From NCBI GenBank assembly GCA_010909165.1, contig VJWM01000011.1, forward strand, positions 1,116,001 through 1,180,000: a stretch of 64,000 nucleotides of DNA, in the 5' to 3' direction. This DNA comes from Anthoceros angustus (lineage: Eukaryota > Plantae > Anthocerotophyta). How positions within the stretch are numbered: position 1 is the stretch's first letter; every line of letters starts with the position of its first letter. Shown here piece by piece: positions 1 to 64,000 of the stretch. The notes under the pieces are model-generated. The model saw only the letters and a list, made by a program, of their open reading frames with translations. It searched no databases and had not been told where the DNA came from. Both the position numbers and the translations under genes were made by a program.

Positions 1-575
1 ATCTCCTTTATCCACTACTTGTTGATAGGAAATTTCATCTCCTCCTTGTCTCTTGGGCACATCGTCTCAATGAGCAAGGTCTCAACTTCCATTCGAGTGG
101 TTGCTAGGTTATAGTCTTGAATCCGATTCACCCGAATATGGTTGTCATCCAATTCGAGACTATAACTCGACATCATAATCGCATTGCTTCTACCACTCTT
201 CTATTCAACTTTTTTTTGTGTGTGCATGTAGAGGAATACATCTGTTCTTGAAATGAGAGCTCAGGTGAGTATCACACTTTGTACAACATTTTAATGTCAC
301 ACTTTCAAGAAGTGTGATAAATGTAAGATCAGTTTCTGGCCCAGGGTGTGCTCCGTTACACAAGGTGTGACAAACCTTATATTTAACTCGAGTTAGGTGA
401 ATGATCGGAGGCCATCCACTAAAATTCTGTCATGGTTAACCAACTGGCACACTTGGCATGCCCAGGTTGGTGAGCCACGGACATAACCGAAACGGCTAGT
501 CAACTCCACATAACTGAAGGGGCTAGTCAGCTCCTTGGAACGCGCCGGCTCTACCTGGTTGGTATTCCTGTTTTA

Positions 576-665
576 TCAAATTGTGTTTGCGTTGTAAATC
601 TAAACTCTTTTATTTCATCTGGATGGAATAGAAGAGTTTAGATTTACAACGCAAATATAATTTGA
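576..665. repeat. 44-bp inverted repeat (hairpin) with 2-nt loop
   Basis: 576-619 (tcaaattgtgtttgcgttgtaaatctaaactcttttatttcatc) pairs with 622-665; 4 mismatches, all G-T/G-U type on the + strand. Confidence 0.9.
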
Positions 666-839
666 AAGAATTAAGGACAAACATAATATAAAAAAATAAG
701 AGAATTAGTAATAGAATCAATTAATGAGTCCAAAAGTAGAGTTTCACTTTCATGTAATCCTAAAGTTCGAGTGTTTAATTGAAAAGCATTTTTCACAATT
801 GGAGACTTTAATGGAAGGCCAAACATTGAACCTTATTCA

Positions 840-1500
840 GAGGCCAAAGAATTGGGAGGCCAATTTGTAGAAAAAGATTGGGTAACGCAAAGCAAAATTC
901 TCAAAGTATATATAATAGCAATCACGCTTGGAGTATAAACGAAAGGAATGGAGAAAAAGGTCGCTTTGGGAAATACCGTAGCCTCGGATGCTCGTTTTAA
1001 TAGCACAGTGTACCACTGTGCTCGTGTCACATTGAACAAGAAGTTGTTGCAGCCGGGAGGCTTAAAGTTAACGTTGAGGTATTATGATGTTGCTCATTAT
1101 GTAAGAGCAAACACCGCAAGATCTGGTCCGAACAAACAAGTATTTGATTGGCTTTACGGATAAGAGCAAGCATCAATTGATGGTGAGGAAGTATATCTTT
1201 CGCTGGGAAAGTATATCAAAGTGCTCCAACACAAATCAAAGAGTGGGCAAATTTGAATGACGGTTCCACCAGGAAGACCTTGGTCGTACAAGCTCATGGC
1301 TGGGGACATACACAACAACAAAAATGAAATGGTTGTTGCAAAATCATTTCTAGTGGGCGAGAATTGGAACAATAGCTGAGGAAGTGCTCAATAGCTATCA
1401 GGCTTGTGCCCAATAAATAGGTTATATCCATGAAATGATGACAAACCAAGGAAAAGAATTCCAAGGTATTTTGGAGGACATATGGTGATGTGTTGAATGA
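840..1500 (+). mobile_element. Degenerate retroviral-type integrase remnant
   Basis: Stop- and frameshift-interrupted translation ...VPPGRPWSYKLMAGD...IAEEVLNSYQACAQ*IGYIHEMMTNQGKEFQGILED resembles the rve core (P..PW...D; A..V......G....i.TDQG.EF). Recognised by eye only. Confidence 0.4.
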
Positions 1501-1959
1501 ACATAACCTATCAATTACAAAACAAAGCAAACCTATGAACTAGCAAAGAAAACTATTAAACAAAAGAAAACTATTGTACAAAATTAAACTATTAACTAAT
1601 GTAGCAATTAAACCGAGGAACGTAACTTAGGAACTGTGAGGAGAAGTGTGGAGAAACTACTCGTTCCCGCTATGGGCAATGCTAGCAAGCACACACTTTG
1701 TTTGGACAAGAGAGTTGTGAAAGCAGAGCATGTTATCCTAATAGGGAAGTGCATACCTCCGCCAAGTTGAAGGGGCAGCCAAGACTGGGTAGACGATCAT
1801 ATAACAGGAGGGGAGTCCCTCCCCAACGTTAAGCGGGGAGCATTTGTCTAGACTCCACCATGCTTCTGATGATTGCTAGTATTTACTGAAGACTTGTTGT
1901 TCCAAGCCCTTCTTCACATTATTGTTGTGTGCCTTAGTTGCCTTTTTATCTTACACTCC

Positions 1960-4344
1960 TTATATGTGTATGAGAGGCCCGTGAGTCTGATGCCTGCAGC
2001 CTACATGTGAGAGTAGTATCTTGAACGGTTGTGAAGCTAATCTTAACGTGGACAAACTAGTGCTAGAAAGAAGCATCCATTTTCTTCGATCTACATATAT
2101 GTAATTAGCCATCTCTGATATAAAAGGTTGAAAGTCTGGTTGGTATGAAAGTGTAATACAATCTGAAGTCTGGAGCATCGCCCTATGAAGGCAAATCATG
2201 ATCGATATCGGTTGCAACTGGGATATTGGCCATCATTGTCGAACTCATGAGATTTAGAAAGTACTTCTGAGACTAAGGGATCTTCATGGAAAGTAACGCT
2301 CCTCACAAAGGTAACAGCCCTTGTCTCTAGATTGAATAATTTATAGGCTTTGATGCCGTCACCATAGCCTATGAACACTAATGACACTCCTTATGTTTGG
2401 GAATAGGGCTGAAGCTGCAAGCAGTGCAGCCAAATATTCGAAGGTGTGAAATTGAGGGCATGGAGCTTGTCCATAGCTTGTACGGGGTTCGGCCTTGGAT
2501 GAAGCGAGAGGGAAGCCTGTTCTTTAGGCATGTGGCTGTGGCTATGACCTCAGCCCAATACCCCTTGTTCAGTCCTGCATATCTCATCATTTCTCGGGCC
2601 ATTCTCTATAACGTTTGATTTAGTCTTTTTACTATGCCATTTTGTTGGGGTGTATAGGCTACTATGTACTGACAGACGATTCCTTTCTCTTGGCAGAAGA
2701 TGTGAAACTGTTGAGATATAACCCCAACGGTATAGGAGCCTGTACATGAGGCCTATAGTTGGCCAATCTTGGTCAACATAGAGCAGGAATCGTTGAAGGT
2801 AAGGGTGAATTGGCGCATTTTCATCAGCCTAGATACTGAAATTAGGTTCTTTACCATTGCAAGGACATGAAGGACATTTATCAGGACCAAGTGAGTTTTA
2901 TCAGTAAGGATACGGAGTACTTCTCCTTTTCCTTCCTCTCAAAGTCCCGAATCATTGTCTAACATCACAAAGATGTCTATGGGAGTTAGAAGATATGTGA
3001 TGAAGAAAGAGCGAGTATGGCAAATGTGCACTAATGCACATGAATCGAGGTACCATCTCGTATGATCTATTGGATTTCTAGTACTGTAGACAGCCACAAT
3101 TCCTGGTGATGACGACACTGGGGATTTTCGTGTGTTTGTTGTGGAGGCGATATTGGCTGTAGGTGAAGTTCTTTGAAGTATGCCTGCAGCCTATTTCTTG
3201 TAATCATTCTCCTAGTGTCCCTGGATTCCGCAACAATTACAACTTCCTTCCTTTCTTTGGTTTAGACCAAGTTGTCTCCCTTGGGGAGGCCTGGTTAGTG
3301 AACGATCGAATTTGTCTTATCTATATTGTGGCCTGTAGAATTGGCCACGGCCACGGCCTGATCCAACATACGTAATGCAACCAGATCTAGAGCTTGAGGA
3401 AGCTTGTCATGTAAGATTATCTTGTATAAAAGCTGAGAGGACTTCTATAAGGATGCCCTCAACACGCCTTGGCTCCACTACCTTTCTTGTAGACTTTTTG
3501 TGCATCTCGAATTTTGGGAGTTTGTGAGGTGATGAAATTGTGCTGACTTGGAGGCAGGGTGTATAGGAACACAACTATTGTCTTGACTTCATCAATCTTC
3601 CAAACGGAGGTGGCTAGTTTGGCACAGACTATTCTGAAGGCAGATATATGGTATTGAACCGTATCTGTCTCCATCTTAAGTGAGAATAAATTTCTCAACG
3701 CCACTACCATTGTGCCGAAATCTTCTGGTTGGTACAGGTTTGCAAGCTGTGACTTGGTCTGAGATGCTGTGGTTGTTCTATCGACTTGATGTAGCATCTT
3801 TCACTCAAGACCGGCATGGATTAATTTCTTTGCTTTTTTATCCTTTTTCTTCCATAGGTCCACATCAGCTTGATTTGATTTTGCTGGATCAAGTACAACC
3901 TTTGGTTCAGAACCATTGACTATCCCCATGAGGTCAGACTCATTGAGGATGGAGGACATACGTATGAGCCAAGTATCATACACTGAGCTGTTAAATATGT
4001 GCCTGTCTTTAATATCAACATTGTAGTTATTGATGGTGGTACCCATGGTAATTGCAGGTCTTTTGAAGTATCAAAATTGTAGTGCTGAAGTCTAAGGTGA
4101 GACTTGTGTAGATATGTTGGCTTAATCTTAGCGATGCAACATAATGAATATTGTCATAATTGCCATTGTTGGTTTAATAGAACCAATCTACCGAGCAGAA
4201 CAAAGTGTCAATGGCTTCTACCCAGACACGGGCAATCAGTTCTTCCCTGGTCCATAGCCTGCCAGGGTATTGATATAATGTTGCCATGGCAATCAGGAAC
4301 AATGATCATTATAGATGATCATTATAGTACCGGCTCTGATACCA
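1960..4344 (-). mobile_element. Truncated Ty1/Copia retrotransposon (gag, integrase; RT/RH and 3' LTR not seen)
   Basis: gag-like ORFs 3801-4046 (FNSSVYDTWLIRMSSILNESDLMGIVNG) and 3459-3797. Integrase ORFs 2378-2602 (MAREMMRYAGLNKGYWAEVIATATCLKNRLP...GRTPYKLW...ISHLRIFGC) and 2196-2387 (VFIGYGDGIKAYKLFN). Confidence 0.85.
4332..4344 (-). promoter_or_regulatory. tRNA-iMet primer binding site of the Copia element
   Basis: Minus strand reads TGGTATCAGAGCC directly after ...CCTTATCA (LTR-type CA end), upstream of gag. Confidence 0.85.
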
Positions 4345-4924
4345 TGATAAGGTTTTGGTGGAAGAAAGAATCAATTAAGATTGTGATACGGATTACAGAG
4401 CATTTTGTGATGTGCATAAGTGTCTGCTACATGAAACGACACAACTCTACGAAAAGACGCGATCCTATGTTCATGACCACATGTTCTTATCCATTTAATT
4501 ATGAAGCCTAAATGTGAAACGTACTCTAACCTCTAACTTCTTGCAACAGCTCAAGGGCGCTATCTTTCAACAGTGTTGTCTACGATGTTGAGCTTGGCTA
4601 TCTTTGCTTCGCCGTCCTCGTGTCCTACAGCTTGCATCCACTGGCTCGGCCCACCACAGTTCTGAGGTTGAGATTTGGACTCCTGTTCATTTTATCTCTG
4701 TTTATCTATCAAGAAATTCATGGAAAATAATTAATCCCTACTTATAATATAATTAATTACCAATTAATTACTACTGATCGACAACACACATCCACGCAAG
4801 ATATGCCCCACAAGCCATATTAGCGGGAGTTTTCGGGATACGCAACCCAATTGCTTGCAACTTGTTCAAGTGGTGGCACACTTTAGCACTAACCTGGGGC
4901 TGGCCAAGATGGCACAAGCTAAGG

Positions 4925-5302
4925 TTGCATACAAGTGTGTTGTGTAGGCTCTCTTTTGCTGCCACTAGCTGCAATTCTCGGGCTTGGTTGGAGCCCTTGG
5001 CTGGCAAACGGTTGCAAACGAGTGTGTTGCGTAGGCCCTCTTTTGCTGCCACTAGCTGCAATTCTATGGCTTGGTTGGAGCCCTTGGCTGGCAAACAGTT
5101 GCAAACGAGTGTGTTATGAGGCTCTCTTTTGCGCCACTAGCTGCAATTCTATGGCTTGGTTGGAGCCCTTGGGCGGCAACGATTTGCAACGAGTGTGTTG
5201 CGTGGGCCCTCTTTTGCCGCCACTAGCTGCAATTCTATGGCTTGGTTGGAGCCCTTGGCTGGCAAACAGTTGCAAACGAGTGTGTTGCGTAGGCTCTCTT
5301 TG
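4925..5302. repeat. 87-bp minisatellite, about 4.3 copies
   Basis: Unit starts (agtgtgttg...) at 4934, 5021, 5108, 5192 and 5279; spacing 87, 87, 84, 87. Confidence 0.92.
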
Positions 5303-6311
5303 TGTCCAGGCACACCATAATACAAGGCATAATTGGGAAAATGCTCCAGCCAAGTGATAATGCATTCATAATGCTCGCGTATCAAATGTGGTTTCTTCCC
5401 AACACCAAGGGCACCTTTCTTTCTCATAGAATTAGTGGCAGTTGTGGGCAGGCTAAGATTGCCTGAAAGCAGTGATTCTACCATTTTTTTACAGCTGTCA
5501 ATTGCAAGACAAACTGCCATGCTTCAACCCAAGATCACTTAGCCACAAATTGCGTATCTCCTACTGAATGGCGATTGCTTTGAAGCACTCACAACTATTT
5601 GCAGCCAGTTGAAATTACATTTCCAGCCAAGGCGCACCCTTGGCTAGCCACCATCCGCGTGCAAGATTGCCTTCCCATCGGATGGGTGTGCAAGAACAAT
5701 GGGCTTCCCGCCAAACCGGTGTGCAAGAATGAACAAGATAGCTGCGGAAGAGGCGCAACTCGCTGGGACATACACTTGCCTAAAAATTAAAATATCAGAG
5801 GTGTTATTTATGATTGGAGGAGATGGATGATATGTCATGGGTGTCGGGGTTGATACGAGGGGAGACCAAAGCACGATATGAGGGCTGATAAATTTTTAAT
5901 ATTTTATAACTAAGAACCCCTTATTATTATTATTGTTATTTTGTTCGAGTGTTTAACAAACTACCATGCTTTTGCAGGATTCGAACCTTGTCTAGTTTGA
6001 TGTGCTTTATGTGAAAACGATACTCTTCTATCAATCGGAATGTGGACGGAAATTGACTGAAACCGCATGACCAGTCCGGAACGGATCAGATCAACTTCCA
6101 TTCATTTCGGATTTGAGAAAGGCGATGGGAATCGGCTCCAAAGCTCTTTCGTAGTTACGAATCCTTCATGTTACATATGCTAAATATGAACCTATGTATG
6201 TACATGAATCGGTGTTGAATAAATGCCTCGATGGCCTTTACTGCCCATGGACGTTGATGCTAGTTTAGTAGCTATTGTAGCAGAGAAGGGAGGGTCAGCA
6301 CGCAGGGCGAG

Positions 6312-8636
6312 ATGGTGATGCCGCTAGAGCTGCCATTACTGCTGCCCTTGTCGTCAAAATTTTCACTTCTGGATTCGCAGACACTGTTTTTGGTGACCAA
6401 ACGGCAACGGATATGGCTGGAGTCGACATGTGTGCTTCCTCCTCCTCCCAACAAGCAAGGCTCTCTGAGAGATGGAGGATTTCTGTGTCACAGTTTCCCA
6501 CCATCCAAGCTTGGTGGTGGCACACGCTCTGCGTCCTCTGGAGGAAACTACACCATTGAAGGACTGCCGAGAAGAAAGCGACAGGAACTTTTGTGGCAAG
6601 ATTATTTCCTAGATCCCACACAATGGTGGGACAACAGGTCGGATAAGAGGAGTACCCGCCATCCTGACTTCAGGCACAAGACTTCTAAGGAGTGTCTTTG
6701 GCTGGACAGCAGGCACAAGCCTGAATGGGTGGATTCTCAGCTAGCCAGGTGGGATGCCGAGATGAAGGAGTGCGCTGGGTCCTCAAATTGTCCCAGCACT
6801 GGTGGCCCTACGGATGAAGGGCATTGGATGATAAACCGACGCTGTGATGAAGGAGAACTGAGGGAGGCCGTGGAAGCATTGGAGCTCCTTGTGCTGGGAG
6901 GATGTCAGGTTAGCGACACACTCTTCTATCGTGTGCTGAAGATGTGTATGGCGGAAAGTGATCTGACGCTCGGCAGTCGAGTTCATGGTCTTGCTCTCAG
7001 AGGTGGGCACGAATCAAATGCATTTTTGGCTAACCAAGTCATTGGCATGTATGCCTTGCATGGGAAATTGGAGGAAGCAGTGCAGGCATTTCGCAAAGTG
7101 AGTGTACCAAATGCCTACATGTGGTCTTCCATCATTTTGGCACATGCCCGTCATGGGCAACCCAGGGCGGCCATCAACTTTTACCGAGAGATGCGAGAAA
7201 CAAGTGTGAAGCCGGACAACCATATATTTGTAGCAGTCCTCAAGGCTTGTGCCAGTGCAGAGGATCTGGGTTTTGGCAAGCTGGTTCATGCTGATATTTC
7301 TGTGAGTGCTATTAGAGTTAATATCTTTGTTGGCAACAGCCTGGTGAGCATGTATGCAAAGTGCGGGAGCTTGGAGGATGCTCGTAAAGTGTTTGACCGT
7401 CTGCCCTCCAGAGATGTGGTGACCTGGACTGCCATGATTGCTGGATACACACACCAGGGGCTCGGGCGAGAAGCTCTGGCTCTGTTTGGTGGGATGCAGC
7501 AGCAGGGCATTACTCCTGCCGATCATTTTACGTTAGCTTGCCTCCTCCGAGCATGTGCCAGTGTCGGAGCACTGCAACAGGGGAAGCTGCTCCATGAGCA
7601 GGTTCGTGAACGAGGACTTGAGGTTGATCTAGTTGTTGCCAACTGCTTGGTGGATATGTACGCCAAATGTGGGAGCCTTGAAGCTGCTCGCAGAGTCTTC
7701 GATGCCTTGCCCAAACGGGATGTTGTTACATGGAGTGCCCTTCTCAATGGCTATGCTCAACACGGAAATGGGCAAATGGCCATACAGTGTTTTGAGGAGA
7801 TGCTTCAGCATGGAGTGGAGCCTAATGGGACTACGTTTCTTTGCCTTCTAGTGGCATGCAGTCACGCTGGGCTTGTTCGTGAAGGCCAGCAATATTTCAG
7901 GATGATGGTCGAAGAGCATGGTATCTCACCTACTGATTCTCACTACAACTGCATGGTTGATATTCTTGGGCGCTCAGGCCTCCTGGACGAGGCAGAAGAC
8001 ATCTTGCAGACTGAGCCATTTGAGAATTACATGATCGGATGGACGTCTTTGCTGAGTGCCTGCAAATCCCATGGCGACACAGAACGTGGCAGGCGATGTT
8101 TTGAGCATCTTGTAGGATTGGAACCCGCAAATGCAACATCCTATGTTCTCATGGCTAACACCTATGCAAATGCTGGCAGGTGGAATGATGTAGACAGAAT
8201 AGAACATCTGAGAAAGTCTGCAGCTGCATGGAAGAAGCCAGCAAAGGTGTGCATCGAAGTAAACAAGGAAGTGCACGAGTTCACTGTGGGAGAAGAGAGG
8301 TCCGATATAACATCCAAGCTGAAGAGCGTGAGTGCGAGGTTAAAGGAGGAAGGAGGCCATGTGCCACAAACAGAACTGGTGCTGAAGACAGTACCTGAGA
8401 AGGAGAAAGAAGATGCACTGTGTGGCCATGCAGAGAAGTTGGCTTTGGCATATGGCCTGCTCAACACTCCTGACGGCACACCTTTGCTGGTGACCAAGAA
8501 TCTCCGCATGTGCAACGACTGCCACAGTAGCACCAAGATTTTGTCCCGCCTTGAAAGGCGAGAGATTGTAGTGAGAGATGCTCACCGAGTTCACCATTTC
8601 CAGGGCGGGTCCTGCTCATGTGGGGATCGGCATTGA
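6312..8636 (+). CDS. PLS-PPR-E1-E2-DYW:KP (DRH-type) candidate U-to-C editing factor with N-terminal OSB-like PDF motif; intronless, 774 aa
   Basis: About 12 P/L/S motifs (e.g. VVTWTAMIAGY, NSLVSMYAKCGSLEDARKVFD), E1/E2, KKPAKVCIEV (KP box), CGHAEKLALAYG, MCNDCH and C-terminal CSCGDRH. Motif LWQDYFLDPTQWWDNRSDKRSTRHPDFRHK at 6591-6743. Confidence 0.95.
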   Translation: MVMPLELPLLLPLSSKFSLLDSQTLFLVTKRQRIWLESTCVLPPPPNKQGSLRDGGFLCHSFPPSKLGGGTRSASSGGNYTIEGLPRRKRQELLWQDYFLDPTQWWDNRSDKRSTRHPDFRHKTSKECLWLDSRHKPEWVDSQLARWDAEMKECAGSSNCPSTGGPTDEGHWMINRRCDEGELREAVEALELLVLGGCQVSDTLFYRVLKMCMAESDLTLGSRVHGLALRGGHESNAFLANQVIGMYALHGKLEEAVQAFRKVSVPNAYMWSSIILAHARHGQPRAAINFYREMRETSVKPDNHIFVAVLKACASAEDLGFGKLVHADISVSAIRVNIFVGNSLVSMYAKCGSLEDARKVFDRLPSRDVVTWTAMIAGYTHQGLGREALALFGGMQQQGITPADHFTLACLLRACASVGALQQGKLLHEQVRERGLEVDLVVANCLVDMYAKCGSLEAARRVFDALPKRDVVTWSALLNGYAQHGNGQMAIQCFEEMLQHGVEPNGTTFLCLLVACSHAGLVREGQQYFRMMVEEHGISPTDSHYNCMVDILGRSGLLDEAEDILQTEPFENYMIGWTSLLSACKSHGDTERGRRCFEHLVGLEPANATSYVLMANTYANAGRWNDVDRIEHLRKSAAAWKKPAKVCIEVNKEVHEFTVGEERSDITSKLKSVSARLKEEGGHVPQTELVLKTVPEKEKEDALCGHAEKLALAYGLLNTPDGTPLLVTKNLRMCNDCHSSTKILSRLERREIVVRDAHRVHHFQGGSCSCGDRH

Positions 8637-10177
8637 CAGATTACATATGGTGGAAGACTGTGACTCCAGTGGATTCAAGGAATGTTGAGCAGAACCGGCT
8701 CTGACTACCAATCTGATTGCACCTAAACACAGGACCCTCGTGACATGACAACGACAGGTGGGTCGCCAGAGAGCACGACCGCCACACAGACTTTACTGCC
8801 TCTGGATCTCGGGTGAGTGACTTCATCTTGTCAGTATGCCATTCTGAGACGTCAGTATGTGCATGCAAGAAAAGGGCGAGGGGGGCATTTGCTGATCCTG
8901 GTGCCGAATCGGTGCAGGGAGTGAAGCCAGAATGTTCCAGAGGGATGCTCCATTCAACTCAGATTACTAAGGAAGATCAGCACGCATTGAACTATGGATT
9001 AGGAACTGTTCCAAAGGAAAGAGCTTGGGGAACGTTCATATCAAGCCAAATTCACAGTGACGAAACACATTAAATGACATAAATCATCCACATGCTTCAG
9101 GTAGGCGAACCTGGGCTCTCAAAAAATGGAGCCTAACTCCATCTTCTTTCACGAATCGATCTCTGCTTTATATGATGTACACCATCATAAAGTTGTATGT
9201 GAAAAGGTACATGTACCTAAGTAAGTCCTCTCCTCTTGTAGATGCTTTGCTACTGCAGCCTGTGCAGGGCTTGGTGGGCATGTCGGAAATAGAGGAATTC
9301 TTTATTGGCAATGGAATGTTTTCCATGTACTTCAATGCCTCTGCCTAGTTGTATTCTATACACTCAAGGAGCTGGCCAAGTCGGACTCCCTTTCTCATCG
9401 GCACCTCTTTTTCGGCGCTCATAAATTTACAGCCCGCATGCTGCATGCGTAGCACAGAATATAATTCAGGGTAGACACGACGCCAGCCTTTGCTGAAGGC
9501 TGAAGCGGGGATTCCTAAGTCAAGCAAGTCAATCGGAAACTTCCAAGCTGGCAAACACGACGAAAGCTCGCACACGTCACGATTGAAGATGTTAAGAAAT
9601 TCCAAATATCTGCTGAATCTATTCCCTGCTGTGGGCGAGGCGCAGGATGTGGGATGAAGTAAGCATTCCTGGTACGTCCTGACTGACAAAATTGTCAGAT
9701 CCTGAACAGGTTTTTGTTTTGTATAGATGGGTAATACATAATAATTGTCCAGGGTATGTACCATGTTGCCAGCAACATGAGGTGATGATGCAGGAATCCC
9801 ATTTCGGTTTGTCTATATTACACGGCACGGCGTTTCACAGCCCAGGCGTTGTCTTGGAGCAAGGCAAGCACCACAGCGAAAACGTCAACTCACTAACTTC
9901 CAGTGCATTTTTACCTGTGGCCACGTACATGTATCAGTCACAGATCACGCTGGCATCAGGCATGTCAGAGAGCAAGACCTGCTGCTTCAGGATCTCCATC
10001 CGTTCTTCCACGAATCCTAGCAAACCACCAATCAGCTTACTAAAACCTGTGGGGACAGATTTAGTCCTTACCGAGAGCCCAGATGGCAGATCAGATCAGG
10101 TCCACAGGCTGCTTTCCGGCATGCCTGCCTGCTGCAGATATATGCCACCCAGTTGGCCACGGCAGATGCACATAAAG

Positions 10178-11419
10178 TTAGAGGCCTTTAGGCTTCTCGA
10201 CCTTCTGGGTTTGAGACGGTGAATCCGGAAGCACCTGTCTGTCGTCACTGCTGGTTCGCTCGAGGTTAGAACTCTGAGACGAGAACTCTTGGGAATCCTC
10301 CAGAAGCGTGAGATCCTCGACTCCCAAGTCCTCCTTGTTGAGCCTCATGGAACCCACCGAGCCAGACCTCCTCAGGCTGGATCCCAAACGACCCACACTC
10401 GTGGAACGCAGCATCCGTGGGCCGGGGCTTCCCTCCGATGGTAAAGAATTAGCTGAAACGAGCCCCCTCGGAGACCCACCTGCAGCTGCTCCTCCCTTGG
10501 GTGATCCAGATGCTGCCGCCTTTGGAGAAAGAGATGATGCTCCTGATAGAAAGTTCTGCAACTCAACACCACGCACAGCCTGCCTGAAGGATAGAGAATT
10601 CCTGGACAGAGTCCTCTTCAATTCAGCCTGTCCTGGTCTGGCTGCTTCCTCGGTTTTCAGGTCAGTGTCTGGTGCTGCACCTTTAGAGTCCTCCGCTGGC
10701 ATCCTAAACGACCCACCATCGACCCTCCGCCCGCTCTGCCCTCGAACCGATCCCGCTCTCAAGAACGCCCTGAGATTCTCCAAATCAATGGCATCCTGGT
10801 CGTGAATGGTGACCACCACATCCCCGTTCCCCGCAGCTTCCCCATCCGGCTGCTCCTCCGGGGTCGTCCGGTTCACCGAACCAGACCTAAACGAGAAGCG
10901 CCCAGAACTCCAGAATGCGCCAGTGGCCACATCAGAGCCCGGCTCGGGCAGGGCCGGAGCCAGGCTACATCGACAGAGCGGGCAGGTGGTGTGATTCTGA
11001 AACCAGGCATCAATACACTCGGGATGGAAGCAATGCCCGCACTTGGGCAGCATCCGCAACCTCTCCTCATCCTCAAACTCACACAAACATACAGCACACT
11101 CCGTCGTCACATTAGCTGCCTTCAGCGCCCTCGCCTCGCTGTAACTCACCAAAGGAAACGTCTCGTATACGGACTTGTCCAACCCGATCTCCGCCCTCGC
11201 CGCCGTAGCCATCCGCGCGGGATCCCTCAAATGAGCCAATTGTGCTTCGTACTCCGAAGACGCGCACCTCTTCACATACACGGAGAAGAATCCCATGATG
11301 AAGAACGCAGACACCAACACCACGATTATGATCGCCATGCTAGCATTAAAGTGCGAGTAAGCGTTGAACGTGCTGGGCGGAGGCGGAGGAATCGGCGGCG
11401 GAGAAAAGAGAGAACCCAT
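10178..11419 (-). CDS. ATL-family RING-H2 E3 ubiquitin ligase (TM helix, GLD motif, RING-H2); intronless
   Basis: MAIIIVVLVSAFFIMGFFSVY (TM), GLDKSVYETFP and CAVCLCEFEDEERLRMLPKCGHCFHPECIDAWFQNHTTCPLCR. Likely start is ATG 11419 (MGSLFSP). Confidence 0.92.
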   Translation of the reverse strand: MGSLFSPPPIPPPPPSTFNAYSHFNASMAIIIVVLVSAFFIMGFFSVYVKRCASSEYEAQLAHLRDPARMATAARAEIGLDKSVYETFPLVSYSEARALKAANVTTECAVCLCEFEDEERLRMLPKCGHCFHPECIDAWFQNHTTCPLCRCSLAPALPEPGSDVATGAFWSSGRFSFRSGSVNRTTPEEQPDGEAAGNGDVVVTIHDQDAIDLENLRAFLRAGSVRGQSGRRVDGGSFRMPAEDSKGAAPDTDLKTEEAARPGQAELKRTLSRNSLSFRQAVRGVELQNFLSGASSLSPKAAASGSPKGGAAAGGSPRGLVSANSLPSEGSPGPRMLRSTSVGRLGSSLRRSGSVGSMRLNKEDLGVEDLTLLEDSQEFSSQSSNLERTSSDDRQVLPDSPSQTQKVEKPKGL

Positions 11420-11885
11420 ATCCCGATCCCTCCTGATACAACCCAAAACCGAGCCCCTTCCCCACCCTTCCCCGGAACCCACAAATCCCTGAAAACCCAC
11501 AAATCCTTTGAAACTTCCACTCCCGATCCGCTCCTGCCCAGCTCGCAAAGGCTAAACACGACGCAACTCCTCCTTCCTCCTCAAACCTGTACAGGATCCG
11601 CTCATTGCAAGATGGAACCACCGCTCCTTGATGCTCTTGAGAAAACAATGAAGCTCTCCTTCCCCTTCCAGCAACCTCCGCTCCATGCGCATAATATACA
11701 GGCGTAATATACAAGCGCGGACTCGGCACTCGTTCTTGCTCGGCCTTGCTCTGGTCTTGATGTTCCGGGTGCTGCAACCGGGATCGGTAAAAGATGGTCG
11801 TTCAATCCGGCCCCGGTCGTGAGGAGGGCGAGGCCCAGCCTTCGAGGCAGAAGACCTCTCTCCACCAGGAGTCAGCCCGCGGGAT

Positions 11886-11916
11886 GAGGAGGAGGAGGAG
11901 GAGGAGGAGAAGGAGG
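11886..11916. repeat. (GGA)n microsatellite upstream of the ATL gene
   Basis: gaggaggaggaggaggaggaggagaaggagg. Confidence 0.85.
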
Positions 11917-13779
11917 AACAGGAACAGCAATCGGTGTTGGGCGATAGAATCCCGGATCCGGGCAGGGAGGATGTGGCTGCGGCTGCGGCTGCGGTCAAGC
12001 GGCGGTAGCGCAGGAATCCGGCGGGGCTGACCGCTGGCCTGCAGGCGGGGCGTCAGGCGGGGACGCCCCGCCACATGGCCGCGCTGCCGGTGCCTCGGCC
12101 CCGCCCGACAGCCATGGCCAGACAGCTCACGAGGCCCACCCCGGGCGCCCGGGCCTAGCGCTGCCCTCTCCGCGCTCGCTGGCCCGCCTCCCGCCCAGGC
12201 CCCGCTAGCCCGGTTGCGTGCGCGGCCGGACGTGGCCTCGAACCCCGCGCCGCGGCTTGCGGCCTGCGACTTGCGGGTTCCCGCTACTTCCTGCTTCGAC
12301 GCCACCACCACCCGGCCTTTACCTCCCTCACCGTCGCCTCTTGTTCGCACGAAGCTTCCTCGAATCCCCCGGGCCCGCCGCCCTCGTCCTCTACCAACCA
12401 AATACATACATACCATCACATAGGTTTGCAATTTCCCACCCGGCTTGCCAACTTTTAAATTGGGTGGTCTTACGCGTGTCAACCCGCACGAGGGAGCCCG
12501 CCGTGCCCAACCACACATGACATACTTCTAACTTCTAAGCATCATCGGCAGCCTATCAATCGGCCCGAGAGATCTTGACGACTCCTGCAAACTGTTGAGC
12601 GTTGATGAAAGAATGTTTGGTGATCAGCTCTACAGGCTGCTGCAAGAGCGTTGCAGTCCAAGAGGCAATCAGAAAACCCGCAGCACCCACATACCACCTC
12701 ATGAAATATGAATAAAAATTATGCATATAAAAACTCATTTATTAACACACGCCCACATCACATCACATCACGCTCGGACGTGCGAGTGGGTAGTACCAGT
12801 TGAGGGAGTAAAGTCCTTTGATTGGTATATTACGTTTAACAAGAACCGTGCAGCAACAGCAGCAAAACTGCCGTTGGATGAAGGGAAGACGAATCACGCA
12901 GGCGGGGTAGGCCTGTTATTGCGTGCTGACGCTGACAAGGACGGGGAGTGGCATAGTGGCGGATAGGTAGCCCCCACTCGAGTGCAGGCTATATTTGTAC
13001 GACCGGTCGCCGGTGTTGTCGCGCTCCGTGTCGCGCATGCCTTGCCGGATCACCTCATCACCCTTTCGTTTCACGCCCTGGCCACCCAGGCGATTGCGAT
13101 TCACGTATCCAACACTCCACCTACGACGTACACTTAGCTTTGTGCTAAAATTGGATATGATCGCCGGCTTTTTGTCGACTGGACCGAACCGGAACCGGAA
13201 CCCCGACTGAGTGAAGATATCACCTGGATCGGAGATCGGAGTCGGGGGCTACTTGTTGGTACCTGCAAGCTGTGTCTTATTTTTTGTTTTTTATTATTAT
13301 TTATATGATCGTGTGTATCTAAGTATTTGGCTTTCGGTATATGCGCACAGGTGGGTGAAACTGCACGCAAGTGTCTCGCACTCCAACATGACAAGCTCCA
13401 TCGACCGATTTGGATGACAGGTAAGTGCCCTTGTTGGCAGGTGGCGTCGAATGAACAAGATGACGTTGACACCCGGGAATGTGCCTGCTATGTAGTTGCC
13501 TTTAACGGTTTGGCTGAAGCGCAAAACTGGGAAAGCAGGTCACTACTGCATATAGTGGTTACGCGGGTTGCCAGCGAGCAACGATACTGCTCTGTAATGT
13601 CAGCCTGAATGTGTGCCAATCCCTGAGCGGCAACGCCGTTCCACATGACCGCCCGCTTTGTTGTTTGTTAGCCCTGATGCATGCAGGTTTTGCGATTGAA
13701 GCAGCACTTGAAACAGACAAGCGGAGCATGAATTGCCATTCAGGGTTTTGTATGTGACGTGCCTCTGCCAAACAACGTT

Positions 13780-13833
13780 CCTTGCCTTGCCTTGCCTTGC
13801 CTTGCCTTGCCTTGCTGTGCCTTGCTGTGCCTT
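13780..13833. repeat. (CTTGC)n pentanucleotide microsatellite
   Basis: About 7 perfect cttgc units followed by tgtgc variants. Confidence 0.9.
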
Positions 13834-14359
13834 CTGATGCAGCAAGAGTGTTTTAAGACTTCTCATCTGTCTGATTGCTGAAGGCGTCCACGGCACAAAG
13901 CATGGATTGATGCGAAGTTGCCAGCACCCCACGCGAAAGAGAGCGTGGCGTCTCCTGGAAAACCTAAAAAACGCGTTCTCAAATCGCTGTAAAAAAAGAA
14001 GCGCGTTCCGCTCTTGACCTATGCCAACCGCATTCTGCCCTATTGTGTATGTGGTGCTTTTGGCATCGGCGGGTTTGGTGTCACGAGAGACGATTCCACG
14101 TTACAATCCTGCTTCTGAGAGTCTCACTGGCATACGAGGGATCACGGAGAGTCTCGGGTCTTTATTGAAGAATGCTACATACGAGCGTCGCCGTGAGATG
14201 GATTGTGTTGAATGGCCATTCCGTTGAGAGCAGATTACGACGGATTCATGGACATGAGCTTGAATCGTGCCCTGGCAGAACTGTACAGCGAATGGCAACT
14301 CTCTCTGGTTTGGTGCCGACATGACACATGGTGAGAATGATGTGAAGAGAAGAGGAGGT

Positions 14360-16877
<2,518 letters not shown>

Positions 16878-17479
16878 TCACCGACCCTTTTTGCAATTTT
16901 CCTCTCATGTCAAACACCAAGAATCCTTCTCGGATTTTTGCAGCACAAGTCAACACCGAGCAGTCGCATTTAGTCTTTCATATACAATAATAGCTTTCTT
17001 TTTTAACGGAGGAGGACGAGAGGTGTGGACGATGAGGTATATAATAGCTTAGCATTTATATTAATATAATATAATAATTTATCAAAACAATATAGTATCT
17101 TATTTTTAATATATTTATTTTATATCATTATTTTCTATTATGTTTTAGTATGCTGGCGCACAATCTAGACTATCCACAAAACACATCAAAATATGTGATA
17201 CACAAACCAATAATTCTACCACAAAAAATTGGTTTCACATGAATAGAGTTTGAAGATACATGATTTGATAAGCAGAATAAGATTTGCATATACAGGTCAC
17301 CCGCGCCTCACAACCTAGACAAAAAGAGCATCAATTATATTCAAAAGAATGTATTTGAAGTCTCCTTCGCAACTCCACCAACTCTAGTACTTGACATTTA
17401 AGCCGCCAGTTCAATATAGATGTGCATGTGGAACATCATTATAGTCCTTTTAATATAGTTGGACCTACACTAGAGGCAA

Positions 17480-18200
17480 GGCCAAATTCAACAAAATTAT
17501 CTTTAGCCTCAATATTATGACATTCACTAACGACAACTAGATCCAGACTATAGCTTGTCCAATTTATATCCAACTATAGCTTGTCTATTAGAAATAGCAT
17601 TGCCATACCCTAAAAGAACATGCATTACTTTACTTAAGAGAAGATTTCGCTTTTCAAGGACTCCATCAAGGGGAACCAACGCGCCCATCCGGCAAGGGGC
17701 AACTACCAAGCTTTCTATCTTCAAAAGCCTTCTGGAAGAGTGATGCAAATTTCGGGTCTGAAGTCGTTCCTCGACGATATTATTCGTATGTAGTGAGGAT
17801 AATTGACATTAAGGAAAAAGGGGGGAATGACTTCTTCAAAGAATTCCATCGCAAACATATACTCCTGCACTTCTGTCATTGGCACAACTAGGGAGAGCCA
17901 GGCCTGGATGATTATGACACGGTTCTCCATCATTCTCTTCTCGACTTCGCACCCGAAGCTGGGGTGCAGCTACTGGAGAGGCGTGACAGAACGATGTGGA
18001 ATGGAGTAAGTCTAATAGCCTTGTTGTGGAATGGGGGATTCGTACATATGAGTACAGTTGGTGGCCTTTCGTGAGGTGAGAGTACCAGTGGGGGCCGTAC
18101 TAGTACCGCCCCCTTTGGGAAGTTACCTCAAGAAGTATTTTGCTTGATCAAGCTGCTTGATACCTGATTCAAAAGCATTCTGATTTTAGCTCAGACCCGG
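17480..18200 (-). mobile_element. Degenerate LINE (L1-like) reverse transcriptase remnant
   Basis: AMEFFEEVIPPFFLNVNY...NDFRPEI...KIESLV...YKLDKL resembles the L1 RT pattern (EFF..G.LP...N.T; DFRPI; KLD.EKAYD). Many stops. Confidence 0.4.
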
Positions 18201-18779
18201 GTGAATAGGGGATAACAATGCTCATAAGGTGTTTCTTGGAAGGCATGGCCTTCAAAAGCTGTTAGGAAATGGCCCTAAGGGGCAAGGAACAGTAAGGCAA
18301 GGTGGAATCATGAGGGGAGCCATTCAAAGGCATATTGATTTTAGCTGTGAGCCGCGGGTGAATAATAGTGATATGGTGGTATTGTTATTTCTAACTGTGT
18401 GCCTGCCCCACCTCGCTGGAAAGGGGGTGTTACTTGTGGTATCATAGCTCAAGGTTGAAGCGTCTCTAGCTAACGTCTGATTGTGTGGAAGGCATGCCCT
18501 TCAACAGATGTTAGGAAATGGTCCTGAGCGGCAAGGAAGATGTATTAAGATTCATGCCAGTAGGCCAAGTCTAAGCAGAAGGCCGATCACAAGTCCTTGT
18601 CCACATTTCTGGGGATCCTCACATGTTTGGCAAAGCTAGCTCATTTTAGCTATTCCTTCACTATACAGTCTAGCGTCTTCTGCTAATGCTCACCTTGTGT
18701 ATATGCATTGATCAGTGAAGTCCAATGTTTCTAAATGTCTGTGCAATTGTTGAGCACATCAGGTTGAGCCAGTATTGGT

Positions 18780-19070
18780 ATCTAGGTGTTAAAATAGGAT
18801 TACATTATTAAACCCTATTTCCTTCATAGTTACTACATCATTAGATTAAGCAGTCATTACCCTAATAGATAAGATACCTAGAGGTCTGTGGCTGTTTACT
18901 AGACGTCATACCTCTAGGTGTCTTATCTATTAGGGTAATGACTTATTAATCTAATGACATAGTAACTATAAAAACACACATACACTAATAGCAAAAAAAA
19001 AATTGTACTCTCAACACATTTTGTTCATTCAAATTTAAGTTTATTCCTCTTATGTTTTCGGAAGCGTAGA
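18780..19070. repeat. Foldback/MITE-like element, copy 1 (60-bp arms)
   Basis: 18826-18885 pairs with 18910-18969 (5 mismatches, 24-nt loop). Flanking sequence is homologous to 20880-21080. Confidence 0.7.
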
Positions 19071-19509
19071 ATTATAGCTAGACTTTAACATGCTATTAGA
19101 GCCCAAGTAGATCTCTTGGGATTATGGCACAGAATTGGAAATAACTTGAGATCCTTAAGTAATCTCGAATAGTGAGATAGTTGACATCACTAATAAAATT
19201 GACAAATTTCAACCATGTGAGTATTGAGATAGTTGATGATATCAATAATAAAATTAAAAAAATTGTATCATTATTTTTTACCTTCACAAAGCAATTCATA
19301 TTAAAGAAAAAGAGAGATTTATCTGGTGAGGCTGGAAGAATCGATTTAATTGTTATTGCAATCTCATTAATTATTTTCAAGAAAGAAGGAATAAGTTCTC
19401 CTAATAATATGTGGAAGGACTCAAAAAATATGAATACTAATATTTTAATTAATAATGGGCAGCTTCTATAGCTAGCCCAGATTAACATATATCAATTCTC
19501 TATTAAAAT

Positions 19510-20480
19510 GTTTACCCCACATCTATTCAAGGAAAAAGATCGTTTTGATAGAAGGAGTTTTGATATATGATACTTTAGGATCTATTGCATCCTAAAAAAA
19601 TGTCTTTTGCTGGGGATAGTAGATGGCACATGTACAAAGCCAATAGCTGGCAGGAGCTACAAGACCTCCTACTCTATCAGGCATTGTATAAGATTTTTGC
19701 TAAAGATATTCAAGAATAGGAGACAAAATACATGCAAACAACGCAACTAATTGTCTCCGACTTGTCCTCTTATAAAATTAATCACTTCAACAAAAAGATC
19801 ACATTAGGCTATCCATCTTTTATGAGATACATATCAATGTAAGGACATAATATCCGAAGTTGTAGCAGGCTCTTCATAGCCTTAAGATGCGAGAAGGAGA
19901 ATTCATAGAAAATAACCTCTTTAAATTTAGAAAGCTCAATGCTTATCTTGCATCTGTGGGAATTGTATTGACAAAGCACAATCAGCTGATACAGCTACAC
20001 ACAATTCAATACTAGCCTACAACAATCTGTAAAATGAATTCCTTTAACAGCCACAACAGCACAATCATCCGACCTAATCGTCCAGCATGTAACAGTAGCA
20101 GTCCATTAATATGAACAGACAAAAAGGTCAGCTGATGCAGCATCTAGCTTTAGACAAACAAGCAAGCTATGTTTGTTAATTCGCAGGGAAAATCACGTGG
20201 AGGAAATTTTGGCCCTGGACGTGGCCCAGGTATAAGATTTGCCAGTGATAGAAGGGCCTGGTTGAGTCTTGGATTGCCTCCCGGCACTGTTCTTCTTCCT
20301 GAGGAGACGCCAGTCTTTTTTGGAAGTGGCAAGGACAAGCCCAAGACCGATCTTTTGTCTCTTACGTGTGTGATTCCATGTCAATTCCTTCTCTAGGAGG
20401 TAACATATATTTTGTAGTATACATGGATGACTATTTAACTATATATCTTGAAGTCAAAGAGTGATGTTTTTCAAACTTTT
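19510..20480 (+). mobile_element. Internally deleted Ty1/Copia remnant (gag and integrase fragments)
   Basis: EKDRFDRRSFDI*YFRIYCILKKCLLLGIVDG; QALHSLKMREGEFIENNLFKFRKLNAYLASVGI (UBN2-type gag); YTWMTI*LYILKSKSDVFQTF (integrase). Confidence 0.7.
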
Positions 20481-20804
20481 TAGCTCAGTTTCTCCTATGT
20501 TCTACTCATGGCTGGCTGTGGCGTGGCTTTGCACCGTTGTCGCAGTGCGCCCACCCCGTACTCCGACGCTATCTAGCCCGATCGCTGCAATGGGAGCCAT
20601 CGCAAGCAGATGCAAATATACAAAGGTGTGTGATCGAGACGCGCGAGCTGAGGCTTTCCAAGCAATCTCCGTTCCGGTGCTCGATCCGTTTTCGATGCCA
20701 CCCCCGCACATGGGTTTTGGGTTTTTCAAGTTTGGCTTTTCCTGAGGTTTATCCATCTATTAATTATTAATATTATCATAATCAATTAATTCTAGTCATT
20801 AGAT

Positions 20805-21080
20805 GGGAGTGTTAAAATAGATTTAATAATTTAACCCTATTTCAACACTCCCACCTACTACGTAGGTATTACATAGGTGGGAGTGTTAAAATAGGGTTAC
20901 ATTATTAAATCCTATTTACTTTATTGTTACTACATCATCAGACTAATTAATCATTACTCTACTAGGTAAGATACCTACATTTGGTAAACAACTACATGTA
21001 GACTAACAACAACAAAATATTTGTACTCTCAACACTTTTTGTTCATTCAAGTTTAAGTTTATTCCTCTTATGTTTCTGCC
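20805..21080. repeat. Foldback/MITE-like element, copy 2 (nested inverted repeats)
   Basis: About 44-bp arms around ctacgtaggtattaca (20814-20917). 20880-21080 is homologous to 18780-19070 but lacks the right 60-bp arm. Confidence 0.65.
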
Positions 21081-21122
21081 TAAGATTGTCTCTAAACTTT
21101 AACACTAGGCTCGCTTGCAAGC

Positions 21123-21479
21123 GGCCGACCAGCAAGGCATCGTCTCATTTTCCTCGTCTTACGAAACAACATCGGCCGACCAGCAAGGCCTCATCTCATT
21201 TTCCTCGTCCTACGAAACAACATCGGCCGACCAGCAATGCATCATCTCATTTTCCTCGTCCTACGAAACAACATCGGCCGACCAGCAAGGCATCATCTCA
21301 TTTTCCTCGTCCTACGAAACAACATCGGTCGACCAGCAAGGCATCATCTCATTTTCCTCGTCCTACGAAACAACATCGGCCGACCAGCAAGGCATCATCT
21401 CATTTTCCTCGTCCTACAAAACAACATCGGCCGATCAGCAAGGCATCATCTCATTTTCCTTGTTCTACGAAACAACATT
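21123..21479. repeat. 51-bp minisatellite, 7 copies
   Basis: Unit ggccgaccagcaaggcatcatctcattttcctcgtcctacgaaacaacatc at 21123, 21174, 21225, 21276, 21327, 21378 and 21429. Confidence 0.95.
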
Positions 21480-22289
21480 GGCGCTTGTGTTAGCAGGACA
21501 CCCGCATGCCTATATGGATGTATGTGTGAGGAGTGAATAACATTCCATCAGTTTCAAAGAACCACATGTGACCTTACCCCTAGACAGAACTGAGATAGAT
21601 GTGAACATATCGTTGAACTGGGATAGATATGAACTTATCCGGTTTTGTGTGTCAACCTAGGAGCAAGATGGCCCCCTAAGTCAACCGGAGATCTAACAAA
21701 CCTTATTCGTACCACTTATCTATCAAGAAATACAAATTATTTTTTTGAAAAACAAATATAATATAGTAACTAGAAAAACTACCAATAAAGATTCTTCAAA
21801 ACCTAATAAATACAATCTTGTAGCTAGAAAAAAGACATAAACTAATAATCAGATAAGCCAGCTAGCGTTGCCAAACTAGGTATTAGGAAATGAGCATAAG
21901 CTGATAATTAGCCCCCAAAAGACTGGCATAGAAATGCCATCTTATGTGGGTTCTTCCATCTTCATGAGGTTTATGATAAACGGGCTTCAATAAAATACCG
22001 GTACAAGCTAACGTCGTCTTTTTCAACCTACCAAAATGAAGTATGGATATCTCCTCACTGGCCCAGCAACCATGAACATCCCACAGCGTTTGAAGCGAGC
22101 TGCCTGCTATTGCTGCGTGCAGGGGGCAGCCGTTTCTGGCTGCTGTCGTCAGTCCGAGCTGGTTAAGCAATCTGGGAGGTGCAGGCTGGGGCGGGATGTC
22201 CCTGGAGCAGAAGCAGGGAGCTGGACATTCTTGTAGGATTGCAGACATGCTGTCATGAATGCTGAATCCCGGCAGCAGCTGCCTCTTCG

Positions 22290-25200
22290 ATGTCCTCTTC
22301 GTCTACCTTGGGTGGACCTGTAGGAATGTGGGACGCAATTCAGCTCCGCTGCCATGACACCGGAAGCGGAGGAATGGGATTGTGTAGGGAGGCCAAGACA
22401 TGGTCGGGAGTGGCGGGAAGGTATCACCTGAGGCACCGCCGCGCCGCGGAGAGACCAGGAGTATGCGTGGCCATTTCCACTACAGGAGACTGGATGAAGC
22501 GGGTGTTCTCTGGATCGTCCGGGTACTACAAGAGTGCGAATCATCCTGACCGAGCCGAGCTTCTGTCTGAGGTAGTTCGGAAATGTGCGATTGTCCGGGG
22601 TTGTGTTGTGGTAATAGGTTCACATGGTGACATCCCTTGGTGCTGCTGTGCCAGGCAAGGTTTAGCAGAGAGTTGGAATGGCACCGGACCAACTATGAGC
22701 GAGTGGGTGAGATTGAGCCGCCGCCGATTTTCCCGTTTTGGCGGAAGCAGGAGTTCGAGGCTCGGTCTCTGACTAGAAAGGTTCTCGAGCTTACCAGGAA
22801 GAGGCAGCTCAATCAAGTACGAGTTTCCTCATATGTGTGGAATATTGCATCGGGCATGAAGTTTGGAGAACCCTGACAGTCAGAGTCACGTCCTGGACAG
22901 ATTTTGAAGCTGGTGGAAACAGCTAAACAGGAGAGATACGAGCTGCACCGGATAACTATGAATGCGGTGATGGAGGCTTGTGTGCATTGTAATGACACGG
23001 ACCGTGCCATAGGCATTTTCGAAGAGATGCTACGCCCGGGTGCCTGTGGTGTTGATACTGTAACATATGGGATCCTAATAAAGGTCTGCTGAGGCTTGCA
23101 GCATTGCTGTTCTGCTGTTTGTATGTGAAGGCAAGCCTGTGTGTTGGCTCACTCTCGTTGAGCTTTACGTTTTCCTCTTGGTGTGCAGGGCCTTGGGCAA
23201 GCGAAAAGACTGAGTGATGCGTTTCTCGTATTTGAAGCAATCGAGAAAGGCACAGCTCCAGGAGCTCCTAAGTTGTCGGATGTACACCTCAACACTCTAG
23301 TGAATGCATGTGCCGAGGCAGGTTAGGTTCAATTTGCATCGTTTGTGCGTTCTGTCTCACTCTCGTCGGTGTTTGTCCAATCTGTGAATGCTAATGTGAC
23401 GGCCTTCTTCTTCAGTTCTGACCTGATGATGTTGTTCCGAGCAGGAGAATCTCTTCGTGCACGAGGTATACTATTAAGGTATCGCTCTTCGGTTGACCAG
23501 TCAGGACCATCCGCTTTCACATACAACCTACTGATTAAGGTTACCTTCTTTTCCTGCACAGTGCCATTCTGCAATTTTCCGCCAGCTGTGGATCCTGATT
23601 ATGAGTGGCATTGTCCCAGGGATATGCAAGATCGGACAATCCTTTGGAGGCTCTGAAGGTGATCGATGAGATGCGTTCTAATGGCTTAGAACCGCAGCAG
23701 CTGACTTATAACTCTCTTATTCTGGCTTGTGTCCGGGGCGGGGACACACTGAAAGCCCTTGATTTTTTGAGGCAAATGAAGGTTGGTATACGAGGCTACC
23801 GTAAGCGTTGTCCTGAAACATCCTCTTTGTCAGCTCAAAGTCCAAAGTAACGAATTTTTGTGATATCGCAGGAGGAAGCGAAGAGGCTTAATTCTCCGGA
23901 AATGCTTCCAGATGTTGTAACATATACCACTCTAATAAAGGTCAGTGGGGTTGACTGTCTTTGTAGGAATGTGCTCTACTTGTCGTCCCTACCAGGCTGC
24001 ACCTCATTCTGTTCGCTTATCCTGTGCAGGGTCTTGCTTTGGATGGCGATCTTCAAAAGGTTTTGGATATGGTGGATGAAATGAAACAGACACCAACATG
24101 TGTATTGGATCGTGTTGCTTATACAGCGATCATCGACGCCTGTATAGAGGCCGGATCACCCAGACGTCAGTATGCTACCCTGCACGGCCTCCCTTCTTCC
24201 TGAGGCTGTGGACACCTTGTGTGTGTTCAAAGGAGCTAACAGATTTTGTTGTTATGCAGAGGGCTTTGTGATGTTGCAAGAGTTGAAGGAGAGGGGGCAG
24301 GAAAGTCCTGTTCTCAGACCAAGGGCCCATGTGTTTCTTGCTCTTATGAGGGCCTTCGCCGATGAAGGTGATGTTGAGATGGTGACCTCGTTGAGAGAGC
24401 GTCTAATACCGGAGGCTGCGGGGTTTGTTTGGCCTGAGGAGCGTGCAGAAGCAGATGAGCTACTGATGGAAGCTGCTGTTGCTGCAGGGCAGGTAAAGCG
24501 ATAAAGTCATTATCCATCCTTTCTGCTCACCTCAGTGACAGCAAACCTAACGAGCATTCTTGTTTCAAGCAGCTGGGTCTAGCAAAACATGTGCTGCGAA
24601 CGATGGTCGGTCTGAAGAAAGGCATCCCTCTGACAAGACGCGCCTACATTGTGAGTGCTACCGACCCAACGAAGGTGCCTATGCCTGTAGCAAGCCATTT
24701 ACCATATCAACGGTAATAACCCCACCGTTGGTCTGCAGGCCGTCGTCCGATTGCAAGCACTCACAGGCTTCAAAGAAGACATCTTCAGCCCTCTTCAGCT
24801 GCGGGTGCGTTGAAGTCCCTGTCGTGTGCATTGCTGTGCAAAAGCGCGGTGAACGCTATCGTAACCCAAGTACCTGCTTCCCTTGCTTACAGGTTCCTCC
24901 AAGTGAGAGCGTGGACAGGGTAATGCTGCCCTTCGCTGAGGCAAACACCGTCTCTGAAGACCTGAAGGTGGCAGACGTAGCATTTCGTTTTTTCAGAGAA
25001 GACGTGATACCCGTCGTGGACAAAGCAGGAGCATACGTTGGTTCTGTCCACTGCCGAGACTGCACCGAGGTCCACCTCGCTTACCTTGTCTGTGCTTGCA
25101 AACTTTTCGTGTTGGAGCAACCTGTTGATCTCCTCTGTCACGGGGGATGTGCACAGATGGATGCCCGGTTAGGCGACCTGAAGAAGAGAACTCCCATTGT

Positions 25201-25420
25201 GACCAACGCTACTCCAGTCTCCAAAGTTGTCAGTCTGCTGCTGAAGTCTCCGTCACCATTCATCACCGTGATAGACAGCAGCACGGCATCCTACCGAAAG
25301 GGCGACTTGTTAGAAGGCCAGGTCCTTGGTTTCCTTGTTCCCAGCAGCGTTTTCGTTCTGGACAGCCGGAGATCATGGAACGCAATTACTACGTCGCCTA
25401 ACCTTGATCAATATTACTAA
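22290..25420 (+). CDS. P-class PPR protein with C-terminal CBS domains (At5g10690/CBSPPR1-like); multi-exon
   Basis: Exons ARSLTRKVLELTRKRQLNQ, TMNAVMEACVHCNDTDRAIGIFEEM, TYNSLILACVRGGD, PDVVTYTTLIK, RPRAHVFLALMRAFA and EERAEADELLMEAA; CBS-like VADVAFRFFREDVIPVVDKAGAYVGSVH. GT-AG introns. Confidence 0.85.
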
Positions 25421-25470
25421 ATCCTGGGACCAGTGTGCCGAGGCACAGGCAAAGCAGGAGCAGGCCCGGC

Positions 25471-26013
25471 ATGGGAGGAAGCGACGGAAGCTCAGCGAGC
25501 CAGAGCGGCGATGGTGGGAAGGTGTTCGTGACCGTGGGAACCACCCTCTTCGACGCCCTGGTGGAGGCGGTGGACGAGCCCCGGTTTTTGGCTGCGCTGC
25601 GGGAGCGCGGCTTCTCCTCTCTGCTCATCCAGCTCGGCCGGGGCTCCTACCTCCCCGCCAGCGCCGGCATCTCCCAGGGCGGCTTCAAGCTGGAATTCTT
25701 CACCTTCGCGCCTGACATAGCTCACCACATCCGCTCCGCGGACCTGGTGATCAGCCATGCCGGATCCGGCAGCGTGTTCGAGACTCTGCGAGCTGGCTCG
25801 CCCCTGGTGGTTGTGGTGAACGAGGCCCTCATGGACAACCACCAGAGCGAGCTGGCCGAGGAGCTGGCGGACAGGAAGCACCTCTTCTGCGCCACCCCTT
25901 CCTCTCTTGTGGATGTGGTGCGCAACATGGATGTGTCTGAGCTGGCTCCGTATCCTGCCTCCTCTCCCGCGGCTATGGTCAAGAGCCTGGACCAATTCTT
26001 AGGGTTCGGGTAG
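25471..26013 (+). CDS. ALG13: UDP-N-acetylglucosamine transferase subunit ALG13; intronless
   Basis: KVFVTVGTTLFDALV, LLIQLGRG, ADLVISHAGSGSVFETLR, VVVVNEALMDNHQSELAEELA. Confidence 0.95.
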   Translation: MGGSDGSSASQSGDGGKVFVTVGTTLFDALVEAVDEPRFLAALRERGFSSLLIQLGRGSYLPASAGISQGGFKLEFFTFAPDIAHHIRSADLVISHAGSGSVFETLRAGSPLVVVVNEALMDNHQSELAEELADRKHLFCATPSSLVDVVRNMDVSELAPYPASSPAAMVKSLDQFLGFG

Positions 26014-26270
26014 CAAGCTGTTAGCTGCACCGGCTGCTGGTTGCTGTGAACAATAGGAATTTAGCGCTGTCTGTTCTGCGGCGGGTCGTATCCGAACCCT
26101 AACAAGAAGAAAGGTCGGTGCATCTCCGATTGTTGGATGAGAGCTTCTATGCTGCCAGAAAAGATTTGAGAAAAGCTTGAAGATCAGTCCTCAGCAAGTT
26201 GAGCACTTTTTGCCATGGTGACCGAAGCTTGGTACACGGAGAGCAGCAGTATGGTATCTGCAGCGATCTA

Positions 26271-28874
26271 TCAATGCCGATCACCACACGAACAGGACCC
26301 GTTTTGGAAACGGTGAACTCGGTGTGCGTCTCGAACTATGATGTCCCGCTCCTCAAGGCGTGACATTACCTTGGTGCTACTGTGGCAGTCGTTGCACATG
26401 CGAAGGTTTTTAGTGACTAGCAAGGGTGTGCCATCCGGAGTGTTGAGGAGGCCATAAGCTAAGGCAAGTTTCTCAGCGTGCCCACACAGAGAATCCTCCT
26501 TCTCCTGCTCAGACACTGCTCTTAACACCAGCTCGGTTTTGGGCACATGGCCTCCTTCGTCTTTTAACCTCGAGTTCACGCTTTTCAGCTTTGAAGAAAT
26601 ATCAGCCCTGTCTTCTCCAACGGTGAACTCGTGCACCGTGTTCTCCACTTCGATGCACGCCTTTGCAGGCTTCTTCCAAGCACCTGCAGACTTCCGCAGG
26701 CTTTCGATCTCGTCCACGTCCTTCCATCTGCCGGCGTTTGCATAGATGTTGCCCAAGAGCACATATGGACTTGCACTTTGAGGCTCCAGTTTCACAATGC
26801 GGTCGAAGCATCTCCGTCCTCGCTCGGCATCATCATGGTTTTTGCAGGCAGTCAGCAGGGCTCTCCAGCCCACCACATTGCTCTCATACGGTGCGGTCTG
26901 CAAGATGTGTTCTGCCTCATCTAGACGGCCTGCCCGCCCGAGAAGATCCACCATGCAGTTGTGGTGGTAGTCGGAGGGGGCAATCTTATGCTCTTCCATT
27001 ATCTTGAAATACCGCTGCCCCTCATCCACCAGGCCTGCGTGACTGCAGGCCACAAGGAGGGAACTGAAAGTGGTCTCGTTTGGCTCAAATCCCTGCTCAC
27101 ACATGTCTTCGAAACACCGTATGGCCATTGGAGCATTGCTGTCCTCTGCATAGCCTTTGAGAAGTGCATTCCATGCCACCACATTCTTGGTGGACAATGT
27201 GTCGAAAACGGAACGAGCCTCCTCCAAGCTCCCGCACTTTGCATACATGTTCACCAGGCTGCTGCCGATGGAGCCCTGTGCTTCCAGGCCTCGTTTCCGA
27301 ATCTGTGCGTGAAGCTCCTTGCCCGTCTGCAGAGCCCCGACACTCGCACATGCTTGCAACAGGCAAGTGAAGGTAACAGCATCAGCGACACTGACCCCCT
27401 CCTGCTGCATACTCGTGTACAACAAAAGGGCTTGCTGGCCCATACCCTGCTGGGCATAGCCTGCGATCATGGCTGTCCATGTGACCACATCTTTTGTGGG
27501 CAACTTGTCAAACACTGTGCGAGCATCTTCCAAGCTCCCACATTTTGCATACATGTCCACCAAGCAGTTACCCACAACAGCATCCCCTTCCATCCCACCT
27601 TGCCGAACCTGCACGTGCAGCCGCTTCCCCTGCTTAAGGTCGCCCACACTCGCACAAGCTCGAAGCAGGCACACAAACGTCACCTTGTTGGCTGTAGTCA
27701 CACCCTCCTTTTGCATGCTCCCATACAGGGCCAAGGCTTCCCTGCCCAGTCCCTTCTGCGTATAACCTGAAATCATAGCAGTCCATGTTACCACATCCTT
27801 GGTGGCCAAGCTGTCAAACACTCTCCGAGCATCTTCCAAGCTTCCACACTTGGAGTACATGTTTATCAGGCTGTTTCCCACAAAGATGTTGATTCTCACC
27901 GCACTCTTGGCGATGTCCTCATGAACCAGCTTCCCAGAAACCAGATCCTCTGCACTGGCACAAGCCTTCAGCACAGCCACAAAGATGTGATTATCCGGCT
28001 TCACCTTCGTCTCCCTCATCTGTCGGTAAAACCTCATGGCCTCCTTGGGCTGCCCATTCCGGGCATGTGCCAGAATGATAGAGGACCACGTATACGCATC
28101 TGGAGCACTCACCCTCCCAAAAGCCTGCGCTGCCTCCTCCAATTGTCCATGAGAAGAATACATGCCTATAATGTGGTTCGCCAGGGACGCATTCCCCTGG
28201 AGCCCAGCTGTCAGAACAAGAGCATGCACCCGTCTACCAAGCCTTAGGTCCCTTTCTTCGACGCACATCCTCAACACCCGACGGAAAGGAACATCACGAA
28301 CACGACATCCTCTCTGCACCAGGACCTCCAACTCCTCCACAGCCTCCCGCACCTTCCCCTCCTCACATCGTCTGTTCAGCGTTTCCAGCACAGAATCTCC
28401 TTCCTCCCCGCGCCCACCACCATTTCCTGCACCGGGAGTAGATGCCATCCCAGCTGGCGAGCCCATCTGCGAATCCACCCACCCCGGCTTGTGGCGGCTA
28501 TGTAGCCACAGCCCCTCCTTGGACGTCTTGTGCCTGAAGTCAGGATGGCGGGGGCTCCTCTTGTCCTCCCTGTTGTCCCACCATTGCGCTGGATCCGAGA
28601 AGTACTCCTGCCACAGGAGCTCCTCCCGCTCCTTTCTGGGCAGCCCTTCCACGGCATAGTTCTGTGCAGAGGAAGCTGTCCGCGCCTCACTCCCCAGCTT
28701 GGCTGGTGGACAGCTATGACACGCGAATCCGCCATCAATCGCTGCACCTTGCTTGCCTCCCACCACAGTGTCAGGCATCCATGGCCCCCGCTGCTTGATG
28801 GGAGCAGCACGGGAATCCGGGAGTGCAGAATTCGACAACGGCAGCAACAGATGCAGGTCCAGCGGCATCGCCAT
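26271..28874 (-). CDS. PLS-PPR-E1-E2-DYW:KP (DRH-type) with N-terminal PDF motif; intronless, 867 aa; paralog of 6312-8636
   Basis: About 15 PPR motifs, KKPAKACIEV, CGHAEKLALAYG, MCNDCH and CSCGDRH. PDF motif LWQEYFSDPAQWWDNREDKRSPRHPDFRHK at 28464-28616. Confidence 0.95.
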   Translation of the reverse strand: MAMPLDLHLLLPLSNSALPDSRAAPIKQRGPWMPDTVVGGKQGAAIDGGFACHSCPPAKLGSEARTASSAQNYAVEGLPRKEREELLWQEYFSDPAQWWDNREDKRSPRHPDFRHKTSKEGLWLHSRHKPGWVDSQMGSPAGMASTPGAGNGGGRGEEGDSVLETLNRRCEEGKVREAVEELEVLVQRGCRVRDVPFRRVLRMCVEERDLRLGRRVHALVLTAGLQGNASLANHIIGMYSSHGQLEEAAQAFGRVSAPDAYTWSSIILAHARNGQPKEAMRFYRQMRETKVKPDNHIFVAVLKACASAEDLVSGKLVHEDIAKSAVRINIFVGNSLINMYSKCGSLEDARRVFDSLATKDVVTWTAMISGYTQKGLGREALALYGSMQKEGVTTANKVTFVCLLRACASVGDLKQGKRLHVQVRQGGMEGDAVVGNCLVDMYAKCGSLEDARTVFDKLPTKDVVTWTAMIAGYAQQGMGQQALLLYTSMQQEGVSVADAVTFTCLLQACASVGALQTGKELHAQIRKRGLEAQGSIGSSLVNMYAKCGSLEEARSVFDTLSTKNVVAWNALLKGYAEDSNAPMAIRCFEDMCEQGFEPNETTFSSLLVACSHAGLVDEGQRYFKIMEEHKIAPSDYHHNCMVDLLGRAGRLDEAEHILQTAPYESNVVGWRALLTACKNHDDAERGRRCFDRIVKLEPQSASPYVLLGNIYANAGRWKDVDEIESLRKSAGAWKKPAKACIEVENTVHEFTVGEDRADISSKLKSVNSRLKDEGGHVPKTELVLRAVSEQEKEDSLCGHAEKLALAYGLLNTPDGTPLLVTKNLRMCNDCHSSTKVMSRLEERDIIVRDAHRVHRFQNGSCSCGDRH

Positions 28875-29034
28875 CTCGTCTCGCCCCTCGGTGCTGGGCC
28901 GCCTTCAGCAGCCCGTCTCTCTCTAGCTCGCTTCAGTCTCTTCACAGCAGAGTACAACCACCTCCATGCTGTTGGAGAATTAAGGCCATGTCTGTTCAGG
29001 GAATGCAGGTTTGCGAGTCGTTCTCTGGGACAGC

Positions 29035-30790
29035 GCTGGTTCAGCAGTCTGGGAGGTACAGGCTGGGGCGGGATGCCCGTGGAGCAGCAAATGCGGATGC
29101 AGGGAGCTGGAGCTTCTTGTAGGATTTGAAATCATGTCACGAATGTTTAATCCCGGCAGCAGCTGCCTCTTCGGTGTCTTCTTCGTCTACCTTGGGTGGA
29201 CCTGTAGAAATGTGGGACGCAATTCAGCTCCGCTACCATGAAACCGGAAGCGGAGGAATTGAATTGTGCAGGGAGGCCAAGTCATGGTCTGGAGTGGCGG
29301 GAAGGTATAACCTGAGGCACCGCCGCGCCGTGAGCTTTGCGTCGCCATTTCCATTACAGGAGACTGGACGAAGCGGGTGCTCTCTGGATCCTCCGGGTAC
29401 TACAAGAGTGCGAAACATCCCTGACCAAGCCGAGCTTCTCCGAAATAGTTGGGGAATGTGCGATTGTCCGGGGTTACAGGTTAAGACTGTGAGCTCCCCT
29501 GTGCTTTTGTGCCAGGCAAGGTTTAGCAGAGAGTTGGAATGCCACCGGACCAACTATGAGCGGGTTGGTGAGATTGCGCCGCCGCCCATATTCCCGTTTG
29601 GCGGAAGCAGGAGTTCGAGGCTCGGTCTTTAACCAGGAAGGTTGTGGAGCTGACCAGGAAGAGGCAGCTCAATCAAGTACAAGTCTGCTCTGATGGTGTG
29701 GAATATTGTATCGGGCTTTAAGTTGGGGAATGCTGACAGTCAGAGTCACGTCCTGGACAGATTTTGAAGCTGGTGGAAACAGCAAAACTGGAGACATAGG
29801 AACTGCATCGGATACCTATGAATGCTGTGACGGAGGCTTGTGTGCATTGTGATGACACTGACGTTGTGTTGATAGTGTAACATATGGGATGCTAATAAAG
29901 GTCTGCTGAGCCTTGCAGCATTGCTCTTCTCCTGTTTGTATGTGAAGAGAACCTTGTGTCCTCGCTCACGCTGTTTGTGTCTATGTTTTCCTCTTTGGTG
30001 TGGTGCACAGGGCCTTGGGCAAGCTAAAAGACTGAGTGATGGGTTTCTCGTATTTGAAGCAATCGAGAAAGGCACAGCCTCACGCTCTGAAGGTGATCGA
30101 TGGGATGCGTTCAAATGGCTTAGAACCGCAGCAGCTGACTTATACCTCTCTTGTACTGGCTTGTGTCCAAGGCGGGGACACACTGAAAGCCCTTGATTGC
30201 TTGAGGCCAATGAAGGTTGTTGTACGAGACTAATGTGACCTTTGTAAAGACACATGCTGTTACTCAGCTCAAAGTCCAACATAATTGTTTGGTGATGCCC
30301 CAGGAGGAAGCGAAGCGGCTGAATTCTCCAGAACTGTTTCCAGATGTTGTAACATACAGCACTCTAATAAAGGTCAGTGGGGTTGACTGTCTTTGCAGCA
30401 ATGTCCTCTACTTGTCGTGCCTACCAGGCTCTACCTCATTCTGTGCTCTTACCCCCTTCAGGACTCGCGTTGGATGGCGATCTGCAAAGGGTTTTGGATA
30501 TGGTGGACGAGATGAAACGGACACCGACATCTGTCTTGGATCGTGTTGCTTATACAGCAATCATCGATGCCTGTCTCTGTTCTAACTTGGTAAGAGCCTA
30601 ATGACTCAGCACCTCACTAACAGTCTTTTTCTTTTAACACGGATGAGCATAAGTCCCACTTGTGCGCATTGCTGTGCAGAAATGCGGTGAACGGTATCCT
30701 GCCTACAGGTTCGTCCAAGTGAGAGCGTGGACCGGGTAATGCTGCCCTTGGCTGAGACAAACACCGTCTCTGAAGATCTTAAGGTGGAAG
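29035..30790 (+). pseudogene. Deleted duplicate of the PPR-CBS gene (promoter/5'UTR plus exons)
   Basis: Colinear with 22165-24960. The start ATG is changed to GTG (cttcgatgtcc -> cttcggtgtct near 29175), with several internal deletions (e.g. loss of about 23270-23650) and frameshifts. Confidence 0.88.
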
Positions 30791-32089
30791 GGCACGGCAG
30801 TTGTTGTCCCTGCCACCCCTGTAGTTTGGGACACTGGCCTTCGCTAACCCCGGGTCTGTTTTGTTCGAGCAATTTTCTGTTTGCAGATTGCTTTGAGCAG
30901 GGAAGGGTCATCCGATGAGGCTCATTTTTTGTGTGTGAGTTCAGGGCTGGGTGAGGAATGGGGCATAAAGTTCACTCAAGGAATGGAGCTGTACATCTAA
31001 CTCCCCGAAGATGCTTTGCCCGTGTTCTTGTACGTTGGGGTGGTGAAGGCACTTTGGGAAAATGTGGAGAGCGCTTGGTGGTGTGGAAATTTTTTTGCAT
31101 CCGATGTGTGGATAGAGGAGAACGCACCGGTAATTATGGTGTTGAGCAGATCGTTATTGTATTTTTTTCTAGAATTAATTATTCGTAAATAATCGAAGAT
31201 AAGCGAAAATGCTTGGAAACACTTTTCACCGCGACCCACAAGGGCTCCCTCTTGGGTGTTCTCTACGAATCGGCATTTCTATCAAATTTTTCCTCCCAAT
31301 AAAAAGCTCATATGCAACACTCTTGTCCTTGTGGGGTTAAGAGGTTAAGGAAGAGAATAGAATAACAGTCCACTGATTTGGTAAAAAATAATGAAGGTAA
31401 AAAATAGAACAACATTCTGCTGATAAGACTAAACAGTTTCCACAAGCCAACTTCACTACGCAACATCTTGATGAGACTATGCATCGCGTAAATTATTTTC
31501 CTAATTTTCATTATTTTTCTAATTTGCAATATAGAACGTGAATCATTTTGCTCATTTGCAATGTACAAGAATAAATTATTTTGCTAATTTGTAATATCGG
31601 AAAGATAGAAACGCTTACATGGACTCTTATTACCTATACACAGAGTTGATAGAGTTGGTTGATCTTTTCAACTTCCTTGCTTTTGGTTTTTCCTATAATT
31701 TATTGATCTTTTGCTTTTCTAAGAGTTGGTTGATCTTTCATCTTCCTTCCTCTTGGTTTCTCATCATTTGTATTTCTAGATTTCTTCCTTCGGTTTGATC
31801 TTTTATCTTTTTCCTTACACTTGATTGATCTTTTGTCTTCCTCTTAGTTTCTTCACAATGGATGCTTTTTTCACCAAAATTATTTTATTTTACTAATCAT
31901 CTCATAAAACATAAATTGAGAAGACATACACTCAACTTAAATTAATATCTATCAATTTATATTTTTAACAATATTTTAAACAGCTACGAAGAAAAACATC
32001 TATGACAGCTTCCACTCGTCTATGGACTTGAATAAAAGAATCTTTTCTCTTCTAACAAAGTCTTTTATAGCTTGTTGAATTGAATATCC

Positions 32090-32720
32090 ACGAGAGTTTG
32101 TGCAGCTGTGGATGCGAGGTTAGGCACTTTCCCTTTAATACTGCAAAGGACCCAACCATCTCGCCGAATACTAGAAGTACCGACTTGTGGACATGCAAAA
32201 TTCAAAGCACGCCACAGGTGAACCCCTTGCTGCTGCAATGGTACTCCTGCATGTACATGGCTTCTATCACCAACTTCGCTACACGACATTAACGTTCCCT
32301 GTCACAGTCTCCTCCTATTGCATCCTGCCAGTGTAGGAAACGATGTCGGTGCCAAGTGATCCGTGCCTGGCCGTTCCAGACCGTGCGCATTACTGCACTC
32401 AGTCTGCAAAAAGTTTGCACTGCTTCCAATTGCATAAACAGACTTGTTTGTGGGCAGCAGCTTGCTAAGTATGTAGATTTGCCAAGTGGGAACATCGAGG
32501 ATGCAGAACAGGTGTTTGGCCATCTATCCCAGCGAGATGCAGGGTCATGGACTGCCGTGATTGCAGCAACATGGTCAGCAAGGTCAAGGACATAGAAGCT
32601 TTGCAGCTCTATGCCGAGATGCAAGCTCCAGGTGTGAATCCACATGAAGGTCGACCCCCCCCAACAAGAAAAGGCAATTTTCTCTGGCGTACAGACTTGA
32701 CCATCGGGGTACTCCTTCAT
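32090..32720 (+). pseudogene. Degenerate PLS-PPR fragment convergent with the GRP gene (further copies near 33.5, 35.1, 42.1-43.9, 44.4-45.0 and 52.6-53.3 kb)
   Basis: DLFVGSSLLSM..GNIEDAEQVFGHLSQRDAGSWTAVIAA..EALQLYAEMQAPGVNP; other copies read SVGSSLVTIYAQCWGIKDAKQVF. Frameshifted. Confidence 0.75.
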
Positions 32721-32725
32721 TATTC

Positions 32726-35700
32726 TCACGGCCGACCCTTACAACTGCAGGAACCATCTGCAAATCGATGCACGCGGTACCCATCCCTTACGACAATGTC
32801 TCTCTGTTCAAGCCTTGACAGGATCTCCGTGGAACTGTGGCAGTCGCTGCACATGCGTAGATTCTTCGTTACCAACAGAGGCGTCCCACTCGGAGTGTTC
32901 AATAGGCCAAACGCCAGAGCTAGCTTCTCAGCATGCCCACAAAGCACATCTTCCTTTTCATCCTCAGACAACGGCTTCAACACCAACTTTGTGTGAGGTT
33001 CATGGCCTCCTTCCTGCTTCAGACGTCCTTTCGTGCTCTCTACCTGAAGAGCAATATCCTCTCTCCTTTCTCCCACTGTAAATCGATGTACCTGCTTATT
33101 CACCTCAATGGTCGCCACTGCATGTTTCTTGTTAGCTCCTGCTACCCTTCTCTGTGATTCAATCCTATCTACATCAGTCCACATACCTGCATCTGCGTAG
33201 GCATTGGCCATGAGCACATATGCAGGGGCCTCCTGGGGGACCAGCCTAACAATCCTTTCAAAACACCACATCGCCCTCTTTATATCCCCGTGGCTTCTGC
33301 AGGCATTCAACAACGACCTCAAGCCCACAACATTACTTTGGCCCTCACATAACAATAGCATCTTCTCAGCCTCATCTAAATGGCCTGCCCGCCCAAGAAG
33401 ATCAACCATGCAGGTATAATGCTCAATAGTCGGTTTGATGCCATGCTTCAGCCATGGAATCAAAGTGCTTGCGACCCTCCTGGACCAGTCCTCATGACTG
33501 CATGCTACTAGAAGTACCGACTTGTGGACATGCAAAATTCAAAGCACGCCACAGGTGAACCCCTTGCTGCTGCAATGGTACTCCTGCATGTACATGGCTT
33601 CTATCACCAACTTCGCTACACGACATTAACGTTCCCTGTCACAGTCTCCTCCTATTGCATCCTGCCAGTGTAGGAAACGATGTCGGTGCCAAGTGATCCG
33701 TGCCTGGCCGTTCCAGACCGTGCGCATTACTGCACTCAGTCTGCAAAAGTTTGCACTGCTTCCAATTGCATAAACAGACTTGTTTGTGGGCAGCAGCTTG
33801 TAGATTTGCCAAGTGGGAACATCGAGGATGCAGAACAGGTGTTTGGCCATCTATCCCAGCGAGATGCAGGGTCATGGACTGCCGTGATTGCAGCAACATG
33901 GTCAGCAAGGTCAAGGACATAGAAGCTTTGCAGCTCTATGCCGAGATGCAAGCTCCAGGTGTGAATCCACATGAAGGTCGACCCCCAACAAGAAAAGGCA
34001 ATTTTCTCTGGCGTACAGACTTGACCATCGGGTACTCCTTCATTATTCTCACGGCCGACCCTTACAACTGCAGGAACCATCTGCAAATCGATGCCGCGGT
34101 ACCCATCCCTTACGACAATGTCTCTCTGTTCAAGCCTTGACAGGATCTCCGTGGAACTGTGGCAGTCGCTGCACATGCGTAGATTCTTCGTTACCAGGCG
34201 TCCCACTCGGGTGTTCAATAGGCCAAACGCCAGAGCTAGCTTCTCAGCATGCCCACAAAGCACATCTTCCTTTTCATCCTCAGACAACGGCTTCAACACC
34301 AACTTTGTGTGAGGTTCATGGCCTCCTTCCTGCTTCAGACGTCCTTCGTGCTCTCTACCTGAAGAGCAATATCCTCTCCTTTCTCCCACTGTAAATCGAT
34401 GTACCTGCTTATTCACCTCAATGGTCGCCACTGCATGTTTCTTGTTAGCTCCTGCTACCCTTCTCTGTGATTCAATCCTATCTACATCAGTCCACATACC
34501 TGCATCTGCGTAGGCATTGGCCATGAGCACATATGCAGGGGCCTCCTGGGGACCAGCCTAACAATCCTTTTCAAAACACCACATCGCCCTCTATATCCCG
34601 TGGCTGCAGGCATTCAACAACGACCTCAAGCCCACAACATTACTTTGGCCCTCACATAACAATAGCATCTTCTCAGCCTCATCTAAATGGCCTGCCCGCC
34701 CAAGAAGATCAACCATGCAGGTATAATGCTCAATAGTCGGTTTGATGCCGTGCTGTGTAGCCATGGAATCAAAGTGCTTGCGACCCTCCTGGACCAGTCC
34801 CTCATGGCTACATGCGACTAGAAGGCAAGTAAAAGTAGCACCATCAGGCTGAATACCGGCAACTAACATCTCCTCAAAACAAGCTAGTGCTCTGTGACCT
34901 TCATCACAAGTACCATACCCAGATATCAGGGCATTCCATGTCACCACATTCTTTGTGTTCATGCTGTCAAAAACCTGGCATCTTCCAGTTCACCACATTT
35001 GCATACATGTCCACCAGGCAGGTGCCCACCAGTATGTCACCCAGCAGTCCTCTTTCGACGATCTGTGAGTGCAGCTGTGGATGCGAGGTTAGGCACTTTC
35101 CCTTTAATACTGCAAAGGACCCAACCATCTCGCCGAATACTAGAAGTACCGACTTGTGGACATGCAAAATTCAAAGCACGCCACAGGTGAACCCCTTGCT
35201 GCTGCAATGGTACTCCTGCATGTACATGGCTTCTATCACCAACTTCGCTACACGACATTAACGTTCCCTGTCACAGTCTCCTCCTATTGCATCCTGCCAG
35301 TGTAGGAAACGATGTCGGTGCCAAGTGATCCGTGCCTGGCCGTTCCAGACCGTGCGCATTACTGCACTCAGTCTGCAAAAGTTTGCACTGCTTCCAATTG
35401 CATAAACAGACTTGTTTGTGGGCAGCAGCTTGTAGATTTGCCAAGTGGGAACATCGAGGATGCAGAACAGGTGTTTGGCCATCTATCCCAGCGAGATGCA
35501 GGGTCATGGACTGCCGTGATTGCAGCAACATGGTCAGCAAGGTCAAGGACATAGAAGCTTTGCAGCTCTATGCCGAGATGCAAGCTCCAGGTGTGAATCC
35601 ACATGAAGGTCGACCCCCAACAAGAAAAGGCAATTTTCTCTGGCGTACAGACTTGACCATCGGGTACTCCTTCATTATTCTCACGGCCGACCCTTACAAC

Positions 35701-38502
35701 TGCAGGAACCATCTGCAAATCGATGCCGCGGTACCCATCCCTTACGACAATGTCTCTCTGTTCAAGCCTTGACAGGATCTCCGTGGAACTGTGGCAGTCG
35801 CTGCACATGCGTAGATTCTTCGTTACCAGGCGTCCCACTCGGGTGTTCAATAGGCCAAACGCCAGAGCTAGCTTCTCAGCATGCCCACAAAGCACATCTT
35901 CCTTTTCATCCTCAGACAACGGCTTCAACACCAACTTTGTGTGAGGTTCATGGCCTCCTTCCTGCTTCAGACGTCCTTCGTGCTCTCTACCTGAAGAGCA
36001 ATATCCTCTCCTTTCTCCCACTGTAAATCGATGTACCTGCTTATTCACCTCAATGGTCGCCACTGCATGTTTCTTGTTAGCTCCTGCTACCCTTCTCTGT
36101 GATTCAATCCTATCTACATCAGTCCACATACCTGCATCTGCGTAGGCATTGGCCATGAGCACATATGCAGGGGCCTCCTGGGGACCAGCCTAACAATCCT
36201 TTTCAAAACACCACATCGCCCTCTATATCCCGTGGCTGCAGGCATTCAACAACGACCTCAAGCCCACAACATTACTTTGGCCCTCACATAACAATAGCAT
36301 CTTCTCAGCCTCATCTAAATGGCCTGCCCGCCCAAGAAGATCAACCATGCAGGTATAATGCTCAATAGTCGGTTTGATGCCGTGCTGTGTAGCCATGGAA
36401 TCAAAGTGCTTGCGACCCTCCTGGACCAGTCCCTCATGGCTACATGCGACTAGAAGGCAGGTAAAAGTAGCACCATCAGGTTGGATACCGGCATCTAACA
36501 TCTCCTTAAAACAAGCTAGTGCTCTGTGAGCGTCATCACAACTCCCATACGCAGATATCAACGCCGTCCATGTAACCACGTCCTTCGAGGCCATGCTGTC
36601 AAACACTTGGCGGGCATCTTCCAGCTCACCACATGTTGCATACATGTCCACCAGGCAGGTACCCACCAGTATGTCACCCAGCAGTCCTCTTTCGACGATC
36701 TGTGAGTGCAGGTCCCTGCCCTTCTGTAAGGCACCAGTGCTTGCACAGGCCTTTAGAAGGCAAGCAAAGTAAAATGATCAGCCAAAACCAGCCCTCCTGC
36801 TCCATTTGTCCATACAGAAAGAGTGCCTCATGTCCGAGCCCTTGCTCGCATACCCAGCAATCAGGCATTCCATGTCACCACATTCTTTGTGGCCATGCTG
36901 TCAAAAACCTGGTGTGCATCTTTCATTGCACCACATTTGGCATACCCAGATATTAGGACATTCCATGTCACCACATTCTTTGTGGGCAAGCTGTCAAAAA
37001 CCTGGCGTGCAGCGTTCAGTTCACCACATTTTGCATACATGTCCACCAGGCTGGCGCCAACAAATAAGTGAGGCGGAATGCCACTATGAACCACATCACT
37101 GTGCACCTTTCTGCCAGATTCCAAGTCAGCCGCAAATGCACAAGCTTGAAGGGCAGCTGCAAAGACTTGAGCATCGGCCTTCACTCCCGACCTACGCATC
37201 TCATGGTACAGTTGTATGGCCTCCTTAGGTTTCCCGTGTTTAGCATGAGCAGATATGATAGAAGACCACGTGATAACATCTGGCTTGCCTACTCTGGTGA
37301 ACACATCCATGGCCTCCTGTAGCCTACATCCAGATGCATACATTCGCAAGATATGGTTCCCCAAGTATACATTCGATTCGGACCCGAGTTTAACACTGAG
37401 GTCATGAACTCGTCGCCCGCAACCAGATCCTTCTTAGCTGTACACAGTTTCAGCACAGTGCAAAACAGAGACAGAGGAATAGCAGAGTCTGTCTGCGCCA
37501 GAGATTCCAGGGCTCTAACGGCCTCAGAAAGCTTCCCCTGCTGACAAAACGTGCTCACGATTGCAGCCGTAGCGACACCAATTCCCCATCCTGCACGCCT
37601 GCCAGATTCAAGCTTATCCGGTGACCTGGACTTGGAAGGAGAGGTACCATGACCCATCTCCATATCCAAGGAAACGAGCTGCTCATCAACCCAAGCTGGC
37701 TTAAACAAGTCGTTTACCCACAGCACCTCGCCGGACCCCTTACGACGGAAGTCAGGCGAACGGGAACTCGTCTTCTCTTGTCTGTTGTCCCACCACCTGC
37801 ATACATGCGCAATATATGGTTCCCCAAGTATACATTCGATTCGGACCCGAGTTTAACACTGAGGTCATGAACTCGTCGCCCCGCAACCAGATCCTTCTTA
37901 ACTGTACACAGTTTCAGCACAGTGCAAAACAGAGACAGAGGAATAGCAGAGTCTGTCTGCGCAAGAGATTCCAGGGCTCTAACGGCCTCAAGCTTCCTCC
38001 TGACAAAACGTGCTCACGATTGCAGCCGTAGCGACACCAATTCCCCATCCTGCACGCCTGCCAGATTCAAGCTTATCCGGTGACCTGGACTTGGAAGGAG
38101 AGGTACCATGACCCATCTCCATATCCAAGGAAACGAGCTGCTCATCAACCCAAGCTGGCTTAAACAAGTCGTTTACCCACAGCACCTCGCCGGACGACGG
38201 AAGTCAGGCGAACGGGAACTCGTCTTCTCTTGTCTGTTGTCCCACCACCTGGTAGGCTCCAGAAAAAATTGTTGCCACAATTGCTCCTGCTCCTGCTGCT
38301 GTCGACGGCCATCGCTGGATAACCCGTCCCTACCCACACGTTTTCTCGGAAGTGGAACTGCTCGGCTCCTAACACTGCTGCGCCTGGAGGCTTGGTTATT
38401 TGCCGACGATGGACTCCCTGAGGTGAGGTGAGCGGGAGCTCCTCGTAGAATCCCTGTACACACACCAATTTGTTGGGTCCACAACAGTCCCCGCCGACGC
38501 AT
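32726..38502 (-). pseudogene. PDF-PLS-PPR-DYW:KP (GRP-type) locus X; fragmented as assembled, with a triplicated DYW end and a duplicated 5' segment
   Basis: Intact C-terminal ORF 32726-33535 (KKHAVATIEV, CGHAEKLALAFG, MCSDCH, CSCKGRP). PPR ORFs 36223-36666, 36861-37364 and 37289-37726. 5' ORF 38173-38502 contains LWQQFFLEPTRWWDNRQEK. May be an intact gene in the true genome. Confidence 0.8.
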
Positions 38503-39019
38503 CGCCTTAACATGCGGCGAGAACCGGGACGGCGTAGGGCAACCGCAAGTGCGATTTGGGCGAGCAAGAGCCGTAGATTGGAACCTACAAAATAATGCCG
38601 GTTCCTACTCCAGAGAAGGACGCTCACCACCGCCCCGCCCTGATCCTGATCCTGATCCTCGCGCCATGCCCATCAGCGACTAAATGCCATACCCTCCCTC
38701 CGTTATGTTTCTCTATTCAAACCACCTACCTCTTACGTGTGTTTCCATGTGTCTCCCATGAGCCTGTCCCAACAAGCTCAAGTCTAGACACTGCCTCCTT
38801 AGGTTCTTTCCAAGGACACCACCCATGATAATCCTATTGTTTGTCCAAAAACAAACCTTCAAAAATAATAATCTCATTGGATAATTATGTTGGAAACAAA
38901 CACATGTGTCGTTCAACTCGTACTACCTACCGTCAACCCTCTCGAACCAAGAGCAATAAGTCGAGGACGAATCAACTGCGTGTCCGTAATTAGAGCGGGT
39001 ATAACCTTTTCCTGCCAAT

Positions 39020-39560
39020 GAAGAAGAAGAAGAAGAAGAATTTTATTGAAGTCCACTAAGGACGGATTTCCGTCATGGGACTTGGTACTTAACAACTTGT
39101 ACCATGGTGTAACAACTTGTACCATAGTGTGATCTAAGCTCAATCACAACGATGCTTAATCACAACGTTCTTATAAATGTGTGCCCATTTGGCCTAAGTT
39201 TGAGCGAGAAAATAAGGTATCCGACATATTATGCATCTCGAACTCGTTTATGCTATTCGACATTGCTCCAAGTTGCGCGTCTTCCACGACCTTGGCCAAA
39301 TGGACACACATTTATAAGAACGTCGTGATTAAGCATCCCGAGCTTAGATCGGAGATTAGATGGGTGCTTGAAGTGGATGCCCTTGGTGCAGTAGCTTAGG
39401 CACACCATGGTACAAGTTGTTAAGTACCAAGTCCCATGACAAATCATCTCTAGTGGACTTAGAATAAGATTTCCGTCATGGGACTTGGTACTAACAACTT
39501 GTACCATAAAAGCTACTTGCACCAAGGGCATCCACTCCTTTTAGGCACCCCATCAAAGTA
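39020..39560. mobile_element. Three LINE 3'-end fragments in alternating orientation (error-rich copy of 48140-48700)
   Basis: (gaa)n tail plus ttttatt, followed by gtccactaaggacggatttccgtcatgggacttggtac; same arrangement as 48140-48700. Confidence 0.65.
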
Positions 39561-39879
39561 TGAGAGAGGCAAGGCCAGAAACCTTGTGTTGAGAGAGCTG
39601 TGGAGGGCTAGTTAGTGAGCTTGTCGTGGAGTCCAGGGCAATAGCCAGTTGGTCGCAGATAGCCAGATTTCATCATTGTATTCTTTCAATAAAAAGTAGC
39701 ACCTCAAGGAGGTGGCCTGCGAGTCGTTAGTGGGCGCAGGCTACTTTGGAGCCTAATGCTGTGTTGTGAGGTTGAGAGCGCTGAGAATCGTGTAAGTCTC
39801 TTGTGGAGTGAATTGGCGAGGTCCTAGACCGGAATCCAAAGACTTGTCGCATCGGCCGCAGTTGAGGGGTGTTACTTTG

Positions 39880-40860
39880 TGGTATTAGAACGTAGTCCAT
39901 TCCTCCGAGTGACTAGAGAATGCACAAGATGGTCAATAAGAAGCGCAAAGAGATGCTGAAGAAGCAGCAGTCTCCCACCGATCGTCCGCCTCAACCGCTT
40001 GAAGATTCATCATCGGAAGAGGCGAGAGCGCTCCAGTACATGGGTCCATCTAGAGAGAAGTTAGAAGACAGGAAAAAATAGAAAGTGGAAGTACTTGATC
40101 AAGTTCTTCCAGGTGTCTTAGAAGATGTGATGACTAAAAGTAAAAAGGTGATGAAGAATCCAGAGCCCACAGCTCAACAAGGCGAAGATGCGGAAGATCA
40201 ACAAGAAGAAATCTTTCCGGTAAATTTAGTAGTCATCTTCGGAGTGGCTCCGAAGTCGAGCATGAGATTAGCTCTACCAGCCGCAATACTACTTGGGTAC
40301 TACTGGCAATTTTCTAAAGGGTTATGCCTTGGTATGGTGGCGGAGTTATGCTACTAATGTTGCCCTGGGTAATCGAGCACATACCATCACAGACTGGGCA
40401 TCCTTCAAAGAAGCCCTCACGAAGCAGTTCTAACCTGGGAATGCTTCACGCTTGAGTAGACAGCAACTTGACAATATCAAGCAGACAGGTATTGTACAAG
40501 AATATGTAAGTACCTTTAGTGAAGCTGTAATGCATTGTACAACTATGAGTGAAGATGATAAGCTGCACCGCTTCATGGTTGGTTTGAAAGATTGGGCTGC
40601 TAATTGAATTGAGTTGTATAGTCCAAATATGTTGGCAGAGGCCATCACAGCAGCAAATGCCATTCTAGATACGTTTTATATTAGTACATCCAACTCCTCT
40701 AGAAGATTTCGAGGCAATACCCATGGTCGATATGCCCAAATTAGAGGAAGTTCTAGTAGCTGGAGGAGTCGCCAAGGACATTGGCGGAAATGGAGCGGCA
40801 AGAGGCAATTCAAGAGGAAATTTTCGTGGAAGAAATCAAGGAGGGAGGTGTTTAGAGTGT
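39880..40860 (+). mobile_element. Ty3/Gypsy remnant: degenerate Met-PBS plus gag
   Basis: tggtattagaac (39880-39891) after ggggtgttac; ITDWASFKEALTKQF*PGNASRLSRQQLDNIKQTGIVQEYVSTF...DKLHRFMVGLK (Retrotrans_gag-like). Confidence 0.75.
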
Positions 40861-43800
40861 ACATGTTAATTAGTGTGGTTTTTTGGAATCCTGGCAAGAA
40901 TTCCAAGATGAGAAGTTATCCAGCTTTGCCAAGCTTAATTCTGGATGCTTAGATTGTTTTTGGTTTGTAGAATTGGTCATGTGTGTCATGTGTGTCTCAT
41001 TATGCGGATCTCTAATTATTGCTTCCAAGTTGAGATTGAGTTTAGACACGTTTTCACAAGTCTATCTCAGTGTGACTTCCTTGAAAATACCAGGTTGCAT
41101 TCTAACTAGTTTACTACTGCTAATGGGTTTTATGTGTATGTGAAGAGAACCTTGTGTTTGTGTGAGATTCTTGTTTTATTTTGGATGGGGTGGTGTGGAA
41201 ATTTTTGCATCCGATGTGTGGATAGAGAACGCACCGGTAATTATGGTGTTGAGCAGATCGTTATTGTATTTTTCTAGAATTAATTATTCGTAAATAATCG
41301 AAGATAAGCGAAAATGCTTGAAACACTTTTCACCGCGACCCACAAGGGCTCCTCTTGGGTGTTCTCTACGAATCGGCATTTCTATCAAATTTTTCCTCCC
41401 AATAAAAAGCTCATATGCAACACTCTTGTCCTTGTGGGGTTAAGAGGTTAAGGAAGAGAATAGAATAACAGTCCACTGATTTGGTAAAAATAATGAAGGT
41501 AAAAATAGAACAACATTCTGCTGATAAGACTAAACAGTTTCCATTTCCACTTCACTACTTCACTCGCAACATCTTGATGAGACTATGCATCGCGTAAATT
41601 ATTTTCCTAATTTTCATTATTTTTCTAATTTGCAATATAGAACGTGAATCATTTTGCTCATTTGCAATGTACAAGAATAAATTATTTTGCTAATTTGTAA
41701 TATCGGAAAGATAGAAACGCTTACATGGACTCTTATTACCTATACGAGTTGATAGAGTTGGTTGATCTTTTCAACTTCCTTGCTTTTGGTTTTTCCTATA
41801 TGGAGTCCGTTGATTGGTCCTCTTGTCTTCCTTGCTCTTGGTTGGACATAGCTGATTGATCTTTTGTCTTCCTCTTAGTTTCTTCACAATGGATGCTTTT
41901 TTCACCAAAATTATTTTATTTTACTAATCATCTCATAAAACATAAATTGAGAAGACATACACTCAACTTAAATTAATATCTATCAATTTATATTTTTAAC
42001 AATATTTTAAACAGCTACGAAGAAAAACATCTATGACAGCTTCCACTCGTCTATGGACTTGAATAAAAGAATCTTTTCTCTTCTAACAAAGTCTTTTATA
42101 GCTTGTTGAATTGAATATCCACGAGAGTTTGTGCAGCTGTGGATGCGAGGTTAGGCACTTTCCCCTTTAATACTGCAAAGGACCCAACCATCTCGCCGAA
42201 TACTAGAAGTACCGACTTGTGGACATGCAAAATTCAAAGCACGCCACAGGTGAACCCCTTGCTGCTGCAATGGTACTCCTGCATGTACATGGCTTCTATC
42301 ACCAACTCTGCCACACAACATTCACTTCGCCTGTAACATGTCTCTTCATATTGCATCCTGCCAGTCATAGAAGAAAGTTTTTGTGCCAAGTGAATCCATG
42401 CCTGTGTTCCAGATCGTCCCAAGTACTGCACATAGTCTGCAGGAAGTCTGCACTCCTTCCAAGTACATAGACAGACTGAACACCTTTGTGCTGCTGCAAT
42501 GGTACTCCTGCATTTGCATAAGTTCTATCACCAACACCGCAACACAACATTCACGTTGACTGTAACAAGTCTCCTCCTATTGCATCCTGCCAGTGTAGGA
42601 AACGATGTCGGTGCCAAGTGATCCGTGCCTGGCTGTTCCAGACCGTGCGCATTACTGCACTCAGTCTGCAAAAGTTTTGCACTGCTTCCAATTGCATAAA
42701 ACAGACTTGTTTGTGGGCAGCAGCTTGCTAAGTATGTAGATTTGCCAAGTGGGAACATCGAGGATGCAGAACAGGTGTTTGGCCATCTATCCCAGCGAGA
42801 TGCAGGGTCATGGACTGCCGTGATTGCAGCAACATGGTCAGCAAGGTCAAGGACATAGAAGCTTTGCAGCTCTATGCCGAGATGCAAGCTCCAGGTGTGA
42901 ATCCATGCCTGTGTTCCAGATCGTCCCAAGTACTGCACATAGTCTGCAGGAAGTCTGCACTCCTTCCAAGTACATAGACAGACTGAACACCTTTGTGCTG
43001 CTGCAATGGTACTCCTGCATTTGCATAAGTTCTATCACCAACACCGCAACACAACATTCACGTTGACTGTAACAAGTCTCCTCATATTGCATCCTGCCAG
43101 TCATGGAAGAAAGTGTCGGTGCCAAGTAATCCATGCCTGCCAGTTCCAGATAGGCTGAAGTACTACACAGAGTCTGCAGAAAGTCTGCACTCCTTCCAAT
43201 GACTTAAACAGACTAGTCTGTGGGCAGCTGGTAACCATTTATGCCCAGTGCTGGGGCATCAAGGACGCAAAACAGGTGTTTGTCCTTCTGTCCCAGCCCG
43301 ATGCAGGGTCAAGGAGATAAAGTTTTGCAGCTCTATGCCGAGATGCAAGCTTCAGGTCTGAGGCCACATGAAGGTCGACCCCCAACAAGAAAAGGCAATT
43401 TTCTCTGGCGTACAGACTTGACCATCGGGTACTCCTTCATTATTCTCACGGCCGACCACAACTGCAGGAAGTCTGCACTCCTTCCAAGTACATAGACAGA
43501 CTGAACACCTTTGTGCTGCTGCAATGGTACTCCTGCATTTGCATAAGTTCTATCACCAACACCGCAACACAACATTCACGTTGACTGTAACAAGTCTCCT
43601 CATATTGCATCCTGCCAGTCATGGAAGAAAGTGTCGGTGCCAAGTAATCCATGCCTGCCAGTTCCAGATAGGCTGAAGTACTACACAGAGTCTGCAGAAA
43701 GTCTGCACTCCTTCCAATGACTTAAACAGACTAGTCTGTGGGCAGCAGCTTGGTAACCATTTATGCCCAGTGCTGGGGCATCAAGGACGCAAAACAGGTG

Positions 43801-43971
43801 TTTGTCCTTCTGTCCCAGCCCGATGCAGGGTCAAGGAGATAAAGTTTTGCAGCTCTATGCCGAGATGCAAGCTTCAGGTCTGAGGCCACATGAAGGTTAA
43901 CCCATCCCAAGCAGAGAAAAGCAATATTCTCTGGCATACATACTTCAGCAGCGGGTAATCCTTCATTATTC

Positions 43972-44410
43972 TCACGGTCGACCCTTACAACTGCAGCAAC
44001 CACCTGCGAATCGATGCACACGGTACCCATCCCTGACGACAATGTCTCTCTGTTCAAGCCTTGACAGGATCTCCGTGGAACTGTGGCAGTCGCTGCACAT
44101 GCGTAGATTCTTCGTTACCAACAGAGGTGTTCCACTTGGAGTGTTCAATAGGCCAAACGCCAGAGCTAGCTTCTCAGCATGCCCACAAAGCACATCTTCC
44201 TTTTCATCCTCAGACAACGGCTTCAACACCAACTTTGTGTGAGGTTCATGGCCTCCTTCCTGCTTCAGACGTCCTTTCGTGCTCTCTACCTGAAGAGCAA
44301 TATCCTCTCTCCTTTCTCCCACTGTAAATCGATGTACCTGCTTATTCACCTCAATGGTCGCCACTGCATGTTTCTTGTTAGCTCCTGCTACCCTTCTCTG
44401 TGATTCAATC
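43972..44410 (-). pseudogene. Isolated GRP-type DYW domain fragment
   Basis: ESQRRVAGANKKHAVATIEV...CGHAEKLA...CCSCKGRP, joined at 44402-44410 (gattcaatc) to non-coding repeat sequence. Confidence 0.8.
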
Positions 44411-45054
44411 ACCAACTCTGCCACACAACATTCACTTCGCCTGTAACATGTCTCTTCATATTGCATCCTGCCAGTCATAGAAGAAAGTTTTTGTGCCAAG
44501 TGAATCCATGCCTGGCAGTTCCAGATCGTCCCAAGTACTGCACATAGTCTGCAGGAAGTCTGCACTCCTTCCAAGTACATAGACAGACTGAACACCTTTG
44601 TGCTGCTGCAATGGTACTCCTGCATTTGCATAAGTTCTATCACCAACACCGCAACACAACATTCACGTTGACTGTAACAAGTCTCCTCATATTGCATCCT
44701 GCCAGTCATGGAAGAAAGTGTCGGTGCCAAGTAATCCATGCCTGCCAGTTCCAGATAGGCTGAAGTACTACACAGAGTCTGCAGAAAGTCTGCACTCCTT
44801 CCAATGACTTAAACAGACTAGTCTGTGGGCAGCTGGTAACCATTTATGCCCAGTGCTGGGGCATCAAGGACGCAAAACAGGTGTTTGTCCTTCTGTCCCA
44901 GCCCGATGCAGGGTCAAGGAGATAAAGTTTTGCAGCTCTATGCCGAGATGCAAGCTTCAGGTCTGAGGCCACATGAAGGTTAACCCATCCCAAGCAGAGA
45001 AAAGCAATATTCTCTGGCATACATACTTCAGCAGCGGGTAATCCTTCATTATTC

Positions 45055-47625
45055 TCACGGTCGACCCTTACAACTGCAGCAACCACCTGCGATGTAATCG
45101 ATGCACACGGTACCCATCCCTGGCGACAATGTCTCTCTTCAAGCCTTGACAGGATCTCCGTGGAACTGTGGCAGTCGCTGCACATGCGTAGATTCTTCGT
45201 TACCAACAGAGGTGTTCCACTTGGAGTGTTCAAGATACCAAACGCCAGAGCTAGCTTCTCAGCATGCCCACAAAGCACATCTTCCTTGTCATCCTCACAC
45301 ACTGGCTTCAACACCAACTTTGTATGAGGTGTGTGGCCTCCTTCCTGCTTCAGACGTGCTTTCGTTTTATCTTAAGCGCAATATCCTCTCTCCTTTCTCC
45401 AACCACAAATCTATGCACTTCCTTATTCACCTCAAGGGTCGCCACTGCAGGTTTCTTGTTAGCTCCTGCTACCCTTCTCTGTGATTCAATCCTATCTACA
45501 TCAGTCCACATACCTGCATCTGCGTAGGCATTGGCCATGAGCACATATGCAGGGGCCTCCTGGGGGACCAGCCTAACAATCCTTTCAAAACACCACATCG
45601 CCCTCTTTATATCCCCGTGGCTTCTGCAGGCATTCAACAACGACCTCAAGCCCACAACATTACTTTGGCCCTCACATAACAATAGCATCTTCTCAGCCTC
45701 ATCTAAATGGCCTGCCCGCCCAAGAAGATCAACCATGCAGGTACTGAGGACCAGCCTAACAATCCTTTCAAACACCACATCGCCATCTCTATATCCCCAT
45801 GGCTTTTGCAGGCATTCAACAACGACCTCAAGCCCACAACATTACTTTGGCCCTCACATAACAATAGCATCTTCTTTGCCTCATCTAAATGGCCTGCACG
45901 ACCAAGAAGATCAACCATGCAGGTGTAATGCTCAATAGTCGGTTTGATGCCGTGCTGTGTAGCCATGGAATCAAAGTGCTTGCGACCCTCCTGGACCAGT
46001 CCCTCATGGCTACATGCGACTAGAAGGCAGGTAAAAGTAGCACCATCAGGTTGGATACCGGCATCTAACATCTCCTTAAAACAAGCTAGTGCTCTGTTAC
46101 CATCACCACAAGTACCATACCCAGATATCAACGCCGTCCATGTAACCACGTCCTTCGAGGCCATGCTGTCAAACACTTGGCGGGCATCTTCCAGCTCACC
46201 ACATGTTGCATACATGTCCACCAGGCAGGTACCCACCAGTATGTCACCCAGCAGTCCTCTTTCGACGATCTGTGAGTGCAGGTCCCTGCCCTTCTGTAAG
46301 GCACCAGTGCTTGCACAGGCCTTTAGAAGGCAAGCGAAAGTAAAATGATCAGCCAAAACCAGCCCCTCCTGCTCCATTCGTCCATACAGAAAGAGTGCCT
46401 CATGTCCGAGCCCTTGCTCGGCATACCCAGCAATCAGCGCCGTCCATGTCACTACATTCTTTGTGGCCATTCTGTCAAAAACCAGGCGTGCATCTTTCAG
46501 TTCACCACATTTTACATACCCAGATACCAGTGCCGTCCATGTCACCACATTCTTTGTAGCCATGTTGTCAAAAACCTGGCGCGCCTCTTTCAGTTCACCA
46601 CATTTTGAGTACATGTCCACCAGGCAGGTGCCAACAAACAAGTTAACAGGAATGCCACTGTGCAATACATCACAGTGAACACTTCTGCCAGATTCCAAGT
46701 CGGCCGCAACTGCACAAGCTTGAAGGGCAGCTACAAAGACGTGAGCATCGGCCTTCACCCCTGACCTACGCATCTCATGGTACAGCTGTATGGCCTCCTT
46801 AGGTTTCCCATGTTTAGCATGAGCAGAGATGATGGAACCCCACGTGATAACATCTGGTTTGCCGACCCTGGTGAACACATCCATGACCTCCTCTAGCCTA
46901 CCACCACATGCATACATGCGCAATATATGGTTCCCCAAGTATACATTCGATTCGGACCCGAGTTTAACACTGAGGTCATGAACTCGTCGCCCCGCAACCA
47001 GATCCTTCTTAACTGTACACAGTTTCAGCACAGTGCAAAACAGAGACAGAGGAATAACAGAGTCTGTCTGCGCAAGAGATTCCAGGGCTCTAACGGCCTC
47101 AGAAAGCTTCCCCTCCTGACAAAACGTGCTCACGATTGCAGCCGTAGCGACACCAATTCCCCATCCTGCACGCCTGCCAGATTCAAGCTTATCCGGTGAC
47201 CTGGACTTGGAAGGAGAGGTACCATGACCCATCTCCATATCCAAGGAAACGAGCTGCTCATCAACCCAAGCTGGCTTAAACAAGTCGTTTACCCACAGCA
47301 CCTCGCCGGACCCCTTACGACGGAAGTCAGGCGAACGGGAACTCGTCTTCTCTTGTCTGTTGTCCCACCACCTGGTAGGCTCCAGAAAAAATTGTTGCCA
47401 CAATTGCTCCTGCTCCTGCTGCTGTCGACGGCCATCGCTGGATAACCCGTCCCTACCCACACGTTTTCTCGGAAGTGGAACTGCTCGGCTCCTAACACTG
47501 CTGCGCCTGGAGGCTTGGTTATTTGCCGACGATGGACTCCCTGAGGTGAGGTGAGCGGGGAGCTCCTCGTAGAATCCTGTACACACACCAATTTGTTGGG
47601 TCCACAACAGTCCCCGCCGACGCAT
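45055..47625 (-). CDS. PDF-PLS-PPR-DYW:KP (GRP-type) locus Y; 640-aa open 5' part, with E/DYW part frameshifted as assembled
   Basis: ORF 45703-47625: Arg/Ser-rich leader, PDF motif at 47251-47403, about 13 PPR motifs and E1. It continues in 45350-45778 (KKPAVATLEV) and 44844-45317 (CGHAEKLA, MCSDCH); the GRP stop is at 45055. Confidence 0.8.
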
Positions 47626-48139
47626 CGCCTTAACATGCGGCGAGAACCGGGACGGCGTAGGGCAACCGCAAGTGCGATTTGGGCGAGCAAGAGCCGTAGA
47701 TTGGAACCTACAAAATAATGCCGGTTCCTACTCCAGAGAAGGACGCTCACCACCGCCCGCCCTGATCCTGATCCTGATCCTCGCGCCATGCCCATCAGCG
47801 ACTAAATGCCATACCCTCCTCCGTTATGTTTCTCTATTCAAACCACCTACCTCTTACGTGTGTTTCCATGTGTCTCCCATGAGCCTGTCCCAACAAGCTC
47901 AAGTCTGACACTGCCTCCTTAGGTTCTTTCCAAGGACACCACCATGATAATCCTATTGTTTGTCCAAAACAAACCTTCAAAAATAATAATCTCATTGGAT
48001 AATTATGTTGGAAACAAACACATGTGTCGTTCAACTCGTACTACCTACCGTCAACCCTCTCGAACCAAGAGCAATAAGTCGAGGACGAATCAACTGCGTG
48101 TCCGTAATTAGAGCGGGTATAACCTTTTCCTGCCAATGA

Positions 48140-48700
48140 AGAAGAAGAAGAAGAAGAATTTTATTGAAGTCCACTAAGGACGGATTTCCGTCATGGGACT
48201 TGGTACTTAACAACTTGTACCATGGTGTAACAACTTGTACCATAGTGTGATCTAAGCTCAATCACAACGATGCTTAATCACAACGTTCTTATAAATGTGT
48301 GCCCATTTGGCCTAAGTTTCGAACGAGGAAAATAAGGTATCCACGACATATTATGCTGCATCTCGAACTCGTTTATGCTATTCGACATTGCTCCAAGTTG
48401 CGCGTCTTCCACGACCTTGGCCAAATGGACACACATTTATAAGAACGTCGTGATTAAGCATCCTGAGCTTAGATCGGTACTTAGATGGGGTGCTTGAAGG
48501 GAGTGGATGCCCTTGGTGCAAGTAGCTTAGGCACACCATGGTACAAGTTGTTAAGTACCAAGTCCCATGACGGAAATCTGTCCTTAGTGGACTTAGAATA
48601 AGATTTCCGTCATGGGACTTGGTACTTAACAACTTGTACCATGGTGTGCCTAAGCTACTTGCACCAAGGGCATCCACTCCTTTTAGGCACCCCATCAAAG
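48140..48700. mobile_element. Three LINE 3'-end fragments (-,+,-) forming long inverted repeats
   Basis: 48484-48579 pairs with 48601-48696 (96 bp, 3 mismatches, 21-nt loop). The fragment encodes GSGCPWCK*LRHTM (zf-RVT-like) and ends AATAAA-like plus (TTC)n. Confidence 0.7.
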
Positions 48701-49683
48701 TATGAGAGAGTAGGCAAGTGTGCGCTGCAAACCTTGTGTTGAGAGAGCTGTGGAGGGCTAGTTAGTGAGCTTGTCGTGGAGTCAGGCAGCAGGTTGGTCG
48801 CAGAGATGGCAGTTTCATCATTGTATTCTTTCAATAAAACCTTGAAAGGGTTTAAGTAATCCAACCATGACACAACGGACATGAGGCCCTCAAAGACCCT
48901 AAAGTAGAAGAAGCGCTGAACTAGAATGGAGAATAGCGTAAAGGGTAAGCGTGTAAAATTATACATTTTAGTTTGATTCGAGTTTACTTGTCACACACAC
49001 GAGTGGTGAGAATGAGGTCTGCTAGGTCAGGTTTGCATTTATCCTTGTTTAATAGTAGTCCAACAGAAAATAATCCGACAATCCGATGCTCTTTTGGAAT
49101 TTTCTGCTAAGATCTGGCATCGATAGCTGATGATATTCTGGGTTGTTTTGGTATATATGACTAAAAACTAACAAAAGAAGACTAGGTAGTTAGTTCACAA
49201 AGAATGATGACATTTTAGCTATTTTCGCATGGGTCTTTGTTGGTTGGTTTACATTCTCTTTAACGCTTCGATCATCACTTCAATGGCTTGAAGGGTTGGA
49301 ATCATGATATTCTATGATGACAGTTTAGATAAATCATGACTTCTTCATACTTGTAAAAGATTATATTTTTATTTCATATATAAGTTTTATTATACTTTAA
49401 TATGATCTAAATACAGGTTAACAACATCATGTATGGTGATTCATTGGCTGACCACAAAAACCTATCTAGTGTATTAGGTAGTAAATCCAACAACAAAATC
49501 CTTTAATACCTATATATTTTAAGTTCGTGGTGTAAGAAAATGGGCTACTACTTTGGAAACTAATCTTTGTGTTGTGAGGTTGAGGCGCTGAGAATCGTGT
49601 AAGTCTCTTGTGGAGTGAATTGGCGAGGTCCTAGGCTGGGAATCCGGCACTTGCAGCATACTGCAGTGAGGGGTGTTACTTTG

Positions 49684-50690
49684 TGGTATTAGAACGTAGT
49701 CCATTCCTCCGAGTGACTAGAGAATGCACAAGATGGTCAATAAGAAGCGCAAAGAGATGCTGAAGAAGCAGCAGTCTCCCACCGATCGTCCGCCTCAACC
49801 GCTTGAAGATTCATCATCATCAGAAGAAGAGGAAGTGAGAGCGCTCCCTGAGTACACAGTAGGTCCATCTAGAGAGAAGTTAGAAGACAGGAAAAAATAG
49901 AAAGTGGAAGTACTTGATCAAGTTCTTCCAGGTGTCTTAGAAGATGTGATGACTAAAAGTAAAAAGGTGATGAAGAATCCAGAGCCCACAGCTCAACAAG
50001 GCGAAGATGCGGAAGATCAACAAGAAGAAATCTTTCCGGTAAATTTAGTAGTCATCTTCGGAGTGGCTCCGAAGTCGAGCATGAGATTAGCTCTACCAGC
50101 CGCAATACTACTTGGGTACTACTGGCAATTTTCTAAAGGGTTATGCCTTGGTATGGTGGCGGAGTTATGCTACTAATGTTGCCCTTGGTAATCGAGCACA
50201 TACCATCACAGACTGGGCATCCTTCAAAGAAGCCCTCACGAAGCAGTTCTAACCTGGGAATGCTTCACGCTTGAGTAGACAGCAACTTGACAATATCAAG
50301 CAGACATGTATTGTACAAGAATATGTAAGTACCTTTAGTGAAGGCGTAATGCATTGTACAACTATGAGTGAAGATGATAAAATTCACTTCATGGTTGGTT
50401 TGAAAGATTGGGCTGCTAATTGAATTGAGTTGTATAGTCCAAATATGTTGGCAGAGGCCATCACAGCAGCAAATGCCATTCTAGATACGTTTTATATTAG
50501 TACATCCAACTCCTCTAGAAGATTTCGAGGCAATACCCATGGTCGATATGCCCAAATTAGAGGAAGTTCTAGTAGTGCCGGCAGAGGAGCTGCCAAGGAC
50601 ATTGGCGGAAATGGAGCGGCAAGAGGCAATTCAAGAGGAAATTTTCGTGGAAGAAATCAAGGAGCCCGCAGAGGTGTTTAGAGTGTACAT
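49684..50690 (+). mobile_element. Ty3/Gypsy remnant: degenerate Met-PBS plus gag (paralog of 39880-40860)
   Basis: tggtattagaac at 49684-49695; identical ORF MEVLDQVLPG... at 49904 and gag peptide TDWASFKEALTKQF. Confidence 0.75.
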
Positions 50691-53283
50691 GTTAATTAGT
50701 GTGGTTTTTTGGAATCCTGGCAAGAATTCCAAGATGAGAAGTTATCCAGCTTTGCCAAGCTTAATTCTGGATGCTTAGATTGTTTTTGGTTTGTAGAATT
50801 GGTCATGTGTGTCATGTGTGTCTCATTATGCTGCTGGTTGTGTTGGGATCCATGGGCATTCTTTTCACGCCCTACTTCAAGTATGTTTGCAATGAGTTTG
50901 CGGAGCTGCTCCCAGCAACATTCCTCATGATAGGTAAGTTGTTTTCGGTGATGCAGACTCTTCTGACGTGCGCGGATCTCACCCACCCCCGTCCTCTCTA
51001 ATTATTGCTTCCAAGTTGAGATTGAGTTTAGACACGTTTTCACAAGTCTATCTCAGTGTGACTTCCTTGAAAATACCAGGTTGCATTCTAACTAGTTTAC
51101 TACTGCTAATGGGTTTTTATGTGTATGTGCATACCCTGCCTTGTGTTTGTGTGAGATTCTTGTTTTATTTTGGATGGGGTGGTGTGGAGTCCAGTATGTC
51201 TTAGAGTTGTGTGCTCGGAGGTTCCATTTGACCTCAGACCAGGCCATAGCCAAGGCATGCCACTACTGAGTACATGCTTAAAAGTGTGTTAAGGAGAACT
51301 TTTGGGCATTAAAAAGTAGACAACGTTAGGAGGAGTGTCTTTCCGCCCAATGGATAGAGAATAGGGAGTGAGGGATCATGAGTGAAAGTGCCCCTTGGTG
51401 CCTTGCAAATTGTACTGTGCACTCAAGCTATAAGAGTGATGCCCAAGCTATAAGGCTCGTATAGGAGCACGGCTCCGAGTACACGATTTGTTTGCTGTTC
51501 AGTTAGAACTCGTTGAGTGGTCTGGTCACTATTGCTGCATTTGTCAGCTAATGGCATTTCTGTACACTTGTGATGGGCAATGTCCAGGTCTGCATCCTAG
51601 CATCTAACCACTGTTTGCACCTCACCGCCTGTTTGCTTGTGTTATGTAGATGTCCCCCACCCTAGTCATATAGTGAAGAGTCTGTTGAACCCAAACCCGT
51701 TGGCCATTGGTATTTGACAAAATTTAAGAATCGCTCACTTGGTACTGGAAGAAAATGTTTGTCAAACACCCACTGAGCTTTCATTTCATGTCTTGCCATG
51801 AAACGAGTTCCCGAACAACGTAAGAAAATGCTTGCCGAACACTCATTGAGCTTTCATTTCATGTCTTGCCATGAGATGAGTTCCCGAACAACTCGGCTAC
51901 TTCCTTTCACAGGATTTTGATTGCTACTTGTGCAAGATACTAACTGCTACTTGTGCAAGATACTAACTGTATGTGTGAAATCCCAATCGTAGGAGCATTT
52001 GAAACTACCGATTCATTAGGCCTCAGGCCCAGTTAGATCACCGAAACTTTGTCCAAGTTTTATTAACCCAGATTTGCACCTGAGGTGATATTCAGACTTC
52101 GCTTATACTTCCACAAGTTTATGGCACCCAGCTCAATTAAGATTTTGTGGATATTTCATACAAGTTTACACACGCATAGTTAATTGAACAATTACAAAAT
52201 TCGTTTTGGAATAGTTACCCATCTCAAGGAGCTCTACGTAGCACCAGTATTTTAATGTATCCAAGATCAATCTGGTGTGTTGGATTTTTCCCCCTTTGTT
52301 TTTGGGGTGGATGGGTTTTTCTATCTCTTTTTTATAATAAAATCTTCTTTTCCTATATGGAGTCCGTTGATTGGTCCTCTTGTCTTCCTTGCTCTTGGTT
52401 GGACATAGCTGATTGATCCACTCGTCTGTTGAGTAATCCTGTTGAATGATCCTCGTGTTCCTTGCTCTTGGTTGGACATAGTTCAGCGTTCCTCGTCTGT
52501 TGAATAATCCCGCTGATGTTTTCGAAGAACCACGCTGCGGACGGGGACTTGCAGGGCAAGCAAAATTCAAAGCAAGGGACAGGCAAACGCCTTGTGCTTC
52601 TGCTATGCTACTTCTGCGTAGGCATAGATTCAATCACCAACTCTGCCACACAACATTCACTTCGCCTGTAACATGTCTCTTCATATTGCATCCTGCCAGT
52701 CATAGAAGAAAGTTTTTGTGCCAAGTGAATCCATGCCTGGCAGTTCCAGATCGTCCCAAGTACTGCACATAGTCTGCAGGAAGTCTGCACTCCTTCCAAG
52801 TACATAGACAGACTGAACACCTTTGTGCTGCTGCAATGGTACTCCTGCATTTGCATAAGTTCTATCACCAACACCGCAACACAACATTCACGTTGACTGT
52901 AACAAGTCTCCTCATATTGCATCCTGCCAGTCATGGAAGAAAGTGTCGGTGCCAAGTAATCCATGCCTGCCAGTTCCAGATAGGCTGAAGTACTACACAG
53001 AGTCTGCAGAAAGTCTGCACTCCTTCCAATGACTTAAACAGACTAGTCTGTGGGCAGCAGCTTGGTAACCATTTATGCCCAGTGCTGGGGCATCAAGGAC
53101 GCAAAACAGGTGTTTGTCCTTCTGTCCCAGCCCGATGCAGGGTCAAGGAGATAAAGTTTTGCAGCTCTATGCCGAGATGCAAGCTTCAGGTCTGAGGCCA
53201 CATGAAGGTTAACCCATCCCAAGCAGAGAAAAGCAATATTCTCTGGCATACATACTTCAGCAGCGGGTAATCCTTCATTATTC

Positions 53284-55848
53284 TCACGGTCGACCCTTAC
53301 AACTGCAGCAACCACCTGCGAATCGATGCACACGGTACCCATCCCTGACGACAATGTCTCTCTCTTCAAGCCTTGACAGGATCTCCGTGGAACTGTGGCA
53401 GTCGCTGCACATGCGTAGATTCTTCGTTACCAACAGAGGTGTTCCACTTGGAGTGTTCAAGATACCAAACGCCAGAGCTAGCTTCTCAGCATGCCCACAA
53501 AGCACATCTTCCTTGTCATCCTCACACACTGGCTTCAACACCAACTTTGTATGAGGTGTGTGGCCTCCTTCCTGCTTCAGACGTGCTTTCGTGCTCTCTA
53601 TCTTAAGCGCAATATCCTCTCTCCTTTCTCCAACCACAAATCTATGCACTTCCTTATTCACCTCAAGGGTCGCCACTGCCGGTTTCTTGTTAGCTCCTGC
53701 TACCCTTCTCTGTGTTTCAATCCTGTCTACATCAGTCCACCTACCTGCATCTGCGTAGGCATTGGCCATGAGCACATATGCAGGTACTGAGGGACCAGCC
53801 TAACAATCCTTTCAAAACACCACATCGCCATCTCTATATCCCCATGGCTTTTGCAGGCATTCAACAACACAACGACCTCAAGCCCACAACATTACTTTGG
53901 CCCTCACATAACAATAGCATCTTCTTTGCCTCATCTAAATGGCCCGCACGACCAAGAAGATCAACCATGCAGGTGTAATGCTCAATAGTCGGTTTGATGC
54001 CATGCTGCGTAGCCATGGAATCAAAGTGCTTGCGACCCTCATGGACCAGTCCCTCATGGCTGCATGCGACTAGAGGGCAGGTAAAAGTAGCACCATCAAG
54101 TTGGATACCGGAATCTAACATCTTAAAACAAGCTAGTGCTCTGTTACCATCACCACAAGTACCGTACCCAGATATCAGCTCCGTCCATGTAACCACATCC
54201 TTTGTGGCCATGCCGTCAAACACCCGGCGTGCATGTTTCAGTACACTGCACTTTGCATACATGACAACTAGGCAGGTGCCCACTAGTAGGTCACCCAGCA
54301 GTCCTCTTTTGACGATCTGTGAGTGCAGATGCCTGCCCTTTTGTAAGGCACCAGTGCTTCCACAGGAGTTCAGCAGGCAAGCAAAAGTAAAATGGTTAGC
54401 CAAACTTCGCCCCTCCTGCTCCATTTGACCATACCAAACAAGTGCCTCATGTCTGAGCCCTTGCTCAGCATACCCGGCAATCAGTGCCGTCCATGTCACC
54501 ACATTCTTCGTGGCCATGCTGTCAAAAACCTGGAGCGCATATTTCAGTTCGCCACATTTTGCATACATGTCCACCAGACAGGTGCCAACAAACAAGTTCA
54601 CAGGAAAGCCACTGTGCAGTACATCACAGTGCACTTTTCTGCCAGATTCCACGTCAGCCGCAAATGCACAAGCTTGAAGGGCAGCTACAAAGACGTGAGC
54701 ATCCCCTTTCACTCCTGACCTACGCATCTGATGGTACAGTTGTATGGCCTCCTTTAGGTTTCCCATGTTTAGCATATGCGGAGATGATGGAACCCCACGT
54801 GATAACATCTGGTTTGCCCACCCTGGCGAACACATCCATGGCCTCCTCTAGCCTACCTCCACATGCATACATGCGCAAAAGATGGTTACCCAAGAATGCA
54901 TTCGAGTGAAGAGGAATGCCACTGTCCAATACATCACAGTGGGCTTGTCTGCCAGATTCCAAGTCGGCCGCAAATATACAAGCTTGAAGGGCAGCTACAA
55001 AGACGTGAGCATCTGCCTTCAATCCTGACCTACGCATCTCGTGGTACAGTCTTATGCCTTCCTTAGGTTTCCCTGTTTTGGTTGCCTGCCCTGGTGAACA
55101 CATCCATCGCCTCCTCTAGACTACCTCCACTTGCATACATGCGCATGATATGGTTCCCCAAGTATGCATTCGACTCGGACCCGAGTTTGACACTGAGGTC
55201 ATGAACTCGTCGGCCCACAACCACATCCTTCTTAGCAGCACACAGTTTCAGCACAGTGCAAAACAGAGACAGAGAAATAGCAGAGTCTGTCTGCGCCAGA
55301 CATTCCAATGCTCCAGCGGCCTCGGAAAGCTTCCCCTCCTGACATAACGTGCTCACGGTTACATCCGTAAAGACACCCATTTCCGATCCTGCACGCCTGC
55401 CAGGTCCAGGCTTATCCGGAGACCTGGACTCGGAAGGAGAGCCACCATGACCCATCTGCATATCCAAGGAAACGAGCTGCTCATCAACCCAAGCTGGCTT
55501 AAACAAGTCTTTCAACCACAGCACCTCGCCAGACCCCTTACGACGGAAGTCAGGGGAACGGGAGCTCCTCTTATCTCGTCTGTTGTCACACCACCTGGTG
55601 GGATCCAGAAAAAAATGCTGCCACAAGTGCTTTTGCTCCTGCACCTGGCGACGGCCATCGCTGGATAACCCGTCCCCACCCACACACTTTTTCGGAAGTG
55701 GAAATGCTCGGCTCCTTACACTGCTGCACCTGGAGGCTTGCTTGTTTGCCTGGGACTGACTTCCTGAGGTGAGGTGGGCGGGAGCTCCTGGTAAAATCCC
55801 TGTACGAACACCAATTTGTTGGGTCCACAAAAATCCTCGCCGACGCAT
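53284..55848 (-). pseudogene. PDF-PLS-PPR-DYW:KP (GRP-type) locus Z; divergent paralog, frameshifted as assembled
   Basis: ORFs 55063-55848 (LWQHFFLDPTRWCDNRRDKRSSRSPDFRRK), 54720-55103, 53861-54835 (PLS motifs) and 53284-53775 (KKPAVA, HAEKLA, MCSDCH, CCSCKGRP). Confidence 0.8.
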
Positions 55849-58441
55849 CGCCTTAGCCTGGAGCGAGATCCAGGACGGGGTAGTGCGAGCGGGGAGGGCA
55901 AGAGCTATGGACCTATTGGTACCTGCAATGTAATGCTACCACTGCTACCCAGGAGGAAGCTCAACACCGGCACGCCCGGTTCCTGGTCCTCCAGCCATGA
56001 TGCTTCTAAGTGTCATGTGCCTCTCCCAACTTAGCTGTCCCCGAATTCTCGAGTCGGAGGGTTTCCGATATTCAGCTTTTTAATATTTTCAGAGACGTTC
56101 TGGTGATGGATGGATGCATTACGTGCTATAAGAGCAAGGCTCGAACTGATGGCATGTTTCTGTCAGGCATAGAGGAGCCAGCTATCAGATTTCCTGCAGT
56201 TTTTCCCTTTCCAGTCATGCTGCATAAGAGCTGGTTGGGAAAGCTACTTTGTAAACGCAGGTCCGTCACCCTATCCGTGCATGCAGTCTGCACGTCCGAA
56301 ATCCTCTTGACGCCAGGCCAGCCGGAGCTGTCTCACCTTTCCTTGGGGGCCTGCGAGATGCATGTGGATATATCAACCTTGCTTGCCCGATAGAGCATTG
56401 ATCGGCTTGGCCGTGTTGTGCAACCAACCGAATTACCACGCACTAGCATTCTTCACTATTTAACCCCATAATGGCCACCTTATTTTACTCATATATATAT
56501 AAATAAATAATTTCTAAAAGATCTTCAGGTTTGTTTTTCAACTTCACCACTCATGCTACCGTGGCACAAGTGTGTTGCAAAACACTCATGGTAGTTGAAA
56601 CCATTTAAGAGATTCTTTCACAACACAAAGTTATTTCTTGCCCTGAGATTTTTTCATAATATAGAGTTATTTTTTGCCCCTCATACTATAATCACATGAG
56701 TGTTTTGCAAGGGTTCGAACAGTTTTGGAGATTATTTCACAATATAAAACTATTTGAGCTTGATCTTGGACATATAAAAAACTATGCATAATATGTAGAG
56801 CTCATTGAGATCAGGTATTTGTATACAAGTTTTCTAATTCTTCAATAAGCCATGCATATGAATAAAAAGCACGGATTAAGTGTCGGCAAAGTGAATCTAT
56901 TTTGGGGTCAATAAAACCTTGAAAGGGTTTAAGTAATCCAACCATGACACAACGGGACATGAGGCCCTCAAAGACCCTAAAGTAGAAGAAACGCGGAACT
57001 AGAATGGAGAATAGCGTAAAAGGGTAAGCGTGTAAAAAATTATACATTTTAGTTTGATTCGAGTTTACTTGTCACACACACAGACAGCGGGTGAGAGAAT
57101 GAGGTCTGCCCGCTAGGTCACGGGTTTGGCATTTATCCTTGTTTAATAGTAGTCCAACAGGAAAATAATCCAGACAATCCTGATGCTCTTTTTTGGAATT
57201 TTCTGCTAAGATACGCGTACTCGTATAGCTGATGATATTCTGTTGGGTTGTTTTGGTATATATGACTAACAAAACTAACAAAAGAAGACTAGGTAGTTAG
57301 TTCGTCAAAGAATGATGACATTTTAGCTATTTTCGCATGGGTCTTTGTTGGTTGACGTTTACATTCTCTTTAACGTTTCGATCATCACTTCAATGGCTTG
57401 AAGGGTTGGAATCATGATATTCTATGATGACAGTTTTAGATAAATCATGACTTCTTCATACTTGTAAAAGATTATATTTTTATTTCATATATAAGTTTTA
57501 TTATACTTTAATATGATCTAAATACAGGTTAACAACATCATGTATGGTGATTCATTGGCTGACCACAAAAACCTATCTAGTGTATTAGGTAGTAAATCCA
57601 ACAACAAAAAATCCTTTAATACCTATATATTTTAAGTTCGTGGTGTAAGAAAATGGGCTACTACTTTGGATGCACACGAGAATGACGACATTGTGGGCCG
57701 GGTCGGGGGTAATAAGGGGACCAGGGTTGAAGGGCAGGCTCCACGCACCCCATTCCACCTACCCACGCTTTTGCGTGGCCCTTGTCGCGTTCTTCTCGTT
57801 GTCGCTGCCCCTCTCGTTGGCTGTGGGTGTTTGGGCTGGCCCAGTTCACTTTTCTCACTGCCGCTGCCTGCCCTGGCTTGGCCTGCCCTTGCCCTCTCAA
57901 CAGCGCATCAATTCGCCTCGCCTCGGCATGCGCATCTGCATTCGCAGCTCACGCTTTCCGCCTGCGCCTCCGATTCTCACCTTGGGATTGGGGTCTGCTG
58001 TGCCGTGATTCTCCTCCTCCTATCGCGCACTCCTCTGTGGCATCCTCCACACGCTCCTTGCCTTGTTCCTGGTTACAGCAGTGCTTTCCAATTTAGCTGC
58101 GGATGCTGCTGCTGCTTGCGCGACTGAGATTGGTGTTCCGGCAGCCTGGAATTGTCCCGGGGTTTCTCCGGATCTCGGAATTTGAGCCGCACCAGGGTTC
58201 TTGATTCCAGCTTGCTTCTTTTGGCCGCTGCCGGTTCTGGATTCGCAGGTGAAGGGCAAGAGCTGCGGTGCATGAGGTCCTGCGGCGGATCGGCCAAGCT
58301 GGAGGGTGAATTGTGCTTTACGGAGCTGAGGGAGGCGAAGATCCGTCAGATCGGTGGATCAATTCCCTGAATTACAGCCACACGGACTTGTTCAGCATAT
58401 TTTGAGTATTTTGCGGTTTCCCTGTAGAGGAGGGGGCCCCT

Positions 58442-59221
58442 ATGGTGGAGTGCAAAAGCCTTGCGTCGGTGTGTCGGGCTTTAGAGAATCAGCGCAACAT
58501 GGCAAGTTCTTTGCCGCTGGCCGACCAGCTCCGGCATCACCACAGTCAGTACCGGCTGCGGAAGCTTCCTGCTGCCTCGCAGAGTAACTCCGGCCCTCCA
58601 CTTTGCGATCAGTCCACCGCAGCGGCATTTGACGTCATTATGCTGCTGGTTGTGTTGGGATCCATGGGCATTCTTTTCACGCCCTACTTCAAGTATGTTT
58701 GCAATGAGTTTGCGGAGCTGCTCCCAGCAACATTCCTCATGATAGGTAAGTTGTTTTCGGTGATGCAGACTCTTCTGACGTGCGCGGATCTCACCCACCC
58801 CCCGTCCTCTCTAATTTCGATAATTTTGTTCTGCACAGGGGAAGTGGTCTATCAAGCCCCTGTGGCTTACGCTCTGGGAACTGTGCTGATGTTCGTCTTC
58901 GTGATTGCTGCATGGGAGATCTATCAATACAAAAGCAGGAGATGTGATAACCCTGATTGCAGGGGTCTCCGGAAAGCCATGGAGCTTGATATCCAGCTGG
59001 AGACAGAACAGTGCGTGAAGACGGCTCCTGTTATCACTGATGGGCTTTCTTGGAAGAACGGTGTTGAGCTTGGCCATGAGCAGAAGGAACTGGAGGCAGA
59101 GCTTCGCAGGATGGCTCCTCCTAATGGAAGGGCCATTCTTATCTTCCGAGCTCCGTGTGGATGTCCTGCAGCCAGATTTGAGGCATGGGGCTCTAAAAAA
59201 GCACGGCGAAGCAAGAAGTAA
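58442..59221 (+). CDS. At5g19025-like membrane protein ('ribosomal protein L34e superfamily'); one 93-nt intron (58746-58838)
   Basis: TM segments plus CDNPDCRGLRKAMELDIQLETEQCVK...KELEAELRRMAPPNGRAILIFRAPCGCPAARFEAWG. The gtaag...cag intron is in frame. Confidence 0.85.
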   Translation: MVECKSLASVCRALENQRNMASSLPLADQLRHHHSQYRLRKLPAASQSNSGPPLCDQSTAAAFDVIMLLVVLGSMGILFTPYFKYVCNEFAELLPATFLMIGKLFSVMQTLLTCADLTHPPSSLISIILFCTGEVVYQAPVAYALGTVLMFVFVIAAWEIYQYKSRRCDNPDCRGLRKAMELDIQLETEQCVKTAPVITDGLSWKNGVELGHEQKELEAELRRMAPPNGRAILIFRAPCGCPAARFEAWGSKKARRSKK

Positions 59222-60647
59222 GAGCTAAAACTGCCTGCGCATGTGACGGGTTGTGGAGGAAGGATGTCTTGCTGGACAAACGGATCTCAGCGACACTCTA
59301 GTGTTGAGGAAGGGACTGCGCGGCCACAAGGCTGCTTTTTGTAGCCCTATGGACTCTCATTCGACCTAGGTAGGCTGTAATCTCTATTAACAGCTCATCA
59401 TCGCAAACAGACGAGGTGGATTGGTTCTGTAGCAAGCCATATGAAGGTCTCGACATTTCTACAGGGTTTCTAAGACAACTTCATTGCTTTTGCTTAGACA
59501 AGGAACTGTGGCAGAACCATATGCGAGTATCACTAAATGTGCCGATGGCTAGTCAATGGGTCGTTCCTCTACCTAGCCTTGTTCTTTTCCAAATGCAAGC
59601 CTGCAGGATATTTGCGGTGACAGTGCTCATTTCCCTTTGTAGGTAATGTATAGCTGCTTTCCTCTGAGCAGTCTTCCGATTCGGTCTTGGAAGACCTTGT
59701 TAAGTCATGCTTGATGCAGGATCGTGGAAATTGGAACGGGCTTGTGCGCAGGCTAGTATACCGAACAGTTCATACAATAGAGTAGGTCAATGTAGTGGGG
59801 TGGGTGAGGTGAGGTGGGAGGGGGAGGGGAGAACAATGTAGGTGAGACTGTACAGCAATGTGTCGATACATCCCAAGTCCTTGCGAGGACGTTTTTGATA
59901 CCAGCTTTGAGCTCAGTACTCGGTTGTCCCCACGCTGGTTGCTTTACCCATGTGGTTGATAAAAGTCTTTTTGTCACATCATTGTGGACAAAGGTTCCCA
60001 TTACTCAATAGCTGGTATCGTGGCTATGGCATAGGTGGACGTGGCATCCGGACGTGTCTATGGTTCAGCTCTCAGATCAAGTCGGAGGAGGGGCAAAGTC
60101 ACGAGGAGAACACTTCGGTACTCGGGAAGTACTTAAGCAGATTGTGGCCCCAAGCTTTGGTGGAACGTTGAGGATCGGCGGTCTGCTCAAGTTCGTACTG
60201 ACGACTAACTGTTCTCCCACGAGGGCGCCACACCAATGAATAGCTGCTGCCGCTGGGTCTTCACTGGTCACCAATGAAGTGTCCTTTAGGGTACCTGGCT
60301 CCACCCAAGCCTCGGATATCCTCGGCGAGATCTTTCCTTTTTACTTTTTATCGGCACGCTTTGCAGTGGAAGGATAGGAGTGTATGTAGACACGTGGCAC
60401 CAGCGCTCGAACAGATGGTTTGTTCAACGCCCTGTCTACACATGCAGACTCCTGCTAAGCAGCTGCGTAACTGAAAGAAGGAGTGCTCTCTAGATACATA
60501 TACAAGGAACTGAATTAAAAGCACAAGGTATTCACAGACACTCAAATTCGTCTGAATCCATCTCTGTTTTCCTTCCGAAAAAAAAATCTTATGGTACAAG
60601 ACACGTCCGCCGGAGTATGGTCACATGTAGTTCGGGTGTACTCAGGA

Positions 60648-61379
60648 TTATGCTGAACTTGCAACCTCGTCCTCACCCTCAGAACTACTTTTTTGCTTGG
60701 CTCTTTTAGCTTGAAGATCTTTCACAGCGGCCTTGATAGCATCTTCCGCTAGCATGCTGCAGTGCAGTTTCACTGGGGGGAGCGAGAGATGCTTCGCTAT
60801 GTCACTGCATCACAAGCAAGGAAAAAAGTACGGACATTAGCACCTACGATACGTTTAACGAGCAAACAACAGTTCAGGCATGAACGGAACCCTCGTTCCA
60901 CCGCACCTGTTCTTTATGGTCACCACGTCCTCCAATTGCTTTCCCTTGACCCAGTCCGTAGCTGCCATAGTTAAGTACGAATGTGAGCAAAACCCTAGGA
61001 AGAGACGTAGGAGATCATCGAAACCCCAGCAGTGCAAGCTCAGACTAAGGAACAACAAACACGTGAGGAAACCACATGACATACCAACAGAAGAGGAGGC
61101 GATCGCGGAGCCGCAGCCGAAGGTCTTGAAGCAGGAATCAACGATTTTGCCCTCCTCATCAACCCTAATTTGCAACTTCATCACATCTCCGCAGGCGGGT
61201 GCTCCCACGAGGCCCGTGCCAACATTTGGATCCTCCTTCTGGAAAGAGCCTACGTTGCGGGGATTGTTGTAGTGATCCACCACCCTCTCATGGTACAATC
61301 TGCGAGCAACAACCCCTTCTGCGCCAGACCTGCTGCGCTTGACAGCCACCGCCACTGTCCTCCCGGCGCGGCTCAACAT
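60648..61379 (-). CDS. ISU1: Mitochondrial Fe-S cluster scaffold IscU/ISU; 3 exons (61379-61085, 60961-60907, 60804-60648)
   Basis: YHERVVDHYNNPRNVGS, GLVGAPACGDVMKLQI, FKTFGCGSAIASSSV, ATDWVKGK and SDIAKHLSLPPVKLHCSMLAEDAIKAAV. Confidence 0.96.
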
Positions 61380-61719
61380 GATGATTTGATCACTTCTCCG
61401 GAAACAACGGCAATTCACCCTTCCAATGCAACACGGGAGTACGCCTAGGCCCGGTTAACTGCGCCTAAAAGTCGCAGCGATCAACCACAGCTCGGCTGGG
61501 TGTCCGCAAAGATCAACCAGGCCGTTCGCCGCTTCAGCTTCGAGTTTTAGATCAACAGCCCGCGGCGACGTCATATATAGCTACCTTTCTCGAAGCGCCC
61601 AACAGGGCCGGTTTAGAAACGTCCAAGTCAAACGCCACGTATGTACAACACATACCATAAACATTCCAGGTGGTCTATTGTCTCATAAAGCTGGCCACCA
61701 AATTTAAAAATAGGTCTAC

Positions 61720-61925
61720 AAGAAGAAGAAGAAGAAGAATTTTATTTGAGTCCACTAAGGACGGATTTCCGTCATGGGACTTGGTACTTGACAACTTGTA
61801 CCATGGTGTGCCTAAGCTACTTGCACCAAGGGCATCCACTCCCTTTAGGCACCCCATCTAAGTACCGATCTAAGCTCAGGATGCTTAATCACGGCGTTCT
61901 TATAAATGTGTGTCCATTTGGCCTA
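61720..61925 (-). mobile_element. 5'-truncated LINE 3' end (same family as at 39.0 and 48.1 kb)
   Basis: Minus strand: ...GVPKGSGCPWCK*LRHTM...gtggactcAAATAAAa(ttc)6-7. Confidence 0.7.
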
Positions 61926-62030
61926 AGCCATTTGGACAAACCGTCATTATCGCTGTAATTGCTATGGTGCCTAATCTCCGAAGCAAGTAGTGCTTCACGC
62001 GAGTAAAATCTGGCGTGGCATGGATGTGGA

Positions 62031-62726
62031 GTGGCATGGAAATGGAAGCTCCGGAATAGGACTACGCAGCTGCTCGGATATAAAAGGACGGGATTCAGAC
62101 TATACCAAGCTTGCCAAACTTGCAACACAACCTTGCAAAATGGAAGCTGGTGCAAAAAATGCGGGAAGGATACTGTTGGTCTGCTTCTCTATCGATTGGA
62201 GATATTGGTTGCAGATTTTACAATGCAGTACATGGCAACTGCGTTCAGGGGAGCTCGAGATCTGCTGCGACTACACCCCGAAGAGTTCAGTTCCTTACAA
62301 GTGCAAGGGAAGGAGAGGCCAGTCTTAGATTGCATGGTAGGGAAGCACTTCAATTGCATGTTCTCGCTCCAAGCACCCAGTGATAGGCACGGGGCTTCCC
62401 TTATCATTGACCGGGTAGATGCGCCCTTCATCCAGGAGTTGTTTCCAGACTGCTTAAGGGATTCACTTGTAACTCTCCCGCGGCATAGCGTGTTGCACAC
62501 TCCTTACCAGCCCAATGATTATGATAGTTGTGATTCAGGAAGCCAACACACTCAGTCCAGCAAGTTGGCAAGTCCACGGGACATTCCCGCAGCTGCAATT
62601 GTGATTTTGTGCTCTGCTGTGTCAGCAATTGGGGGCATTGTTTTCGTTTCTGTTCCACCTCTAGTTTTGACTGTGATTCTTAGTATCATGCTAGGAACTG
62701 TGGTCTTCGTTCTCCTTGTAATGTAG
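62031..62726 (+). other. RPA1 C-terminal (DBD-C)-like Zn-ribbon OB-fold ORF with C-terminal hydrophobic tail; no in-frame ATG start
   Basis: YQACQTCNTTLQNGSWCKKCGKDTVGLLLYRLEILVADFTMQYMATAFRGARDLL fits the RPA1-C pattern (Y.AC..CN...C..C...YRL.i.v.D.T....taF..A..ll). The ORF begins with GTG. Confidence 0.6.
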
Positions 62727-62810
62727 CATGGGTGCCCACCAACTAAGATGTCAACTGTGGGTTCTGAGGAGCTAAAACAAAATTGCTACGTTTGAGCTCA
62801 AACAAAATTG

Positions 62811-64000
62811 TCACGTTTCGGCCAACACATCTATATCCGGTTGCAACCCTACTGCTAATTGGACAAAGTTCTTAGGTCTACGTACTACAGACAGTTTCCA
62901 TGTTTGAACTGCCGGAACATCAATTTCTAATCTTGGGACACTTCTCGTTCTCTCTCTTCTAGGTCCCGTTTCCCAAAAGGGCCTTTTTCGTTTGAAAGAA
63001 TTGTCTGTATGTGTCGGATCGTGTTCTAGAATTGGTGTTCGATGCAGCTGGTGAAGGTCAAGATCAGCTCCCAAACCTTCGACCTGTCTTGCTAAGTGTC
63101 CCATCATAGCAGCAACATGGCTTTCTAACTGAGGCCACTTATGGACCATTCCCGTAATCTCTGCCCAGCTAGCATCCATGGACCGCACACCCTATTTTGG
63201 GCACCACACTTGGGGCCCGTCTTCAAAAACATTTACTGTAGGCTCCTCATAACATGGTGCCTGCATGACTTGACTTGCCAAATTGATACTATCAATTCCA
63301 TGTTCCTTCGACATAATCATGAATTTGTGCACAAGTATTTGTGTGGCCGTAATCTGGTTTAACATCAGCAAGACCTTGACTTGATGTTTGCACACAAATC
63401 CATTCAACTCTTGTTTGCAGTTGCAAGCAGCCCACTGCCTTCCTCCATGCAGAACCTCGTACTCCACTACCGACCTGTTAAGTGGCTTCTGACTTTTAAC
63501 ATAGGCTGAAGAATTATCCACTGTCGGGAGTGTGACATCAACATTTGAAATTTGAAGTGCCTTGGCAATAGCATGCTGCACAAGCCTCTCTAATTTGGTG
63601 TTGTAAACCATATTCAGCAACCTGCACTGTGATTGGAACCAAAAATGCCGATTGACTTCATCCAAGAACATGTAGCAACCACTCTAAACGTCTACATGTA
63701 AGTCGCTTCTTGGTTAGAAGACACCTAAATTTCAAATGCTGGTGGTAGGCTTCTATGCTGTTGTTGCAGTCTTGGCCAGCATGTGGGACTTCTTGAGCTG
63801 CTTTTATCCACATGGGCATGTTTTGCCCTCATTGCCGCTTAAAATATGTCACAAATCCAGGCTCCGTTATTGCATATGAGGAGTAGAATGCATCAAGCTC
63901 TTCCACAGCGTTCTCCATAGCACAACCCTGCTCATCCATATACATGATTTTACCAAGTGTGCCCATCATGTCCCCTCTCCTCACTCTATTTTTCACCTTC
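62811..64000 (-). mobile_element. MULE/Mutator-like transposase remnant with SWIM zinc finger
   Basis: NNSIEAYHQHLK...RRLEWLLHVL and YEVLHGGRQWAACNCKQELNGFVCKHQVKV (CxC-x7-CKH); frameshifted. Confidence 0.75.

Follow-up and report, generated by a model that had tools for sequence, protein, structure and literature searches.

Plant organellar RNA editing depends on PPR-DYW proteins for both its specificity and its catalysis, and programmable C-to-U and U-to-C editors are built on these proteins. Reports of U-to-C editing are confined to hornworts, lycophytes and ferns (PMC9478123, PMC4915041). The DYW:KP domains are recognized by a signature in which KPA replaces the PG box, HAE replaces HSE and the end is either DRH or GRP, these two ends corresponding to the two hornwort DYW:KP types; the proteins for which U-to-C activity has been demonstrated are all synthetic consensus proteins (PMC9478123). 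The OSB proteins contain the PDF motif, a 50-residue element responsible for ssDNA binding by OSB (PMC6963530, PMC6451138, PMC4166229), the literature on ssDNA binding by the PDF being that on OSB1 only (PMC6963530, PMC6451138). We analyzed a stretch of 64,000 nucleotides of hornwort (Anthoceros angustus) DNA, most likely nuclear as judged by the DRH and GRP ends of its genes and herein referred to as the window, in which a block resembling the PDF precedes the PPR array of DYW:KP genes.

The tryptophan-rich block and its host genes

At five loci of the window, translation revealed a tryptophan-rich block of 51 residues that follows the leader and precedes the PPR array. Copy 1 (6591-6743, plus strand) was subjected to translation, alignment, profile search and fold modeling; copy 2 (28464-28616, minus strand) and copy 4 (47251-47403, minus strand) were identified by translation, while copy 5 (55474-55626, minus strand) carries WC in place of WW. 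The sequence-only reading that preceded this study had described the block as ungapped at all five loci; its presence at all five stands, but copy 3 (38135-38280, minus strand) contains a 7-nt deletion, with the frame shifted after PDFRR. A sixth copy (37676-37798, minus strand), truncated at its 5' end to 41 residues and 100% identical in DNA to copy 4, lies within a rearranged GRP-type locus. The locus near 35.4-38.5 kb is divided into several ORFs. Alignment of the four complete copies gave 27 invariant positions and agreed with the block consensus already proposed.

Only two genes in the window retain the whole leader-PDF-PPR-E-DYW:KP plan, and both are of the DRH type. The first (6312-8636, plus strand) is a single ORF of 774 residues with KKPA, HAEKLA and a GDRH end, in which a leader presumed to be the targeting peptide (residues 1-81; 6312-6554), the PLS-type PPR array with E motifs (residues 166-644; 6807-8243; Pfam PPR and E_motif) and the DYW:KP deaminase-like domain (residues 682-774; 8355-8636; Pfam DYW_deaminase at 1e-36), carrying HAEKLA and the DRH end, are all encoded on the plus strand. 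The second (26271-28874, minus strand) is an ORF of 867 residues, again with KKPA, HAEKLA and a GDRH end. Both DRH ORFs are PLS-PPR-DYW proteins as judged by the Pfam matches to PPR, E_motif and DYW_deaminase, and with the KP signature in both, these genes are candidate U-to-C editors from their sequence.

The GRP-type loci, three of the five, are broken or rearranged, with split ORFs and duplicated E2/DYW fragments, and KGRP ends are present among the GRP fragments. At one of them, an ORF of 640 residues (45703-47625, minus strand) covers the leader, PDF and PPRs and stops after S2/E1, followed by duplicated E2/DYW fragments (45350-45778, 44844-45317 and 43972-44739, minus strand); at another, the first ORF piece of 261 residues (55063-55848, minus strand) is followed by later pieces that reach 53284 with a KGRP end.

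For the first DRH-type gene, a 1098-nt contig from a sequencing run labeled RNA was identical to and colinear with positions 6258-7355, the depth being zero upstream of 6190. This contig would fit an unspliced, PDF-containing transcript whose start is some 50 nt ahead of the ATG, given that such libraries can also contain DNA. The GRP-type region at 43.9-47.7 kb gave many short RNA-library contigs of a repeat family, one of which has an extra A after 45769.

Identity and predicted fold of the block

In order to identify the block, a profile built from the four complete copies was used for an exhaustive search of 1.84 billion representative proteins. Since as many as 931 proteins were matched at E<=1e-3 and 363 at E<=1e-10, chance is excluded as the source of the block. 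A word-indexed search with just the motif region of ORF1 yielded one candidate and no match, which, in view of the 931 matches, we ascribe to the index. Most of the matched proteins are 200-600 residues in length and carry one to five C-terminal PDF copies, including Amborella 'protein OSB3, chloroplastic/mitochondrial' (E 2e-56, four copies), and several of the matches other than PPR proteins bear the Pfam SSB OB-fold. The motif has a conserved Pro-Asp-Phe with W-rich flanks; in a set of 123 motifs there is no variation at W, D, R and D, and next to none at P, W, K, P, F, K, L, W, P and W. The consensus of the PPR-linked PDF is the same as that of the OSB-linked PDF at all conserved positions.

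The AlphaFold2 model of the block, computed from the alignment of these 123 motifs, consists of a helix, three short strands and a helix (pLDDT 94, pTM 0.77). When this model was compared with the AlphaFold models of Swiss-Prot proteins (AFDB), the only matches were the PDF regions of Arabidopsis OSB1-4, with TM 0.74-0.88, rmsd 0.9-1.3 Å and 41-46% identity, both sides of the comparison being predicted structures. Sequence and predicted fold together bear out the assignment of the block as the OSB/PTAC9 PDF motif, for which structure prediction and comparison with the OSB PDF had been suggested as a check. The block is, on this modeling, a true OSB-type PDF domain that would fold independently as a module of about 60 residues. 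The order helix-strand-strand-strand-helix also suggested a dsRBD-like fold, but Foldseek against PDB gave no match below E 1 with the block model, and the wide VIA search reached a best Z of 2.9 with unrelated helical proteins, so that the dsRBD reading was dropped. The block matched no PDB chain in sequence search and no model in Pfam, and thus no solved structure resembling it in sequence or fold was found in these searches.

In the full-length AlphaFold2 model of the 6312-8636 protein, residues 1-81 are predicted to be disordered (pLDDT below 50), the PDF covers residues 87-155, and a hinge of low confidence (residues 156-164) leads to the helical-repeat solenoid of the PPR array, which starts at residue 166 with high confidence (pLDDT above 90).

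Distribution and conservation of the PDF on PPR proteins

Among the 150 best profile matches, 14 were PPR proteins with an N-terminal PDF. For analysis of the distribution, we collected homologs of two queries, ORF1 and a Sphagnum PDF-PPR-DYW protein, and scanned this sample with the motif HMM. The PDF was detected in 106 of the 260 sampled PPR proteins, always near the N-terminus, with a median starting residue of 41, and the number of full copies ranged from one to three. The proportions within this set should not be taken as frequencies, because the sample is skewed to relatives of the two queries: PDF-bearing and PDF-less proteins numbered 40 and 69 for those with HSE (canonical-type) DYW, 1 and 14 for HAE (KP-like) DYW, 14 and 24 for other or partial DYW, and 51 and 47 for those with no DYW in the model. 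The carriers include mosses (seven Sphagnum species and Ceratodon purpureus), the liverwort Calypogeia fissa, the lycophyte Diphasiastrum complanatum, and ferns (Adiantum, Ceratopteris and Pteridium); none of the gymnosperm PPR matches sampled (Cryptomeria and Ginkgo) had the PDF.

The sequence-only reading had linked the block to U-to-C editing factors and had considered the canonical editors to be PPR-E1-E2-DYW only; neither view can be maintained. The functional coupling of PDF to the reverse (amination) reaction of DYW:KP would fit the finding that every PDF copy in the window is on a DYW:KP gene, but it is extremely improbable in the face of 40 HSE/DYW proteins with an N-terminal PDF, including those of the mosses Sphagnum and Ceratodon and the liverwort Calypogeia, of 51 PDF-bearing PLS proteins that carry no DYW, and of the single PDF among 15 KP-like matches outside the window. 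An equal occurrence of the motif on C-to-U and non-editing PPR proteins had been named beforehand as evidence against such a link, and the HMM scan of 260 proteins answers to it. The PDF is not special to U-to-C editing, because C-to-U-type factors commonly carry it in mosses, liverworts, lycophytes and ferns, and it matters less for the U-to-C question, as it is not specific to the DYW:KP proteins.

The proposal that the fusion predates the split between the DRH and GRP types was supported, the fusion being older than that split by a wide margin. The PDF-PPR fusion is neither a hornwort nor a U-to-C invention, and both the DRH and GRP genes in the window inherited the PDF; the PDF is an ancient accessory, placed at the N-terminus of PLS-PPR proteins in non-seed land plants, from E-type through canonical DYW to DYW:KP. 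The identity of the PDF and its distribution on PPR proteins, taken as one claim, we regard as practically certain. In a tree of the motif, constructed from 63 columns and with few supported branches, the PPR-linked PDFs cluster (5 label changes versus about 25-34 after shuffling), albeit in weakly resolved form; one group is composed of the window copies, other hornwort-like sequences and those of ferns, and another of the lycophyte, moss and liverwort copies. The tree shows this clustering but not a single origin.

As to the KP-like matches without PDF, several resemble N-terminally truncated gene models, while others have a leader but no PDF, and one match (P0201) has a decayed PDF copy. 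With most KP-like matches outside the window being devoid of PDF and the P0201 copy decayed, the PDF appears to be dispensable for many editors. In the contig of a related species at the locus corresponding to 6312-8636, changes at nearly invariant motif positions were found together with a stop codon and frameshifts from single-base deletions, by which the PDF copy of that species looks degenerate; this contig was left out of the evidence for conservation.

Between the two DRH paralogs, the PDF block is identical at 42 of 51 residues, as had been noted, and the stretch directly after it at only 11 of 36. The dN/dS between these paralogs, estimated with dS near saturation, is 0.069 for the PDF, 0.087 for the DYW domain and 0.122 for the PPR array, as against values of 0.31 and 0.36 for the leader and for the linker stretch after the PDF, respectively. 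The PDF is under strong purifying selection between the DRH paralogs, in agreement with the earlier suggestion. The three broken loci out of five in the window, the decayed P0201 copy and the changes at conserved positions in the related species could be taken to mean that the PDF is a decaying relic, an inherited leader segment without function. We consider this very improbable, because the dN/dS of 0.069 between the intact paralogs, even at saturated dS, is as low as that of the catalytic domain, the PDF is conserved across bryophytes and vascular plants, and its fold is predicted with confidence.

The PDF-PPR fusion is real, ancient, widespread and apparently undescribed. The sequence-only reading knew of no description of this architecture, and likewise none was found in the searchable literature, although the original OSB paper and the two papers defining DYW:KP are beyond its reach and may hold a prior mention. 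Four plant papers in the searchable literature deal with the PDF motif or domain, none of them in connection with PPR proteins, nor is PDF mentioned in the DYW:KP papers and in a 2026 survey of the domain fusions of editing factors. The region before the first PPR is treated in work on PPR-DYW proteins as a disposable leader, and yet a conserved domain, predicted to be folded, sits there; its presence on more than 100 PLS-PPR proteins from hornworts, liverworts, mosses, lycophytes and ferns points to an unstudied functional part of the editing factors of early land plants.

Possible role and comparison with known systems

Binding of single strands is the most likely activity of the PPR-linked PDF, because the conserved positions of the OSB PDF are all kept and the OSB PDF binds ssDNA. 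By analogy, the PDF may contribute sequence-independent binding of single-stranded nucleic acid to the PPR proteins, a contribution that we propose tentatively and to which we give a little less than an even chance. The module would follow the disordered leader and be joined to the first PPR helix by a hinge of about 10 residues. PPR arrays bind RNA in the parallel orientation, with the N-terminus toward the 5' end of RNA, which would place the PDF immediately upstream of the PPR footprint. At this position it could raise the affinity for the transcript or the residence time on it; alternatively, it could hold the factor on ssDNA of the transcribing nucleoid. The location adjoining an RNA-binding array would favor a role on the RNA side. 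A preference of OSB1 and OSB2 for ssDNA over RNA has been reported (PMC4166229); it would favor the tethering to DNA, and because of it the RNA-side role should not be taken as the default.

Tethering to the nucleoid was the idea preferred in the sequence-only reading: the PDF would bind the non-template strand, R-loops or replication intermediates, and thereby concentrate the editor on active organellar chromosomes for co-transcriptional editing. This idea draws on the identification of PDF as the ssDNA-binding part of OSB, with the ssDNA preference of OSB1/2 (PMC4166229, PMC6451138), on the retention of all the conserved OSB positions in the PPR-linked copies, and on the flexible hinge predicted by AlphaFold2, but many editors in the same lineages lack the PDF, and we judge it to be rather unlikely.

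The PDF might instead be a module for protein-protein contact or oligomerization, which recruits partners or multimerizes the factor, and may take the place of the MORF helpers of seed plants. AtOSB2 was reported to be a tetramer (PMC6963530), MORF helpers occur only in seed plants (PMC13386178), and the PDF-PPR fusions were found only in lineages without MORF genes. The indication that the PDF-PPR and MORF distributions are complementary is weak, as it comes from a small and biased sample of seed-plant PPR proteins, and this explanation is in our estimate improbable. We give a low probability to the bolder proposal that the PDF is a built-in helper of the PLS-PPR editing factors of non-seed land plants, a single-strand-binding clamp which would couple editing to nascent transcripts or to nucleoid ssDNA, and which would have turned dispensable and been lost when the trans-acting MORFs of seed plants arose. 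If true, this clamp would explain how editing proceeds in bryophytes without MORFs, and the PDF could serve as a compact, transferable module for raising affinity in engineered C-to-U and U-to-C editors.

The explanation that we prefer as a whole, an ancient PDF accessory with a role in binding single-stranded nucleic acid, is favored by us by a modest margin over the chance that it is wrong. Synthetic PPR-DYW:KP editors are active in both bacteria and human cells, and the account of their design from the PPR and DYW consensus mentions no PDF-like module (PMC9478123). The PDF motifs of the window are not strongly basic (pI 4.7-8.1). We counted against the preferred explanation these synthetic editors, the pI of 4.7-8.1, the lack of PDF in most KP-like proteins, the degenerate copy of the relative and the skewed sample.

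Among known systems, the RRM-PPR, MORF-PPR and OZ-PPR fusions and the MORF/RIP helpers are similar in that a module for binding nucleic acid or protein has been added to the PPR scaffold (PMC13386178); the PDF is absent from the fusions catalogued there, and domain surveys probably miss it because Pfam has no PDF model. The hornwort DRH/GRP PPR-DYW:KP proteins, on which the synthetic KP1-KP3 are based, have the PLS array, E motifs, KPA, HAE and DRH/GRP ends in common with the window genes (PMC9478123); the accessible part of this literature describes and engineers only the PPR-E-DYW portion and mentions no N-terminal PDF, whereas the genes in the window have it. The canonical PLS-DYW C-to-U factors such as moss PPR56 and PPR65 follow the same PLS-E-DYW plan, and many canonical-type proteins of Sphagnum, Ceratodon, Calypogeia and Diphasiastrum bear the same N-terminal PDF; the characterized C-to-U factors were expressed without the N-terminal region (PMC10482289). 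With the OSB proteins, the window proteins share the same signature of about 50 residues (profile E to 1e-56) and the predicted fold (TM 0.74-0.88, 41-46% identity). In OSB, however, the PDF is C-terminal, in one to five copies after an SSB-like OB-fold, whereas the window proteins have it at the N-terminus, have no OB-fold (no SSB match by Pfam) and continue after it with a PPR array and a deaminase-like domain. The window proteins share the PDF module but are not OSB proteins, and the PDF is a mobile module rather than a feature of OSB alone.

GRP-type fragments and unrelated neighbours in the window

Near-identical and partly tandem fragments of the GRP-type DYW:KP loci form a patchwork across positions 32726-38502, 43333-45778 and 52600-55848 of the window. 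E2/DYW pieces with a KGRP end are located at 32726-33535, 33736-34530, 35368-36162, 43972-44739, 44844-45317 and 53284-53775, and alternate with a repeated non-PPR segment, of which the ORF starts with MDYLAPTLSS (about 43446-43652, about 44540-44739 and about 52608-52964). The patchwork looks like the product of recent segmental duplication and decay, with assembly collapse as a possible alternative source.

Near the end of the 640-aa GRP-type ORF (45703-47625, minus strand), one additional A after position 45769, compared with the window, was observed in an RNA-library contig. The contig could represent a paralog, or the assembly could be in error here and cut this ORF falsely short.

Three neighbouring ORFs are unrelated: a RING-H2 finger ORF (10178-11548, minus strand), an exon-like ORF with a match to the C-terminal region of monodehydroascorbate reductase (14360-15166, minus strand) and a weak CBS-domain ORF (24560-25420, plus strand).

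The DRH gene in a related species

Within 6270-7279, the DRH gene shows about 95% identity to a contig from a related species (run X2). The PDF motif of this contig, the W-rich OSB-type module, carries F-to-S and LW-to-AR changes, a stop codon is present in the stretch after the PDF, and two 1-nt deletions were detected over the DRH gene. In that species, the contig probably stems from a pseudogene that is transcribed, or else from a paralog.

Loss, mobility and expansion of the PDF motif

Loss of the PDF module has occurred within KP-type proteins, as shown by P0201 (791 aa), a KP-like PPR protein with a GDAH end in which the PDF has decayed to a remnant (residues about 20-37). Among other database proteins, a kinesin motor domain adjoins PDF motifs in P0050 (1526 aa), and arrays of 11-13 PDF copies were identified in P0001 (1160 aa) and P0003 (908 aa). 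Gene-model fusions are possible for these three proteins; their organization suggests that the PDF is more mobile and more expandable than the OSB literature implies.
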